From an uncultured Oscillospiraceae bacterium (GTDB taxonomy: Bacteria > Bacillota > Clostridia > Oscillospirales > Oscillospiraceae), in the NCBI GenBank assembly GCA_949948775.1, contig CATLHC010000002.1, positions 20,211 through 84,210 on the forward strand: DNA of 64,000 bases, read 5' to 3'. Of this stretch, positions 1 to 64,000 are shown one piece after another. Both the position numbers and the translations under genes were made by a program. A model generated the notes under the pieces. That model was given only the letters and a program-made list of their open reading frames with translations. It did no database searches and was not told where the DNA came from. Positions within the stretch are counted from its first letter, which is position 1. Each line of letters starts with the position of its first letter.

Positions 1-666
1 AGCTTCGCCCAGGTGGACGACATCGTCAGCGAAGGCATTCTCACCCTGCTCAGCTCCATCGACAAGTTTGACCCGGACAAGGGCATCAAGTTTGAGACCT
101 ACGTGGCCAAGCGCATCCGGGGGATGGTCATCGACTTGGCCCGGAAGCAGGACTGGCTGCCCCGGAACATCCGGCAGCGGGCCAAGGAGATCGACACCGC
201 CGTGTCCCACCTGGCCAACGAGCTGGGGCGCTTCCCCACCGACCAGGAGGTGGCCGCCCACCTGGGCGTTGCCACCGACAAGTACCAGAAGGAGGCCGCC
301 AGGGTGGCGCTGAGCAACACCCTGTCCCTGGACGCGCTGATGGACGCCAGAGACCTGGAGGGCTATCGCTTCGAGGTGTCCACCGAGGATCCCACCGTCC
401 AGCCTGAGACGGTGCTGGAGGATCAGGAACTCCAGGAGACTCTGGCCGCGGGTATCGCCGCGCTGCAGGAAAACGAACAGATTGTGCTGTCCCTCTATTA
501 CGAGAAGAACCTTCACATGAAGGAGATCGCCCAGGTGATGGGAGTCAGTGAGCCCCGCATCTCCCAGATCCACTCCCGGGCCATCCAGAAGCTGCGGGAG
601 CACATGGGCACATACATGAACAGCGAAGCCCCCCAAAAACCATCCAAAAAGCGGAAGAAGGCATGA
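1..666 (+). CDS. fliA: Flagellar RNA polymerase sigma-28 factor (FliA/SigD/WhiG family), 5' end outside window
   Basis: DKFDPDKGIKFETYVAKRIRGMVID..RKQDWLPR (region 2) and VLSLYYEKNLHMKEIAQVMGVSEPRISQIHSRAI (region 4); frame open back to the window edge. Confidence 0.95.
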   Translation, partial: SFAQVDDIVSEGILTLLSSIDKFDPDKGIKFETYVAKRIRGMVIDLARKQDWLPRNIRQRAKEIDTAVSHLANELGRFPTDQEVAAHLGVATDKYQKEAARVALSNTLSLDALMDARDLEGYRFEVSTEDPTVQPETVLEDQELQETLAAGIAALQENEQIVLSLYYEKNLHMKEIAQVMGVSEPRISQIHSRAIQKLREHMGTYMNSEAPQKPSKKRKKA

Positions 667-672
667 TGTAAG

Positions 673-1431
673 ATGTTTAAAGGCTTTTATAACCTGACCT
701 CCGGCATGTACACCCAGCAGCAGAATTTAAACGTGGTGGGCAATAACCTGGTCAACGTGTCCACCGCGGGCTTCAAACAGAGCCGGTACACCGCCAGCAC
801 CTTTGACGACGTGATGTACACCCGGGTGGGCAACAAGGAGAAGCTGTATACCGACATCGGCCGGCAGAGCTACATCCGGGCCAACAGCGACATCTACGTG
901 GACTACACCCAGGGCGTCCCCGAGCCCACCAACATCCCACTGGATTTCGCCATCATGGGAGACGGCTTCTTTGCCATTCAGCGGGAGGAGGAGGGCGACA
1001 CCGTCTACACCCGGGCGGGCAGCTTCTCTCTGGACGACGAGGGCTACCTGTGTTTCCCCGGCGTGGGCTATGTGCTGGACCCCGACGGCGAGCGCATCCA
1101 GCTGCGCACCGACAAGCTGGATGTGGATCAGAGAGGAAACATTTATCAAAAAGACAACGGCGGTTATCTGGGCACCGTGGGCGTGTATGGCTTTGACGAT
1201 TTGGAGCAGCTGGAGCACAACGACGCGGGCTTCTTCACCGGCCAGGGCGCCCAGGCCGTGGAAAACCCCTCTGTGATGTGGAAGTACCTGGAGCGGTCCA
1301 ACGCCGATATGGTCCAGCAGATGACGGAGATGCTCACCTGCCAGCGGGCGCTGCAGAGCTGCGCCACGGTGACCAAGATGTACGATGAAGTCATGGGCCA
1401 CGCCGTCAGCGACGTGGGCCGGATGGGATGA
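673..1431 (+). CDS. Flagellar hook-basal body rod protein (FlgF/FlgG/FlhO-like)
   Basis: N-terminal VGNNLVNVSTAGFK, PLDFAIMGDGFF, YTRAGSF, C-terminal LERSNADMVQQMTEM..QRALQ. Confidence 0.92.
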   Translation: MFKGFYNLTSGMYTQQQNLNVVGNNLVNVSTAGFKQSRYTASTFDDVMYTRVGNKEKLYTDIGRQSYIRANSDIYVDYTQGVPEPTNIPLDFAIMGDGFFAIQREEEGDTVYTRAGSFSLDDEGYLCFPGVGYVLDPDGERIQLRTDKLDVDQRGNIYQKDNGGYLGTVGVYGFDDLEQLEHNDAGFFTGQGAQAVENPSVMWKYLERSNADMVQQMTEMLTCQRALQSCATVTKMYDEVMGHAVSDVGRMG

Positions 1432-1442
1432 GGTGAGGCGGC

Positions 1443-2192
1443 ATGAATCAATCCTTTTATACCGGCGCCGTGGGCGCTTCCATGCAGATGAAGCGGATGA
1501 ATATCATCGGCGACAACGTGGCCAACCTGAACACCTTTGGTTTCAAGGCGAACCGCACCGACTTCAGCGCCCTGCTGTATCAGGATCACCGGGGCATCGA
1601 GGACGACCTGCCCATGGGCGTGGGCACCCGGATTCTGATGACCTCCACCAACCACGCGCAGGGTTCGGTGGAGGACTTTGGGCGCACCACAGACTACATG
1701 ATCGAGGGCGACGGCTTCTTCGCCCTGGTGGACCTGGCCACCGGACAGGTGGACTACACCCGCAACGGCGCGTTTGTCATGGTCAGCCGGGAGCAGCCCA
1801 CCGGTGAGACCGATGAGAACGGCCAGCCAGTCACCGACCTGGTCTACTATTTGGGCGACAACGAGGGCCGCTTTGTCCTGAGCAACGTGGGCGGGCTGAT
1901 CCAGGTGGACCAGGACACCGTCAAGGAGGAGCAGCCCATCGGTGTCTTCGACTTCATCAACTATGACGGCATGCAGCAGATTGACGATACCCGCTACCTG
2001 CCGATTGACAAAAACGGCAACCTGGTCTATGGCACCGGCAAGCTGGTCCAAGGAGTGGTGGAGGGGTCCAACGCCGATCTGGCAGAGGAGTATACCAAGC
2101 TCATCGAATCTCAGCGGGCATACGGCTTGGCGTTGAAGATGGTTCAGACCTCCGATGAGATCGAGAGCACAATCAACGGCCTGCGCAGCTGA
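1443..2192 (+). CDS. Flagellar hook-basal body rod protein (FlgG/FlhP-like)
   Basis: GDNVANLNTFGFK, EGDGFF, YTRNGAF, EGSNADLAEEYTKLIESQRAY. Confidence 0.92.
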   Translation: MNQSFYTGAVGASMQMKRMNIIGDNVANLNTFGFKANRTDFSALLYQDHRGIEDDLPMGVGTRILMTSTNHAQGSVEDFGRTTDYMIEGDGFFALVDLATGQVDYTRNGAFVMVSREQPTGETDENGQPVTDLVYYLGDNEGRFVLSNVGGLIQVDQDTVKEEQPIGVFDFINYDGMQQIDDTRYLPIDKNGNLVYGTGKLVQGVVEGSNADLAEEYTKLIESQRAYGLALKMVQTSDEIESTINGLRS

Positions 2193-2213
2193 TTAGAGAT
2201 AGGAGGAAGTTGA

Positions 2214-2840
2214 ATGGCGATCAAAAACTACGACGAGCTGAACTCGCTGGAGCTGGACACGCTTCGGGAGATCGGCAGCGTCGGCACCGGCAACGCCGCC
2301 ACCGCCCTTTCCCAGATGCTGGGGCGGACCGTGCGCATCACGCTGCCCGAGGTGCGCATCATGGAGTATAACGAGGCCATTGAGTGGATCGGCGGCCCGG
2401 AGGAGATCACCGCCGGTGTGCTGGTGAAGCTCAGCGGGCAAATGAGCGGCATCATGCTGTCGGTGCAGCCTCTGGAATTTGTCAACATCGTACTGGAGAG
2501 CATGATGGGGAAATCGGTGACGGATTACAGCCAGCTCACCGAGATGGAGCACTCCGCCTTGGTGGAGGTGGGCAACATCATGATCTCCACCTTCATCAAC
2601 GCGCTGAGCGGACTGGCCGGTATGGACGTGAACCTTACGGTGCCCGCCTTCACGGTGGATATGCAAGGGGCCATCCTGGCTGTGCCCATGGCGGAGTACG
2701 GCGGACAGTCCGACTACATCATGACCATCGGAGGCAATTTTGTGAGCGAGGATAAGCAGGTTCCCTGCCGCCTGCTGATGTCCCCGGACCTCCGGTCTTT
2801 GAATGTTTTATTGAGGAAGCTGGGCGTGAGCGATGGCTGA
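2214..2840 (+). CDS. cheC: CheY-P phosphatase CheC
   Basis: DTLREIGSVGTGNAATALSQML and SALVEVGNIM CheC motifs; overlaps cheD start. Confidence 0.95.
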   Translation: MAIKNYDELNSLELDTLREIGSVGTGNAATALSQMLGRTVRITLPEVRIMEYNEAIEWIGGPEEITAGVLVKLSGQMSGIMLSVQPLEFVNIVLESMMGKSVTDYSQLTEMEHSALVEVGNIMISTFINALSGLAGMDVNLTVPAFTVDMQGAILAVPMAEYGGQSDYIMTIGGNFVSEDKQVPCRLLMSPDLRSLNVLLRKLGVSDG

Positions 2841-3315
2841 GGACAAGATCACCATCGGCATCGCGGACATGAAGATGGCCAAGGGACAGGGCATGTTGGT
2901 CACCTACGCGCTGGGGTCCTGCATTGGTATCTGCCTGCACGATCCGGCCCTCAAGCTGGGGGCTTTGGTGCATATCATGCTGCCGATCAATATGGAGGCG
3001 GGCCGTAAAAACCCGATGAAATATGCCGATACGGGGATCAAAGAGACCTTGAAGCAGATGGAGGCCAGAGGCGCCAGCCGCTCCAGAATTACCGCCAAGA
3101 TCGCCGGCGGGGCTATGATGTTTAAGGACGGCAGCGGCACCATAGGCAATATCGGGCAGAGAAATATCGAAAGTGTCAAGCTCAACCTGAAAAAAGAGGG
3201 GATCCGTCTGTTAAAGGAGGATGTGGGCGGCTCGGTGGCCCGGACCCTGCTCTTCGACGTGAACAGCGGCCTGGGCTGCATACGCTGCTACGGCCGGAAA
3301 GAACTTATCATTTGA
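2833..3315 (+). CDS. cheD: Chemoreceptor glutamine deamidase CheD
   Basis: TYALGSCIGICL..HIMLP..KYAD..AKIAGGA..NIGQRN..EDVGG motifs. Confidence 0.96.
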   Translation: MAEDKITIGIADMKMAKGQGMLVTYALGSCIGICLHDPALKLGALVHIMLPINMEAGRKNPMKYADTGIKETLKQMEARGASRSRITAKIAGGAMMFKDGSGTIGNIGQRNIESVKLNLKKEGIRLLKEDVGGSVARTLLFDVNSGLGCIRCYGRKELII

Positions 3316-3345
3316 GACCGCGCAAGCGGAAAGGGAGTGTTGGAA

Positions 3346-4278
3346 ATGATGGAAGACAACAAGCAGGGCATTCTGTTGGAGTCCGGTACCAATGAGATCG
3401 AAGTGATGAAATTCACCATTGGCGGCAATCTGTACGGCATCAATGTGGCCAAGGTGCTGGAGATCATGATCTCCGCGCCGGTGAAGCCCATGCCCCTGTC
3501 CCACCCGGCGGTGGAGGGGATCTTTAAACCCCGGGACACGGTAATCACCGTGGTGGACCTGCCCAAGTACCTGGGAGTGGACAGCCCCAAGGATGAGAAG
3601 GACATCTTCATTGTCACCAACTTCAACAAGATGTGCATCGCCTTCCGGGTGCATACTGTGGACCGCATCAGCCGCATTTCCTGGACGGACATTTCCAAGC
3701 CGGACAAGACCGTGTCCGGCGGCGCGGAGAGCGTGGCCACCGGCATCGCCCAGTGCGACGGCGAGCTGGTCACCATCCTGGACTTCGAGCGCATCGTGGC
3801 CGAGATCGCTCCGGAGACCTCCATCCAGATCTCCGAGGTGGAGCAGATGGGTCCCCGGGCCCGCAATGAAAAGCCCATCTGGATTGCGGAGGATTCGGTC
3901 CTGCTCAGCAAGATGATTGAGGACTCTCTGCGCAAGGCCAACTATGTGAACCTGCATATGTTCCCCAACGGTCTGGAGCTGTGGGAGGCTTTGAGCGCCC
4001 TGCCCCAGGGGGAGGACCCGGTCCGCGACGTAGCCCTGATTATCACCGACATTGAGATGCCCCAGATGGACGGCCACCGGCTGACGAAGCTGGTCAAGGA
4101 GAGCACCAGCCGCTTTAAGGAAGTTCCGCTGATCATTTTCTCCTCCCTCATCAGCGAGGAGATGCGCCTGAAGGGCCGGGACCTGGGGGCGGACGAGCAG
4201 CTTACCAAGCCGGAGATCGGACATCTGGTGGACGTGATGGATCGCCTGCTTGCGCGCTACGAACAGACCCACGGCTAA
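3346..4278 (+). CDS. cheV: Chemotaxis protein CheV (CheW + receiver domains)
   Basis: ILLESGTNEIE..YGINVAKVLEI CheW domain; AEDS..ITDIEMPQMDGHRL..FSSL..KP receiver; ATG at 3346 after GGGAG. Confidence 0.95.
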   Translation: MMEDNKQGILLESGTNEIEVMKFTIGGNLYGINVAKVLEIMISAPVKPMPLSHPAVEGIFKPRDTVITVVDLPKYLGVDSPKDEKDIFIVTNFNKMCIAFRVHTVDRISRISWTDISKPDKTVSGGAESVATGIAQCDGELVTILDFERIVAEIAPETSIQISEVEQMGPRARNEKPIWIAEDSVLLSKMIEDSLRKANYVNLHMFPNGLELWEALSALPQGEDPVRDVALIITDIEMPQMDGHRLTKLVKESTSRFKEVPLIIFSSLISEEMRLKGRDLGADEQLTKPEIGHLVDVMDRLLARYEQTHG

Positions 4279-4305
4279 GGACAGACCAGATAGGAGGCAG
4301 TTTCT

Positions 4306-5604
4306 ATGAGCGGCAGATATATCGTGCGGCAACCCATTCGCGATGCTGCGGGCAATACTCTCGGGCAAGAGATTCTATACCACGGGGCCAACCAGGCCTT
4401 CAGCAGCGACAGCTCCACTTCCAGCGCGGAATTTGCCGCCGCCAACACCATCTACAACTTTTTGACCGACAACAGCCCCAAGGTGCTGAAGGGCACTTTG
4501 AATTTCATGACCTTTACCACCATGCTGCTGATGAAAAAAACCCCCCGGCTGTTTGACAAGAGCGATCTGGTGATTCAGATCGACGACGCGGTCATCATTC
4601 ATCCCCTGTCCATGCACCTGGTGCAGCAGTACGTTAAGGAGGGCTACCGCGTTGCGGTGAACGACTTCCAGTTCACCCCCCGGTATCTCTCCCTGCTGGA
4701 CGACATCCATTTCATCAAGATCAACGGCAAGACCGCCACCGAGGTCACGATGCGCAATACGGTTGAGATTGCCCACAGCATGAACATCAAGTGCATTGTT
4801 ACCAACATTGACGACGCCAAGCTTTACCAGCAGGCGGTGACTCTGGGCGCGGATGGCCTGGAGGGCCCCTATGTGGCCGACAAGCTCACCACCAAGGCCC
4901 ACAGCAGCGCCTACATCCAGAGCAATTTCTTCCAACTGATGGTGGCGGTCACCAAGGATGAGCCCAACGTGGACGAGATTCAGCAGATGATCGCCGCCGA
5001 CGCCAGCCTGTCCTACGGCCTGCTGAAGATGGTCAACTCCGCTTACTTTGCCCTGCGCCACCGGGCCACCACCATTACTCAGGCCATCATGACCCTGGGT
5101 CTGGGGCAGCTGAAGCAGTGGATCTATCTGCTCAGCGCCAGCAACGCGGAAAATGAAATAGAGCCGGAGTCGGAGGAGTTCCTGAAGCGCTCCTTTATGC
5201 GGGCCAATTTTTGCAGTGAGCTGATGAACTATGCCAAGAATATGCCCATCTCCAAGTCGGAGGCTTACCTCATGGGCATGTTCTCCACCCTGAACTACCT
5301 CATCGACGCCCCTATGGATGAGATTTTGGAGGAGGTTCCGGTGGCCGACGAGATTAAGGCCGCTCTGCTGCGTCACGAGGGGCGCTGCGGCATGCTGTAT
5401 GACCTGGTGCTCAGCTATGAGTCCGCCGACTGGGAGCGCATCACCAAGCTGGCGGAGGAGCTGGGGATTCCGGACAACATGATGACCAGCGTTTATTTCA
5501 TTTGCATGGAGAATGTGGACAGTCTCTGGGAGCAGCTCACCAATCCCTATCCCCAGCAGCAGCCCGCCGCCGAAACCGTGCCGCAGGGCGGAGCGGGGAC
5601 ATAA
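4306..5604 (+). CDS. EAL + HDOD domain protein (YuxH/PdeH-like), EAL domain degenerate
   Basis: RQPI...EIL EAL-like N-terminus; DASLSYGLLKMVNSAYF..ITQAIMTLG..YLMGMFS HDOD domain. Confidence 0.88.
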   Translation: MSGRYIVRQPIRDAAGNTLGQEILYHGANQAFSSDSSTSSAEFAAANTIYNFLTDNSPKVLKGTLNFMTFTTMLLMKKTPRLFDKSDLVIQIDDAVIIHPLSMHLVQQYVKEGYRVAVNDFQFTPRYLSLLDDIHFIKINGKTATEVTMRNTVEIAHSMNIKCIVTNIDDAKLYQQAVTLGADGLEGPYVADKLTTKAHSSAYIQSNFFQLMVAVTKDEPNVDEIQQMIAADASLSYGLLKMVNSAYFALRHRATTITQAIMTLGLGQLKQWIYLLSASNAENEIEPESEEFLKRSFMRANFCSELMNYAKNMPISKSEAYLMGMFSTLNYLIDAPMDEILEEVPVADEIKAALLRHEGRCGMLYDLVLSYESADWERITKLAEELGIPDNMMTSVYFICMENVDSLWEQLTNPYPQQQPAAETVPQGGAGT

Positions 5605-5611
5605 AAGGATA

Positions 5612-5658
5612 AAAAATCTCTGGCGGACCGATTCGTCCGCCAGAGATTTTGGCTTTTT
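5612..5658. terminator. Bidirectional intrinsic terminator between convergent HDOD and ComFB genes
   Basis: AAAATCTCTGGCGGAC-cgattc-GTCCGCCAGAGATTTT inverted repeat flanked by A/T runs. Confidence 0.85.
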
Positions 5659-6359
5659 CAGTCCCGACTGTGGTGGGGGGTGGCATGGACCACCTTGCAG
5701 GCCTGGAGCAGCTGGGCCGTGATATCGCTGCTGAACTTGCCCTCGTACACGCTCAGGCGGGGGACCCGGTCGCCCGGCTCCAGCACCACATATTTGGGGG
5801 GCAGATGATTCAGAGTATAGGCCTTCACGTCCTCCATGCACCGCCGGCAGGAGCACAGGCCGAACATCTCCACATATTTGGGGGCCTTCTCCTCCACGAG
5901 CACCTGCATGACGTTGATGTAGCCGGGGTTTTCCGGCTCAAGCGGTTCCTCCCACCGGGTGGTCGCTTCGGGCACGGGTTCCGCAGCGGGAACGAATTCG
6001 GGCTGGGACTCCGGCTCGGGCTGGGGGACGGGCGCGGCGGCTTGAACCGGCTCGGGCTGAGGCGCGGGCGCCGCGGGCTGGACGGGTTCCGGCTGAGGCT
6101 CGGGCTGGGGCTGAGGCTGGGACTCGGGCTGCGGCGCTGTGGGCTGCGGGCTGAACTCCCCTTCCAGAGCGTCCTCCAGGGCGTTCTTGATCTGCACCGA
6201 TACGGCGGCGTCGGGCGCCATGGAGGTGACAATGGGGGGAACGGGGGCCGCGGGGGTGGCAGGACCCCCGGCTGCGGCCTCTTCGGCGGCGGGGTCCGGC
6301 TTCTTGCTCAGCAGGCTCATCACCCGCGCGGTTTTACTGGTCTTGTCCTTAGATGCCAT
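5658..6359 (-). CDS. ComFB-domain protein with N-terminal basic peptide and Pro/Gln/Glu-rich linker
   Basis: C-terminal INVMQVLVEE...CSCRRCMEDVKAYTLNHLPPKYVV...VHATPHH matches the ComFB pattern (CxCxxC..D....LN.LPPKY..PxH). Confidence 0.85.
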   Translation of the reverse strand: MASKDKTSKTARVMSLLSKKPDPAAEEAAAGGPATPAAPVPPIVTSMAPDAAVSVQIKNALEDALEGEFSPQPTAPQPESQPQPQPEPQPEPVQPAAPAPQPEPVQAAAPVPQPEPESQPEFVPAAEPVPEATTRWEEPLEPENPGYINVMQVLVEEKAPKYVEMFGLCSCRRCMEDVKAYTLNHLPPKYVVLEPGDRVPRLSVYEGKFSSDITAQLLQACKVVHATPHHSRD

Positions 6360-6376
6360 GATGCGATGCTCCTTAC

Positions 6377-7189
6377 TCAGTTGAAAAATTTAGAGATATA
6401 TTTTTGCTTAAAACTCTGTTTTGGCCGGGGGAAGCGCTCGCCGGCCACCGCGTCTACGATCTCTTGAAAGTCCTGGGCCGGTCGGGAGTCGGGCTGATAG
6501 GTGAGCACGCTCTGCCCGTGGGCCGGCGCCATAGCCACGCCTACGCCGCGGTGGATTTTGGCCTGGAACACCTGGCTGCCCAGCTGGCTGGCCACCTCCT
6601 GAGCCAGCTCCAGGATATCTTTGGAGAGCGTGAGCCGCCCGTTGAATTTGTTGATGAGAATGCCAATGACCTTTAGGTGGGGATTGAAGGCGTCCCGCAC
6701 GGTCTCAATGGTCTCTTGGAGCTGGGTGACGCCCACCAGGCTGAGCACCTCCGCCTCCATGGGAACAATGAGTCCGTCGGAGGCCACGTAGGCGTTGACG
6801 GTGAGGATATTCAGCGCCGGCGGCGTGTCGATGATGATGAAGTCATACTTAGAGCGCACGCCGGTGAGCAGATCGCTGAGCATGAACTCCCGGCGGGGGG
6901 CGGTGAACTCCACCTCCGCAGCGGACAGCATGATGTCCGAGGGCAACACGTCGCCGTACTCGGTGGACGCGGTGGCTTCCTCGATGGAGCAATTCCCTTT
7001 AAACACGTCGTACACGGTACTGCTGGAGCCGATATCCAGCCCCAGGGTGAAGCCCAGGTTGCCCTGAGGGTCCAGATCGATGCCCAGAACCTTGGCGCCG
7101 CGCTGGTGAAGACCGCACACCAGAGCCGAGGCGGTGGTGGTTTTGCCCACGCCTCCTTTTTGATTTGTGACAGTGATGATCTGAGTCAA
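6377..7189 (-). CDS. ParA/Soj-family ATPase (orphan, no adjacent parB)
   Basis: Deviant Walker A NQKGGVGKTTT, DLDPQGN, IIDTPPAL; probable TTG start at 7189 after AAGGAAGGG (ORF extends to 7210). Confidence 0.92.
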   Translation of the reverse strand: MTQIITVTNQKGGVGKTTTASALVCGLHQRGAKVLGIDLDPQGNLGFTLGLDIGSSSTVYDVFKGNCSIEEATASTEYGDVLPSDIMLSAAEVEFTAPRREFMLSDLLTGVRSKYDFIIIDTPPALNILTVNAYVASDGLIVPMEAEVLSLVGVTQLQETIETVRDAFNPHLKVIGILINKFNGRLTLSKDILELAQEVASQLGSQVFQAKIHRGVGVAMAPAHGQSVLTYQPDSRPAQDFQEIVDAVAGERFPRPKQSFKQKYISKFFN

Positions 7190-7229
7190 GGAATATTCCC
7201 TTCCTTTCACAAAAACTTGGGGAAAAGTC

Positions 7230-7257
7230 TTAAGTTTAATATACTACAGGTCGATAA
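7230..7257 (+). promoter_or_regulatory. Sigma-28 promoter of fliD-fliS operon
   Basis: TTAAGTTT-N12-GTCGATAA upstream of fliD. Confidence 0.75.
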
Positions 7258-7373
7258 AAAAGAACAGAGGTACGGCGAAAAAACTGTGAAAAAATTTTTA
7301 GAAATTTTCCCGTTGATTAGGCTTGGGACGGGGCATTCCGCCCATAAGTTTGGATAGAAAGGAGCGATCCGAG

Positions 7374-10223
7374 ATGGCGTCCATCACCAGTATGAGCAAC
7401 AGCAGCTACAATACCAGCAGTATTTACGGCAACCGAAATGTACTCAGCGGACTGGCCAGCGGCATGGATACCGAGTCCATGATCGAAAATGCGGTATCCG
7501 GCATTAAAATCAAGATACAGAACCTGATTAAGAAGCGCACCAAGGTGGAGTGGCAGCAGGAGGCTTACCGCAGCATTATTGATAAGGCGGTGAACTTCAA
7601 CCAAAAGTACACCTCTTACTCCTCCAAGACCAACCTGCTCAGCCAGAGCTTTTTCAGCAACGCGGTGAACACCGTCGCCAACGGCACCTATAAGGACAAG
7701 GTCACCGCCAGCGGCAAGTCCTCCAGCGACATCAAGATCAACGCGGTGAAGCAGCTGGCCACCAACGCCTCCTATACGGTGTCCGGCCTGAACACCCCCT
7801 TGACCGGCACCAACGGCAGCGTCCAGGCCGCTAAGGGCTTTGATATCGCGGGAACAACTCCGGTGAGCACCGTGTCCGGTTCGCTGTCCTTCCAGTACGG
7901 CGGCACCAACGGTACGATCTTCGACATCAGGTTCGACGAGCTGGAGAACGTCAACGAAGTCAAGGTGTATAACGAGGACGGCACGGAAAAGACCGACGCC
8001 ACCAACGCTGAGAAGCTGGCCCAGGCCATCAACAACAAGCTGGGCGAGATCACTTACAGCTACACGAAGAACGGCGTCCAGGAGACCACCACCGCCGACA
8101 AGGTCGTCAAGGTGGAAGCCGATCCCATTTTCGGCAGTATCTCGCTCTCCGACGGCCTGGAGGAAGGCAATAAGGTCAATATCTGCTTTGTCTCCGGCGA
8201 CATTGAGGACACCTTGGGCATCAGCAAGGGGGACACGTCGATCCGGGGGTACCAGGCCTTTACTAAAAATGTCGACACCAGGGATTATCTGGCCGACAAG
8301 GAGCTGGGCGTCACCTTCAACGGCGTCACCAAAAAGATCAGCCTGGCCGACGTGGTCAAGAACTCCAAGGTCACAGATGACGATCCCGTCGGTACCGACG
8401 AAAACCAGAAGTTTGTGGACGCGCTGCAAAGCGAGCTGGACGACGCCTTCGGCGCGGGCAAGATCAAGGCGTCCTATGAGGACGGCAAGCTGTCCTTTGC
8501 GCCCGAAGGCAAGGGCGATACCCTGAGCGTGGGCGGCTCCGTCGTGAAGGCCCTGGGCTTTGAGGACGGGGACAGCAATTACGTCAACGCCACCAAGAAG
8601 CTGTCCGACCTGGTGGGCGAGGGCTTTTTCAAGAAAGAGAACCGGCTGATGGGCGAGTTTGACGAGGGCGCCAAGCCCACGCTGAGCAAAAACGGGACCT
8701 ACTATGTGGACAGCAAGGGCAACAGGGTGGACGAGGAGGGCTACCGCCTTAGCAATGACGACAAGTATCTCTACGACTTCCAGATTAACGACGCCCACAT
8801 CAACATCACCGAGGACACCACCCTGGAGAATCTGATGAACTCCATCAACTCCAACGCCGAGGCGGGGGTGAAGGTGAGCTACTCCAAGCTGACCAACGAG
8901 TTCAAGTTCACCGCCACCGAGACCGGCGCCAACAGCAAAATTGAGTTCGAAGGGCTGGCCAAGGATTTGTTTGCCCCCTCCGGCAAGGAGGTCAACCACA
9001 ATTTCGCGGACAACTATGGCTTCAACTGGCTGAAGGACGGCGAGACTGAGAGAATAACAGTCCAGTTGGACGGCAGTCATCTCGAATTCAACATCACGAG
9101 AGAAACAACCATGCAGGACTTTGCCAAGGCGCTCAATGAGAGTCCGGCGGGGCTGCGCGCCTCCTATAATGAAGAGACGGGCCAGCTTATGGTAACTAAT
9201 AGGCAGACCGGCGCGAAAGAGGAATTTACGGTTAAGGATCATTGGGGAGATCCCTATGAGCGCGAGGTCGAGCCCCTTGCCACCTATACCGCCGGCCAGG
9301 ACGCCATCATGGACGTGACCATCAACGGCAAGCGGTTCAAAGACCTGACCCGTTCCAGCAACAGCTTCGACATTGATGGCCTCACCGTCAACGTGAAGGG
9401 TGAGTTCAACAAGGATGGCACGGTGGAGGCCGACGGCACCGTGAAGGACGCCGAGGGCAATGTTGTGGACCCCATCACCTTCACCACCACCACCGATTCC
9501 GACAAGATCGTTGACACCATCCGGGAGTTCGTCAACGATTACAACGAGATGATCACCGAGATCAAGAACCAGTATTCCACACAGCCCGCCTACAAAAACA
9601 AGAACACCCGGTACGAGCCCCTCACCGCCGAACAGGAGGAGCAGTATTCCGAGAGCGAGCTGAAGGCCTACAACGAGAAGGCCAAGCAGGGCATTTTGTT
9701 CGGCGACTCCAACCTGTCCAGCATGTACAGCAAGCTGCTCAACGCCATCCAGCCCGGCGGCACCGACGGCCAGACCCTGCGGGAGATCGGCATCGGCACC
9801 TCCTATGAGGGCGGCCTGACCACTCTGAGTCTGGATGAGGATAAGCTGCGCGCGGCGCTGGACAGCGACCCGGACAAGGTGAAGAACGCCTTTGCCAAGA
9901 CGAGGGAGAGCGGCTCCGCTTCCGACGGCCTGATGAAGAACATGCAGAAGACCTTGGACACCTATGTCAAAACCACTGGTGAGCCCAAGGGCGTGCTGAT
10001 CAACCGGGCCGGCTCCATCAAGGCGTATACCTCGCTGAACAACAACAGCCTGAAGAGCCAGATCGACAACATCGATCAGCAGATCGAGCGCTGGGAGAAC
10101 AAGATGTCCGACCAGATCGACCGCTATACCACCCAATTCAGCCGCCTGGAGCAGCTGATCGCCGAGATGAACTCCCAGTCCTCCGCCTTCTCGGGCCTGA
10201 TGGGCGGCTCCTCCGGCTACTAA
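7374..10223 (+). CDS. fliD: Flagellar filament cap protein FliD (unusually long, about 950 aa)
   Basis: SGLASGMDTESMIE N-terminus, QLAT, GQDA, RSSNSFDIDG, FVNDYN, LFGDS, RYTTQFSRLEQLIAEMNSQS C-terminus; ATG at 7374 after AAGGAG. Confidence 0.95.
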   Translation: MASITSMSNSSYNTSSIYGNRNVLSGLASGMDTESMIENAVSGIKIKIQNLIKKRTKVEWQQEAYRSIIDKAVNFNQKYTSYSSKTNLLSQSFFSNAVNTVANGTYKDKVTASGKSSSDIKINAVKQLATNASYTVSGLNTPLTGTNGSVQAAKGFDIAGTTPVSTVSGSLSFQYGGTNGTIFDIRFDELENVNEVKVYNEDGTEKTDATNAEKLAQAINNKLGEITYSYTKNGVQETTTADKVVKVEADPIFGSISLSDGLEEGNKVNICFVSGDIEDTLGISKGDTSIRGYQAFTKNVDTRDYLADKELGVTFNGVTKKISLADVVKNSKVTDDDPVGTDENQKFVDALQSELDDAFGAGKIKASYEDGKLSFAPEGKGDTLSVGGSVVKALGFEDGDSNYVNATKKLSDLVGEGFFKKENRLMGEFDEGAKPTLSKNGTYYVDSKGNRVDEEGYRLSNDDKYLYDFQINDAHINITEDTTLENLMNSINSNAEAGVKVSYSKLTNEFKFTATETGANSKIEFEGLAKDLFAPSGKEVNHNFADNYGFNWLKDGETERITVQLDGSHLEFNITRETTMQDFAKALNESPAGLRASYNEETGQLMVTNRQTGAKEEFTVKDHWGDPYEREVEPLATYTAGQDAIMDVTINGKRFKDLTRSSNSFDIDGLTVNVKGEFNKDGTVEADGTVKDAEGNVVDPITFTTTTDSDKIVDTIREFVNDYNEMITEIKNQYSTQPAYKNKNTRYEPLTAEQEEQYSESELKAYNEKAKQGILFGDSNLSSMYSKLLNAIQPGGTDGQTLREIGIGTSYEGGLTTLSLDEDKLRAALDSDPDKVKNAFAKTRESGSASDGLMKNMQKTLDTYVKTTGEPKGVLINRAGSIKAYTSLNNNSLKSQIDNIDQQIERWENKMSDQIDRYTTQFSRLEQLIAEMNSQSSAFSGLMGGSSGY

Positions 10224-10253
10224 ACCATCTCACCGACTAAGAAGGAGTCAAGA

Positions 10254-10673
10254 ATGGACAGAAAAGGGTTCCAGGGGTATCAGGGTTACAAGGAGCAGGG
10301 CATCAATGATATGACCCCTGGGGAGCTGCTCATGCTGCTGTATGATGAGCTGGTTAAGCGCCTGCTGCGCGCGGGCCTTGCGCTGGATAAAACGGATTAC
10401 GCACTGTTTGAGGCCAGTGTGGACCGCAGCTTGGAGATTATCCGCTACCTGGACGACACCCTGGATATGCAATATCCTATCAGCCGGAATCTGAACCGCC
10501 TGTACGATTACTTTGGCTTCGAGCTTAACCGGGTGAAGGCCGGGCGGAACAGAACCGAGCTGGACCGGGTCAAGACCATGGTAAGCGAGCTGCGGGACAC
10601 CTTCCGGGAGGCGAACAAAAACGCCCTTCAGGAATTGGCCGGCGCCGCGGCCGAAAGCCAGGCTGGGGGCTGA
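10254..10673 (+). CDS. fliS: Flagellin export chaperone FliS
   Basis: YKEQGINDMTPGELLMLLYD..LDMQYPISRNLNRLYDY..ELRDTF; directly after fliD. Confidence 0.93.
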   Translation: MDRKGFQGYQGYKEQGINDMTPGELLMLLYDELVKRLLRAGLALDKTDYALFEASVDRSLEIIRYLDDTLDMQYPISRNLNRLYDYFGFELNRVKAGRNRTELDRVKTMVSELRDTFREANKNALQELAGAAAESQAGG

Positions 10674-10677
10674 TCCC

Positions 10678-11076
10678 ATGGGGGAAAAGGCTGTGATGGA
10701 TGCTCTGGTGCAGATGAAGCGCACGGGCAACCTGCTCAATGAGCTGTGGGACCTGACGCAGCAGCTGGGTCAGTCCATCGACCGCAACGACCAGGTAAGT
10801 ATGCAGATGTTGATTGCCATGAGGGAAGAGCCGCTGGGCAAGCTTCAGGCGGCGGACCAGGCCCTGCGGGAGCAGCTGGAAGCCCTTCCCGACAGGGAGG
10901 AGGCCCGGCAGCTGGCCGGTATGCTCAACGGCGGCCCCCCTGTGGACCCGGCTCAAAAACCCCCGCAGCTGCTGTGCGAACAAGTGGCTTCCAACAACCG
11001 CCGGCTCAAGCAGGTGATCGATCTGGACCGACTGCTGAACCAGCGGTTGGGCCGAGAAAAGTCAGTCTACCAATAA
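10678..11076 (+). CDS. Helical flagellar accessory protein (FliT/FlgN-like chaperone position)
   Basis: 132-aa helical protein co-oriented after fliD-fliS; assignment by context only. Confidence 0.55.
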   Translation: MGEKAVMDALVQMKRTGNLLNELWDLTQQLGQSIDRNDQVSMQMLIAMREEPLGKLQAADQALREQLEALPDREEARQLAGMLNGGPPVDPAQKPPQLLCEQVASNNRRLKQVIDLDRLLNQRLGREKSVYQ

Positions 11077-11089
11077 GCGGGAAAAAACA

Positions 11090-11123
11090 AAATATCGGCC
11101 CGGTGAATCACCGGGCCGATATT
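11090..11123. terminator. Hairpin terminator between fliD operon and convergent C39 gene
   Basis: AATATCGGCCCGGTG-aat-CACCGGGCCGATATT inverted repeat with adjacent A-run (U-tract on minus strand). Confidence 0.75.
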
Positions 11124-11143
11124 GCACGAACAAATAAAATATG

Positions 11144-12106
11144 CTATGATGTAGGGGAGACGGTGAGCGACCACAGGGGCGCGCCGTTGTCCCGGGCGGA
11201 GGACAGCTCATCCAAAATGAGCTGGGGGTCCCAGAGTTCCAGGCTGCGCTCCAGGCTGTTGGGGTCGGCCACCAGAACGTCTCCGGTGAGGGTGGTCCCC
11301 CGCAGGAGGATGAAGTGGCCGCCGTTGGTGAAATGGCCCTTTCCCATGAGGGCCACCACCATCCCGCCGGCGCTGAGCACGGAACGCACTTCCTGCGGCG
11401 TGCGCTCGGTGATGGGGGCCGCCTCCAGGCCAAAGCCGCGGGCCACACCCTGAACGATGGAGTGGTAGGAACCGCTTCCCCGCGCCCAGTAGCCGTGCTC
11501 CACGACCCAGTCGGCCATCTTGGCCGGGTCGGTGTCCGTATCCGTCATGCTGGCCACGGCCATGGCCATGGCGGTAGGTCCGCAGCCGTAGGGACCGATG
11601 GGGTCCGTGCCGTAGAGCTGATTGGCCCACTCCTCGTCGGCCTGGCAGAAGTAGACCACATCCACGGAGCCGCCGGTGAGGATCTGACGGCCGTCGATCT
11701 CCATCACCTCGGTGAGAGGAGGATCGGTGGCCGAAGCCCACGGGTCCTGAGGGGGCGGGGTTTCATCCAGCACCAGGACGATTTCCTCCGGTCCGCTGGT
11801 GAGGTCCTCCCAGGCCGCCGCGGCCTGGGACGCCAGTCCCGTGATCTGACGCCCGGTCCAGTTGGCGAATCGGACAACCTGAGTGCCCGCCGCCTGGAGG
11901 AAACGCCCGGCGGCGTCCAGCGCGGCCCTCCCCGTATCCGCGGCCACGGCGGCGGCGTAGCGGGCGGGAGCCACAATGCGCTCGTAGGTTTCGGGCGCGA
12001 AGTGGCGGCAGGCGGCCAGCTCCACACCGCCGATGCACAGCACCGCCAGCAGCGCCGCGAGGATGATATTCCGCGCCAGATGGCGGGAGCTTTTGCGACC
12101 TTTCAA
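11144..12106 (-). CDS. Membrane-anchored C39-like (papain-fold) cysteine peptidase
   Basis: N-terminal hydrophobic anchor; YFCQAD..W, GCGPTAMAMA (Cys), GHFILL (His), VADP (Asp); probable TTG start at 12106 after GAGGGGAGG. Confidence 0.85.
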   Translation of the reverse strand: MKGRKSSRHLARNIILAALLAVLCIGGVELAACRHFAPETYERIVAPARYAAAVAADTGRAALDAAGRFLQAAGTQVVRFANWTGRQITGLASQAAAAWEDLTSGPEEIVLVLDETPPPQDPWASATDPPLTEVMEIDGRQILTGGSVDVVYFCQADEEWANQLYGTDPIGPYGCGPTAMAMAVASMTDTDTDPAKMADWVVEHGYWARGSGSYHSIVQGVARGFGLEAAPITERTPQEVRSVLSAGGMVVALMGKGHFTNGGHFILLRGTTLTGDVLVADPNSLERSLELWDPQLILDELSSARDNGAPLWSLTVSPTS

Positions 12107-12216
12107 CTGTATCCCTCCCCTCAATCGGGATGCTCCTATTATATCAGAAAAAACGTCTTTTTCAATGGAAAGAAATTTGACCCAGCCCGATCCGCTTTGA
12201 AAGCCAGGAGACGTCT

Positions 12217-12993
12217 ATGCCCACCATTTATTTGGAACACGTTTCAAAATTCTATAAGCCCAAGCGAAGGCGAAAGGGTCCTGTGCACCAGGATATGGGT
12301 GTGGAGGATGTGGACCTAACCATTCACCAGGGAGAGTTTGTTTTCGTGGTGGGAGGCAGCGGCGCGGGAAAGAGCACGTTGCTGCGCCTCATGACCGGCG
12401 AAACGAAGCCCAGCCAGGGGGCGGTGTATCTGGGGGACCGGGATCTGAATCGGGCGCTGCTGCTCAGTCGCAACCGGATGTCGACGATGTTCGGCAAAAT
12501 CTGGCAGGACCCCACTCTGATCCGAAAAAAAACCATTGGGGAAAATTTAGCCCTGGCCTCCCAGATTGCCGTGGGCCGGGAGAGCGCCCGCGTGGTGGAC
12601 ATCCGCATCAAAAAGGTATTGGGCCTGGTGGGAATGAAGGGCGTGGAACGCAAATATCCTGTGGAGCTGTCCATCGGAGAGTGCCGCCGGGTGGAGCTGG
12701 CCCGGGCCCTCATTGGAAGTCCGCCGATCCTCGTGCTGGATGAGATCACCGCTAACCTGGATGACGACTGCATCTGGGATACGCTTCATCTACTCAACGA
12801 CGTGAACCGCCGGGGCACCACCGTCGTCATGGCCACCCATGACAGCCAGTACGTGAACATCCTCCGGCGGCGGGTCATCACCATGTCGGGCGGTCGGATG
12901 ATCAAGGACGAGCAGAAGGGAAAATACGGCGATGTGCTGGAAAAGGAACGGAAACCCCTGTCCCTCTCCAAGCTCAGAACCGATTTCATATAA
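12217..12993 (+). CDS. FtsE-like ABC ATP-binding protein without adjacent permease
   Basis: GEFVFVVGGSGAGKSTLL, altered signature LSIGECRRV, DEITANLD, GTTVVMATHD, FtsE-like tail RRVITM..G..IKDEQKGKY. Confidence 0.85.
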   Translation: MPTIYLEHVSKFYKPKRRRKGPVHQDMGVEDVDLTIHQGEFVFVVGGSGAGKSTLLRLMTGETKPSQGAVYLGDRDLNRALLLSRNRMSTMFGKIWQDPTLIRKKTIGENLALASQIAVGRESARVVDIRIKKVLGLVGMKGVERKYPVELSIGECRRVELARALIGSPPILVLDEITANLDDDCIWDTLHLLNDVNRRGTTVVMATHDSQYVNILRRRVITMSGGRMIKDEQKGKYGDVLEKERKPLSLSKLRTDFI

Positions 12994-13032
12994 ATATATC
13001 AATCACAGCAAGAAATCGAGGAGGAAGAGTTC

Positions 13033-14820
13033 ATGATCAAAAACATGAAGATCAAAAAAAGCCTGATCCTGGGATTCGGGGTCACCATCGTCGTGTCCGT
13101 GATCATCATCATCGCGTCGCTCATCCTGATGAACGTGCAGAAGAACCAGTACAACGATATTTTGGATCGCTATGTAGCGGCCAATAACATGGTGTCCAAG
13201 AGCCGTATCGACTATAACATCGCCGCCCGCAACCTGCGGGACGCGGTGCTGTCCAGCCAGACCAGCAGCCTGGACACCACTGCTGCAAAGATCACCGAGC
13301 TGGAGCAGGATCTGCAGCAGCTGACCAGTATGTACCCGCTGGAGGACAAGACGGCCCTGGATAAGTTCACCACCCTGGCCAACAGCTGGATTAAGGAGGC
13401 GCAGACCATTGCCTCCGTCACCCGCACCGATCAGAAGCAGGCCGCGGTGCTGATCGTGTCCGACTGTACCCCGGTGCTGAACCAGATGGCCGATGCCGGC
13501 AACCAGCTGGACCAGGAGATCTCGGACGCCGAGGAAGCTATCATCAAGCAGCAGGACATGGTGTCCAACATCGCCCTGGGTATCATCCTGGCCGTGATGG
13601 TGATCGCCACCATCGTGGTGCTGCGCATTGCACTGATTATCATCAAGTCCATCACTGTTCCCGCCCAGCAGGTTCATGAGGCCCTGGAGGGCTTCAGCCA
13701 GGGCAAGCTGGACATCCCCGTGGAGTATCACAGCACCAGCGAGCTGGGCGAGATGTGCGACGCCCTGCGCACCAGTCAGAACGTGCTGGGCGAGGTCATC
13801 AGCGATACCTGCCGTCTGCTGGAAGAAATGGGCAACGGCAACTTCGATGTACGCTCCAAGGACGCCAATATGTATGTGGGCGCCCTGAGCAGCATTCTCA
13901 GCTCCGTGCGGGCCATCAACGGCGGCCTCAGCGACGCCCTGTCCCAGATCAACCAGAGCGCCGAGCAGGTGTCCGCCGGCGCCGAGCAGGTGTCCACCGG
14001 CGCCCAGTCCCTGGCCCAGGGCGCTACCGAGCAGGCCAGCGCCGTGGAGGAGCTGTCCGCTACCATCGCAGAGATCGCCAACAACTCCCGCAAGAACGCC
14101 GAAAACAGTGAAAAGGCTGCGGCCCACTCCAACGACGCCGGCCAGAGCCTCAGCGAGAGCTCCGAGTACATGCAGCAGATGGTGTCCGCCATGGAGAAGA
14201 TCTCCGAGTCCTCTTCCGAGATCGGCAAGATCATCGCCACTATTGAGAACATCGCGTTCCAGACCAACATCCTGGCCCTGAACGCCGCCGTGGAGGCCGC
14301 CCGGGCGGGCAGCGCCGGTAAGGGCTTCGCCGTGGTGGCCGACGAGGTGCGCAACCTGTCCGCCAAGTCCGACGAGGCTGCCAAGGCTACGAAGGAGCTC
14401 ATTGACCGGTCCATCGTGTCCGTCAAGGAGGGCAATGAGATCGTCCAGAAGGTTTCCGCCGCCCTGCAGGCCACCAACGAGCGCGCCGGCTTGGTCGTGG
14501 CCTCCGTCCAGGAGATCACCAAGGCCGCCGAGGAGGAGTCCGAGGCCATCGCCCAGGTGACCGAGGGTATCGACCAGATCTCCAGCGTGGTGCAGACCAA
14601 CTCCGCCACCAGCGAGGAGTCCGCCGCCGCCAGCGAGGAGCTGTCCAGCCAGGCCGCCCTGATGAAGGAGCTGCTGGCCCGGTTCAAGCTGCGCCAGGAC
14701 GGCTTCGCCGCCAAGGCCCAGCCCGCCTACAGCGCCGCTTCCGCCGGCTCTTCCTCTTACGATGACGGTTATGACGCTCCGTCCAGCGGTTCCGCCGCCA
14801 GTGTGTTCAGCAAGTATTAA
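13033..14820 (+). CDS. Methyl-accepting chemotaxis protein (2 TM, four-helix sensor, HAMP, signalling domain)
   Basis: Two TM segments; IAFQTNILALNAAVEAARAGSAGKGFAVVADEVRNL signalling hairpin. Confidence 0.97.
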   Translation: MIKNMKIKKSLILGFGVTIVVSVIIIIASLILMNVQKNQYNDILDRYVAANNMVSKSRIDYNIAARNLRDAVLSSQTSSLDTTAAKITELEQDLQQLTSMYPLEDKTALDKFTTLANSWIKEAQTIASVTRTDQKQAAVLIVSDCTPVLNQMADAGNQLDQEISDAEEAIIKQQDMVSNIALGIILAVMVIATIVVLRIALIIIKSITVPAQQVHEALEGFSQGKLDIPVEYHSTSELGEMCDALRTSQNVLGEVISDTCRLLEEMGNGNFDVRSKDANMYVGALSSILSSVRAINGGLSDALSQINQSAEQVSAGAEQVSTGAQSLAQGATEQASAVEELSATIAEIANNSRKNAENSEKAAAHSNDAGQSLSESSEYMQQMVSAMEKISESSSEIGKIIATIENIAFQTNILALNAAVEAARAGSAGKGFAVVADEVRNLSAKSDEAAKATKELIDRSIVSVKEGNEIVQKVSAALQATNERAGLVVASVQEITKAAEEESEAIAQVTEGIDQISSVVQTNSATSEESAAASEELSSQAALMKELLARFKLRQDGFAAKAQPAYSAASAGSSSYDDGYDAPSSGSAASVFSKY

Positions 14821-14832
14821 GCAGCTCACAGC

Positions 14833-14872
14833 TGCCAGGGGGCGGCAGTTATGCCGTCCCCTGGCACTTTTC
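14833..14872 (+). terminator. Intrinsic terminator after MCP
   Basis: TGCCAGGGGGCGGCA-gtta-TGCCGTCCCCTGGCA followed by CTTTTT. Confidence 0.8.
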
Positions 14873-14905
14873 TATGATGAGATCCCTTGAGAGAGGAGCG
14901 GACCT

Positions 14906-16804
14906 ATGGCAGATATGAAGGCCCAGGATAAGGACCTGATCTTTGCGCTAGACATTGGCACGCGCAGCGTGGTAGGTGTGGTGGGCCGGCCGGTAGGAGA
15001 CCGGCTGAAGGTCATCGACGTGGAGATGGCCGAACACGGCAAAAGAGCCATGATGGACGGTCAGATCGACGATATCCGGCAGGTGGGCGGCCTGGCCAAA
15101 ACCGTCACTGACCGGCTGGCGGGCCGCCTGGGTGTGCGCCTAGAGCGGGTGTGTGTGGCCGCCGCCGGGCGGGCCCTGCGCACCCAGAAGGGCTCCTTTA
15201 CCCTGGAGCTGCCCGAGGAGCAGTCCATCGACGCCGAGCAGATCAGCCGGCTGGAGGCCGGGGCGGTGTCCGCCGCCGAGGAAGCGCTCCAGAGCGATGG
15301 CAGCGACCGCCGCCAGATGTTCCTGGTGGGCTATACCGTGGCCCAGTACCGGCTGGACAACTACCCTATGACGAATCTTCAGTATCATACCGGGCGTAAG
15401 GCGGAGGCCGACGTGGTGGCCACCTTCCTCCCTGGAGAGGTGGTGGAGAGCCTGTACGCCGCCATGCGCGCCGCGGGACTCCAGGTTGCCAGCATGACGC
15501 TGGAACCCATCGCTGCCATGAACGCGGCCATTCCGGCTGAGCTGCGGCTGCTGAATTTGGCCATGGTGGACATCGGCGCGGGCACCACGGATATCGCCCT
15601 GTGCCGGGACGGCAGCGTGGTGGGCTACACCATGGCCACGGTGGCTGGGGACGAGGTCACGGAGGCCATTATGCGCGCTTTTCTGGTGGACTTTAAGACC
15701 GCCGAGGAGATCAAGCGCTCCATTGGAGAGAGCGACGAGCTGATCCGCTGCCGGAATATTCTGGGGCAGGAGGAGCGGGTAGCCGTGTCTGAGGTGATCC
15801 AGACCATCCAGGAGCCCATGGATAAGCTGGCGGACGCCATCGCCAAGCAGATTCTAGGGGTCAACGGCACCCCGCCCTCCGCCGTATTTTTGGCGGGAGG
15901 GGGCAGTAAGCTGTCCGGTCTGCGGGAAAAAGTTGCCACCCAGCTGGAAATGGACGAGAAGCGGGTGGCCATCGCGGGCAACAATTTTGCCCTCAGTGTG
16001 TTCTCCGACAGCCTGGAGCTGGAAAAACCGGAATACGCCACCCCCCTGGGCATTGCCATCTCGGCGGGTCTGGGGCTGCTCAGCGACAGCTATGTGGTGA
16101 TCCTCAATGGCCAGACCGCCAAGCTGTTTCGCAACGGGGTGCTCACACTGCGGGACATCCTGCTGATGAACGGCTACAGCTATGCCGACATGGTGGGCAA
16201 AACGGGCAAGAGCCTGAACGTCAACCTGGACGGCAAGCGGCTGGTGTTCCGGGGTGAACCCGCCGTACCCGCCGTGCTGCGGGTAAACGGTGAGGAGGCC
16301 ACACTGTCCAGCGTGATCCACGCCGGGGACGAGATCAGCTTTATCCCGGCCCGTCCCGGTGAGGACGCCCACCGAACCCTGGCCGAGCTGCTGGGGGAAA
16401 ACTTCTATGGCAAGGCTATGGTGAACAACGCGATCGCCCCGATGGATCGGCCGCTGGCGCAGGGAGACGTGGTGCTCACGCTGCGCCAGGCGGCGCCTTC
16501 GCCGTCCCGGCCCGGGGCGCCCGCCGCTCCGGCGCAGCCCGTCTATGCGTCCGCTCCGGCGGCGCCCGCCCCCAACCAGCCGGTTCCACGGCCTTCAGAG
16601 GTGCACTTTTCCCTCAACGGCAAGTCCTTGGATCTTCCCCGGAAGGAGGACGGCTCTCCCTATTACCTGATGGACCTGCTGGAGTATTCCGGCATCGACT
16701 TTGAACATCTGGACCGGACGGTGCGCTTGGAGGTCAACGGCGTGGAGCGGGGCTTCCAGTATGCGCTGAAGGAGCAGGACTCCGTCACCATCACTCTGAC
16801 CTGA
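14906..16804 (+). CDS. FtsA/PilM-like actin-fold ATPase with C-terminal ThiS/MoaD-like beta-grasp repeats
   Basis: ALDIGTRSV, VDIGAGTTD, AEEIK, LAGGGS actin-fold motifs; C-terminal ~240 aa with repeated VNG....GD.I segments; no ftsZ adjacent. Confidence 0.85.
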   Translation: MADMKAQDKDLIFALDIGTRSVVGVVGRPVGDRLKVIDVEMAEHGKRAMMDGQIDDIRQVGGLAKTVTDRLAGRLGVRLERVCVAAAGRALRTQKGSFTLELPEEQSIDAEQISRLEAGAVSAAEEALQSDGSDRRQMFLVGYTVAQYRLDNYPMTNLQYHTGRKAEADVVATFLPGEVVESLYAAMRAAGLQVASMTLEPIAAMNAAIPAELRLLNLAMVDIGAGTTDIALCRDGSVVGYTMATVAGDEVTEAIMRAFLVDFKTAEEIKRSIGESDELIRCRNILGQEERVAVSEVIQTIQEPMDKLADAIAKQILGVNGTPPSAVFLAGGGSKLSGLREKVATQLEMDEKRVAIAGNNFALSVFSDSLELEKPEYATPLGIAISAGLGLLSDSYVVILNGQTAKLFRNGVLTLRDILLMNGYSYADMVGKTGKSLNVNLDGKRLVFRGEPAVPAVLRVNGEEATLSSVIHAGDEISFIPARPGEDAHRTLAELLGENFYGKAMVNNAIAPMDRPLAQGDVVLTLRQAAPSPSRPGAPAAPAQPVYASAPAAPAPNQPVPRPSEVHFSLNGKSLDLPRKEDGSPYYLMDLLEYSGIDFEHLDRTVRLEVNGVERGFQYALKEQDSVTITLT

Positions 16805-16832
16805 TAGACAGACGCAAGAGGTGTTGTAACCC

Positions 16833-17936
16833 ATGGCATTTGGAAAACCGAAAGCGCCCAAGGCGCCCAAAGAAAAGAAGCCCAAGAAACCCAAAAAGGA
16901 GAAGCCTCCCAAGGCCAAAAAGCCCCAAAAAGGGAAAAACGCTCCGGAGGCGGTGGAGGGGCAGGAGGAGGAGCAGCCCAAGAAAAAGCTCCCCCTGCCG
17001 TTTTTGATCATCTCGCTGGTGGTTATCATCGCCGCCGCAGTCATTGTGTTTCTCTTTGTCATCAAGCCCATGCTCAGTGGCGACGCGGACCCGGACGCCT
17101 CCGTCTCCGTGGAACCGGAGCCTCCGGTGCTGCCCACGGAGATCCCCATCGGCGACGACGTGTCCATTAAGGGCCTGCAGCTGGAGGCGGATGAGAGCGG
17201 AGCCCAGGCGGTGAAGGCGAAGACCATCACCTATACCTACACCAACCTGGTGGACTCGGGCAAGGCCGCCCAGACCTATGTCGGGCAGCTGGCGGGCGAG
17301 GATCCCCGTTTCAATGTGGTGGACGAGGAGTTTGTGATCCAGCGGGAAGCACCGGATTACACCGCCGCCGAGGGCATGGTGCTGCTGGCCCGGAATGTGC
17401 CGGTGGAGGAGCCGGAGGCCACGGATCCCCCTGAGACGGAGCCCGCCGAGACGCAGTCCCAGGACCCGGACGCCAGCGCCGAACCCACACCGACTCCCAC
17501 CCCGGAGCCGGAGCCCGAACCCACGGAGGAACCGGTCACCTATGTGCACACCGTGCGCATCACCTGGTCGCCGGGGGTGTGCGTGGTTACTGCGGATGAA
17601 CAGGTGGGTAAGGTTACCTCTCCGCCGCCCAGCGTGGTCACCGCCCAGCATCCCGTTACCCAGCGGGGCGCGGTGCAGCAGCTGGAGAAACTGGGTCCGG
17701 CGGCGCTGGGTCTGCCCGGAGCGTCCATGGACATGTATGAGATTATCCCTATGGACGCCACTGAGATGGTGAATGGGGCGCCCTGTATCCGGATGCATGT
17801 CTTCAACGACGACAACGCGGCCCAGAGCAACGACCTGGTTGGAAGCTACCTCTTAAGCATCGACGCGGAGCACCTTTACCGGGTGGACCCGCTGACCGAC
17901 GAGATTATAGAGCTGGAGTACGAATACATTCCTTAG
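16833..17936 (+). CDS. Bitopic membrane protein of unknown function (Lys/Pro-rich cytoplasmic N-terminus, acidic external domain)
   Basis: KPKAPKAPKEKKPKK N-terminus, one TM (FLIISLVVIIAAAVIVFLFVI), PT/PE linker; co-oriented with the FtsA-like gene. Confidence 0.8.
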   Translation: MAFGKPKAPKAPKEKKPKKPKKEKPPKAKKPQKGKNAPEAVEGQEEEQPKKKLPLPFLIISLVVIIAAAVIVFLFVIKPMLSGDADPDASVSVEPEPPVLPTEIPIGDDVSIKGLQLEADESGAQAVKAKTITYTYTNLVDSGKAAQTYVGQLAGEDPRFNVVDEEFVIQREAPDYTAAEGMVLLARNVPVEEPEATDPPETEPAETQSQDPDASAEPTPTPTPEPEPEPTEEPVTYVHTVRITWSPGVCVVTADEQVGKVTSPPPSVVTAQHPVTQRGAVQQLEKLGPAALGLPGASMDMYEIIPMDATEMVNGAPCIRMHVFNDDNAAQSNDLVGSYLLSIDAEHLYRVDPLTDEIIELEYEYIP

Positions 17937-17943
17937 AACCGCA

Positions 17944-17980
17944 AAAGCCGCTGAGAGCGCAAGCTCTCAGCGGCTTTGTT
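17944..17980. terminator. Bidirectional terminator overlapping AAA gene stop
   Basis: AAAGCCGCTGAGAGC-gcaa-GCTCTCAGCGGCTTT. Confidence 0.85.
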
Positions 17981-19274
17981 CCGTCATGGGCGTGAGATAT
18001 GGGCGCTCCGGCGTGCCCGTCAGCCGCAGGGGCGTCTTCGCGTGGGGCAGGGAGGCATGGGCCAGAAACACCGGGGTGAGCAGTCCCTCCAGCATGGGGA
18101 CGGCGGAGCGGGGGGAGATGGCCTGGGCAGGGGTCAGCGCCTGGGCGATGGCCGGGTCCACCTGAGCCACATCCAGGCCGTACTCCCGGCCCAGGGCTGA
18201 GATCTGCTTGGCGGTGACCTGCTGCCTGCCCAAGCCGTCCAGAGGCTGAAAACCGATCAGCCCGCTGAAACGCCCAGCGATCTCCCGCAGAACGCCGGAC
18301 CGGGCCAGGGCCAGCCGGGCGGATTCATCCGCCCGGTACAGCCGCCGGGCCGGATCAAGATCACGGGCCCCTTCCGCTGCCGGAGGCGATTCCTGCTCCG
18401 GCAGGGCAAAGCCCGGCCGCCGCTCCCTGCCTGACAGGTCGGTGTTGGTGGTGAACAGGAAGATGCAGCGGCGAAAGTCCAGCTCTCGGCTTCCCTGCTT
18501 TTCCCGGCGGGCGGTGGAGCGGCCCTCATCTAAAATGGACATAAATACTTTGAACACTTCCGGGTGGGCCTTGTCCAGCTCATCAAACATCAATACCGTG
18601 TGCGGACAGCGGCGCACCGCTTCCAGGACGGCGTCGTCGTCGTAACCCACGTACCCCGGCGGCGCGCCGGTGAGGCGGTAGACGGAATGGGGCTGCGTAA
18701 AGGTGTTCAGCTCCGTCCAAACCAGGTGATAGCGCTCCTCCCCCAAGCAGCGGTTCAGGGCGGGAGCCACCGCCTTGCCCAGCTCCGATTTGCCCACGCC
18801 GGTGGGGCCGTAGAAAATGAGCGACAGCGGCCGGAGCGGCTCCCGCTTACAGGTGTGGCACCACAGCTTGAACGCTGCGGCGTCCACCGCGTCCCTTTGG
18901 CCTAGCACTCGGCTGCGCAGTTCCTCCCGCAAGGTCTGGAGCAGCCTCGGCTCCGGATGAAGAAACACCCGATCCAATTCCCGCAGGCGGTCCGCCATGG
19001 CCTGAAAACCGGCGTAGCGCTGGACCGCGCCCTGCAAAAAGAACTCGTTCAGCCTGGGATCCGTACCCGCGTATGCCACCGCCGGGCGAAAGTACAGCAG
19101 ATAATCCTCCCCCGTCCTCCAAAAGCCCACCTGGACTTGGGCCGGCGAGCATCCGGCCGGCAGCGTACACCCCGCGAACTCATAGCTGCGTCCCAGGCGG
19201 GCGCAGGCGTCCACCTTCTGCTTCAGCAGGGCGTATCCGGACGGGCCGCAGGCACAGAACTGGGAAAACTCCAT
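17967..19274 (-). CDS. Stand-alone Clp D2-type AAA+ ATPase (AAA_2)
   Basis: RVLGQRDAV, FYGPTGVGKSELGKA, RLTGAPPGYVGY, FDELDKAHPEV, ILDEGR, DFRRCIFLFTTN. Confidence 0.88.
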   Translation of the reverse strand: MEFSQFCACGPSGYALLKQKVDACARLGRSYEFAGCTLPAGCSPAQVQVGFWRTGEDYLLYFRPAVAYAGTDPRLNEFFLQGAVQRYAGFQAMADRLRELDRVFLHPEPRLLQTLREELRSRVLGQRDAVDAAAFKLWCHTCKREPLRPLSLIFYGPTGVGKSELGKAVAPALNRCLGEERYHLVWTELNTFTQPHSVYRLTGAPPGYVGYDDDAVLEAVRRCPHTVLMFDELDKAHPEVFKVFMSILDEGRSTARREKQGSRELDFRRCIFLFTTNTDLSGRERRPGFALPEQESPPAAEGARDLDPARRLYRADESARLALARSGVLREIAGRFSGLIGFQPLDGLGRQQVTAKQISALGREYGLDVAQVDPAIAQALTPAQAISPRSAVPMLEGLLTPVFLAHASLPHAKTPLRLTGTPERPYLTPMTEQSR

Positions 19275-19337
19275 AAACGGCCTCCTTACGGTTTAAGAGT
19301 GCTCTGATTATAGCCATCTGGAGCGAAAATCAACCAT

Positions 19338-19368
19338 AAAAAAACCGGCCCGCAGGCCGGTTTTTTTG
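19338..19368 (-). terminator. Terminator at end of flgM...csrA-yjfB operon
   Basis: AAAAAACCGGCC-cgca-GGCCGGTTTTTT. Confidence 0.85.
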
Positions 19369-19369
19369 T

Positions 19370-19552
19370 TTACGCATAGACGTCGATGTAATCTCCCTTA
19401 GCGGGAGTGGGAACGGCTTCCAGCATCTTCGCGAACTCCTGGCCGGCCAGCTCCTGGCTGTCCATCATCTTCTTGGTCACGGCCAGTGAGTAATTGGTGG
19501 CAAAAGACGCGGCGCTCATCCCCATGGCCATTTGAGCAATGGATTCCATCAT
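19370..19552 (-). CDS. YjfB-family putative motility protein
   Basis: 60 aa; SIAQMAMGMS..SLAVTKKMMDSQE..KML..KGDYIDVYA pattern. Confidence 0.8.
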   Translation of the reverse strand: MMESIAQMAMGMSAASFATNYSLAVTKKMMDSQELAGQEFAKMLEAVPTPAKGDYIDVYA

Positions 19553-19555
19553 AGG

Positions 19556-19855
19556 TCAGTCCTCCTTTCCCTCCGGCGCCGCCGGAGCCTGGGTATCAGG
19601 AGGGGTGGATTGCTGTCCCTCCCGCTTATCCAGCACGCCGCCCAGCAAGTCCAGAAGCTCCACAGGGGCGGCTTCCTCCATGGCGGAGTCCCGGTTGGCG
19701 CTGGCGGCGACCACCAGCTCACTGCGCAGGATGGAAACATCCTCCGGCGCGGAGATGGCCAGACGCACCCGCGCTCCATCCACCGAGACCACGCGAACCG
19801 TGATATCCTCGCCAATCAGCACGGACTCGCCGGCCTTGCGCTGCAGGATCAACAT
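19556..19855 (-). CDS. csrA: Carbon storage regulator CsrA
   Basis: MLILQRKAGESVLIGEDITVRVVSVDGARVRLAISAPEDVSILRSEL; overlaps fliW. Confidence 0.95.
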   Translation of the reverse strand: MLILQRKAGESVLIGEDITVRVVSVDGARVRLAISAPEDVSILRSELVVAASANRDSAMEEAAPVELLDLLGGVLDKREGQQSTPPDTQAPAAPEGKED

Positions 19856-20301
19856 GTGGCGCCCTCCTCCTTGCCAAACTGAGCCAGAGGGTGGCGCATT
19901 TCATAGGCGTCCGTCTCCAGGATCACCTGCTTGGCCGTCCGGGTCTCCGGGTGGATGGCTACGGGGCACTTCAGGTTGACCGTGCTGTCGGACACCGGCT
20001 TCTTTACCACGCACAGCACATAGAAGCCCAACTCGTGGCTCTCCGCCACGCCCAGTTCCTTCAGTTCCTGGGGCTGAAGGACGGGATCGTAGTCAGGCAG
20101 CAGAGAGAAGGGGTTCATGGCCACAAAGGCCAGACTGGGGGTGTGGACGCTCTGGAAGCACAGCAGGGACCCGGCGCTGCCGTCGAAGGGCAGCAGCAAA
20201 AATTCCCGCTCCTCCTCAAAACCGAAGGGACCCACGGTGAAGGTGACCACATCCTCCGCCTCATAGTCGATCTGTCCGAAATATTTGGTCTGGAGCTTCA
20301 A
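19849..20301 (-). CDS. fliW: Flagellar assembly factor FliW
   Basis: TKYFGQIDY..GPFGFEE..FQSV..LAFVAMNPF..TVNLKCPVAI..KQVIL..YEMRHPL. Confidence 0.95.
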   Translation of the reverse strand: MKLQTKYFGQIDYEAEDVVTFTVGPFGFEEEREFLLLPFDGSAGSLLCFQSVHTPSLAFVAMNPFSLLPDYDPVLQPQELKELGVAESHELGFYVLCVVKKPVSDSTVNLKCPVAIHPETRTAKQVILETDAYEMRHPLAQFGKEEGATC

Positions 20302-20327
20302 GCAAACGCCTCCTGTCAGAGTATGCG

Positions 20328-20951
20328 TCAGGCCTCCACGTCCACCGGCTCATAGCTGGGGTCGGCGGAGGGCGGCACGTACAGCGGCCCGCCCACGTAT
20401 TTGATAATGACGTCGGGCTGCTGGGTCACGGTCAGCTCAATGTCACCGGGGGTGAACTCAAATTTGGGCTCATTCATCCGCCAGTCGAAATTCAGCTTAT
20501 CCATCTCATACCGGATGTGCATCTCGCCCGGGTCCCAGGTGATCTCAGGGGGCACGGAGGGCAGGAACTGCAGACCCTCGTTGAGCTTCAGGTCCTTGGT
20601 GGCTGCCTCAGCCGCGAATTGACCCAGCACGTCCTCCCCCAGCTTGGCGTTCAGCAGCATCTGCCCGTGCTGGGCATAGGTGGCCGTGGCGGTGTAGGAC
20701 GCCTCCCGGCCCTTCTGGGCGGCCTGTTCCTGGGAGCGCATAGCGGTGGGGACAACGGAGTTGCGGGCCTCAAAGGTGTCGATATTCAGCTTGATGGGCC
20801 GACTCTTGATGCTCAGACCGCCCTCGCCCCGAGAGATTTCCAGATCGGCGGTCCCCCTAGTATATTCCAGCTTGGCGTGGGACACCTTCATTTCAATCTC
20901 AATGGGAACCGTTTTAATTTCGATCAAGGGATACATAGTCTCATTTTCCAC
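20328..20951 (-). CDS. YviE/DUF6470-family protein
   Basis: Between flgL and fliW; IKLNIDT, V.QQPDVIIKYVGGPLYVPPSADP.Y motif. Confidence 0.75.
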   Translation of the reverse strand: MENETMYPLIEIKTVPIEIEMKVSHAKLEYTRGTADLEISRGEGGLSIKSRPIKLNIDTFEARNSVVPTAMRSQEQAAQKGREASYTATATYAQHGQMLLNAKLGEDVLGQFAAEAATKDLKLNEGLQFLPSVPPEITWDPGEMHIRYEMDKLNFDWRMNEPKFEFTPGDIELTVTQQPDVIIKYVGGPLYVPPSADPSYEPVDVEA

Positions 20952-20996
20952 TCCTCTCTAAGCTCAAATTCCTCATAAACGCCGCAGCGTTTCAAC

Positions 20997-22634
20997 TTAT
21001 TGCAGGTAATCCATCAAGCTCTGGGAGAGGACGCTGTTACCCACCTTCAACGCGGCGTTATAGCAGTATTCGGCCCAGAGGAAGGAGGAGATGGCATCGG
21101 CCATGTTGACATCCTCCAGATTGGAGTATTGTTCCTTCAGGTTGTAGACGTTGTCCTCCAGCAGATCGTAGTTGTTCTTCAGTTTCTCGGTTCCGGCGCT
21201 CTGGTTGGTAAACTGGGTCTTGAACTCGGAGGAGGCGTCCTCCAGCTTGCCCACCAGGCGGTCAAACTCATCGTAGGTCGCCTTATCCCATTTGCCCTCC
21301 TGGGGGGCGTTGACGGCGATGTCCTTGAGGCGCTGGACAAGGGAATAGATATTCTTGGGGTCGCCCGCCTCGTCCACGCCGTAGCCCAGGAAGGTCAGGC
21401 CGCTGAGGCACTCATTAAAGGCGCTGGACTCAATGAGCTTACCGTTCTCATCCTCCTGGAAGCCCAGGCCGATATCCACGAAGCGCTTCTCGTTGGCCAG
21501 GTATTCCAGCTTCTCCGCGTCCGAACAGGCCTTGGCGTACTCCGACTCGGTGACAAAGCAATTGTCCGAACCCTTGATGAGATAACTTTTCGTGCCGTCC
21601 ACGGTGACCGTATAGGCGTTGCCGTTCTCATCCCTCATGATGCTGTCGTCGACGGTGTCAAACTCGTCCTTCAGGACCAGATCCTCTGCCATGTAATAGG
21701 TGCGCGGGTTTGCGGGAAGGGGTTCGACAAATTCAAAGGTCTCGGTAAATTTGGCTCTCTCCTCGTCCACCGCGGCCTGGACCTCTTCGTCCGTTGCGGC
21801 GGGATTGTTTGCCCTATAGTCCGTCTCGACTTGAGTCATGTAAGCCTCAAAGGCGGCCTCGTCCATGCCGGTGGCCTGCGGAGTCTTTTTCAGCAGATAA
21901 TAGACGTTTCCATCGGTCCCATACAAGGTCACAGGGACTCCGTTGGTCTCCCGCTCCACCTCCTGCACCTTGGAGGCGTCCAGCAGCTCCACCCCTTGCC
22001 GCAGATAGGTTGCCTCATTGGGGTCAAGGGGAGCAACGGCACCGGTATTTTTATCTTCGATCTGGACCTCTACCCTGCTCTGATCCGCGTTCAGCGTCAG
22101 CTTCGGCTTCGCCGCGTCCACTGGGATGCCCCGGTAGTACAGCTGCTTTTTGCCGTTCACTTCCTCCACGGTGAAGGGTACGTTATGACCGTCCGCTCCG
22201 GCGAAGATAAACTCGTCGCCATAGGTCTGGTTCATGTTTTGGATGATGGTGTCGCTGAGATTGTCCAGCACCTTGTTCAGCTGGGTGCGGGCGTCGCCGG
22301 TGGGGTCGTTGAGCATTCTCAAGGCGGCGTCCTTCAGGGTGCTGACATCGCTGCTGCTGTTTTCAGTATCGATCAGCTCGCTGACAGTCTGGAGCGAGGC
22401 AAAAGCCCCCTGATACTTGTGGTAGGTGTTGTCGCAGATTTTCAGCTGGCTGCTGGTCATCATGCGGGACTTGCGCAGCCGGAAGCTCTTGGCGGCGGCG
22501 GCGGGGTCCTCGGCGTAGGAGTTGAACACCCGCTGGGTGAGCACCGTCTCCCGGGCCTTGTTGTCGGTGATGAATGAGTTCATCAGATTATAGCGGTAGC
22601 TTCTCAGCACGCCGCCTGTGGTTGCTCGAATCAT
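20997..22634 (-). CDS. flgL: Flagellar hook-associated protein 3 FlgL
   Basis: SYAEDPAAAAK, NQTYGDEFIFAG, SNLEDVNMADAI..YNAALKVG..LSQSLMDYL; follows flgK. Confidence 0.92.
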   Translation of the reverse strand: MIRATTGGVLRSYRYNLMNSFITDNKARETVLTQRVFNSYAEDPAAAAKSFRLRKSRMMTSSQLKICDNTYHKYQGAFASLQTVSELIDTENSSSDVSTLKDAALRMLNDPTGDARTQLNKVLDNLSDTIIQNMNQTYGDEFIFAGADGHNVPFTVEEVNGKKQLYYRGIPVDAAKPKLTLNADQSRVEVQIEDKNTGAVAPLDPNEATYLRQGVELLDASKVQEVERETNGVPVTLYGTDGNVYYLLKKTPQATGMDEAAFEAYMTQVETDYRANNPAATDEEVQAAVDEERAKFTETFEFVEPLPANPRTYYMAEDLVLKDEFDTVDDSIMRDENGNAYTVTVDGTKSYLIKGSDNCFVTESEYAKACSDAEKLEYLANEKRFVDIGLGFQEDENGKLIESSAFNECLSGLTFLGYGVDEAGDPKNIYSLVQRLKDIAVNAPQEGKWDKATYDEFDRLVGKLEDASSEFKTQFTNQSAGTEKLKNNYDLLEDNVYNLKEQYSNLEDVNMADAISSFLWAEYCYNAALKVGNSVLSQSLMDYLQ

Positions 22635-22655
22635 AGCGCGAATACCTCCTTACGC

Positions 22656-25277
22656 TCAGCGTCCGGCAACGCCGGTGTTGTTGATGAGCCGGTCCAGCGC
22701 CTCGTCAATGACTGTCATCATGCGCATGGCGGCGTTGAGGGCCTTCTGGAACTGCATCATGTTCATGGCCTCGTCGTTCAGGTCCACGCCGGACACGCCG
22801 TCCCGCTGGGTGTCGATTTCCACCAACTGGGTGTAGCTGTTGTTCAGGGCGATATTGTTGGCTCGGATATCCTGGCCGCAGATGGTGTTCATGTTGCTGA
22901 ACATATCGTTGAAATTGCCCTCAAACAGCTTGGTGCTCACCGAGTCCGGCACCAGGTCCCGAGGGTTGTAGACCAGGTTCTTCTCGATCATGTTGAGCAT
23001 GTGGCCGGCATTGTCGCTCTGGGTGGTATGGGGGACCTTGACGCCGTTTTCCTCCAGGAAAAGCACCTTGTATGTGGGCACCAGCGACACGCTGCCGTTG
23101 GACCAGCTGTGGGACACGGAGATGTTGGCGGCGGTGATGTTGCTGGGGTCGTCGTTATCGTTGCGGTTGCTGAACAGTACGCCGCCCATTTTGACGGCGC
23201 CGTCGGGATTTGGAGAGCCGTCGGGCAGTGTGGTTGTTTTTTCCAGCCACTGGGTTATATCAGGATTTCCGTCTTTGTCGACCAGTCCAGCATCTATCAA
23301 GGCTTGCTTCTGCGCATCCGTCAGACCATTTACCGCACTGATGGGAACACCCGGGACGCCGCCCAATTCGAGCAGCTCACCCTTTTCGTTGATATAGTTC
23401 CCATCCTTGTCCTGCATATAACCCACGTTGATCTTATTGTACTGGGTGGCGAACTGACGGGCCAGCAGGTCCAGGGACAGCTGATAGTAGGGGAGACCCC
23501 GCCTCTCGGCGGCGTTCTCGTCGATTTTGACCTCGTCCGGGGTGGTGAACTCGCCCTTCTCGGTCAGCAGCTCCCGGGTGGCCTGGAGGGAGCCGTGCAG
23601 GTCGTTATCGTCCAGGTCCACCACTTTTGTGTGCCGGATGATGGTGCTCACCTTGTTCCACTCGCCGTTGATCTGCTGGTAGCTGGTGATGGTTTCCGCG
23701 TTTTCCTCCGGCGTATCGGGATCGGTTTTCTCCGCCGGGGGGGTAAGGACGGCGTCCTTGCCCGCCGTGATGACCTGACGGGTGCTGAAGGTGAGCTTGC
23801 CTTCGGGGTCCGTTCCGGCTTTCGCCCCCAGCCTGGGACGCTCGCTTACAGGAATCGCGCCGGCGTTTTGCGCCTCGAAAAGAATGGTTGTGGGATTAGC
23901 CGGGTCAATCCTCACGTTGTATTTACCCGTATACTCCGGGTCTTGGGCTAACTTGCCGCAGATAAAGGCGGCCAATTTTTCCGGATCGTTGGCATCATCC
24001 ACGCTGATATCCGCGCCTGCGGCGGTGTCTCCGACGTTATAGTTTGTTCCGGCAATGGTGAACGTATTTCCGTCGACCCATTTCACCCCCGACGGTGTAA
24101 AGTTGAAGCCGTAGACGGCCTTGGTAGCTGGTTCCTTAACGGTCCACTGGTCGGGTGCGGTTCCTCCTGTTGCTCCCTGTGTTTCGCTGGTCCGCAAAGC
24201 GTCGATAATCGCCTGCGTGGCGGCGTCGACCTTCTCATAGACCGTGGAGATGCCCTTCCATTCCTGGTCCTTGACATCCAGCAGCTTGGAAATGGACAAG
24301 TCGAAGTTATCGGTGAACGCGGCGTCCTTAAGCTCTAGCACCGGATTGCCGTCCTTGTCCAGATAGGGCTCGTTGCCTGCGGCGGGGTCCTGGTCGGGGT
24401 CAAAGTTTGGATTGGGCACCGGCGTCCGATAGAGCTGCGCCCCGAACACGCCGTCGATGAGCATGGACTCGTCGGTGTGAACTGTTTTATCCGGGTTGTC
24501 GTCGTCCAGGTAGATGGACAGCTTCTCCACCGTTTGGCCGCTGCCGATACTCTCCTCAGTGTAGATCACCTTGATGTGGAGGTACTGGGACAGGGTGTCG
24601 ATCTGGCGGTTGCGCTCGTCCCGCAGCTCCAGGGCGTTGTCACCATAAATCTCGCAGTCCCGGATCTCCCGGTTCAGGTCCCGAATATTGGTGAGGCACT
24701 CGTTGATCTCCGTCACCTGATCGTCAAAGTCCTTCAGCGTATCCTGGTACAGTTTATCCAGCTTGCCTGCGTACTCGTTGAACAGCCCGCACAGGATTCC
24801 GGCGGAGGTGCGCACCAGGTCGTTGTTGGTCTTGGTGGGCTCCGCCTCATAGGCGCGCAGCTTCTCGGCCAGGTCCTGAATCTGGGCGTGGAGCAAACCG
24901 TCGCCCTTTTCGTTATCTTCGGGGTTCTCACCCTTGCCGATCTCATCCAGAATGTCGGCGACCTCCTGCAGACCAGCCAGCATCCGGTCGGTGTAACCCA
25001 CGTCCGCCCTGGTATTGCGGAAGCGCACGTCCAGATAGGGGTCGCGGATTTGGTTGATGTTCATGACCAGCGCGCCGCTGCCCACGTGATTGTCCATCTG
25101 GGAGCGGTATCTGTCATAGGCGCCCGCCTTAAAGCTGACCTGATCCAGCCGCTGGCGGGTATAGCCCTCGGTATTGATGTTGGAGACATTGTTGCCCGTG
25201 ACCTGCAAACCCAGCTGCGCGGCGTAGATGCCCAGGCGTGCGGTGGTAAAGGCGTCAAAGGTTCCCATGGTAGACAT
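22656..25277 (-). CDS. flgK: Flagellar hook-associated protein 1 FlgK
   Basis: GLQVTGNNVSNINTEGYTRQR, RDPYLD, LRDERN, RDGVSGVDLNDEAMNMMQFQKALNAAMR. Confidence 0.96.
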   Translation of the reverse strand: MSTMGTFDAFTTARLGIYAAQLGLQVTGNNVSNINTEGYTRQRLDQVSFKAGAYDRYRSQMDNHVGSGALVMNINQIRDPYLDVRFRNTRADVGYTDRMLAGLQEVADILDEIGKGENPEDNEKGDGLLHAQIQDLAEKLRAYEAEPTKTNNDLVRTSAGILCGLFNEYAGKLDKLYQDTLKDFDDQVTEINECLTNIRDLNREIRDCEIYGDNALELRDERNRQIDTLSQYLHIKVIYTEESIGSGQTVEKLSIYLDDDNPDKTVHTDESMLIDGVFGAQLYRTPVPNPNFDPDQDPAAGNEPYLDKDGNPVLELKDAAFTDNFDLSISKLLDVKDQEWKGISTVYEKVDAATQAIIDALRTSETQGATGGTAPDQWTVKEPATKAVYGFNFTPSGVKWVDGNTFTIAGTNYNVGDTAAGADISVDDANDPEKLAAFICGKLAQDPEYTGKYNVRIDPANPTTILFEAQNAGAIPVSERPRLGAKAGTDPEGKLTFSTRQVITAGKDAVLTPPAEKTDPDTPEENAETITSYQQINGEWNKVSTIIRHTKVVDLDDNDLHGSLQATRELLTEKGEFTTPDEVKIDENAAERRGLPYYQLSLDLLARQFATQYNKINVGYMQDKDGNYINEKGELLELGGVPGVPISAVNGLTDAQKQALIDAGLVDKDGNPDITQWLEKTTTLPDGSPNPDGAVKMGGVLFSNRNDNDDPSNITAANISVSHSWSNGSVSLVPTYKVLFLEENGVKVPHTTQSDNAGHMLNMIEKNLVYNPRDLVPDSVSTKLFEGNFNDMFSNMNTICGQDIRANNIALNNSYTQLVEIDTQRDGVSGVDLNDEAMNMMQFQKALNAAMRMMTVIDEALDRLINNTGVAGR

Positions 25278-25306
25278 AGCAGTAACTCCTTATCCGTCCC
25301 GCGCCC

Positions 25307-25798
25307 TCAGGCGCGAAAATCTGTCTTCATATTCCTGGGCGGCTCCGTGCCGGGAGGCGCGGTATAACCCGCGCTCACGCTTGCGTCCAAATCCTTGGGG
25401 TCCCCGCCGGCGGCGATCACAAGCTTTTCGATTTGGTGCAGGTTCAGCTCCAGTGTGCTGCGGGCCAGCTCCGCGCCGCTTCGATAGATCTTGTAGCTGT
25501 TTTGCACCCGGCGCACCGTCTCACGGGTCTCCAGCTCCAGCTCCGCGGGGCATTTGGAGGGCAGCTCGGCCAGAGAGGTGCCCTCCAGCCCCAGCTGGGG
25601 CGCCAGCTTCATCCGCTTCAGCTCCAGTCCCCGTACATTGAGGGACAGGGCCTGCTCCTGCTTGAGTACCTCATCCAGAGCCAGCAGGTCATCCTGCCGC
25701 ACCGCGGCGGCCTTTTGCTCGGACAGGGCGGCCAGCTGCTCCAAAAGACGGCCCACCTCCTGCAGCAAATTTAAATATGCCTCAAAGGGGGTGGTCAT
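25307..25798 (-). CDS. flgN: Flagellar export chaperone FlgN
   Basis: Helical 163-aa protein between flgM and flgK with C-terminal GY and DFRA. Confidence 0.85.
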   Translation of the reverse strand: MTTPFEAYLNLLQEVGRLLEQLAALSEQKAAAVRQDDLLALDEVLKQEQALSLNVRGLELKRMKLAPQLGLEGTSLAELPSKCPAELELETRETVRRVQNSYKIYRSGAELARSTLELNLHQIEKLVIAAGGDPKDLDASVSAGYTAPPGTEPPRNMKTDFRA

Positions 25799-26115
25799 CG
25801 AGCTCCCTCCCCAAGAAACAGGATACGGGCCGCGATGGCCATGGGGTCGGGCGTGTATTCACCGCAGGCCACCTGCTGGCGCAGGGCGGCAATGTCTCCG
25901 GTGGTAGTGGCGGTGCGCACCTCCTGGGACAGCCGGCTGACCAGCCCCATGTGGAAGCGGCTGTCCTGGCTGGCGGTGGAGATGGTCACACTGTCATATT
26001 GATTGCTGCCGGAGCTTGCTTTGGTCCGCCCCTTTTGTCCTGCCGTGGTCCGATAGACCTTTGCGGGACCAATGGAAGAGATCGCTCCGTAGCCAGACGA
26101 GGTCAACACAGTCAC
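25795..26115 (-). CDS. flgM: Anti-sigma-28 factor FlgM
   Basis: DSVTIS..IAALRQQVACGEYTPDPMAIAARIL; sigma-28 promoter upstream. Confidence 0.9.
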   Translation of the reverse strand: MTVLTSSGYGAISSIGPAKVYRTTAGQKGRTKASSGSNQYDSVTISTASQDSRFHMGLVSRLSQEVRTATTTGDIAALRQQVACGEYTPDPMAIAARILFLGEGAR

Positions 26116-26156
26116 TCACATCCTTCTTGATATTTTTGCTTCTGCATCCATGTTAT

Positions 26157-26183
26157 ATATCGGCAAACTTGGCTCGAACATAA
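26157..26183 (-). promoter_or_regulatory. Sigma-28 promoter of flgM operon
   Basis: Minus strand TTATGTTC-N11-GCCGATAT. Confidence 0.8.
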
Positions 26184-26300
26184 GAAAGAGGTGGAAATTT
26201 CTTTGTATATACACAACGCCCGGAGCCTTTTCCCATGGGCTCCGGGCGAGATTTCCCTGTGTTGTGCGCTTTTTTCAGCGGTTTTCGTGATTTTGCCAGC

Positions 26301-27362
26301 TCAGCTCAGGGTCTTCAGATGGCGCAGCAAAACAGTGGAGATGTTATCGCAGGAGGCCTGGATCATCACCGCGCCGATATTTTGGGCTACGCCGGGCATC
26401 CCGTAGACCACGGAGGACTCCTTATCCTGACCGATGGTATAGGCGCCCTTTTTCCGCATAGCCAGCAGACCCACCGCGCCGTCCTGGCCCATGCCGGTCA
26501 TAATGATGCCCACCATTTTGCAGGTGACCACGTCGGCCATGGATTGGAACATGGCGTCCACCGATGGCCGATGGCCGCTGACCTTTTCACCGGGGGTGCA
26601 GTTGACGGTGTACCGGTTGCCGATGCGTACCACCCGGCACTGGAGGTCGGCGGGGGCGATGAGGGCCAGGCCCCGGCGCAGCTCGTCGCCGCTTTGGGCC
26701 TCCTTTACCTCCATGGCACACAGGCGGTTCAGGCGCTCGGCGTACATCTTGGTGAATCCGGGGGGCATGTGCTGGACAATGACCATGGGGGGGATATCGG
26801 CGGGGAGGTACTTCATCACCGCCAGGGTGGCCTCGGTACCGCCGGTGGAGGCGCCCAGACCGATAATGACATGGTCCAGGGCGGGGTTGGCGCCCAGGTT
26901 GGGCGGCTTTCCGGCGGCCAGCGCGCTGCTGGCGGACACCACGGGGGTGGGACGGGGCCGGGCGTTGGAGGCGATGATGACCTTTTGGGCGAGGGCGGCA
27001 ATGAAGGATTCCGTGCTCTGCGGGTCTTCGGGCTTGCGCACAAAATCTACCGCGCCCACGGCCAGGGCGTCAAACACCTTTAAATTCAAGGAGGACACCA
27101 GGATGACCGGGATTGGGTTGGCGGGCAGATATTGCTTCAAAAAATCGATCCCGCTCTGACCCGGCATCTCCACGTCCATGGTGACTACGTCCGGCTTATA
27201 CTGCGGAATCTTGGCCCTGGCATCCAGCGTGTTGATGGCGAAACCCACCACCTCAATTCTGGGGTGGGCGGATAGGCCCCGGATGATCATGCTGCGGGCC
27301 ACCATGGAGTCGTCCACCACCATGACACGGATCTTCTTGTTTGGGGTCACAGGAATTGCCAT
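26301..27362 (-). CDS. cheB: Chemotaxis methylesterase CheB
   Basis: Receiver VVDDS..MDVEMP; GASTGG, VQHMP, HRPSVD, MTGMGQDG, VVYGMP. Confidence 0.97.
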   Translation of the reverse strand: MAIPVTPNKKIRVMVVDDSMVARSMIIRGLSAHPRIEVVGFAINTLDARAKIPQYKPDVVTMDVEMPGQSGIDFLKQYLPANPIPVILVSSLNLKVFDALAVGAVDFVRKPEDPQSTESFIAALAQKVIIASNARPRPTPVVSASSALAAGKPPNLGANPALDHVIIGLGASTGGTEATLAVMKYLPADIPPMVIVQHMPPGFTKMYAERLNRLCAMEVKEAQSGDELRRGLALIAPADLQCRVVRIGNRYTVNCTPGEKVSGHRPSVDAMFQSMADVVTCKMVGIIMTGMGQDGAVGLLAMRKKGAYTIGQDKESSVVYGMPGVAQNIGAVMIQASCDNISTVLLRHLKTLS

Positions 27363-27433
27363 AGCGCGAAATGGCCTCCTCTTTTTAAGATATCGGACCG
27401 ACCAGCGAATGCAGGTCGGTCCGTCTGCATTGA

Positions 27434-28279
27434 CTATTTCTGAAATGTGGATGGAGCCAGCCGGCGATAGGGCATATTGGCGCTGAGGTTCTCCGATTTG
27501 CTGATGAGCAGATAGCCCCCGGGGAGGGTGGCGTCGTAGAACCGGCGGACCAGAGCGTCCTTGGTGGGCTGGTCAAAGTAGATCATTACGTTTCGACAGA
27601 AGATCACGTCGAACTTCCGCCGGAACCGGATGGGATCCATCAGGTTGAAGGGCTGAAAGATCACATTGTCCCGCACCTGCTTGGACACCTGGTATTGGCC
27701 GCCGGACACAGGGGTAAAATACTTTTTCTTCCAGTCCGCCGGAATCGTGTCGGGCAGCTCGTACACGCCCTTTTTTGCGGCGGTCATGGCCCGGTTGGAG
27801 ATGTCGGTGGCCAGCAGCCGGGTGTCCCACTGGCTGGCCTGCTGTCCCAGATAGTCGAAGAGGAACATGGTGATATTATAAGGTTCTTCCCCGGTGGAGC
27901 AGCCCGCGCTCCAGATGGCCAGGGTTTTGTCCTTTTGATGCCGGCGGACAATGTCGGGGATGATCTGCTGGCAGAACAGGTCCAGATGTTCCTTTTCCCG
28001 CATGAAAAAGGTGTAGTTCGTGGTCAGCTTATCCAGCAGCAAGGTGATCAGGTCGTTGTCCTTGGTCTGGAGGACATGGTTGACGAAATCGGTAAAATTG
28101 GTGTAGCCCCGCTGCTTCAGGGGAGTGGACAGCCGGCCGGTGATCAGCTGTCTTTTCTGGGTCAAGTCGATGCCGTAGTTGGACTGAATAAATTTAACCA
28201 GCCGATTGAAGTCGTTGTCTGAAATGGTTAGGGCGGAAAAGGAACTGGAGCCGCCTGCTCCGCTTCCCGCCTTATTCAT
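27434..28279 (-). CDS. cheR: Chemotaxis methyltransferase CheR
   Basis: LTTNYTFFMRE, IWSAGCSTGEEPY, ATDIS, FDVIFCRNVMIYFD. Confidence 0.97.
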   Translation of the reverse strand: MNKAGSGAGGSSSFSALTISDNDFNRLVKFIQSNYGIDLTQKRQLITGRLSTPLKQRGYTNFTDFVNHVLQTKDNDLITLLLDKLTTNYTFFMREKEHLDLFCQQIIPDIVRRHQKDKTLAIWSAGCSTGEEPYNITMFLFDYLGQQASQWDTRLLATDISNRAMTAAKKGVYELPDTIPADWKKKYFTPVSGGQYQVSKQVRDNVIFQPFNLMDPIRFRRKFDVIFCRNVMIYFDQPTKDALVRRFYDATLPGGYLLISKSENLSANMPYRRLAPSTFQK

Positions 28280-28754
28280 TGGGCATCAGCTGTTCACAGT
28301 CCAGCACCATCATGGTGCCGGAGCCGTCGGGCAGAGAGCACATACCGCTCACCAACATCTGGGTGCTGTTGGCGGGCAGGGGATGGATATTGGACTTGGG
28401 TATATCCAGCATCTGGTCCACGGCGTCCACCAGGATGCCCAGCTGGACGTCACCCAGGTTGAGGACCACCACCAGGCTGTCTTCCTCCTGCGGTTCCATG
28501 CCCAGGCGGGCCCGGGCGTCCAAAATGGGAACCATCTGGCCGCGCATGTTGATGATGCCCCGAATGTAGTTGGGCACCATGGGCAGGTAGGTGATGACCT
28601 GGTTATGGAGGATCTCCACCACGTCCTCGGCCACCACCCCCAGCTTCAAATGGCCGGCCATAAAGATGAGGTACTTTTGGGCGTCCACCGCGTCGTCCGC
28701 GGTGTTCAGGGCCACCATCTCGTCCTGGCGGGCGAACATGACTTCGTCGTTCAT
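28272..28754 (-). CDS. cheW: Chemotaxis adaptor CheW
   Basis: LPMVPNYIRGIINMRGQMVPILD..GILVDAV. Confidence 0.95.
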   Translation of the reverse strand: MNDEVMFARQDEMVALNTADDAVDAQKYLIFMAGHLKLGVVAEDVVEILHNQVITYLPMVPNYIRGIINMRGQMVPILDARARLGMEPQEEDSLVVVLNLGDVQLGILVDAVDQMLDIPKSNIHPLPANSTQMLVSGMCSLPDGSGTMMVLDCEQLMPNE

Positions 28755-28771
28755 ATATTCCTCTCTCCTTC

Positions 28772-30889
28772 TCACATGCCCCGGGCGGCGGTGTACAGGC
28801 TGGCCACATCCAGAATGATGCTGATGCTGCCGTCACTGCGCAGGGTGCAGCCGTTGATGCCGTAGTTCTTCACATTGAAGCTGTTCACATAGGCGGGCAG
28901 CTGCTTGACCACCACCTGCTGCTGGCCCAACAGCTCATCCACGAACAGGCAGTAGGAACGGTCTCCGGCCTCCAGCCAGATGAGCACGCCGTCCTCAATA
29001 TTGGTGCAGCCGTCCTGAAGCTGGTAGAGCTCCTTGGCCCGGACGATGGGGTAAAAGCTGCCCTGGCACTTGATGATCTCGCCGCTGCTGGAATCGTGAA
29101 TGACTTCGCTGGAGGACACCTTGATCGTGGACAAAATGTTGTTGATGGGGATGGTGAAGATGGAGCCGCCCACCGAAACCTCCATGGCGTCCATAATGGC
29201 CATGGTCAGGGGGATGCGGATGGTGGTGGTCATGCCCTTGCCCAGCTCGCTGGAGATGGACACGGTACCGCCCAGCTCTTCCACGCTGCGCTTTACCACG
29301 TCCATACCCACGCCGCGCCCGGAGAACTCGGTGACCTCGGTGTTGGTGGAGAAGCCGGGAGCCAACAGGAAGTTGAGGATCTCCTTGTGGCTGTACTCTG
29401 CGTCGGGGGAGGCAATGCCTTGGCGGATGGCCTTGGCCAGCACGGCCTGGTCGTTGACGCCCCGGCCGTCGTCGATGATCTCAATGATGACCTCGCTGCC
29501 GGTGTCCCGGGCGGACAGGATAATCTCGCCCACGGGGTCCTTGCCGGCGGCAATGCGCTCCTCCTGGGTCTCCTCAATGCCGTGGTCCATGGAGTTGCGG
29601 ACCATATGCATAATGGGATCGCCGATGGAGTCCACAATGGTCTTATCCACCTCGGTGTTCTCGCCGATGAGGGTGAGCTTGGCCGGGCGGTTGAGCTTCT
29701 TGGTCATATCGCGCACGATACGGGTCATCTTCTGGAACACGCTGGACACGGGCACCATGCGCAGGGACATGGACACGTCCTGCAGCTCGTCGGTGAGCTT
29801 GCGCAGCTGGCGGGCGGACTTGGAGAAGGCGTCCAGTGCCAGGCCCTTCAGGTCGGGGGAGGAGGTGACCATGGACTCGGTGATGACGATCTCGCCCACC
29901 ACGGCGGACAGCTGGTCCAGCTTGGACAGGTTGACGCTGATGAGCGTCTCCTTGGGGTGCTGCTGCTGGGCAGCGGGGGCCGCAGCGGCGGGCGACGCTG
30001 CGCTGGCGGCGGGGGCGGGCGACGCCGCGGGGGCGGCGGGCGACGCCGCGCTGACGGCGGGGGCTGCGGCGGCGGGGGCGGCGGGCTTCTCCTCCGGCGG
30101 CGCGCAGTCGTAGGGCTGGTAGCCCTGGACGGAACCCACGGTCTTGATGACGCCGATGGCGCTGTCCCGGTCGCCGGTGGTCTTGAACAGCAGATGGAAG
30201 CCGTTCTCCACGATGGACTCGGAGGTGGACGGGTCGTTCTCCACACCCTCGGGGGTGAAGGTGAAGTTCCCCTCGTCCACCACGTCCTTCACGGCGGTGA
30301 CCAGCATGAAGGCCCGCAGGCTCTCCATACCGCAGCCCTCGTCAAAGTTCACCCGCAGCCCGTGGGAGAAGCCGCCGTGGGCGGCGGCCGGCGCGACCGA
30401 CGCAGGGGCGGCGGTCGGCGCGGAAGCGCTCTTTCCCGCCGGGGACGCTGCGCCGGCCGGGGCGGGCTCCGGCGGTTCCTCCCCCTTGATTTTTGCGATC
30501 AAGGTATTAATATTTGCCATGAAGCTGTCGATATTCTTATCAAGAGGTTCGCCCGCTTCCACCTTGTCTACTTCGCCCCGGAAGAAGTCGATAGACTGGA
30601 ACACCACGTCAAACAGCGCCGGACGGTCCTCCTCCGGAACCACGGACATGGTCCCCTCTCGGATGATGAAGAACATGTCCTCAATCCGGTGGGCCACGGT
30701 GGTCAGACTGTCGAACTCCATCATGGCGGAGGAACCCTTGATGGTATGCATGATGCGGAAGATCTCATTTACATTCTCTTGCGAGAAGGTATCCGCCTTT
30801 TCCGCCTCTAGGACGATGGTCTCCAACTGTTCCAAAAGCGTACCGGTCTCGTAGATGTACATATCCAGGATTTCGTTTCCGCTGCCCAT
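28772..30889 (-). CDS. cheA: Chemotaxis histidine kinase CheA
   Basis: IFRIMHTIKGSS (P1), HMVRNSMDHGIE, DDGRG, PGFST..SGRGVGMDVV; ATG at 30889 after GAGGTG. Confidence 0.97.
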   Translation of the reverse strand: MGSGNEILDMYIYETGTLLEQLETIVLEAEKADTFSQENVNEIFRIMHTIKGSSAMMEFDSLTTVAHRIEDMFFIIREGTMSVVPEEDRPALFDVVFQSIDFFRGEVDKVEAGEPLDKNIDSFMANINTLIAKIKGEEPPEPAPAGAASPAGKSASAPTAAPASVAPAAAHGGFSHGLRVNFDEGCGMESLRAFMLVTAVKDVVDEGNFTFTPEGVENDPSTSESIVENGFHLLFKTTGDRDSAIGVIKTVGSVQGYQPYDCAPPEEKPAAPAAAAPAVSAASPAAPAASPAPAASAASPAAAAPAAQQQHPKETLISVNLSKLDQLSAVVGEIVITESMVTSSPDLKGLALDAFSKSARQLRKLTDELQDVSMSLRMVPVSSVFQKMTRIVRDMTKKLNRPAKLTLIGENTEVDKTIVDSIGDPIMHMVRNSMDHGIEETQEERIAAGKDPVGEIILSARDTGSEVIIEIIDDGRGVNDQAVLAKAIRQGIASPDAEYSHKEILNFLLAPGFSTNTEVTEFSGRGVGMDVVKRSVEELGGTVSISSELGKGMTTTIRIPLTMAIMDAMEVSVGGSIFTIPINNILSTIKVSSSEVIHDSSSGEIIKCQGSFYPIVRAKELYQLQDGCTNIEDGVLIWLEAGDRSYCLFVDELLGQQQVVVKQLPAYVNSFNVKNYGINGCTLRSDGSISIILDVASLYTAARGM

Positions 30890-30927
30890 AAAAAGCACCA
30901 CCTCGTAAGTATCTTTTATCTTTACTA

Positions 30928-30955
30928 TTATCGGCAGGGAGCAGCTGAAAATTAA
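30928..30955 (-). promoter_or_regulatory. Sigma-28 promoter of cheA-cheW-cheR-cheB
   Basis: Minus strand TTAATTTT-N12-GCCGATAA. Confidence 0.8.
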
Positions 30956-30991
30956 GTATGTTTTCCAAGTTTTATCGCAGAGGTGTGAAAA

Positions 30992-32413
30992 ATGCCTGAT
31001 CTTTTGGGAGCGACCAACCCGGTACCGGGTCATGACAATACGATAACCAACCGCAATATCCCAATTTCCCCCAATAACTCACAGGTCCAGAACGTCCCCG
31101 ACCTGGACCGGGTGACAAAGACAGACCGCCGCACCGAGCAGCAGGATTCCAGCCAGACCGAGGGGCGGGTGCGGTACGACTCCAACTTTCAGACCTTTAT
31201 CCAGCAGCTGCGCCGGACCCAGGACCTGAGCTCCACCATGTCCAAGCTGATGATGCGGGAGGGCACCTCGGTCTCCTCCGGCATGAGCGAGGGCATCGCC
31301 GAGGAGATGGCCCAGGCCATGGAGATGCTCAAGATGGACCCGTCGGAGCTGCTGAAGTTCCTCTCCGCCCAGATGCGGGCGGGCACGCGGTTCGGCGGGG
31401 CGCTGTTCGCCCTGCTGCGCAACGCCTACGCGCGGGCGGACGCGGAGGGAGTCCGGCAGGACATCCTCAACTTTTTAAAAAGTTACAGCGATTTTTCCTC
31501 CACCGCCCACATTGAGGGCAATCTGGTGCGCAACCTGACCAACATGGCCAACGCCATGCCCGCCAGCTGGGGCGATCAGCTGCGCCAGCTGCTGGCCCAG
31601 CTGGAAAACGGCATCGCCGCCGGGGACCGGCAGGGGAATATCAGCCTGCTGCAGCAGAAGGTGTTCCCCCTCATGTCCGCCTACGTCAGCCAGACCCACG
31701 ATCTGGGCATCCCCCGGGAGCTGCTGACCCTGCTGGCGCTGGACCTGTCCCGCTATGAGAACGGGGCGGAGGATAAATTGATTGAAACGTTCCATCAACT
31801 GGCCGGGTACGGCACTTTAAAAGGGACGCTGGGGGGCATCGACGGACAGTCCCTGATGCAGCTGCTGCAAAACAGCCAGTTCGCGAAAAACACCGCCGCC
31901 GCCCAGTTTGCCGACCACCTGGCCGCCGCCGCCGCCCGGGCCCTGCGGGGGGAGGGCAGCGCCGAGGTGCAGGACGTGTTCCGCAACCTGGTGCGCGCCA
32001 TGCTGGTGAACGAGAGCGTGTACATGCCCCTCAACCACTTTCTGATCCCCATGGAGATGGATGATAGGATGCTCTTCTCCGAGCTGTGGGTGGACCCCGA
32101 CGCCGAGGAGAAGAACGAGCGGGGTCAGAACGAGAAGTGCATGAAGTTCCTGTTCAAGCTGGACGTGCAGGGCCTGGGTTTCTTCGACGTGGTCCTCTCC
32201 GCCAAGGAGCGGGACGTGGGCATTGTGGTGTCCTGCCCCGAGGGGGTGGCCCCCTTTTCCAAGGAGATCGAGCAGAACATCACCAAGATCCTCACCCGCA
32301 ACGACCTGCGGCCCGCCGCGGTCAGCGTGCGGAAGATGGAGCGCCCGGTGACGCTCACCGAGGTGTTCCCCAAAATTTTTGAAGGGAAGAACAGTGTCAA
32401 TGTCAAAGTATGA
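30992..32413 (+). CDS. FliK-like C-terminal domain protein (YlqG-like)
   Basis: C-terminal ELWVDPD..FLFKLDVQGLGFFDVVL FliK_C-like segment; overlaps an FlhB-C-like gene, a typical pairing. Confidence 0.65.
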   Translation: MPDLLGATNPVPGHDNTITNRNIPISPNNSQVQNVPDLDRVTKTDRRTEQQDSSQTEGRVRYDSNFQTFIQQLRRTQDLSSTMSKLMMREGTSVSSGMSEGIAEEMAQAMEMLKMDPSELLKFLSAQMRAGTRFGGALFALLRNAYARADAEGVRQDILNFLKSYSDFSSTAHIEGNLVRNLTNMANAMPASWGDQLRQLLAQLENGIAAGDRQGNISLLQQKVFPLMSAYVSQTHDLGIPRELLTLLALDLSRYENGAEDKLIETFHQLAGYGTLKGTLGGIDGQSLMQLLQNSQFAKNTAAAQFADHLAAAAARALRGEGSAEVQDVFRNLVRAMLVNESVYMPLNHFLIPMEMDDRMLFSELWVDPDAEEKNERGQNEKCMKFLFKLDVQGLGFFDVVLSAKERDVGIVVSCPEGVAPFSKEIEQNITKILTRNDLRPAAVSVRKMERPVTLTEVFPKIFEGKNSVNVKV

Positions 32414-32744
32414 CGGCAGGCGCAACCCGTCCAAGAAGGCGGTGGCCCTTCAATACGAGGCGGGGGACAGCGCGCCGGTGATCGTGGCCTCCGGCATGGG
32501 CTATATGGCCGAGAAAATCGTGGAGGTGGCCGCCGACAGCGGCGTGCCCGTTTATGAGGACAACTCCCTGGCCACCATCCTCACCCAGCTGAAGTTGGGA
32601 CAGGAGGTGCCCGAGGAGCTGTACAAGGCCATCGTGGAGATCTATGTGTATTTCCTGCATTTCGACCCCAACCGGGTCAAGGAGGGCTCCGCGCCCAAGG
32701 CCGCGGGGAACCATGAGCAGACACAGGCGGAACAGGAGGAGTGA
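32400..32744 (+). CDS. FlhB C-terminus-like protein (EscU/YscU family, FlhX/YlqH type)
   Basis: KKAVALQYE..APVIVASGMGYMAEKIVEVA..VPVYED..L..L..GQEVPEELYKAIVEI. Confidence 0.92.
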   Translation: MSKYDGRRNPSKKAVALQYEAGDSAPVIVASGMGYMAEKIVEVAADSGVPVYEDNSLATILTQLKLGQEVPEELYKAIVEIYVYFLHFDPNRVKEGSAPKAAGNHEQTQAEQEE

Positions 32745-32746
32745 GG

Positions 32747-33349
32747 ATGGAGCAGACTATTTATCTGCTGCTGGACAGCAAGGGCGCCGCCGTCGCCCGG
32801 GGCAGAATTCAGGGAAGGACCGACGGCCCGTTTTGGCAGATTCAGGTGGAGGACGGCAAGATCGACGACGTGCTGACCCATAAGAAGCTGAAACTGCTGT
32901 CTATTATGGATGCGGGTCCCTCCTACGAGGGAACCATTGTGCGCAGCCGCAACGATATGATCCAGCTGGAGGTCTCCAGGCTGGAGCGGGACGGCGGAGA
33001 TATGCGCAAAAACCTGCGGGTGCCGGTCCGCTTCAAGAGCTTTATTTATTCGATCACCGGCGGCTGGCGGGGCAGGCGGGAGATCACGTCCAACGATCTG
33101 AGCTGCGGCGGCATCGCCTTTTTCACGGAGCACTCCCTCCAGGTGGGGGAGCAGCTGGAGGTGGTGGTGCCCGTCACCACCGAGCCGCTGGTGGTGCGCT
33201 GCCAGGTGCTGCGCATGCGCCCCACGGAGGACGCGGCCATCCCCATTATGTACGCCGCCAAGTTTGTGGAGCTTTGCAACGACGAGGAGACGCTGCTGCG
33301 GGAGGCGGTGTTCAACCTCCAGCTGCGGGGAAGGCCGAAAACAAGCTGA
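32747..33349 (+). CDS. PilZ-domain c-di-GMP receptor
   Basis: RKNLR (RxxxR) and NDLSCGG (D/NxSxxG) motifs. Confidence 0.88.
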   Translation: MEQTIYLLLDSKGAAVARGRIQGRTDGPFWQIQVEDGKIDDVLTHKKLKLLSIMDAGPSYEGTIVRSRNDMIQLEVSRLERDGGDMRKNLRVPVRFKSFIYSITGGWRGRREITSNDLSCGGIAFFTEHSLQVGEQLEVVVPVTTEPLVVRCQVLRMRPTEDAAIPIMYAAKFVELCNDEETLLREAVFNLQLRGRPKTS

Positions 33350-33449
33350 GCGCCACGCTTAGTTCAATATAAACATGCAAGTACCAAGCACAATGGACAG
33401 ACGCGGCCGGGCTCTGTGTCCGCCGCGCCGGAAAGGAACGGTCACATTC

Positions 33450-36400
33450 ATGAGCAAGCATCCATCCAACGACACCAAACGAAACCTGCTGCGCCGGGGG
33501 CTGGCGGGCGTCCTGACCCTGGCGCTGCTTTTGAGCCTGCTCCCCGGCACACTCGTCACCGCCCACGCGGCCAGCTGGGCCGACCCCTATGTGGAGACCC
33601 TGGTGGAATGGGGCGTCATGCGCGGCGATGTGGGCGGTAATATGGCCCCCGACCGGAGCATCACCCGGGCGGAGTTCGTCACCATGATGAACCGCGCCTA
33701 CGGCTATACCAAGCTGGGCAGCATGCCCTTCACCGATGTGCGTGTCCGCGACTGGTATTACGAGGACATCAATATCGGGTATAATATCGGCTATTTCCAG
33801 GGCACCTCGCCCACCACCGCCGAACCCAACTCCTCCCTCACCCGGGAGCAGGCTGCGGTGCTGCTGGCCCGGAACATGGCGCTCCAGGAGACCGTGGGCG
33901 AGACCCTGGGCTTCTCCGACACCCGCACCCTCAGCGACTGGAGCCGGGGCCTGGTGGGCGCCGCTGCGGAGAACGGCATCATCAGCGGCTATGAGGACGG
34001 CTCCTTCCGTCCCGCCGCCAACATCACCCGGGGCGAGGTGGCCGCCATGCTGGTGCGCGCCATCGGCACCCCCATCCAGGAGGCGGGCGACCACTCTCTG
34101 GGCAACGTATACGGCAACGTCACGGTGAACACCTCCGGCGTCAAGCTGCGTGACGGCGTCATCGTGGGCAACCTGTACCTCACCGGCGGCATCGACCTGG
34201 GCGACATCCTGCTGGAGAACATCACCGTGCTGGGCGAAATCATCGTCAGCGGCGGCGGCGAGAGCAACTCCAGCCAGAGCAGCATCATCATGCGCAACGT
34301 GGTGGCCGACAACATGGTGGTGGACAGCATCGGCGACCAGTTTATCACCATCCGCGCCGAGGGCAACACCGACATCCCCACCACCACCGTGCGCACCAGC
34401 GCCTATGTGGACGACTCCTCCCTGCCCGGCTACGGCCTGAGCTTCATCACCCTGGACGGCGAGAACGGCGCGCTGTACCAGCTGGCGGGCAATATCAAGG
34501 AGGTCCTCAACAAGACCCCCGGCTCCAGCCTCCAGGTGGTCCAGGGCACCGCCGATAAGGTCACCGTGGACGAGTACGCCACCGGCTCCTCCGTGCTGGT
34601 GGACGGCGACGCCGTGGTGGGCGAGCTGGACCTGGACGTGGCCACCAACGTCACCGGCACCGGCGACATCAAGAACCTGAATGTGGGCGCCGCCGGCTCC
34701 ACCGTGGAGCAGCTGCCCGACAAGATCGACATCCGTCCGGGCATCGACGCCGACATCAACGGCGGCAGCATGAACAGCAGCCAGGCCGCCGAGTCCTCCT
34801 CCGATCCCAAGCTGCTGGCGGGCTACCCGGCGGTGAAGAACATCGCGCCCACCTCCGCCACCCTGGTGTTCCAGACCAACAAGTCCGGCACCATCTACTG
34901 GGCCGTGTCCGTCGTGGCCGACGGCTCGGTCAGCGAGGCCGACCTGCTGGAGCCCCCCTCCTACGGCAATAAGATCGTGGCCTCCGGCAACCTCCGGGCC
35001 GCCTCCGCCAACACCGACTACACGGCCGCGGTGGCCAGGCTCACCTCCGGCGGCTCCTACTACGTCACCGCCATGCTGGTGGACGGGCGGGACCAGCACA
35101 GCCCCATCAAGGTCACCTCCTTCACCACGCCGGACAACACCGTCCCGGCCTTTGCCGCGGGCTATCCCGTCATGTCTAAAGTGACCTGCGACGAGGCCCA
35201 GGTCACGGTCATGACCACCAAGAGCTGCCTGCTCTACTACGCGCTGCTGCCCGCCGGCGCCGCCGCGCCCACGCCCAATGAGTTCAAAGCCGCTGCCGTT
35301 CCCGGTAATTTGGGCTATGGCAGCATGAGCGTGACCAAAAACGTCACCATTCCCTTCCCCGTCAACAGCAGGAGGCTGGACGAAAAGACCAACTATGTGC
35401 TCTACCTGTGGCTCACCGACCATGACGGGGCGCAGAGCGCCCGGAGCGTGACCGCCCTGCGCTTCACCACGCCGGACGAGACGCCGCCGGTGGTTACGGA
35501 CATTATTCAGACCGGTGAGACTGCCAGCTCCATCCGGGCGGAATACACCATCGACGAGCCCGCCAATCTGATCTGGGCCATCGTCACCGAGGCCGAGCAT
35601 CTGTCCAAGAAGTTCCTTCAGTGGGACGATGAAACCTTTAACAACCCCAACGACGAGGAGCACTCCATCCTGCAGTTCGATGACGAGGCGTCGCTCCTGG
35701 CCGCCAAGGTCAAGATGCAGAGCGGCACGGGCGCTCTGCAGAAGGGCGAGCAGCGTACCTCTCCGCTGAACATCAATAACCTGCTGACCCAGAACACCCA
35801 TACCTCGTCCTACGTGCTGTACTACATGGCGCACGACCATGCCACCGCCACCGGCAACCTGTCCACCCAGATCAAGGCCGTGCGGGTGTACACCGTGGAT
35901 GAGGTTAACCCCACCGCGAAGCTGCGCTTCACCAATCCCGACAATACGCAGGTCGATGAGGACCCCCAGCTCACCGCCGACATCAGCATCATCTTCTCCG
36001 AGAACGTCAGGGGCGGCACAAAGAAGGGCGAGAACGTATTTCTGAGCCTGTACCGCGACATGGAGAAGTTCAGGGAGGAGTGGCAGAAGGACGACCCCAA
36101 CAGCACGACCTCGCAGCAGTACCAGAACTATGAAAGCGCTAGAAGCAAGCTGGCCACGGCGCTGGCCACCTATATCACCATGTACAGCGGGACTCCCTCC
36201 GGGGCGCACACCGAGATAAAGCGGTGCGATGACAAAAACAGCCCCATCACCGACAAGAACACCGCCGCCGGCACCTGGATCGACTGGCGCTGCGCCGTGG
36301 TGGAGCCGCTGGACGACGGCAGCGTGGAGGTCCGCCTGCCCGGCCCGAAGGTCAACGACGACGGCACCTACGATTACAGCGAGAGCGGCGTGAAGCTGGA

Positions 36401-38948
36401 CAGCGGGACCTCCTACTACTTCCATCTGACAGGTATTTATGACCTGTCTATGGCCAATAACCCGCTGGATCCCTCCCCCTGCGACCTGCCCTTCACCACC
36501 TCCTTCGCCAAGGTGCGGCTGGAGGGCGGCAACACCTGGACCATCACGGCCGCCAAGGACAGCGCGGGCGACATCGATTTTAGCGATGCCACCGCCTTCC
36601 CCAACAAGAACCAGAATACCCCCACCCGCATCGACGCCGTCTTCCAGGCCACGCCCGTCGACAACGACCGGGTGAACCACAGTATCCTCTGGGATATGCT
36701 GATCTGGACCAATACCACCATGACCTTTACCCTTTACTCCAGGCCGATTGAGTATGACGCCAGCGGTGCGCAGGTTGACCATGTGTGGGAGCTGGAGGGC
36801 AAGGAGCTCTCGGTCATCGTGGACCCCAACGACGGTAACGGGGACGGCTACGCCTTCCTCAGCCTGAACCGGATCATCCGCAAGGAGTTGGACCCCGACT
36901 TTGATACGCTTTGGAATATGCAGCCCAGGGAATACGCCATCCACGTGGACAGGCTGGGAACCAACCCCGCCTACAGCACCTGGAACGATCAGAACGTGAA
37001 CTTCCGGATCTCCGTGGTGGCGGATACGGAGAAGGGCTTGCGGGACCTGTCCGCCCTCAGCTTCAAGGACCAGTATGACAAGGCCATCAAGCCCGAAGGC
37101 ACGGTGACCCCCATCGGCAGTCCCGACTTCTACAACTACGCCACCCCCTTCACCGACACCAGCGCCCCCGGTATCTCCGCCCAGTACCCCAGCGTCAGCC
37201 TTACCGACGAGGACGGCGACACCAAGGCGACCATCGGCGTCCGGCTGACCGGCCCCGGCACGCTCTACTACCTGATCTTCCCCCTGACGTCGCTGCAGGA
37301 CAGCAACGGAACCATCAACACCACCCAGAGAAAGCTGACCGAGGCCTTGATTGATGATATCGACGAGCGCTATGACTGCGCCGTGGGCATCAACAAGGTG
37401 GGCGATGCCAAGGCCAAGGTGGAAGAGATCCCAATCATGTACAACGACCCCAATTTCACCTCGGTGGCGGACAGCAAAAAACCGACCACGACTACCGCCA
37501 ACGGCGTGAGCGCCTCGCAGGGACTGCTGGCCTCCATTCCCATCGTCACCGACGTGACCACGGAGGAGTATGACAGCGGCATCGTGGCCCAGGACTCCAT
37601 CCGGTACAACACCGGCGGGACCACGCGGTACATCAACCTGGAGGAACTAGACCCCAATACCATCTACGCGGTCTGCCTGGTGACCAGGGGCGTGTCCGCC
37701 ACCTATTCGTCCAACGTTCAGATCTTCCGTTTCACCACCAAGGAGGCCATCCGGCCCACCATCGACATCAACGGCGCCACCTCCACTTCGGTCAACGTCA
37801 ACCTGGACCGCCGCAGCGAGCTGTGGTATCGTCTGGCCGACAACGGCTCGGAGGGCACCCGCCTTCAGCAGATGTTTTACAGTCAGGTGGACGCGACAAA
37901 TACGTCTAATACTTGGGTCGTCAACTCCAGTGGTGCGGTTGATACCTCTAACGCTTGGAAGAAGCCGACGCCGACAGGAAGCGGCTCAGATCTGGTGTAC
38001 AAGGGAGACTTCAGCAATTCTAACTATTCATTCTCCTTCAGCGAAAAATCAATTGAACGGATGACGATTATAGACGCCATGGCCACCCCCTGCTACCGCA
38101 CCAATACCAGCGGAAACAACTATGTGGGCAGCGTGTTTGATGTCTTCGCCAGCGAGAACGCGAAGAGCACCTTTGCCGGCATCATCCAGGGCAACGCCAT
38201 TCAGGGTGAGTCGCTGGCCATGTTTGGCCATAACACCTATCCGGCGGGCGACAACAGCATTGCCTGCACGGGTATGAAGCCTGGTGTCTTCTACACCTTC
38301 CTGACCGTGGGCAAAGGCGCCACCGGCTCGGGCTTCTCGTTCCGCGCCTACTACTCCGTCCGGCCCGCGGATAACGACAATCCGACGCTTGAGGGCGTCT
38401 CCCGCGGCGGAAGCTGGACGGTGACGGCGGACGACAAGCTGCCGAATACCGCCACGCTGACCCTGAACTTCTCCGAGGGGCTGTGGGCGGCGGACACCGG
38501 CTCCGGTTCCTCTCCCTCAACGCAGACCATCTACGCCGTCGATAACTGCGTCGGAAACGCACATACACCCATTAAGACCGGAGATTTCTTCCCGCTAGGC
38601 AACATCATCCGCTGTGACAGCGGCATTGAACCGGTCTACACAGCTCACTCGGCCAATACGCCCAGGACCGGTATCAGAGATATTACGCTGAAGCTGAGTG
38701 ACTTCAAGGTAGATACGATCTATAACGTCAGCTTTAACACCGCGATCTGTGATGAGGCCAAGAACAACATCAACAGGAACCTTCGCATCTCAATCCAGTA
38801 CGTGAAAATACAGACCAATCCGGGGGCCACTGTGCCCGATCCCCTCCCGGATGATCCTAATCACACCAAGCCCGCCGATCCCACGTACCGCTATGAACTG
38901 CGGGTCACCCCGTCCAATACCAACTGGGGCAGCCCAATCGTTCAATAA
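33450..38948 (+). CDS. Giant S-layer-homology (SLH) surface protein, N-terminal SLH x3 plus repeated beta-sandwich-like domains
   Basis: Signal peptide (..VTAHAA), ITRAEF / LTREQA / ITRGEV SLH motifs, repeated D.T.P junctions; ATG at 33450 after GAAAGGA. Confidence 0.9.
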   Translation: MSKHPSNDTKRNLLRRGLAGVLTLALLLSLLPGTLVTAHAASWADPYVETLVEWGVMRGDVGGNMAPDRSITRAEFVTMMNRAYGYTKLGSMPFTDVRVRDWYYEDINIGYNIGYFQGTSPTTAEPNSSLTREQAAVLLARNMALQETVGETLGFSDTRTLSDWSRGLVGAAAENGIISGYEDGSFRPAANITRGEVAAMLVRAIGTPIQEAGDHSLGNVYGNVTVNTSGVKLRDGVIVGNLYLTGGIDLGDILLENITVLGEIIVSGGGESNSSQSSIIMRNVVADNMVVDSIGDQFITIRAEGNTDIPTTTVRTSAYVDDSSLPGYGLSFITLDGENGALYQLAGNIKEVLNKTPGSSLQVVQGTADKVTVDEYATGSSVLVDGDAVVGELDLDVATNVTGTGDIKNLNVGAAGSTVEQLPDKIDIRPGIDADINGGSMNSSQAAESSSDPKLLAGYPAVKNIAPTSATLVFQTNKSGTIYWAVSVVADGSVSEADLLEPPSYGNKIVASGNLRAASANTDYTAAVARLTSGGSYYVTAMLVDGRDQHSPIKVTSFTTPDNTVPAFAAGYPVMSKVTCDEAQVTVMTTKSCLLYYALLPAGAAAPTPNEFKAAAVPGNLGYGSMSVTKNVTIPFPVNSRRLDEKTNYVLYLWLTDHDGAQSARSVTALRFTTPDETPPVVTDIIQTGETASSIRAEYTIDEPANLIWAIVTEAEHLSKKFLQWDDETFNNPNDEEHSILQFDDEASLLAAKVKMQSGTGALQKGEQRTSPLNINNLLTQNTHTSSYVLYYMAHDHATATGNLSTQIKAVRVYTVDEVNPTAKLRFTNPDNTQVDEDPQLTADISIIFSENVRGGTKKGENVFLSLYRDMEKFREEWQKDDPNSTTSQQYQNYESARSKLATALATYITMYSGTPSGAHTEIKRCDDKNSPITDKNTAAGTWIDWRCAVVEPLDDGSVEVRLPGPKVNDDGTYDYSESGVKLDSGTSYYFHLTGIYDLSMANNPLDPSPCDLPFTTSFAKVRLEGGNTWTITAAKDSAGDIDFSDATAFPNKNQNTPTRIDAVFQATPVDNDRVNHSILWDMLIWTNTTMTFTLYSRPIEYDASGAQVDHVWELEGKELSVIVDPNDGNGDGYAFLSLNRIIRKELDPDFDTLWNMQPREYAIHVDRLGTNPAYSTWNDQNVNFRISVVADTEKGLRDLSALSFKDQYDKAIKPEGTVTPIGSPDFYNYATPFTDTSAPGISAQYPSVSLTDEDGDTKATIGVRLTGPGTLYYLIFPLTSLQDSNGTINTTQRKLTEALIDDIDERYDCAVGINKVGDAKAKVEEIPIMYNDPNFTSVADSKKPTTTTANGVSASQGLLASIPIVTDVTTEEYDSGIVAQDSIRYNTGGTTRYINLEELDPNTIYAVCLVTRGVSATYSSNVQIFRFTTKEAIRPTIDINGATSTSVNVNLDRRSELWYRLADNGSEGTRLQQMFYSQVDATNTSNTWVVNSSGAVDTSNAWKKPTPTGSGSDLVYKGDFSNSNYSFSFSEKSIERMTIIDAMATPCYRTNTSGNNYVGSVFDVFASENAKSTFAGIIQGNAIQGESLAMFGHNTYPAGDNSIACTGMKPGVFYTFLTVGKGATGSGFSFRAYYSVRPADNDNPTLEGVSRGGSWTVTADDKLPNTATLTLNFSEGLWAADTGSGSSPSTQTIYAVDNCVGNAHTPIKTGDFFPLGNIIRCDSGIEPVYTAHSANTPRTGIRDITLKLSDFKVDTIYNVSFNTAICDEAKNNINRNLRISIQYVKIQTNPGATVPDPLPDDPNHTKPADPTYRYELRVTPSNTNWGSPIVQ

Positions 38949-39058
38949 CAGCTGGGCGGTGCGATCATCACCCAACTGCACCACACCCCGGGAGCGGGCG
39001 GAACCCCGCCCGCTCCCCGCTTTGAAATGACTTCCCAGCAAAAAAGGAGTATTGAGAT

Positions 39059-42000
39059 ATGAAACACAACCTTTTGCGCCGCCTGTCCGCCTTCTCCCTG
39101 GCGCTGGTCATGGCGGCGTCCTTGTGCCTCACCCCCGCGTGGGCGGCGCCGGGTGATCCGGATGCGACCAACCCGACGCCGGTTGAGCCCGATCCGAATA
39201 CGTTCGCGATCAGTACGGAAGTGATTGTCTTTCCGGTACCCGCCACGCCCTACACGCTGACCGCCTCCGGAGTGCCCGAGGACCTTTATGTAAAATGGGA
39301 GGCGCCCAGCGGCGTACAGATAAATAATTCTTCGGGCACCGTCATCACGCAGGTGGCGGCGGGCAAGACCACAAGCAGCGTCACCGTCACCGCCACGGGC
39401 CGTGTCTCCGCAGCGGATATTAAGGTGACGGCGTGTAAGGATGAGAAGGGCGATGATCCGTATACGAAGACACTGCACTGTTACGCGTACAGCGAGGGGA
39501 ATTCCCCTTTGAGTATTCCCGACGCGCTCCCTGAGCTGACGGTCGGCGAGGAAAAACGGCCGCTTTTTTCCTATACCGCCGGTACGCCCCAAGCGGTCAA
39601 GGACTTTTTTGCCAAGGCGGGCGGCGTAAGCTTCGTGAGCATTCCCTCAACCTTTGCGGATACCAGCGTCGCGGCTGAGGACAGCGGCTACCGCGTAACG
39701 ATCAATCCAAAGCAAAGCGGAACCGGCTCTTTCCGCATGACTTTGCCGGGCGGGTTCAGCAAGCTGTGGAGCAATGTGACCATCAACCCGGCTCCCGGCA
39801 CCATCCCCGTCGAAACCGTGACGCTGGAGACCGATTACCTCTCGATGACCGCCAAGGATACCCACGACCCCTTGAAGGTCACCGTCAAGCCGGACGACGC
39901 CACCAACAAAACGGTCATCTGGCGCAGCAACGACTCCAATGTCGTTCGGGTGAATACAACCACCGGTGAGATTACCGCCGTGGGGGAGGGCAGGACTTCG
40001 ATTTATGCAACGGCCGATCGCGTGAGGTCCAACGAGTGCATTGTGGAAGTGAAGGCCGCGCCCAACAGCGTCACACTAGACCACACCACGCTGCAGCTGA
40101 ATGCCGCCTCCCCCAATATAAATGATAAAAGAGTGCGGCTTAAAGCCACAGGCGATCCCGCGGCGCGCACGACATATGCCTGGCGCACCAGCAACGCGGC
40201 CGTCGCCGATTTTAACGGCGCGAGCACCGCGACCGGCCCCAATCCCTTCGTCCTCGGCAAGAAGGAGGGCACCGCCGTCATCATGGTCACGGCGACCTTT
40301 GCCGACAAGACGACGGCCACCGCCCAATGCACGGTCACCGTCCTTGACGCCAACTCGAAGCCCGTCAACCGGATCACGCTGAGCGAGGACAGCCACAGCA
40401 TGCCTGAGGACGGCTCCTTCAATCTGTCCGTGACCTCCTTTGACCCCGCCAACGTCCTTGACAAGTCCGTCGCCTGGACGAACAGCGCCCGCGACGTGGT
40501 GGAACTGGAAACCGTGAACCAGACGACCGTCAAGGTCAAGGCCCAAAAGGCGGGCACGGCCCGGATCACCGCCACCGCGAATTTCGGCGGCGCGAACAAA
40601 ATCTGCGCGGTCACCGTCACCCCCAAGGCCGAGAACATCACCCTCAGCGGCTTTACCTGGGTGAACAACACCCCGGGGACCAACAAATATACCTATACCT
40701 TTGGAAACACCGGCAATGACTACATCAACGTCCGCGCCAACCTTGCCCCCACCGGCGCCGCCGATCCCATCCACTGGGCCAGCAAGAACCCCGCCGTGGC
40801 CACCGTGTCCAACACCACCGGTACCCAGGCGGCGGTGACGGCGGTGGGTCCGGGCCAGACCACCATCACCGCCGTTCCCATGGACCCCGCCGGGAAGGAC
40901 CGGGTACTGGAATCCGGCGCCGCTGAGATTACTGTTACCGTCTCCGGCATCAGCATCGTGAACGACGACCTGGCCGCCCTCAGCTCCCTCACGCTGATGG
41001 AGAACCAGCGGCGGCAGATTCAGGCCCAGGCCTTCGGCTCCGCCTATACCGGCGACCACTCCGTGGACTGGACCTCCAGCGACCCGTCGGTGGTGACGGT
41101 CAGCTCGAAGTCCGGCGCCACCACCACGCTCACCGGCATTAGGGCGGGCAAGGCCACCATCACCGCCCGCAAGGGCTCCTATGTCGCCACCTGCTCCATC
41201 ACGGTGACGGAGGACACCGCGGGCCTCATCACCGTGTCCACCGCGCCGGGCGTGGCCTATCAGTTCAAAAACATTGCAAGTAGCCTTGATTCCGCCTGCC
41301 GAACCAAGACCGGCGCGGGCCTGTCCTACGTCACCAACCTGTCGGTGTCTTCCACCGACCAGGGCATCCTCCACGACCAGCACCATTCCTCCGCCGACAC
41401 CGGCGCGGGCGTAGGCGTCCAGGACCGGTATTATCCGGACCCCGCCCCCCAGGGACAGCGGGCCTTGAGCGATCTGTCCTTTGTGCCCAGGAATACGTTC
41501 AGCGGCACCGCTGAGATCAGCTACACCGCCTGGTCCACCAACAATCAGAGCGTCAACGGCATCATCCATGTCACCGTCAACGGCACGGGCGATGTGTCCT
41601 ATGCCTCCAATGAGGGTTCCCCCGTCACCTTCCTGGCGGACGACTTCAACATCTATCATCCCAATCTGCGCTCGGTGACCTTTACCCTGCCCCTGGAAAG
41701 CCGGGGCACACTGTATTACGGCTATACCAGCGCCAGCCAGCCCGGCACGAAGGTCGCCGCCGGCGCCGCTTACTACCGCACCGGCACCCCCAGCCTGGAC
41801 CGGGTGTCCTTTGTGCCCGCCAGCGGCTATCAGGGCACCGTCACCATCAGCTACACCGCCACGGATACCTCCGGCCGGACCACGCCCGGCAGGGTGACCA
41901 TCACCGTCGGCGGCGGAGGTGGAACCAGCGCTCCCGGCGACATCTATTACCCTGTGGCGGAGGACAGCTGGGTCACCTTCAAGCCCTCGGACTTCAGCAA

Positions 42001-43549
42001 TGCCAGCCGTTCCGTCCTGGGCGAGACCTTGTCCTATGTGCGCTTCAGCCTGCCCCCCTCCAGCGACGGCACCCTGTTCTACAATTACCGGGGCTTTGGC
42101 AGCTATGACGGCGCCGTGAGTCCCACCACCAGCTATTACTACAGCGGCACGCCCGCCCTGAGCGGCGTTTCCTTCGTGCCCACGACCACCACGCCCAGCC
42201 AGGTGGACATTTCCTACACGGGCTACACCGTCCGGGGGAATACCTTCACCGGCACCATTCACATCGGCCAAAGCGGCACGACGCAGCCGGGCGGTCTGCG
42301 CTACACCGTGTTCACCGGCAAATCGGTGAGCTTCATCGCCGCCGACTTCAACGCCGCCTGCGTCGCCGCCACCGGGGCCAGCCTGAGCTACGTGCAGTTC
42401 TCGCCGCTGCCCGCCGTGGGCAGCGGGACCCTGCGCTACCACTACGCCAACAGCAGCTATAACAACTCCCTGAGCACCAGCACCAGGTGCTATTACAGCT
42501 CTGGCTCCGGTACCAATACGGTGCTGCTCAGCAACGTCTCCTTCCTGGCCAACAACAGCTTTACCGGGACGGTGACCATCCCCTTCACAGGCTATAACAC
42601 CAACAACGTCTCCTTTACCGGCGAGGTGGTCATCGACGTAACGCCGCCCACCTCCGGGGATTCGGTGTATTACGGCACCACGGCCAGGCCCCTCGCGCTG
42701 TCCTCCTCCCGGATGCGTTCCGCCTGCAGCGACGTGCTGGACGGCACCTTGTCCTACATCACCTTCACTGGTCTGCCCAGCGCCTCCGCCGGAAAGCTGT
42801 ACCTGAACTACAGCGGGTTCGGAACCGGCACGCAGGTGAACACCGGCACCCGGTATTACGTCTCCGGCTCTCCCAGCATTGACCAGATCAGCTTTGTCCC
42901 CAGGGGCCGGTACACCGGCCAGGTGTCCGTGGGCTACACCGCCACCAACACCAGCGGGAAGAGCGTCAACGGGCTCATCACCTTCAACATTACCAGCAGC
43001 GGCAATTCCACCTACTTCAGCGACATGGGCTACCACACCTGGGCCGGTCCGGCGGTGGACTACCTGTATCAGAACGGGGTGACCAACGGCGTCACAGCCT
43101 CGACCTATGGCCCTGAGACGCATATTCTGCGCTGCGACTTTGTGCTCATGCTGTGCCGGGCCTTCCACTTCACCGGCGGCAGCGGCTACAGCTTCGCGGA
43201 CGTGCCTGTCAACGCCTACTATGCCGACGCGGTGGCTACCGCCAAGCAGCTGGGCATTGTCAACGGCGACGGCGTCAACTTCATGCCCAACAGTGAGCTG
43301 ACCCGTCAGGACGCCATGGTGATGTTCAAAAACGCCCTGGACGCCGCGCACTGGAACGTGGGCAGCGCCTCGACCTCGGTTTTGAGCACCTTCCCCGACG
43401 GCGCGTCCGTGGCCGGGTACGCCCGCAGTGCGGTGAGCACCCTGGTACAGCTGGGCGCGGTGAGCGGCGACAACGGAATGCTCTATCCGTATAACCCCAT
43501 TACCCGGGCTGAGGCGGCGGTGATCCTCCACTTTGTCATGACGATGTGA
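39059..43549 (+). CDS. Giant surface protein: Ig-like (Big_2) repeats, tandem cadherin-like repeats, C-terminal SLH x3
   Basis: Signal peptide; repeated V.W.S.D/N..V..V..G..TITA Big_2 units; repeated F..DF..AC..LSYV.F..P..GTL.Y units; ILRCDF / LTRQDA / ITRAEA SLH motifs. Confidence 0.9.
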   Translation: MKHNLLRRLSAFSLALVMAASLCLTPAWAAPGDPDATNPTPVEPDPNTFAISTEVIVFPVPATPYTLTASGVPEDLYVKWEAPSGVQINNSSGTVITQVAAGKTTSSVTVTATGRVSAADIKVTACKDEKGDDPYTKTLHCYAYSEGNSPLSIPDALPELTVGEEKRPLFSYTAGTPQAVKDFFAKAGGVSFVSIPSTFADTSVAAEDSGYRVTINPKQSGTGSFRMTLPGGFSKLWSNVTINPAPGTIPVETVTLETDYLSMTAKDTHDPLKVTVKPDDATNKTVIWRSNDSNVVRVNTTTGEITAVGEGRTSIYATADRVRSNECIVEVKAAPNSVTLDHTTLQLNAASPNINDKRVRLKATGDPAARTTYAWRTSNAAVADFNGASTATGPNPFVLGKKEGTAVIMVTATFADKTTATAQCTVTVLDANSKPVNRITLSEDSHSMPEDGSFNLSVTSFDPANVLDKSVAWTNSARDVVELETVNQTTVKVKAQKAGTARITATANFGGANKICAVTVTPKAENITLSGFTWVNNTPGTNKYTYTFGNTGNDYINVRANLAPTGAADPIHWASKNPAVATVSNTTGTQAAVTAVGPGQTTITAVPMDPAGKDRVLESGAAEITVTVSGISIVNDDLAALSSLTLMENQRRQIQAQAFGSAYTGDHSVDWTSSDPSVVTVSSKSGATTTLTGIRAGKATITARKGSYVATCSITVTEDTAGLITVSTAPGVAYQFKNIASSLDSACRTKTGAGLSYVTNLSVSSTDQGILHDQHHSSADTGAGVGVQDRYYPDPAPQGQRALSDLSFVPRNTFSGTAEISYTAWSTNNQSVNGIIHVTVNGTGDVSYASNEGSPVTFLADDFNIYHPNLRSVTFTLPLESRGTLYYGYTSASQPGTKVAAGAAYYRTGTPSLDRVSFVPASGYQGTVTISYTATDTSGRTTPGRVTITVGGGGGTSAPGDIYYPVAEDSWVTFKPSDFSNASRSVLGETLSYVRFSLPPSSDGTLFYNYRGFGSYDGAVSPTTSYYYSGTPALSGVSFVPTTTTPSQVDISYTGYTVRGNTFTGTIHIGQSGTTQPGGLRYTVFTGKSVSFIAADFNAACVAATGASLSYVQFSPLPAVGSGTLRYHYANSSYNNSLSTSTRCYYSSGSGTNTVLLSNVSFLANNSFTGTVTIPFTGYNTNNVSFTGEVVIDVTPPTSGDSVYYGTTARPLALSSSRMRSACSDVLDGTLSYITFTGLPSASAGKLYLNYSGFGTGTQVNTGTRYYVSGSPSIDQISFVPRGRYTGQVSVGYTATNTSGKSVNGLITFNITSSGNSTYFSDMGYHTWAGPAVDYLYQNGVTNGVTASTYGPETHILRCDFVLMLCRAFHFTGGSGYSFADVPVNAYYADAVATAKQLGIVNGDGVNFMPNSELTRQDAMVMFKNALDAAHWNVGSASTSVLSTFPDGASVAGYARSAVSTLVQLGAVSGDNGMLYPYNPITRAEAAVILHFVMTM

Positions 43550-43588
43550 GCGGCCCTGTGAACATCACAGAAAAAGGAGGTCCTCAAT

Positions 43589-44266
43589 ATGAGCGATGTA
43601 CCGGCGCCCAAACCCGGTGAAACCCAGACCATTGAGCTCTGGCCCGGCATGGTGGCGGAGGTGATGACCCCGGAGAACCGCCTGATCTATGTGGGCAAGG
43701 TGGAAAAGATCCAAAACGGGGGCGTGTACATCCGAGAAGCCAGCGGCGACACGCTGCCGATGGTGCTGGTGAACAAGCCGGTCAAGGTGCGCTTTTACCG
43801 GGAAGAGGACAATATCGTGCTGCACGGCAAGGTGTGCGGCAGCACAATAAAAATGTGGAAAATCGATCGGCTGGAAAGCGCCTTCGCCAAGGAAAAGCGG
43901 GCCTTCTTCCGCCAGAGCATCAGCGTGAACGTCCAGGCCCGCTGCGGCAAGCGCCTCAACCGGGGCGGGCCGCCCAGCGTGTTTTTTCCCTGCCAGGTGC
44001 TGGACATCAGCGCGGGCGGCATGCTGATCAGCTGCGCGGAGATCTATATCGAGGGCGAACGGCTGGTGATCACTGAGGTCCCGCTGGTGGCGGAGGCCCC
44101 CACCTTCACATTCAACTGCCAGATCCAGCGGGCGGGGGAGTGGCAAAAGGGCGTGAACCGCTACGGCTGCCGCTTTGAGTCCCTGTCCCCTCGGGACCAG
44201 GACCGGCTCCTTCAGGCCATCTTCACCATCCAGCGTGAGGAGATCCGCAAGCGCAAGGCGCGCTGA
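43589..44266 (+). CDS. PilZ-domain protein (YcgR/MotI-like two-domain architecture)
   Basis: N-terminal beta domain, then EKRAFFR and DISAGG motifs. Confidence 0.88.
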   Translation: MSDVPAPKPGETQTIELWPGMVAEVMTPENRLIYVGKVEKIQNGGVYIREASGDTLPMVLVNKPVKVRFYREEDNIVLHGKVCGSTIKMWKIDRLESAFAKEKRAFFRQSISVNVQARCGKRLNRGGPPSVFFPCQVLDISAGGMLISCAEIYIEGERLVITEVPLVAEAPTFTFNCQIQRAGEWQKGVNRYGCRFESLSPRDQDRLLQAIFTIQREEIRKRKAR

Positions 44267-44285
44267 GCCGCTGCAAACCGTCAAA

Positions 44286-44336
44286 ACAGGCGAGAGCCTC
44301 GTCCCCCACTGGGGGGCGGGGCTCTCGTCGTTTTCC
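44286..44336 (+). terminator. Intrinsic terminator after second PilZ gene
   Basis: GGCGAGAGCCTCGTCCCCC-act-GGGGGGCGGGGCTCTCGTC followed by GTTTT. Confidence 0.7.
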
Positions 44337-44542
44337 ACAAGGATATTTCGAAAAAATATCGAATTTTGCATATTTTCTTTTTTGATAACTGGTAATCTCC
44401 CTATATACTCGGAAAATCAGAAGAAAAACTTGTGAAAAAAACCACTTGTTTTCCGCCGGGAAATGTCTATAATTAAGCAAAAGCTGGGGCCTGGCCCCAG
44501 GGAGGCAAATCCATTACCCCGCCTTGGAAGGAGGCAATCACT

Positions 44543-45946
44543 ATGACCAAAGACCTTACCTCGGGCAGCCCGATGCGGCTGATCCTGGGCTTTACCCTGC
44601 CCACCCTGTTCGGGTTGCTGTTTCAGCAGTTCTATAACCTGGTGGACGCCATGATCGTAGGTCGGCTGCTGGGCGCGCAGGCCCTGGGCGCCGTGGGCGC
44701 CACCGGCTCCATCAACTTCTTCGTCATCGGCTTTTGCCTGGGGGTGTGCTCCGGCTTCGCCATCCCCGTGGCCCAGCGCATGGGCGCGAAAGACTATCCT
44801 CAGATGCGCCGGTATGTGGCCAATGCTGCCTATCTGTCCGCCCTGATCGCGCTGGTGCTCACGGTGGCCACCGGCGTTTTCTGCCGGGACATCCTCACCG
44901 CCATGAAGACCCCCTCCGACCTCTTTGAAGACGCCAACGCCTATATTTTCATCATCTTCATGGGCATCCCGGTGGTATTCCTCTACAACCTGCTGGCCAG
45001 CGTCATCCGCGCCCTGGGCGACAGCCGGACGCCGGTATATTTCCTGGCCCTGTCCGCCGGACTGAACATCGCGCTGGATTTGGTGTTTATCCTCTGCTTC
45101 CAGGCCGGGGTGGCCGGGGCCGCCGTTGCCACGGTTCTGTCCCAGGCGGTGTCGGGCATCGCCTGCCTGATCTATATGGTGAAAAAGTTCCCTATCCTCC
45201 GGGTCACCCGGGAGGAGCGGCAGCTCGACTGGGCGTCCTGCAAGGGCCTGTGCGCCATGGGCCTGCCCATGGGCCTGCAGTACTCCATCACCGCCATCGG
45301 CTCCATCGTGCTGCAGACCTCCGTGAACGCTTTGGGCAGCGTCTATGTCACCGCCATCTCCACCGGCACCAAGGTATACCAGCTGCTGGCCTGCCCCTTT
45401 GACGCGATGGGCGCCGCCATGGCAACCTACTGCGGGCAGAACGTGGGGGCCAATCAGCTGGACCGCCTGAACCAAGGGGTGCGGTCCTGCTCCCTGCTGG
45501 GGCTGGGCTACTCCGCCGCCGCCCTGGTGGGCATGCTCCTCTTCGCGCCTCAGTGCGTTATGCTGTTTCTCAGCTCCACCGAGCCTCAGCTGGAGCTGCT
45601 GCTGGGCCTGACCAACCAGTATATCCTCGTACTCACCGCGTTCTTCTTCCCCCTGGCTCTGGTGAACATCCTGCGCTTTTCCATCCAGGGTATGGGCTTC
45701 AGCACCCTGGCCATCCTGGCCGGCGTGCTGGAGATGATCGCACGGACCGTGGTGGGCCACTTCTTCGTCCCCAACCTGGGTTACACCGCCGCCTGCTTTG
45801 CCTCTCCCGCGGCTTGGATCTGCGCGGACCTGTTTCTCATCCCCGCCTGCCTGGGCTGCATCGCCCACCTGAAGCGGAGCAATCCCACCGCCGCGCTGGA
45901 GACCCTCTCCAGGACGATGGCCAAGATCAAGCCCGCCAAGGCATAA
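44543..45946 (+). CDS. MATE-family efflux transporter
   Basis: DLTSGSP..QQFYNLVDAMIVG..RALGDSRTP..NIALDL..GQNVGA; about 12 TM. Confidence 0.95.
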   Translation: MTKDLTSGSPMRLILGFTLPTLFGLLFQQFYNLVDAMIVGRLLGAQALGAVGATGSINFFVIGFCLGVCSGFAIPVAQRMGAKDYPQMRRYVANAAYLSALIALVLTVATGVFCRDILTAMKTPSDLFEDANAYIFIIFMGIPVVFLYNLLASVIRALGDSRTPVYFLALSAGLNIALDLVFILCFQAGVAGAAVATVLSQAVSGIACLIYMVKKFPILRVTREERQLDWASCKGLCAMGLPMGLQYSITAIGSIVLQTSVNALGSVYVTAISTGTKVYQLLACPFDAMGAAMATYCGQNVGANQLDRLNQGVRSCSLLGLGYSAAALVGMLLFAPQCVMLFLSSTEPQLELLLGLTNQYILVLTAFFFPLALVNILRFSIQGMGFSTLAILAGVLEMIARTVVGHFFVPNLGYTAACFASPAAWICADLFLIPACLGCIAHLKRSNPTAALETLSRTMAKIKPAKA

Positions 45947-45950
45947 CAAT

Positions 45951-45980
45951 AGCGCTTCGGGAAATTCCCGAAGCGCTTTT
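45951..45980. terminator. Terminator between MATE and convergent gene
   Basis: AGCGCTTCGGGA-aa-TTCCCGAAGCGCT followed by TTT. Confidence 0.75.
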
Positions 45981-45993
45981 CACTTGCCGCTCT

Positions 45994-46875
45994 TTACGCG
46001 ATCGCCGCGAAGGGTCTGGTGGGGTCCTGCTGGTTCTGACGGACCCGCTGAGCCTGCTCATTCTGCTGCTGGGCCTGCTGGTCGGTGTTGGCCTTGGTCA
46101 CCGTCTCGGTGGTGCCGCCGGACACGTAAGCCTTGCCGCACTCCGGGCAGATGGCCGTGTGATAGGTGACGGACTGGCTGACCACCTTGCGGTCCTCCCG
46201 CTGGGCCTTGCCCTGCTCCCGGACTACGTGCTCGTTCTCATGGCCCCGGACGGCGGCGGCCGCCTGCTCGGGAGCGATGTTGGTGGGGGTCTTAAAGGAC
46301 ACGCCGGGATCGTCGGAGCCGTCCTGGTACTTGCGCTCCTTGCAGGTCTGGCACTCGCCCTCCTCCATGACCTCCTGGGCGCTCTTAGAGCCCTCCAGAG
46401 CGGGGTTGGCGGCCTTCCCGTCGCCGGCACCCTTCAGACCGGTCAGCTCGGGGCCGTTAGCCTTCTCCGCGCCGGCGCCCTTCAGGCCGGTCACTTCGGG
46501 CGTCTCGGCCTTCTCCGCCCCCGCCTGAACAGCGTTGGACTGCTGGGCGGAGTCACCGGGGTACTGGATGCGCATGCGCACCGCCATCTCCGCCGGGTCG
46601 GAGCCGAACCGGAGCAGGCCCGCCTGGGCGGGGTCATCGTTGGCGCTGATGGGCCGGGCCGGGGTGACGGGCTGGACGGGGGTGTCGGGCTGGTGGACCT
46701 TCTGCGCGGTCAGCACCATGCCGGACCGGGCGGTCTGGGCCTTGTCGGCATTCTGCGCCTGCGCCGCGCTCTGGGCCTGGGCGGCACCCTTCGCCTGAGC
46801 GGAGCGGTTTGCGTAGGACGCGCCGTAGAGGCCGTATGTAGAGTAGGGATTATAACCGGAAACTGCGCTTATCAT
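45994..46875 (-). CDS. Hypothetical protein with C-terminal CxxC...HExxH...CxxC domain (SprA-related-like)
   Basis: ECQTC, AVRGHENEH, ICPECGKAYVSGG; low-complexity N-terminus; ATG at 46875 after GAGGTG. Confidence 0.75.
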   Translation of the reverse strand: MISAVSGYNPYSTYGLYGASYANRSAQAKGAAQAQSAAQAQNADKAQTARSGMVLTAQKVHQPDTPVQPVTPARPISANDDPAQAGLLRFGSDPAEMAVRMRIQYPGDSAQQSNAVQAGAEKAETPEVTGLKGAGAEKANGPELTGLKGAGDGKAANPALEGSKSAQEVMEEGECQTCKERKYQDGSDDPGVSFKTPTNIAPEQAAAAVRGHENEHVVREQGKAQREDRKVVSQSVTYHTAICPECGKAYVSGGTTETVTKANTDQQAQQQNEQAQRVRQNQQDPTRPFAAIA

Positions 46876-46922
46876 ATCGACCACCTCGCGAATGAGAAAA
46901 AATATGGACACTTATAATAATA

Positions 46923-46949
46923 TTATAGCAGATGAGATGGAAAATGCAA
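46923..46949 (-). promoter_or_regulatory. Sigma-A promoter of the HExxH gene
   Basis: Minus strand TTGCAT-N16-TATAAT with extended TG. Confidence 0.6.
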
Positions 46950-46950
46950 G

Positions 46951-47178
46951 TTATTTTCGGCGGGATTTGGGGTAGGGACCTCTATTTTTTACCCGGCCGA
47001 AAAGATAGTCTACGCTGGTCTCATAGAGATCCGCCAGCATAACCACAACTCTAAGAGGCATGTCCCGCTTCCCGCACTCGTATTTTGAATAGGTTGTTCG
47101 CTCACAAGACAGGTACTCCGCTATTTCCTTTTGTGTCAAACCCGTTTCCTCTCGCAATTCACGAAGCCTATACTGCAT
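46951..47178 (-). CDS. XRE-family HTH transcriptional regulator
   Basis: RLRELREETGLTQKEIAEYL..YSKYECGKR..LADLYETSVDYLFG. Confidence 0.9.
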   Translation of the reverse strand: MQYRLRELREETGLTQKEIAEYLSCERTTYSKYECGKRDMPLRVVVMLADLYETSVDYLFGRVKNRGPYPKSRRK

Positions 47179-47249
47179 TTTATCACCCAGGCTGAGCATA
47201 ACACAAAACAATTTTCAGCGTGGGAAAATAGGTTAAATGTGCCTAAAGC

Positions 47250-47289
47250 AAAACCTTCTCCGGCAATTGCCGGAGAAGGTTTTTTATTG
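47250..47289. terminator. Terminator after bioY
   Basis: AAAACCTTCTCCGGC-aatt-GCCGGAGAAGGTTTT. Confidence 0.85.
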
Positions 47290-47295
47290 CTCATG

Positions 47296-47892
47296 TCATT
47301 GCGCTTCCAGCAGCCCGGCCCGCTCCAGCCCCCGCCGGACGGGCACGCCTACCACCAGCGCCACAACCATCTTGATGAGGTCGCAGGGGATAAAGGGAAT
47401 CACGCAGGCCGCCAGGGCTTTTTGCAGGTCCACGCCCGCCTGGACGCAGTACCAGGCCGTGCCGAAGGCGTACAGCACCGCCGTGGCCAGCACCAGCCCC
47501 AAAAACTGAAACGCCAGCGCGATGACCGCATCCCTCTTCCCCTTCCCGCCGGATTTGCGCAGGGTGAGCTGTACAATGGACCCCGCCAGCAGCATCATGG
47601 GCAGATAACCCACCAGATAGCCCCCCGTGGGACCCGCCAGACGGCTGATGCCGCCCATGTAGTTGCTGAACACGGGCAGGCCCACCATTCCCACCAGCAG
47701 GTACACCAGCGTGGCCGCCGTCCCCCAGACGCCGCCCAGCAGATAGGCGGTCAGGTAGATTGCCAGGGTACCGCCGGTGATGGAGATGGGGCCGATGGGG
47801 ATGGAGATGGGGGCCAGCACACACATCACCGCCGCCATCACAGCGCACAGGGTCAAACGGCGCGTATCGGCCAAGGTTTTCTCCGTCATCAA
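47296..47892 (-). CDS. bioY: Biotin transporter S-component BioY
   Basis: YLLVGMVGLPVFS..GPTGGYLVG..PFIPCDLIK; BirA site upstream. Confidence 0.95.
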   Translation of the reverse strand: MMTEKTLADTRRLTLCAVMAAVMCVLAPISIPIGPISITGGTLAIYLTAYLLGGVWGTAATLVYLLVGMVGLPVFSNYMGGISRLAGPTGGYLVGYLPMMLLAGSIVQLTLRKSGGKGKRDAVIALAFQFLGLVLATAVLYAFGTAWYCVQAGVDLQKALAACVIPFIPCDLIKMVVALVVGVPVRRGLERAGLLEAQ

Positions 47893-47903
47893 TGATCACC
47901 TCA

Positions 47904-47937
47904 ATTGTAAACTTAACTTCGGTTTGGAGTATACAAT
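47904..47937. promoter_or_regulatory. BirA operator overlapping the bioY -10
   Basis: ATTGTAAAC-N16-GTATACAAT fits the Firmicute BirA consensus; minus-strand promoter TTGACA-N17-TATACT at 47928-47956. Confidence 0.85.
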
Positions 47938-48104
47938 AGAGGGCGGCCGTTGTCAAGGACTTCTTGCGTTTTTTTCCGGGATGTGTTACCATAGAGCCAC
48001 CGTTTGCCGCGGGCGGTAACCACTCGGTTTTTGCCTCGACTCGTCAGCGGACAAAAGTTCTTTTTGCTTGCTTTTTCTTGCAGGAAAAGTAAGAGGAGGT
48101 TTTC

Positions 48105-49142
48105 ATGGGAAAGATGAAGTTCCTCGTCCAGCGCCTGCTGGACATGAATTATAAGGCCATGCTGGATAAAATCAGCTCCATCCACCAAAAAACGGGCCGC
48201 TCCCGATGGGCCGTCTTTCAGGACATGCGGCGGTGCGCGGTCAAGTACGGCGCGGGCTATATGGATTACGACCTGTTTGAGATGTACGACCTGACCGACG
48301 AGCAGCGGGACACCTACCTCACCCGGGGCCGCAACAACGAGTTTGTCGTCAAATATAACGACAAGGACTATATGGGCGATTTGGACGACAAGGCCCGGTT
48401 CAACGCCCGGTTCCAGTCCTTTCTCCACCGGGAGTGGGTGCCGGTGACGGGGGAGAACAAGGCCGATGTGCTGGCTTTTCTGGAGCGCAACCCGGTGTTC
48501 ATGGCCAAGCCCACGGTGGGCAGCTGCGGCCGGGGCATTGAAAAGCTGAACACGTCCGATTTTCCCTCCCTGGACGCCCTATACGACCGCCTGGCCGAGC
48601 AGGCCCCCCGTCTGGAGCTGGAGGCGCTCATCCGGCAGCACCCGGCGCTGGACGCGCTCTATCCCGGCTCCATCAATACCGCCCGGGTGGTGACCATCCG
48701 GGGAAAGAGCGGCCATGTGTACTTTGTGGCGGCCATTCTGCGGGTGGGCAATGGCGGAAAGTTCGTGGACAACTTCAACAACGGCGGTATGATGGCCCCC
48801 GTGGATGTGGAGACGGGAGTGGTCCGGATGCCCGCCGTCGATAAGCAGAAAAACCTCTACGAGACCCACCCCGCCACCGGCACCGCGATCCAGGGCTTTG
48901 CCCTGCCCGACTGGGAGGCCGCCAAGGAGATGTGCGCCCAGGCGGCTCAGGTGATCCCCCAGGTGGGCTATATCGGCTGGGACGTGTGCTTCACCCCGGA
49001 GGGGCCCTGTCTGGTGGAGGGCAACCAGTACCCCGGCAACGATGTCTATCAGATCCCCGTCCATACGCCGGACAAGATCGGCATGATGCCCGTGTTTCGA
49101 GCCATCGAAGCGGAAGAGGCGAGAAGAGCTTCGAAATCTTAG
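48105..49142 (+). CDS. Sugar-transfer-associated ATP-grasp domain protein
   Basis: DDK..F, AKP..GSCGRGI, IRQHP..SINTARVVT, VDNF..GG, HPATG, IGWDV..GP.LVEGN..PG. Confidence 0.85.
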   Translation: MGKMKFLVQRLLDMNYKAMLDKISSIHQKTGRSRWAVFQDMRRCAVKYGAGYMDYDLFEMYDLTDEQRDTYLTRGRNNEFVVKYNDKDYMGDLDDKARFNARFQSFLHREWVPVTGENKADVLAFLERNPVFMAKPTVGSCGRGIEKLNTSDFPSLDALYDRLAEQAPRLELEALIRQHPALDALYPGSINTARVVTIRGKSGHVYFVAAILRVGNGGKFVDNFNNGGMMAPVDVETGVVRMPAVDKQKNLYETHPATGTAIQGFALPDWEAAKEMCAQAAQVIPQVGYIGWDVCFTPEGPCLVEGNQYPGNDVYQIPVHTPDKIGMMPVFRAIEAEEARRASKS

Positions 49143-49167
49143 GCCCGGCGTACGACGGCTGGAGAAA

Positions 49168-49210
49168 ACAGAGGACGCAGAGGCGTTGAAAGCCTCTGCG
49201 TCCCTATTTT
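49168..49210. terminator. Bidirectional terminator
   Basis: GGACGCAGAGGC-gttgaaa-GCCTCTGCGTCC between convergent genes. Confidence 0.7.
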
Positions 49211-49872
49211 GCGACATCGGTTACGGTGAGCACGCCGCCCTGAACCCGGAAACGTACCTCCAGCCCCGCGAAGCCGAAGCCGTATACCCGCTCGGGATCG
49301 TCCTGGTAGGAGGGGCGGGGGTCCTGGGCCAGCACGCCGGCCAGCGCGTCCCGGCGGTCCGGCGGCACCCGCTCCAGCAGCTCCGGCGGTATGTCCACTG
49401 TCAGCGCTCCCCCCGGCGCGGACGGGGCGAAGCCCGCCGCCGCCTCGGGATGGCTGTCGGCATAGGGGATATAGGGCTTAACGTCCAGGATGGGGGTGCC
49501 GTCCACCAGATCCGCTCCGGACACGTGGAGCACCGGGCCGCCGGGGGCGTCCCATTCCACCCTCTCCAGGCGCACGCAGGACAGCCCGATGGGGTTGGGC
49601 CGGAAGGGGGAGCGGCTGGCGAACACCCCCACCCGCCGGTTGCCTCCCAGCCGGGGGGGCCGCACGGTGGGGGACCAGCCCTTGCCTTTGTTCTCAGAAA
49701 ACTCCCAGATGAGCCACAGGTGGGAGAAGCCGTCGATACCCCGCAAAGCCTCGGGGGTGCGGTAGGGCGGCTCGAACACCACCGCGGAGCGCAGCTCCTT
49801 CACCACGCCGGCCTGGCGGGGCACGCCGAACTTGGTGGCGAAATCGGAGCGGATATGGGCGACGGGTTCCAT
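49204..49872 (-). CDS. trmO: tRNA m6t6A37 methyltransferase TrmO (TsaA)
   Basis: KFGVPRQ, FSHLWLIW, TVRPPRLGGN..GVFASRSPFRPNPIGLS, DLVDGTPILDVKPY, DPRP.Y. Confidence 0.95.
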   Translation of the reverse strand: MEPVAHIRSDFATKFGVPRQAGVVKELRSAVVFEPPYRTPEALRGIDGFSHLWLIWEFSENKGKGWSPTVRPPRLGGNRRVGVFASRSPFRPNPIGLSCVRLERVEWDAPGGPVLHVSGADLVDGTPILDVKPYIPYADSHPEAAAGFAPSAPGGALTVDIPPELLERVPPDRRDALAGVLAQDPRPSYQDDPERVYGFGFAGLEVRFRVQGGVLTVTDVAK

Positions 49873-50429
49873 CAGTCCACGTTGGAGCTGGCGCGCATGG
49901 CCAAGATGGTCTTGCCGATGAGCTCGTCCAGCTCCCAGCCCAGCATGGCCGCGCCCTGCTCAATGACCTCCCGGGAGCACCCGGCGGCGAACTTTTTGTC
50001 CTTGTACTTCTTCTTCACCGATTTGACCTCCAGATCGCCGACGCTTCTGGAGGGCCGCATAATGGCCGCCGCGCCGATGAGGCCCGTCAGCTCGTCCACG
50101 GCGAAGAGCACCTTTTCCATCTGGTGCTCCGGCCGGATGTCCACGCACTGCCCGTAGCCGTGGCTGGCGGTGGCGTGGATGACGGACTCGTCGATATCCC
50201 GCTCCCGCATCAGCTCCTGACTCTTGACGCAGTGCTGGTCGGGCCACTGTTCAAAGTCCAGGTCGTGGAGGACGCCCACGGCCTCCCAGAAGTCGGCGTC
50301 CTCGCCGTAGCTCAGCTCCTGGGCGAACCAGCGCAGCACGTCGCCCACGGTGCGGGCGTGCCTGCGGTGGAACTCGCCCTCGTTGAATTCACACAAAAGG
50401 TCCCAGGCCTGTTCGGGGGTGGGGATCAT
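49872..50429 (-). CDS. HD-superfamily hydrolase (HDIG type)
   Basis: RRHA..V, GVLHDLDFE, SH, AVDELTG, KKYKDKKFAAGCSRE. Confidence 0.88.
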   Translation of the reverse strand: MIPTPEQAWDLLCEFNEGEFHRRHARTVGDVLRWFAQELSYGEDADFWEAVGVLHDLDFEQWPDQHCVKSQELMRERDIDESVIHATASHGYGQCVDIRPEHQMEKVLFAVDELTGLIGAAAIMRPSRSVGDLEVKSVKKKYKDKKFAAGCSREVIEQGAAMLGWELDELIGKTILAMRASSNVD

Positions 50430-50530
50430 GGCAAACAGCTCCTTTGTATTGGTTTGCTGGAATCATATACCTGTTCCCACGGGCTGTCAACTGTTTCTTC
50501 CCCTGGGATGATGATGCACAAACAGCGTCC

Positions 50531-50929
50531 TCACACCTTGAGGCTCAAGCCCCCGCGTACCCCGGCGGCGGTGAGCTCCAGCTCCTGGAGCGTATAAAGC
50601 CCGCTGAGCCGGCCCTCCTCATAGCCGGACGAGTCAAAGGTCACGCTGACGCAGAACGCCGCCCCGCCCCGGTAGTGGAAGCCGTTGGCGCCGATCATAT
50701 TCACGCGCCCGGACGCGGTCTGCGTGACCGTCCCGTCCTCCGCCGCGGCCTCGGCGGTCTCCGCGCCCCACAGCTTCCGCCAGCCGTCCTCATAGGGGAT
50801 GCGCCCCACATCCAGCCGGACGGCGTTGGAGAAGTCCAGCTCCCGCTTTTCGGGCTCAAATTTGGTCATATAGCCGGCATACGCGCCGGTGAAGCGGGCG
50901 GAGGCGGAGTTGATGGAGACGACGGACAT
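50531..50929 (-). CDS. Hypothetical protein, predicted sigma-28-dependent
   Basis: ATG after AAGGGGG RBS; near-consensus sigma-28 promoter just upstream. Confidence 0.7.
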   Translation of the reverse strand: MSVVSINSASARFTGAYAGYMTKFEPEKRELDFSNAVRLDVGRIPYEDGWRKLWGAETAEAAAEDGTVTQTASGRVNMIGANGFHYRGGAAFCVSVTFDSSGYEEGRLSGLYTLQELELTAAGVRGGLSLKV

Positions 50930-50966
50930 GGGAAAATCCCCCTTGGCTTGTATTTATCTGCATTTT

Positions 50967-50993
50967 ATATCGGCAAACGCCGCGAAAACTTAA
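50967..50993 (-). promoter_or_regulatory. Sigma-28 promoter
   Basis: Minus strand TTAAGTTT-N11-GCCGATAT. Confidence 0.8.
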
Positions 50994-51050
50994 CGCGGCG
51001 CGGGATTTTGCGTTGGTATGGGCCTTTCCCGGAAAGTGGCCGATTCCCCG

Positions 51051-51079
51051 TTGACTTTCTCTCGGGGAAACAGTACAAT
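51051..51079 (+). promoter_or_regulatory. Sigma-A promoter of cysteine desulfurase-MATE operon
   Basis: TTGACT-N17-TACAAT. Confidence 0.75.
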
Positions 51080-51117
51080 ACAAGGACTGCCGCAAATACG
51101 ATGGGAGGAGAGCCGCC

Positions 51118-52257
51118 ATGGACCGTCTGATTTATTTTGATTACGCCGCCACTACCCCTGTGAGGCGGGAGGCCGTGGACGCCATGATGGACGCTCTGGG
51201 GCGCTTCGGCAACCCCTCCTCCCGCTATGAGTACGCCCGCCAGGCCGCCCAACGGGTGAGGGAGGACCGGGAGGCCGTGGCCAAGGCGTTTGGGTGCTCT
51301 CCTGCCGAGCTGTTTTTCACCTCCTGCGGCACCGAGGGGGACAACTGGGCCATCCGCCGGGGGGTGGAGGCCAACCGCCGGAAAGGCAAGCACATCGTCA
51401 CCACCGCCGTTGAGCACGCCGCCGTGCTGGAAACCTGCAAGGATTTGGAGCGGCAGGGGTATGAGGTCACCTACCTGAAACCCGACCGAGCGGGGCGGGT
51501 CACCGTGGAGCAGCTTGCCGCCGCCCTTCGGCCGGACACGGCGCTGGTGTCCATGATGCTGGTGAACAACGAGACGGGGGCTATTCTGCCTGTGGCCGAG
51601 TGCGTCAAGGCGGTGAAAGCCTTCGACCCCGCCATCCTGTTCCACTGCGACGCGGTGCAGGGCTTTTTGAAAACCCCCGAGCCGCTGGTAAAGCTGGGCG
51701 CGGACCTGGTGGCCATCAGCGGCCACAAAGTCGGCGGGCCCAAGGGCATCGGGGCATTGTACATCAAAAAAGGCGTGCGTCTGCGCCCATTGCTCACCGG
51801 GGGCGGTCAGGAGGAGGGCCTGCGCTCCGGCACCGAGGCCACGGCGCAAATCGCGGGCTTTGCCGCCGCCGTCCGGGCCAATGTGGCGGCACCGGGGCGG
51901 CTGGAGCGCACGGCGGCTATGAAAGAATATGCTTTGGAGCAGTTGAAGGCCGCCCTGCCCAAGCTGGAGGTCATCTCCGCCGGGGACGTGCCCCACATCT
52001 GCGCCATCACCTTGCCCGGCTATAAGAGCGAGGTCATCGTCCGGGTGCTGGGGGATCAGGGCGTGTGCGTCTCCTCCGGCTCCGCCTGTCACAAGGGGAA
52101 ACCCAGCCACGTGTTCGCCGCCATGGGGCTGCCCAAGCGTTGGCTGGACGGGGCGCTGCGGCTGTCCTTCTCGCCGGACACCACAAGGGAAGAGGCGGAC
52201 GCGCTGACCCGCGCCCTCAGAGACGCGGCAGGCAGCCTATTCACTACATTATCATAA
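51118..52257 (+). CDS. Cysteine desulfurase (IscS/NifS class-V PLP enzyme)
   Basis: YFDYAATT, GNPSS, FTSCGTEGDN, EHAAV, VNNETG, HCDAVQ, SGHK.GGPKG, SSGSAC. Confidence 0.95.
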   Translation: MDRLIYFDYAATTPVRREAVDAMMDALGRFGNPSSRYEYARQAAQRVREDREAVAKAFGCSPAELFFTSCGTEGDNWAIRRGVEANRRKGKHIVTTAVEHAAVLETCKDLERQGYEVTYLKPDRAGRVTVEQLAAALRPDTALVSMMLVNNETGAILPVAECVKAVKAFDPAILFHCDAVQGFLKTPEPLVKLGADLVAISGHKVGGPKGIGALYIKKGVRLRPLLTGGGQEEGLRSGTEATAQIAGFAAAVRANVAAPGRLERTAAMKEYALEQLKAALPKLEVISAGDVPHICAITLPGYKSEVIVRVLGDQGVCVSSGSACHKGKPSHVFAAMGLPKRWLDGALRLSFSPDTTREEADALTRALRDAAGSLFTTLS

Positions 52258-52275
52258 AAGGAGCTTCCAACCAAA

Positions 52276-53673
52276 ATGCTGAAACTATTCCAGCGGGAGA
52301 AGGGCTTTTACCGCAGGCTGCTGGCGCTGGCCATGCCCATCCTGCTTCAAAACCTCATTACCAACTCCCTGGGCCTGGTGGACACCTTCATGGTGGGCAC
52401 CATGGGCCAGGGTCCTCTGGCCGGGGTGACCCTGGCCAATATCCCGGTGTTCGTGGTCCAGCTCATGATGTTCGGCATCCAGAGCGGCTCCTCCGTGCTC
52501 ATCAGCCAGTACCGGGGCAAGGGGGATATGGGAGCCATCAACCGGGTCATGGGGATCGGTATGTACGCCGCCGGGTTCATCGGCCTGGCGTTCGCCCTCG
52601 TCATGGGTTTCCTCCCCAACCAGTTCATGCGTCTGTTCGGGGAAGATCCCCAGGTGGTGGCCACCGCCGCCCAGTACGCCCGCATCGTGGGCTGGTCCTA
52701 CTTCTTCGACAGCTTCGTCCAGGTGTACAACGGTGTCCACCGGGCCATGGGCAACCCCAAGCGGGGGCTGTACATCTTGGGGGTCTCCATGGCGTGCAAC
52801 ACCTTTCTCAACTGGGTGCTCATCTTCGGCAACCTGGGGGCCCCCCGGCTGGGGGTGGAGGGCGCCGCTCTGGCCACCCTGCTGGCCAGAGCACTGTCCT
52901 GCGCCATTGCCGTGGGCTGGGCCGTTCGGGACAGGAATTTCCGTCTCGACCCCGCCCTGCTGCTGCGCCCCGGCGGGGAGATGGTCCGCCGGTTTGTCCG
53001 CTTCGCCACCCCGGTGATGTGCAACGAGACCTTCTGGGGTCTGGGCACCTCTCTGTTTCCCACCATCATGGGCCATATGGAGGGCTCGGAGGAGATCTTG
53101 GCCGCCTATGCCATCGCGGGCAACATCACCAATCTGTGTACCGTGGGCGTGTTTGCCATCGCGGGCACCGCCGCTATCCTGGTGGGCCAGGAGATCGGCT
53201 CGGGCAACGCGGACAAGGTGTACTCCCTGGGGGCGCTGCTCAACACCCTGGCCTTTCTGTTCGGCCTGGCGTCGGGAGCGGTGTTCCTGGGTCTGCTTCA
53301 TCTGTTTGTCATCCCGGTGCTCTATCCCCTATTTAGGCTCACCCCCTCGGCGGCGGACATCTGCACCATGATGCTCACCATGATCTTTTTGGTCATGCCC
53401 CTGCGGTCCATGGAGTGTACCAACATCGTAGGAGTGCTCCGGGGCGGGGGTGACGTGAAGATGGCCACCCTTATCGATCTGTCCCCGCTGTGGGTGGTGT
53501 CCATCCCCATCGCCGCCCTGTCCGGGCTGGTGTTTAAGCTGGGCATCTTCTGGGTGTATCTGGGCATCATCAGTGAGAACATGGTCAAGGCGGTGCTGGG
53601 CCTGTGGCGGTTTAAGACGGCCAGATGGATTCGAGACGTCACCCTGCCCGCCCACCAGGGTGCGGAGGGTTAA
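52276..53673 (+). CDS. MATE-family efflux transporter
   Basis: LAMPILLQN..LVDTFMVG, LIFGNLGAPRLGVEGAALAT, GVLRGGGD. Confidence 0.95.
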   Translation: MLKLFQREKGFYRRLLALAMPILLQNLITNSLGLVDTFMVGTMGQGPLAGVTLANIPVFVVQLMMFGIQSGSSVLISQYRGKGDMGAINRVMGIGMYAAGFIGLAFALVMGFLPNQFMRLFGEDPQVVATAAQYARIVGWSYFFDSFVQVYNGVHRAMGNPKRGLYILGVSMACNTFLNWVLIFGNLGAPRLGVEGAALATLLARALSCAIAVGWAVRDRNFRLDPALLLRPGGEMVRRFVRFATPVMCNETFWGLGTSLFPTIMGHMEGSEEILAAYAIAGNITNLCTVGVFAIAGTAAILVGQEIGSGNADKVYSLGALLNTLAFLFGLASGAVFLGLLHLFVIPVLYPLFRLTPSAADICTMMLTMIFLVMPLRSMECTNIVGVLRGGGDVKMATLIDLSPLWVVSIPIAALSGLVFKLGIFWVYLGIISENMVKAVLGLWRFKTARWIRDVTLPAHQGAEG

Positions 53674-53787
53674 CCTCTGCGGGGAAATTTTCGAAATGGT
53701 ATTGCTTTCCTCAGTCCGGTATGCTATGATGACGACGGTGGTAGTCATGCTGCCGGCTTTGCTGAAATTTTTTGGAGGTTGAACATC

Positions 53788-54186
53788 ATGTTTGTCAAGC
53801 GTTTCCTGCTCTCCGCGCTGACGGCGGTGTGCGCCGTTTCCTTACTGATTCCCGTCGCCTTCGCCCACGGCGGCTGTCACGGCCGCGCTGCCCGCCGGAC
53901 CGCCCAGCCCTGCGCGGTGGAGGACTGCACCCTCACCGGCTGGCATTCCCATGACCGGACACTGTATTGCGGGCATACCCACGGCGGCTACGGCCTGTGC
54001 GACGGCAGCTGCTACCCCTTGTGCCAGGTGGAGGGCTGCACGCTCACCGGCCCTCACACCCACAGCGGCGTGACCTACTGCGGCGCCAATCACGCCGACG
54101 GCTACTGCGACGGGAGCTGCCCGCTCTACCAGTCTCCCGACTACTCCGGCATCCGGTACGGCGGGCATCGCGGCTGCTGCCGCTGA
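53788..54186 (+). CDS. Small secreted Cys/His-rich two-repeat protein
   Basis: Signal peptide ending AFA-HGGCHG; two C.VE.CTLTG.H.H....YCG..H...CDGSC repeats; GGAGG RBS. Confidence 0.8.
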   Translation: MFVKRFLLSALTAVCAVSLLIPVAFAHGGCHGRAARRTAQPCAVEDCTLTGWHSHDRTLYCGHTHGGYGLCDGSCYPLCQVEGCTLTGPHTHSGVTYCGANHADGYCDGSCPLYQSPDYSGIRYGGHRGCCR

Positions 54187-54237
54187 GGCGGAGCAATTTC
54201 ACACGCAAAGGGGCGGGCCCGACGGCCCGCCCTCCTT

Positions 54238-54486
54238 TTATTCCCCTTTGTACTTTTTTCGGGTGGCGATGCCCCCTCGGATATGGCGTTCCGCTTTATT
54301 TTCGTTGAGGATGGCCTTCACCTGCTCGTACAGCCTGCGGTTGATGGCGGGCAGGCGCTCGCTCAGGTCCTTGTGAACGGTGGATTTGCTGATGCCGAAG
54401 CGGGTGGCGGCGGCCCGGACGGTGCTCTTATTTTCGATGATGTACAGCGCCAGCTCCTGGGCGCGCTCTTCCATGTTCCCCTTCAC
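54238..54486 (-). CDS. spoIIID: Sporulation transcription regulator SpoIIID
   Basis: EERA..YIIENKSTVR..FGISKSTVHKDLSERL..NKAERHIRGGIATRKKY. Confidence 0.97.
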   Translation of the reverse strand: MKGNMEERAQELALYIIENKSTVRAAATRFGISKSTVHKDLSERLPAINRRLYEQVKAILNENKAERHIRGGIATRKKYKGE

Positions 54487-54522
54487 AAAACAACACTCCC
54501 TGCTGTGGTCTCGTCACAGAGG

Positions 54523-54552
54523 ATGTATATGCGGCGGAAAGGGGCGATATGA
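54523..54552 (-). promoter_or_regulatory. Sigma-E promoter of spoIIID
   Basis: Minus strand TCATAT-N15-CATATACAT; spoIIID is a known SigE target. Confidence 0.75.
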
Positions 54553-54628
54553 GCGCGGGGTCTCCGCAAAGCCGTCAGGCCCTAACCGCTTCGCCGCGCT
54601 TCCTAATAAAAATTTAAGGTCCATTGTA

Positions 54629-54657
54629 TTTACACGGACCTGGAAACAGTATATAAT
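54629..54657 (+). promoter_or_regulatory. Sigma-A promoter of XpaC-like gene
   Basis: TTTACA-N17-TATAAT. Confidence 0.7.
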
Positions 54658-54693
54658 GAAATGCGTTCACCATACCTGGAGAGGGGGAGCAAC

Positions 54694-56118
54694 ATGGCGG
54701 ACCAATACGGTCCCGGCGGACCCGACCCGCGGGACGGCCCGGAACAGAACAATACGTATCACTACAATTACAGCTACGGCTCCGGCTCGGGCCGGGGGAC
54801 CGGCGGGTCCAAGCCGCCCAGACGCTCCGACGACTGGGGGGAGTGGATCGGCATCGGCTTGATGCTGTTCATCCTGCCCTTCTGGTTCTGCAAAGTCATC
54901 GGCGTGATTTGGCTGCTGAACAAGCTGGGCAAGATGACCGCCGGCGACAAGCGCCGCTATAAGCAGGAGGCCAAAAACGCCGCCAACCGGGCCAGGAGCA
55001 CCGCCCAGCACCTGTTCCAGCAGGGGACGGACGCCGCCCGCCAGGCCGCCGACAGCGTCCGCCAGACGGCGGATACCGCCCGTCAGGCTCAGGCCGCGCC
55101 CGGCGGCGGGAGCACCTATCACTACCAATACAGCCGGTCCAAGGGGGAGAAAAAGGCGCAGGCCCAGGACGAGCCCTGGGAGCGGAAGGACAAGGCCGGG
55201 AGCTGGAACCAGTCGGAGAGCGGTCGGAAGAGGGCCCGGAAAAAGGCGGGCGGCGGCACCGGACTCATTGTGGGAGGCGGCGTTTTGACCGCTATTTTCG
55301 GGTTCACCGTGTTTACCCTTGGCATCATCGGGGCGGTGGAGAACGTGGCGGAAATGCTCATCCCCATTGGCATCTGCCTGCCCTTCCTGGCGGGAGGCGT
55401 GGGAATGCTGGCCTCCGGCATTGGCCGCAACCGCCGCAGTGAGCGCTACCTGAACTACCTGGCCTATATCGGCGCAAACCGGGAGGTGGCCTTGGCCCCC
55501 ATGGCCGCCGCCTTCGACGTGTCCGTGGGTAAGCTGTGCAAAGATTTGCGGCGGATGCTGTCCAAGGGCATCCTGCCCACAGGGTATCTGGATTTGGCTG
55601 AGGGCAAGCTGTACCTCACCGAGATGGGCTACCACGCCCCCGAACCCAAGCGGGAGGCCCCGCCCGTCCAGGAGGAGACCCCCCAGCAGGCCGCCGCCCG
55701 GGAGGACGACATCCTGCGGGAGATCCGACAGGTCAACGACGAGATTCCCGATGAGGTGATGAGCGCCAAAATCGACCGGATCGAGGAGATCACCCGGAAG
55801 ATCTTAAACTTCCAGAAGGCCCATCCCAATAAGGAAAGCCAGCTGCGCACCTTCCTGAACTATTACCTGCCCACCACCCTGAAAATCCTGCGGGCCTATG
55901 CCCAGCTGGACGCCCAGGGCATTGAGGGGGAGAACATCTCCGCCGCCAAAAAGCGCATCGAGGACATGATGGACCAGGTGGTCTCCGGGTTTGAGAAGCA
56001 GCTTGACAAGCTGTTCCAGGACGACGCCATGGACATCACCTCGGACGTGGAGGTGCTGGAGAACATGCTCAAGAAGGACGGGCTGTCCGACGAGGGCGGG
56101 ATCACCATGACATTGTAA
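54694..56118 (+). CDS. XpaC-like (5-bromo-4-chloroindolyl phosphate hydrolysis family) membrane protein
   Basis: TM segments plus C-terminal LRTFLNYYLPTTLKIL..Y..FEKQLDKLFQDDAMDITSDVEVLENML..DGL. Confidence 0.85.
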   Translation: MADQYGPGGPDPRDGPEQNNTYHYNYSYGSGSGRGTGGSKPPRRSDDWGEWIGIGLMLFILPFWFCKVIGVIWLLNKLGKMTAGDKRRYKQEAKNAANRARSTAQHLFQQGTDAARQAADSVRQTADTARQAQAAPGGGSTYHYQYSRSKGEKKAQAQDEPWERKDKAGSWNQSESGRKRARKKAGGGTGLIVGGGVLTAIFGFTVFTLGIIGAVENVAEMLIPIGICLPFLAGGVGMLASGIGRNRRSERYLNYLAYIGANREVALAPMAAAFDVSVGKLCKDLRRMLSKGILPTGYLDLAEGKLYLTEMGYHAPEPKREAPPVQEETPQQAAAREDDILREIRQVNDEIPDEVMSAKIDRIEEITRKILNFQKAHPNKESQLRTFLNYYLPTTLKILRAYAQLDAQGIEGENISAAKKRIEDMMDQVVSGFEKQLDKLFQDDAMDITSDVEVLENMLKKDGLSDEGGITMTL

Positions 56119-56242
56119 AGCGAGGATCAGCTGTTCTTCCTCAGCCGGACAAACTTCAAGCTGGTGTAATGGGGCGCCCTGGCCGCTGTGGATATCAGGA
56201 CCTGGGTCCGTAAGGACAGGTCATGGCGCTCCATGTTTGTCC

Positions 56243-56279
56243 GTACGCAGGGGTTTCCAAAACCCCTGTGTACTTTTTT
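56243..56279 (+). terminator. Intrinsic terminator
   Basis: GTACGCAGGGGTT-tccaa-AACCCCTGTGTAC followed by TTTTTT. Confidence 0.8.
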
Positions 56280-56300
56280 CAGGGGTTTTAAAACCTGAAG

Positions 56301-56325
56301 TGTCCAATCTTTTGGGTACGGTTGA
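56301..56325. mobile_element. Possible isolated IS3-family terminal inverted repeat remnant
   Basis: TGTCCAATCTTTTGGGTACGGTTGA resembles IS3/IS150-type right ends but has terminal GA instead of CA; no transposase nearby. Confidence 0.35.
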
Positions 56326-56398
56326 ATAGTAAGCAGCGCCTAAAATTACAAAAGTCATTGCGGCAGTTTGAAGCCAACCATACAAGCATGGTTTCCAC

Positions 56399-56427
56399 TT
56401 GAAATCGTCCCGCCCAAAGAGTAAAAT
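56399..56427 (+). promoter_or_regulatory. Sigma-A promoter of ychF
   Basis: TTGAAA-N17-TAAAAT. Confidence 0.7.
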
Positions 56428-56487
56428 GGCGTAGAAATGGCGTAGACGTTTCAGAAACCGTTGAAAACAAAGGAGTTGTGAGGATAT

Positions 56488-57585
56488 ATGAAGTTAGGCA
56501 TCGTGGGACTTCCCAACGTGGGAAAGTCCACTCTGTTCAACGCCATCACCAATGCGGGCGCGGAGAGCGCCAACTACCCCTTCTGCACCATTGAACCCAA
56601 TGTGGGTATCGTAGCCGTGCCGGACAGCCGCCTGGACTGGCTGAGCGACTTTTACAAGCCCAAGAAGACCACCCCCGCCGTGGTGGAGTTCGTGGACATC
56701 GCTGGGTTGGTGAAAGGCGCCTCTAAGGGCGAGGGCCTGGGCAACAAATTTTTGGCCAATATCCGGGAGTGCGCCGCCATTGTCCACGTGGTGCGGTGCT
56801 TCGATGACGAGAACGTCATTCACGTGGAGGGCTCCACCGACCCCGTGCGGGACATGGACATCATCGACCTGGAGCTGATCATGGCGGACGTGGAGATGGC
56901 GGACCGCCGCATTGATAAGGCCAGAAAGGCCGCCAAGGCGGACAAGAAATTCAACCATGAGGCGGAGGTGTTCGAGGGCCTGCGGGATTGGCTGAACGAC
57001 GGCAAATCCGCCCGGTCCTATCTCAGTGAGGTGGACGAGGAGGACGGTGAGCTGATCGCCACCAGTGAGCTTTTGTCCCTCAAGCCGGTGATCTACGCCG
57101 CCAATCTGGATGAGGACGGGTTTGCAGATCCGGCAGGCGTACCTTATTATAATCAGGTAGCGGAGCGGGCCGCCGCCGAGGGCGCCCAGGTGATTCCGGT
57201 GTGCGCCAAGCTGGAGGCAGAGATCGCCGAGCTGCCCGCCGACGAGAAGGCCATGTTCCTGGAGGACCTGGGTATCGCCGAGTCTGGCCTGGACCGGCTC
57301 ATCCGCGCCAGCTACACGCTGCTGGGGCTCATCTCCTTCCTCACCTCCGGTGAGGACGAGTGCCGGGCCTGGACCATCACCAGGGGTACCCGTGCCCCCC
57401 AGGCGGCGGGCAAGATTCACACCGATTTCGAGCGGGGGTTCATCCGGGCGGAGACGGTGGCCTTCGAGGATTTAAAGAACTGCGGCTCCATGTCCGCCGC
57501 CAGGGAAAAGGGCCTCATCCGCTCCGAAGGCAAGGAGTATGTGGTGCAGGACGGGGATATCATCCTGTTCCGGTTTAACGTGTAA
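56488..57585 (+). CDS. ychF: Ribosome-binding ATPase YchF
   Basis: [62 protein letters not shown]. Confidence 0.98.
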
Positions 57586-57908
57586 GGCCGTTTTCATCCA
57601 TCAAGCCCTTGGAAATACTGGGAGCCGCCGCTTTTATGCGGTGGCTCCTTTTGGCGTTTTGCCCTTACCCTACCCTTACCGGGATTTTCTACTGCATACG
57701 ACAGATACAGAATCGTCACAAATTGTTGGCTTGGAGTACAGCATGGGAGCGCCATCATCGGATATTGTCCGGTGGTGGCACTCCGTATCTTTTTGTATTA
57801 AAAAATTAAAAGCAGATGTATAAAACGCGCTCAATTGAGGAAAAACCTCAAATGGATGTTGATTTTGTTGGGGCTTGCATATATAATAATAATTAGGGGG
57901 TAGTTTAT

Positions 57909-59186
57909 ATGCTAATACAATTTTGCTTTAAAAATTTCAAATCATTTCGTGATGATACAATTTTAGACTTATCTGCTACTAAAATTACGGAAAACAGCAA
58001 CCATGTAATCCATATCGGAACAGAAAAAATATTGCCCATAGCGGCTATATATGGTGCAAATGCAAGTGGGAAGTCAAATGCCATTGATGCATTTCGCTTT
58101 ATGGCAATTTATGTGTTGGATTCTTTTGCCTATGGCGGTGAAAATGATGACAAGAAGTCAAGATCAAAGAGGCTAAAGCAGACACCATTTCTTTTTGATA
58201 CAACAAGCAAAGAAAATGTTTCGTCCTTTGAAGTACATTTCATTTCTTCCGAAAATGAAGGAAGCAAATGCTATAACTATGGTTTTACTTTAGATCAAAA
58301 TGGAATTGTAGAAGAGTGGCTCAATTCGAAGGCAAGAACTGCTAGAGAATATAGGAGAGTCTTCTATAGAAACAGATTAGAAAAAGAATTAGACTTGTCT
58401 GGATTGTCAGCCAATCGGCAAGAAAATATTAAAATTGCGTTAGAAAATGAAACGTTAATTGTATCTCTTGGAGCCAAATTGAAAATATCTAAACTTAAAC
58501 TCATTCGCGATTGGTTTTATGATTCAAACATAGCGGATTTTGGCGACCCCATTGAAAATGCATTTTTGTCGAGACTCATTCCACCTGGGTTTGCAGATGA
58601 TAAGGCAGTTCAAGATAAAGTTGTTAAATATTTTTCTGCTTTCGATTCGTCAATCATTGGATTTAATGTTGAAACTATTGCTTCAGATGATGGCGATGAT
58701 GATTCCAAGCATATAAAAATTGATGCAGTGCATAGAATTGCGGATTCTAACGAAACTGCGACAATCCCATTGGCAGAAGAATCTGCCGGCACATTAAAAA
58801 TGTTTGCTCTTTATCCTGCTTTACAAGACACTCTTGAAAACGGAGGAGTATTATTTGTTGACGAGTTAAATGCCCGACTCCATCCTTTGTTAGTGCGAGC
58901 GTTCTTGGTTGCATTTCTAAATCCTGAGACTAATCCTAAACATGCTCAACTAGTCTTTACGACCCATGATTCTTGGCAACTTTCGAACAACTTGCTGCGC
59001 AGAGACGAAATCTGGTTTACGGATAAAGACTCAAACGGAGTCTCTGTGTTATATTCGTTGGCCGACTTTGTTGATAATGATGGAGTCAAAATCCGTAAAG
59101 ACGAAAACTATGAAAAGAATTACCTTTTAGGAAAGTATGGCGCAATTCCGGTCTTATCATATTTTGATATGTTTACGGGGGAATAA
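57909..59186 (+). CDS. RloA-like AAA_21/AbiEii-family ATPase, low GC
   Basis: NFKSF, IYGANASGKSN, ESAGT, DELNARLHP, QLVFTTH, RRDEIWF, YLLGKYGAIP; visibly AT-rich; TTGATT-N17-TATAAT promoter at 57859-57887. Confidence 0.9.
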   Translation: MLIQFCFKNFKSFRDDTILDLSATKITENSNHVIHIGTEKILPIAAIYGANASGKSNAIDAFRFMAIYVLDSFAYGGENDDKKSRSKRLKQTPFLFDTTSKENVSSFEVHFISSENEGSKCYNYGFTLDQNGIVEEWLNSKARTAREYRRVFYRNRLEKELDLSGLSANRQENIKIALENETLIVSLGAKLKISKLKLIRDWFYDSNIADFGDPIENAFLSRLIPPGFADDKAVQDKVVKYFSAFDSSIIGFNVETIASDDGDDDSKHIKIDAVHRIADSNETATIPLAEESAGTLKMFALYPALQDTLENGGVLFVDELNARLHPLLVRAFLVAFLNPETNPKHAQLVFTTHDSWQLSNNLLRRDEIWFTDKDSNGVSVLYSLADFVDNDGVKIRKDENYEKNYLLGKYGAIPVLSYFDMFTGE

Positions 59187-59188
59187 TT

Positions 59189-59470
59189 GTGGCAGGAGCT
59201 GATAGAACTGGAAAGCGCATTCCAAGATCAGCATTAAAAAAGCGAATCCCCGATTTGGGGAGATACTTTATTGATACGAACGCAGATGAAACCGAAGAGA
59301 AAATATATGTATGATCTCAGAGATTCGTTGCCCAAAGAGGTTCAGGGATGCAGAAAGATGTGGAATCCATGTGGGATGGTCAAATCCGCGCATTGGGATT
59401 TTGTTTGACAAATACTTTGGAACTATGTATGTAGACTGGCTGACCTCCCCAGTTTGCTGCCAAGGATTTC
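59189..59470 (+). pseudogene. RloB-like pseudogene (frameshift, internal deletion, truncation)
   Basis: GTG start 2 nt after the ATPase stop: KRIPDLGRYFIDT...ETEEK, frameshift to YMYDLRDSLPKEVQG, then another frame gives GIHVGWSNPRIGILF (RloB SNPC.E.W-like motif, degraded). Confidence 0.7.
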
Positions 59471-59503
59471 CCATTCCGGGCGTTCCCTTTGCAATGCCGC
59501 CGG

Positions 59504-60151
59504 CTAATTACCTTTGCTTCCTGTCACAGAAAAAATGACCCATTCCGCGATATTGACTGCGTGGTCGCTGATACGTTCCAGATATTTGTCGATCATCAGC
59601 AGATCCAGAATGTGCTCCCCCGCTGCGGGATTTTCAACCACCGTCTGAATCAGTACACCCCGTACTTGTGTAAAATATCGGTCGATCACATCATCATGCG
59701 CAATGACGGCTCCGGCTTCCGTAATATCTTGTTTTACATAAGAGTCCACGCTTTCGGTGACCATTTTGATGGTTTCCGCCGCCATATCCCGGATGTGGCC
59801 CACGTCCTCTGGGCGATAGCCCTCGGACAGCATGGCCAGGATGATCTCCGCAATATCGGCCGCCTGATCGCCGATGCGCTCCATGTCGGTGATAATTTTC
59901 AGCGCGGCGGAAATCTGCCGCAGATCCCGAGCCACCGGCTGCTGTTGAAGCAGAAGCTTCAGGCACAGCGACTCAATGTCCCGCTCCATCTGGTCAACCT
60001 CGGCTTCCAGCAGCTCTACCTTTTCCGCCAGCGCCTTGTCGCCGTCGCTCAGGGCCTTGGCCGCCAGTGAGATGGCCTCCTCGCACAGCGCGCCCATCTG
60101 GATCAGCTCGTTTTTCATCAGGGCAAGCTGCTCATCAAATTTGCTGCGCAT
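59504..60151 (-). CDS. phoU: Phosphate signalling protein PhoU
   Basis: QQPVARDLR..ITDMERIGDQAADI..DDVID..YLERISDHAVNIAE. Confidence 0.97.
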   Translation of the reverse strand: MRSKFDEQLALMKNELIQMGALCEEAISLAAKALSDGDKALAEKVELLEAEVDQMERDIESLCLKLLLQQQPVARDLRQISAALKIITDMERIGDQAADIAEIILAMLSEGYRPEDVGHIRDMAAETIKMVTESVDSYVKQDITEAGAVIAHDDVIDRYFTQVRGVLIQTVVENPAAGEHILDLLMIDKYLERISDHAVNIAEWVIFSVTGSKGN

Positions 60152-60906
60152 TATCCAAACCTCCCTGTGATGTAATCCTCGGTTTCCCGGCGCTCCGGCT
60201 GGGAGAACAACCGCTCCGTCCCGCCGAATTCGATCAGTTCGCCCAGCAGGAAAAACGCGGTATAATCCGAAATGCGCACGGCCTGCTGCATATTGTGGGT
60301 CACGATGATGATGGTATACTTCTCCTTCAGTCCCATGGCCAGCTCCTCGATTTTGGAGGTGGAGATGGGGTCCAGGGCTGAGGTGGGTTCATCCATCAGC
60401 AGCACCTTCGGCCCCACAGCCAGGGCACGAGCAATGCACAGCCGCTGCTGCTGTCCGCCGGACAGACCCAGAGCGTTCTTTTTCAGCCGGTCCTTCACCT
60501 CGTCCCATATGGCCGCATCCCGAAGGGAGCGCTCCACGATGTCGTCCAGCTTGGCCTTTCCCTTGACGCCGTGGGTCCGGGGGCCGTAGGCGACATTGTC
60601 GTAAATACTCATGGGGAAGGGGTTGGGCTTCTGGAATACCATGCCGATCTCCTTGCGCAGCAGATTTACATCCAGGCCGGGGGCGTAGACGTCCTGCTTC
60701 CCGTACCGCACCCTGCCGGTGATCTTCACGCCGGGGACAAGATCGTTCATCCGGTTCAGCGTCTTCAGAAAGGTGGACTTGCCACAGCCGGAGGGGCCAA
60801 TGAAGGCGGTGATGCTCTGTTCCGGTATGTCAATGTCGATGTTTTTCAGCGCCTGGGCGCTGCCGTACCACAGGCACAGGTCCTTGGCGGTGATGATGCT
60901 ATTCAT
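60151..60906 (-). CDS. pstB: Phosphate ABC transporter ATPase PstB
   Basis: [52 protein letters not shown]; start MNSII at 60906. Confidence 0.97.
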
Positions 60907-61766
60907 AGCGCGCTCCTTTTCTTGAAGTACCGGCCCGCCAGCGCGGCGGCCAGGTTGATGACCAGCGTCAGCGCCATGAGAATGGCGGCGATGGCGAAGG
61001 AGGCCTCCGCCGCGCCGGGGCGGGGCTCTCTGGCGTAGAGGTACAGCGCCACCGTGAGGGTGGCCCCCGGGCTGCCCAGGCCGGAGAAAAAGTCGTTGAG
61101 GGTGTGGGCAACCCCCGCCGTGAACAACAGCGCCGCGCTCTCCCCCAGAATGCGGCCCGCCGACAGGATGCACCCGGTGACCACCCCATCCACGCAGCCG
61201 GGGAGCACCACCGTACGCACCACCCGCCACTTTCCGGCCCCCAGTCCGAAGGCGCCCTCCCGGTAGCTTTGGGGGACGGTTTTCAGGCTCTCCTGGGCGG
61301 TGCGCATGACGGTGGGCAGGTTCATGATAACCAGCGTCAGCGCCCCGGCCAGCAGACAGGAGCCGAAGGTGTTGGCGAACAGCAGCATCCCCACCAGGCC
61401 GAAGATGATGGACGGGATGCCGGACAGGGTCTCCGCCGCGTACTCGATGACGGCCACCAGCCGCTTGTTCCGGGCGTACTCCGTCAGGTAGATGGCCGCG
61501 CCCACCCCCAGGGGGAGGACGATGAGCAGGGTGGCGATGATAATGTACACCGTGTTCAGAATGTCCGGCAGGATGCCGATGGTGCCGTCCAGATAGCTAA
61601 GCTTGGTGGAGACCAGCTCCCAGGTGACGTTGGGGACGCCCTTGACCAGCACGTAACCGATGAGGAACAGGGCGACGCCGCAGGTAATGGCCGCCGACAG
61701 ACAACATAGGCCTTTCATCAGGCGGATATAGAGCTTTCTGCCGGTGGAAATGGAACTGTTTTGCAT
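60903..61766 (-). CDS. pstA: Phosphate ABC transporter permease PstA
   Basis: [43 protein letters not shown]. Confidence 0.95.
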
Positions 61767-61770
61767 CTCC

Positions 61771-62640
61771 TCACCTCTCCTTGTCCCGCTTTAGAAAGAA
61801 ATTCAGCGCGGCGTTGATGAGCAGGATGAATAGGTACAGCACCAGAGCGATGGAGAACAGCGCCTGGCGCTGTAAGCCGCTGGAGTAGGCCATCTCGCTG
61901 GCCACCGCCGTGGTGAGGAACCGGACGCTCTGGAATAGGGAGGGCATATTGGGCACATTACCGGACACCATCATCACCGCCATGGCCTCGCCTATGGCCC
62001 GGCCCACCCCCAGCACCACCGCCGCGGCGATGCCGCTTTTGGCCGCCGGGGCGGATACCCGGAAATAGGTCTCGATTGAGGTCGCCCCCAGGGCCAGGGA
62101 GGCGTCCTCGTACTCCGAGGGCACCGCCTCCAGGGCGGTGACGGACACCTTGATGATGGAGGGCAGGATCATGATGGCCAGCACCACGATGGCCGAGAGC
62201 AGGCTGGCCCCGTCCGGTACATGAAAGAGCCTTCGTATCCCCGGCACCAGCACCAGCATGCCCACCAGGCCGTACACCACCGACGGGATGCCCGCCAGCA
62301 GGCTGACGGCGGACTCCACCACCGCTTTCACTCTGGGCGGGGCCAGCTTGGCGAGATAGACCGCCGCCAGGAAGCCCACCGGAACCCCAAATAAAATCGC
62401 CCCCGCCGTACCGTAGACACTGGTGAGGATAAAGGGCAGGATGCCGAAGGACGGCTCCGCCGCCGTGGACTCCCAGGTGTCCCCCAGCAGGAAGTCCACG
62501 AGGCCGATCTGCCGGATGGCGGGGATGCCGGACAGCACCAGGTACACCGTAATGAGCAGGACGCAGCCCACCGTGACCAGGCCCAGGAGCAGGAAGACTC
62601 CGTGGATGATCGTTTCAGCAAGCCGTTGCTGCTTTTGCAT
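61771..62640 (-). CDS. pstC: Phosphate ABC transporter permease PstC
   Basis: LAGIPSVVYGL, EDASLALGAT, GRAIGEAMAVMMVSGN. Confidence 0.95.
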   Translation of the reverse strand: MQKQQRLAETIIHGVFLLLGLVTVGCVLLITVYLVLSGIPAIRQIGLVDFLLGDTWESTAAEPSFGILPFILTSVYGTAGAILFGVPVGFLAAVYLAKLAPPRVKAVVESAVSLLAGIPSVVYGLVGMLVLVPGIRRLFHVPDGASLLSAIVVLAIMILPSIIKVSVTALEAVPSEYEDASLALGATSIETYFRVSAPAAKSGIAAAVVLGVGRAIGEAMAVMMVSGNVPNMPSLFQSVRFLTTAVASEMAYSSGLQRQALFSIALVLYLFILLINAALNFFLKRDKER

Positions 62641-62704
62641 AATCGTCGCCTCCTGTCATGGAGAAGCGGCGGCGGTCCATTCCGCTGCCGCTCTCCGGTG
62701 GGTT

Positions 62705-63526
62705 TTAGTTAGCCGCCACCGCGCCGGCCTTGGCAATGAGAGGAGCGGCGTCAGCGGAGGTGGCGAAGTCAAAGAACGCCTGGGCTACCTCAGAGAGAGG
62801 GGCATCCGTTTTGGTCACCAGGACGAAGGGCCGCTGGATGGGATAGCTGCCGTCCTTGACCGTCTCCTCGGAGGGGGCCACGCCGCCCACGGACAAGGCC
62901 TTCACGCTGTCCGCCACGGAGGCCAGGGAGGCGTAGCCGATGGCGTCCGGGTTCTGGGAGACGGCGGTAACCACATCGCCGGTGGAGGTCAGCTCCTGGC
63001 GGTATTGGCACTGTTCGGCGGTGCCGGTGATGGACTCGAAGCCGTCCCGGGTGCCGCTGCCCGCCTCCCGGCCGATGAGGACCACGGTTGCGTCGTTGCC
63101 GCCCACGTCCTTCCAGTTGGCGATCTCGCCGGTGTAGAGCTTGGCGATCGTCTCAACGTCCAGGTCGGAGACCGGGTTGTCCGGGTGGACGATCACCGCG
63201 ATGCCGTCCAGAGCCAGGACGGTGGCGGTCAGCCCGGCTGTCGTCTCCTCGTCCTTCAGGTTACGGCTGGACAGGCCGATGTCGCAGCGGCCCTCCTGGA
63301 CGGCCTGGATGCCGGAGCCGGAGCCGGTGGGGTTGTAAGTAAAGGTCACGCCGCTGTTCTCGTTTTGGAAGGCCTCGCCCAGCGCCCCGATGACGTTTTC
63401 CATGGAGGTAGAGCCGTCGGTGGTCACTGTGCCGGACATCTTCTGCTGCTGGGAACAGCCGGCGAGGGCCGTAACCGCAATAACGGCGCTCAGCGCAAGG
63501 CCCATCCATTTTTGAATTTTTTTCAT
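62705..63526 (-). CDS. pstS: Phosphate-binding lipoprotein PstS
   Basis: Lipobox LAGC, DGSTS, GSGSGI, SSR, DGIAVIV, REAGSGTR, YPIQRP. Confidence 0.95.
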   Translation of the reverse strand: MKKIQKWMGLALSAVIAVTALAGCSQQQKMSGTVTTDGSTSMENVIGALGEAFQNENSGVTFTYNPTGSGSGIQAVQEGRCDIGLSSRNLKDEETTAGLTATVLALDGIAVIVHPDNPVSDLDVETIAKLYTGEIANWKDVGGNDATVVLIGREAGSGTRDGFESITGTAEQCQYRQELTSTGDVVTAVSQNPDAIGYASLASVADSVKALSVGGVAPSEETVKDGSYPIQRPFVLVTKTDAPLSEVAQAFFDFATSADAAPLIAKAGAVAAN

Positions 63527-63610
63527 GATCAATTACTCCTTATTCCTGTTTTGATAGTCAGAAGAAGAATTCCTGTTTTCCTCCTCACAAAAACAAGGAT
63601 ACGACCCGTA

Positions 63611-63660
63611 TGTAAAATCCAAAAGAGGACTTTTGTAAAGTGTTTGTATGACTTTGTCAG
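63611..63660 (-). promoter_or_regulatory. Probable Pho box (PhoP sites) upstream of pstS
   Basis: Minus-strand CTGACA, CATACA, TTTACA hexamers at 10-11 bp spacing plus a further TTTACA. Confidence 0.55.
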
Positions 63661-63908
63661 GGGCATGCGTATTTGCGCTGATATTCCCGGTGCCGTTCCT
63701 GAAACTCCCCGCTGCCGTCCCGGATCTTCCGAAGGGAACGGTGCAGATTCAAGTCATCGTGGGCGCAATCCCAAACTGCCCACGACAAAAATAATGCGAA
63801 AGCCGGCGCAGCTTAACACTACGCCGACCCTCGCTTAAAATGTTTTGCGTCACCGCCCCGTGGGGCGCGCCTCTTTTTCCGACGCTCTCCCCGCTTCGGC
63901 CCAGAAGT

Positions 63909-64000
63909 TCACTTCAGCTCACTGGTGGGGATGCCGTCCATGTCGTCGAAGTCCTGGTTTTCTCCGCACATGCCCCAGATGAAGGTGTAGTTGGCGGTGC
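63909..64000 (-). CDS. kduI: 3' end of 5-keto-4-deoxyuronate isomerase KduI (partial)
   Basis: Manual translation: TANYTFIWGMCGENQDFDDMDGIPTSELK*. Confidence 0.9.
   Translation of the reverse strand, partial: TANYTFIWGMCGENQDFDDMDGIPTSELK

Follow-up and report, generated by a model that had tools for sequence, protein, structure and literature searches.

ParA/MinD ATPases are a general bacterial means of placing large cellular objects. FlhF/FlhG (FleN), a system built on a MinD-type ATPase, sets the number and place of flagella. Several orphan ParAs work with an adaptor that has a basic, stimulatory N-terminal peptide and disordered regions, e.g., McdA–McdB at carboxysomes, ParC–ParP and PpfA–TlpT at chemoreceptor arrays, and PomZ–PomXY. 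We know of no ParA/MinD ATPase that is coupled to a cyclic-dinucleotide receptor. ComFB proteins were first shown in 2025 to be widespread receptors for c-di-GMP and c-di-AMP that inhibit flagellar function. In B. subtilis, ComFB binds c-di-GMP and then acts on an unknown target to inhibit flagellar function (PMC12448109, PMC12265714). Here we describe a locus in which a ParA gene is followed by a gene for a ComFB-domain protein, found in the window, i.e. the whole stretch of 64,000 nucleotides from an uncultured gut Oscillospiraceae bacterium that was analysed. The two genes probably encode a dedicated pair, a ParA-type ATPase and its ComFB adaptor, that belongs with the flagellar and chemotaxis genes of Oscillospirales and certain neighbouring Clostridia. 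No description of a ParA–ComFB unit was found in the published literature, and this two-gene unit is apparently undescribed.

The pair lies in a cluster that also holds cheC, cheD, cheV, an MCP gene, and cheA/cheB (Table 1). The initial annotation saw a two-gene minus-strand unit with a 17-bp gap, divergent from fliD, and both the open reading frames and the Pfam matches agree with this layout. The ParA reading frame spans 6377–7210 and opens with a GTG. The TTG at 7189, chosen in the initial annotation, is the likelier start, since a Shine-Dalgarno sequence (GGAAGGG) precedes it by 8 nt. The short spacer and its AAGGAG site indicate that the two genes are co-transcribed and their expression coupled, and the strong predicted terminator beyond the partner gene closes the unit. 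A sigma-70 promoter scan of the ParA–fliD intergenic region gave no match. By eye, the same region holds a TAAA...GCCGTA pair whose spacing of ∼20–21 nt is too long for a SigD-type promoter. The absence of a parB gene at the pair was likewise borne out, as a search of the window's contig with ParB_N (PF02195) matched nothing. The three ParB genes of this genome adjoin its two other ParAs (contigs C73 and C31), and the flagellar ParA is the sole ParA that lacks a ParB neighbour.

Table 1. Features of the ParA–ComFB locus, in window coordinates.
Feature	Position	Strand	Details
EAL-HDOD gene, convergent neighbour	4306..5604	+	EAL match 28.9 bits, under the Pfam cut-off of 31.3
Predicted bidirectional intrinsic terminator	5613..5650	.	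16-bp stem, T-runs on both strands; separates the partner gene from the convergent EAL-HDOD gene
ComFB-domain partner protein	5658..6359	-	233 aa
ComFB domain of partner	5676..5915	-	residues 149–228
Pro/Ala/Gln/Glu-rich linker of partner	5916..6299	-	predicted disordered; stretch reaches ∼residue 145
N-terminal peptide of partner	6300..6359	-	residues 1–20; candidate ParA-docking, ATPase-stimulating element
Spacer between ParA and partner genes	6360..6376	-	17 nt, AAGGAG ribosome-binding site before ATG
ParA/Soj-like deviant Walker A ATPase	6377..7189	-	270 aa from TTG 7189; 277 aa from GTG 7210
fliD, divergent neighbour	7323..10223	+	likely true start near 7367
fliS	10254–10673		downstream of fliD
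flgN-like gene	10678–11076		downstream of fliS

The ATPase carries the full set of nucleotide motifs of a ParA/MinD dimerising switch. Residues 16–25 form a deviant Walker A motif (NQKGGVGKTT), and the segments GIDLDPQGN and DFIIIDTPP align to D58/D60/N64 and to the Walker B motif of Myxococcus xanthus ParA, respectively. AAA_31 (1.5e-52) and CbiA (6e-26) match above their Pfam cut-offs; no NCBIfam model reaches its cut-off, with the MinD models falling far under theirs. Among solved structures, M. xanthus ParA ranks first (8RAY, 1e-44), Soj proteins come next, and McdA (6NOO) matches weakly (2e-16). As a deviant Walker A ATPase with 38–42% identity to Soj-type ParAs, the protein thus resembles the ATPase of chromosomal ParABS systems (8RAY; Soj–Spo0J). 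In a ParA tree, the linked type A and type B ParAs nonetheless form one clade that is separate from chromosomal Soj (support 1.0). Its further members are L104 and two plasmid-like ParAs (L106 and L122). The ParA of L104 precedes a partner that has the same N-terminal peptide but no ComFB domain. Those of L106 and L122 precede small ParG-like partners (82–114 aa, with basic N-termini and RHH-like C-termini) in non-flagellar, plasmid-like contexts, an arrangement like that of type Ib plasmid partition systems (ParA/ParF with ParG-like partners). By analogy, the flexible stimulatory N-terminal tail and dimeric C-terminal binding domain of ParG-type partners would correspond to the two ends of the ComFB protein, which differs in having a ComFB domain instead of a ribbon-helix-helix, a long linker, and a chromosomal flagellar locus. 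The membership of this clade fits a modular adaptor, a putative docking peptide joined to an exchangeable C-terminal domain.

Two regions of the ATPase bear on how it may work. The pocket that receives the ParB peptide, mapped here from M. xanthus ParA (8RAY; bioRxiv 10.1101/2025.03.14.642875), is mostly conserved: eight of the ten peptide-contact residues are either unchanged or conservatively substituted (Y81, E82→D, V116, E117, L150, L152→I, L155→V, and L192→F). The remaining two set the pocket apart from that of chromosomal ParA. D110 is M or L across the clade (M in the window's ParA), and L187 is T in typical type A sequences, including this one, and R or Y in type B. A second difference from ParABS concerns DNA binding. 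In M. xanthus ParA, mutation of R238 (R189 in Soj) abolishes non-specific DNA binding. The segments KFNGRL and IHRGVGVAMAP, to which the initial annotation had drawn attention, are both found as quoted, and the second places a Gly at this arginine position. The residue is non-basic in 29 of 29 type-A and seven of eight type-B linked ParAs and is Lys in both type-C sequences, whereas 71 of 78 other ParAs have R/K there. Absence of the Soj arginine from the clade makes the classical nucleoid-riding mechanism less certain. The C-terminal tail of the window's ParA, KQSFKQKYISKFFN, is basic/aromatic. We considered a role for it as a membrane-targeting helix of the MinD/FlhG kind and rejected this idea: the tail occurs in this genus only, and its helical hydrophobic moment does not exceed that of shuffled versions.

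The initial annotation divided the partner protein into a short basic peptide at the N-terminus, a long disordered linker of Pro, Gln, and Glu, and a ComFB domain at the C-terminus, and this architecture stands. ComFB (PF10719) is its only Pfam match (E = 1.4e-16). With 60.8 bits where 25 is the cut-off, and with profile positions 2–83 of 83 spanned, the HMM check proposed for the domain came out positive. The domain aligns to the ComFB/CdgR family structures 4WAI (B. subtilis ComFB) and 8HJA (Synechocystis Slr1970) and shares with that family a Zn-type CxCxxC...C motif (C169, C171, C174, and C221). D177, A180, N184, Y190, and V191 are the equivalents of D33, A36, N40, Y46, and V47 in B. subtilis ComFB (BsComFB). 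Residue roles in BsComFB, including the mutation of the Asn that cripples binding, come from PMC12448109. In contrast to the family, H185 occupies the K/R41 position, and the Asn40 equivalent is Thr or Ser in many type-A orthologues and in the second ComFB of this genome. With the ligand-contact residues D33 and N40 kept as D177 and N184 and the third, K/R41, replaced by His, c-di-GMP binding by the window's ComFB domain is uncertain.

Upstream of the domain, the partner has a 148-residue extension that sets it apart from other ComFB/CdgR proteins. It begins with the peptide MASKDKTSKTARVMSLLSKK, whose family motif is [KR]x[SN]-K-T-[AS]-[RH]-V-[LM]-x-L-[LI]. In an alignment of 16–18 orthologues from several families, K9, T10, and V13 are invariant and L16 is nearly so. 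The motif is found in none of the stand-alone ComFB proteins, whereas every ComFB protein with a motif-bearing N-terminal extension has a ParA directly upstream. The 34 solo ComFB genes (85–148 aa as called) have no ParA ahead of them, except in L011/G024, where a contig end interrupts the pair. This obligatory ParA, the architecture, and the neighbourhood are absent from the ComFB listing in PMC12448109.

As in ParB, the N-terminus is unstructured with Lys/Arg residues between aliphatic ones, but the register differs, K-T-A-[RH]-V-L-x-L-L here as compared with L-G-[RK]-G-L-x-A-L-[IML]. The organism's own Spo0J carries the ParB motif L-x-[RK]-x-L-x-x-L-[IM], and the hydrophobic spacing of the partner peptide departs from it. 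Nor does the partner have a ParB/Srx, HTH, or CTPase domain, and parS is lacking. The linker ranges from ∼40 to 300 aa among orthologues, in contrast to the conserved peptide and ComFB core. Within the linker, residues ∼50–68 (∼6156–6212; consensus ALSxQIxxALExxLE) make up a second helix of moderate conservation. We modelled a natural in-frame read-through of an orthologous pair (L008, with TAA read as Gly) with AlphaFold2 (AF2) from a mixed paired/unpaired alignment. Both domains are confidently modelled in it, the linker has a pLDDT below 50 apart from one helix that reaches 86, and the peptide is helical with a pLDDT of 50–59. The conserved peptide, hypervariable linker, and conserved C-terminal domain are together the predicted anatomy of a dedicated ParA partner.

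Two candidate fusions were set aside. A search among longer proteins for natural ParA–ComFB fusions returned two matches, and neither gives evidence of a fusion. The first is a FolB-HPPK-ComFB protein. The second joins EAL-HDOD to half of a ComFB domain on a contig with 0.22x coverage and is taken for an assembly chimera.

The partner has at least 866 close homologues, annotated as ComFB family only, and, at E ≤ 1e-30, a full-length profile recovers at least 604 clusters (50% identity). In both of the two informative metagenome contigs sampled, the partner is preceded by ParA. We surveyed 24 genomes of the genus and 401 of the order, the latter comprising 73 with FlhA and 328 without. Within the genus, ComFB, the ParA orthologue, and FlhA occur together in the same nine genomes and are all absent from the other 15. 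These ParA orthologues are 85–90% identical (58% in G013), and the two genes adjoin on one contig in eight of the nine genomes, the ninth pair (G024) being split by a contig end. In the order sample, the ParA→ComFB pair occurs in 27 genomes from seven families, all 27 with FlhA, and in none of the 328 FlhA-negative genomes. Co-occurrence with flagella in part reflects physical linkage in a cluster that is gained or lost as a block, and the relatives compared are not independent. Sampling at the phylum level added one pair-bearing genome (G793); the draw contained few genomes of the window's order, which accounts for the single addition. A locus search with the ParA query, swamped by the generic Walker A pattern, found four close ParA relatives (L101–L104) and a linked pair in four loci (L101–L103 and L105).

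The recurrent context reads sigD-flgFG-cheCD-cheV-EAL/HDOD > < ComFB < ParA fliD-fliS-flgN. EAL-HDOD adjoins the pair in several families (L008–L016, L059, L060, L065, and L073–L077), and the fliD-fliS-flgN arrangement recurs in at least 20 related loci. Elsewhere the pair is found with flgKL, with FliK-like, FlhB-C-like, and PilZ genes, with an HD-GYP-type HD_5 protein, or with flagellin. B. subtilis comFB, which adjoins flgM-flgK-fliD, shows a similar tie to flagellar genes. Such conservation, the restriction to FlhA-bearing genomes, and the usual location in flagellar, chemotaxis, and c-di-GMP neighbourhoods lend good comparative support to the reading of the partner as a ParA adaptor. The pair is inherited as a unit, in the order sample by flagellated genomes only. 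This is the role that the initial annotation gave the ComFB protein, and the motif peptide, the single ParA clade upstream, and the confinement to flagellated genomes all argue for it. The same survey goes against the contrary expectation raised there, namely that the pair might be poorly conserved or common in genomes without flagella.

Other readings of the locus deserve weighing. The ComFB protein could be a c-di-GMP-dependent flagellar brake, with the ParA as an accessory ATP-dependent on/off tether that localises, sequesters, or times it and nothing positioned in the ParABS sense. BsComFB with c-di-GMP does inhibit flagellar function rather than synthesis, and 51 of the 54 order genomes with a ComFB of any form have FlhA. 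A short ComFB gene without ParA fills the fliD-adjacent slot in two loci (L064 and L082), and the window's protein retains equivalents of D33 and N40. A brake would nevertheless leave the intact motifs of the ATPase and the invariant N-terminal peptide across families unexplained, and the loss of the Asn40 equivalent from many type-A orthologues sits poorly with it; we regard it as doubtful. A substitution for FlhF/FlhG, in which the ParA would set basal-body number or placement like the MinD-type FlhG and the ComFB partner would be its activator, seems to us unlikely. In its favour, FlhF (TIGR03499) passes its cut-off in 18 of the 73 flagellated order genomes, and all 18 are among the 46 without the pair; none of the 27 pair-bearing genomes has FlhF above it, nor does the window's genome. 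In the window, sigD directly follows flhA, with neither flhF nor flhG between them, and within family f18 the pair (G091) alternates with FlhF (G170 and G185). Yet 28 flagellated genomes have neither system. The apparent mutual exclusion largely tracks family boundaries (f2 all with FlhF, f28 mostly with the pair), which leaves few independent contrasts. Both systems place a ParA/MinD-superfamily ATPase in a flagellar cluster, but here it is Soj-like, with no FlhF GTPase and with ComFB as the candidate activator. None of the FlhG/FleN traits sought in the ParA (MinD-like sequence, adjacent flhF, C-terminal amphipathic helix) was found; its tail, confined to the genus, does not exceed shuffled sequences in amphipathicity, and the family has no conserved C-terminal membrane-targeting helix.

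The chemotaxis genes in the cluster, together with a locus where the pair directly follows cheV (L103), would suit the positioning of chemoreceptor arrays, as by ParC/ParP or PpfA/TlpT, or of other non-flagellar cargo. We judge this quite improbable. Pfam finds no CheW-like, MCP, or ParP-type domain in the partner, whose ComFB domain also distinguishes it from the adaptors of McdA, ParC, PpfA, and PomZ, and the pair most steadily adjoins fliD/fliS/flgN or flgK/flgL, not array genes. Least credible, to the point of being hardly tenable, is a domesticated or decaying type Ib partition remnant with no role in motility, brought to the flagellar genes by chance insertion or hitch-hiking. The plasmid-like ParAs with ParG-like partners in the same clade (L106 and L122) are compatible with such an origin, as are the type C pairs (L036/L043) and L183, which have no flagellar genes adjoining. 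Against it, intact copies of the two genes, their motifs conserved, are present in 27 genomes of seven families and in none of the 328 non-flagellated ones; the pair recurs next to different flagellar and c-di-GMP genes; and the partner has no DNA-binding domain.

If the ComFB protein is a ParA adaptor, a mechanism can be outlined from its likeness to known systems. The ComFB domain would dimerise, as in solved ComFB proteins, and present two N-terminal peptides, much as the ParB dimer does. When ParA is an ATP-bound dimer, these may dock in the paired symmetric pockets along its edge. Chromosomal ParA receives the N-terminal motif of ParB in the same pocket, and docking there would stimulate ATP hydrolysis and release. 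ComFB would serve as the sensing or docking end, for c-di-GMP or c-di-AMP, for a protein of the flagellar or c-di-GMP pathway, or for both. The ATP cycle of ParA could thereby be coupled to the control of motility (flagellar number, placement, or activity) in lineages without FlhF/FlhG. With the Soj DNA-binding arginine missing, the surface on which ParA acts may be the nucleoid, the membrane, or none. Tentatively, we conjecture that ParA–ComFB could be an unrecognised, second-messenger-gated ParA/MinD system. In Clostridia that lack FlhF/FlhG it would govern the flagellar apparatus, in number, placement, or activity. The two peptides would engage and fire the ParA dimer depending on c-di-GMP binding by the ComFB dimer, in analogy with CTP-driven closure of the ParB clamp.

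In the genomes sampled, only flagellated Clostridia of gut and rumen that lack FlhF/FlhG carry the pair, which comprises at least ∼600 clusters at 50% identity. It would, if the adaptor reading is true, be a natural swap of the adaptor domain on a ParA-docking peptide, with ComFB standing where other systems have an RHH or ParB domain. The operon gives both the ComFB and the ParA fields a direct, testable handle, with a defined peptide, a pocket, a putative ligand site, and a clear phenotype to seek, and it offers a concrete candidate partner for the ComFB motility regulators.

ORF and Pfam annotation bear out the initial annotation of a two-gene, minus-strand unit with a 17-bp gap, divergent from fliD; the observation is confirmed in every detail. 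The longest ORF of the upstream gene, which encodes the ParA ATPase, begins at a GTG. However, the gene more likely spans 6377–7189: a GGAAGGG Shine-Dalgarno sequence lies 8 nt before the TTG at 7189, where some orthologues also start. Both the KFNGRL and IHRGVGVAMAP segments are present in the ATPase as quoted. The partner begins with MASKDKTSKTARVMSLLSKK, continues into a Pro/Ala/Gln/Glu-rich stretch and ends in a ComFB domain, in agreement with the layout first described (N-terminal peptide, Pro/Gln/Glu linker, C-terminal ComFB); residues 149–228 match the entire Pfam profile (E 1.4e-16; 60.8 bits versus a cut-off of 25). The convergent EAL-HDOD gene has an EAL match under the Pfam cut-off. 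fliD, fliS and a flgN-like gene diverge from the ParA start; upstream are sigD-flgF-flgG-cheC-cheD-cheV. The source genome is a metagenome-assembled genome (MAG) of 174 contigs that is 89% complete. The pair has no parB, as initially noted, and no ParB is encoded on the window's contig; the two further ParA genes in the genome each adjoin a ParB gene.

Features of the window (positions in nt)
Feature	Position	Strand	Remarks
ParA/Soj-like ATPase gene	6377–7210	minus	longest ORF, GTG start; upstream gene of the unit
Basic/aromatic C-terminal tail of ParA	6377–6436		FPRPKQSFKQKYISKFFN
Spacer between ParA and partner genes		minus	17 nt, contains AAGGAG
Partner protein gene	5658–6359	minus	233 aa; downstream of ParA
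Bidirectional terminator	5613–5650		16-bp stem; between partner gene and convergent EAL-HDOD gene
Orphan FtsE-like ABC ATPase gene	12217–12993		no FtsX; inside the flagellar cluster
FliK-like, FlhB C-terminal-domain and PilZ proteins	30992–33349		FliK-like 473 aa, no Pfam match; FlhB-C stand-alone, 121 aa
YchF-type GTPase gene	56488–57585		in low-G+C region
AAA_21/AbiEii-like ATPase gene	57909–59186		in low-G+C region

The pair is conserved together with the flagellar genes. In the genus sample, ComFB, the ParA orthologue and FlhA occur in the same nine of 24 genomes, and the other 15 lack all three. These ParA orthologues are 85–90% identical to that of the window (58% in genome G013), and the two genes are adjacent on a single contig in eight of the nine genomes; the exception, G024, has the pair divided by the end of a contig. 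For the order sample (401 genomes), we took ∼12 kb surrounding each of the 62 ComFB matches and annotated it by comparison with the proteins of the window. FlhA was found in 73 genomes and ComFB in 54, 51 of which also encode FlhA. ParA lies immediately upstream of a long ComFB protein in 27 genomes from seven families, our source genome included. All 27 encode FlhA, and the pair occurs in none of the 328 genomes lacking FlhA. The 34 solo ComFB genes (85–148 aa as called) have no adjoining ParA, barring one pair cut by a contig end. Outside the order, the phylum sample contains the pair in one of ∼395 genomes (G793), and it also lies next to fliD, cheV or flgK in MAGs labelled Ruminococcaceae, Lachnospiraceae and Erysipelotrichaceae. 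The initial annotation had held that a pair lacking conservation, or one frequent in genomes without flagella, would speak against its reading; the pair is neither poorly conserved nor common without flagella.

Two gene contexts are common. In one, shared with the window, sigD through cheV and a convergent EAL-HDOD gene flank ComFB and ParA, which diverge from fliD-fliS-flgN; in the other, flgK-flgL precede the same ComFB-ParA unit divergent from fliD. The unit is also found next to a FliK-like/FlhB-C-like/PilZ trio, an HD_5 (HD-GYP-type) protein or flagellin. A series similar to the window's own trio directly precedes the pair in locus L032, where Pfam confirms both FlhB-C and PilZ; for L081, it confirms the PilZ genes alone. 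In G793 an ABC ATPase gene is directly divergent from the ParA gene (L081:8059–8802). A full-length partner profile matched 604 clusters (50% identity; E ≤ 1e-30) among 1.84 billion representatives, mostly from the N-terminal peptide to the ComFB end, and ParA lies upstream in both sampled contigs with room for it.

Alignment of the partner orthologues highlights a conserved N-terminal motif, [KR]x[SN]-K-T-[AS]-[RH]-V-[LM]-x-L-[LI], in which K9, T10 and V13 never vary and L16 hardly does. This motif, a short helix (ALSxQIxxALExxLE) and a ComFB domain with CxCxxC...C are the three conserved elements; the hypervariable tether that separates them is about 40 to 300 aa long, and its composition is not conserved. 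The window's pair belongs to type A of three subfamilies; type B partners carry K-x-L-x-K-[DE]-L-M-[FY]-[KQ]-K-I-[ML]-P in place of this motif, and stand-alone ComFB proteins begin right at the ComFB domain. In several orthologous pairs the two genes share one reading frame, interrupted by a single TAA. We folded one natural read-through (L008; ParA 90% identical to the window's) by AF2 with a mixed paired/unpaired alignment. In the model, ParA and ComFB have pLDDT >90, the N-terminal peptide is a helix at only 50–59, and the linker is disordered but for one helix. A kept terminal peptide, a free tether and a kept distal domain are as would be expected for an adaptor of a ParA-type ATPase. The initial annotation had proposed that the partner is such an adaptor and makes flagellar or chemosensory placement second-messenger dependent. 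Comparative anatomy supports the adaptor role well, whereas peptide docking, c-di-NMP gating, matrix and cargo are features that we infer. A 572-aa protein joining EAL-HDOD to half a ComFB (L181, P0123; ENA contig) was rejected as a fusion; its 2.7-kb contig has 0.22x coverage, and the convergent genes were most likely joined by misassembly.

All nucleotide motifs of the ParA are intact. Its best solved relative is Myxococcus xanthus ParA (8RAY; 1e-44), followed by Soj proteins, and no NCBIfam model scores over its own cut-off. The C-terminal tail is confined to genus-level orthologues and is helical by AF2, with a helical hydrophobic moment not above that of shuffled versions. A tree of 117 ParAs places the linked ParAs of types A and B together in one clade (support 1.0) apart from chromosomal Soj, including the organism's own. 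Three unlinked ParAs fall within this clade. One, from an uncultured Ruminiclostridium MAG (L104:3013–4460; 47% identical), precedes a 183-aa protein with the same docking-type N-terminal peptide (MSRSAKTKHVLDLV; AKTKHVLDLV) and no match to ComFB or another Pfam domain; this protein may be an adaptor whose distal domain is of another type. The other two, in plasmid-like contexts, precede 82–114-aa proteins with basic N-termini and RHH-like C-termini (weak Pfam support). These arrangements suggest a modular adaptor that retains its docking peptide while the distal domain is swapped. Type C pairs (L036 and L043, in genomes G080 and G029 of family f6) lie among QueH, oxidoreductase and transporter genes, a non-flagellar context. 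Their partners are more divergent, and their ParAs, which fall outside the main clade, retain Asp at position D110 and carry Lys in the DNA-binding position. They may represent an independent recruitment.

We aligned the window's ParA (P0002) to 8RAY and tabulated alignment columns over the 117 ParAs. Ten residues of M. xanthus ParA are reported to contact the ParB peptide (bioRxiv 10.1101/2025.03.14.642875). Eight of these are identical or conservatively substituted (Y81, E82→D, V116, E117, L150, L152→I, L155→V and L192→F); D110 is M or L across types A and B, and L187 is typically T in type A and R or Y in type B. The pocket thus seems retained but retuned, which would fit a partner peptide of hydrophobic register unlike the ParB motif. 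The Spo0J of this organism carries the canonical L-G-K-G-L-D-A-L-M, from which the partner peptide differs in register. An R238E substitution in M. xanthus ParA abolishes non-specific DNA binding (bioRxiv 10.1101/2025.03.14.642875). The equivalent residue is Gly in the window's ParA, non-basic in 29/29 type A and 7/8 type B linked ParAs, Lys in two type C and R/K in 71 of 78 other ParAs. With Gly in place of this arginine, nucleoid riding cannot be assumed.

A further lead is that the pair may substitute for FlhF/FlhG. In the source MAG, FlhF has no match over the TIGR03499 cut-off, and flhA lies immediately before the window with sigD as the next gene and neither flhF nor flhG between them (window 1–666 and G000:C2:17983–19968). 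In the order sample, FlhF exceeds its cut-off in 18 of the 73 flagellated genomes, and none of these 18 has the pair; the two alternate between genomes of family f18. However, 28 of the 73 have neither, and the pattern mostly tracks family boundaries, so substitution remains a lead rather than a result. We found no literature naming ComFB with FlhG.

The window's ComFB keeps the equivalents of B. subtilis ComFB residues (roles from PMC12448109) at D177 (D33), A180 (A36), N184 (N40) and Y190/V191 (Y46, V47), as well as the Zn cysteines; at position 41 it has His in place of Lys/Arg. Many type A orthologues and the genome's own short paralogue have Thr/Ser at the Asn40 position with Asn one residue later; A-L-N is kept by every ComFB of types B and C and by the other solo ones. 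Because N40A strongly impairs c-di-GMP binding in B. subtilis ComFB (PMC12448109), ligand binding is plausible for the window's protein, which keeps Asn40, but uncertain across much of type A, where it is replaced. The recurrent neighbours (degenerate EAL-HDOD, PilZ, HD_5) point to a c-di-GMP network. B. subtilis ComFB with c-di-GMP inhibits flagellar function through an unidentified target (PMC12448109, PMC12265714). A second convergent EAL-HDOD/ComFB arrangement lies on contig C170 of the same genome (L002:126–1743). Its EAL-HDOD is 54% identical to the window's, and its 90-aa stand-alone ComFB (domain 52% identical) has Thr at the Asn40 position and no adjoining ParA. This second copy suggests that EAL-HDOD and ComFB form a unit of their own. 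Elsewhere in the window, 56001–60000 has a G+C of 0.485 against about 0.60–0.64 in the rest, and its AAA_21/AbiEii-like gene may belong to an acquired defence or toxin-antitoxin island.

The ComFB family paper reports pili, hfq, GGDEF and flagellar neighbourhoods and several domain fusions, with no mention of ParA or MinD (PMC12448109), and literature naming ComFB with 'ParA' yielded no description of the pair, which is apparently undescribed so far. ParA–ComFB is a real, conserved ParA-adaptor pair that goes with the flagellar genes, and it falls among the systems in which a ParA/MinD ATPase has its own peptide-bearing adaptor.
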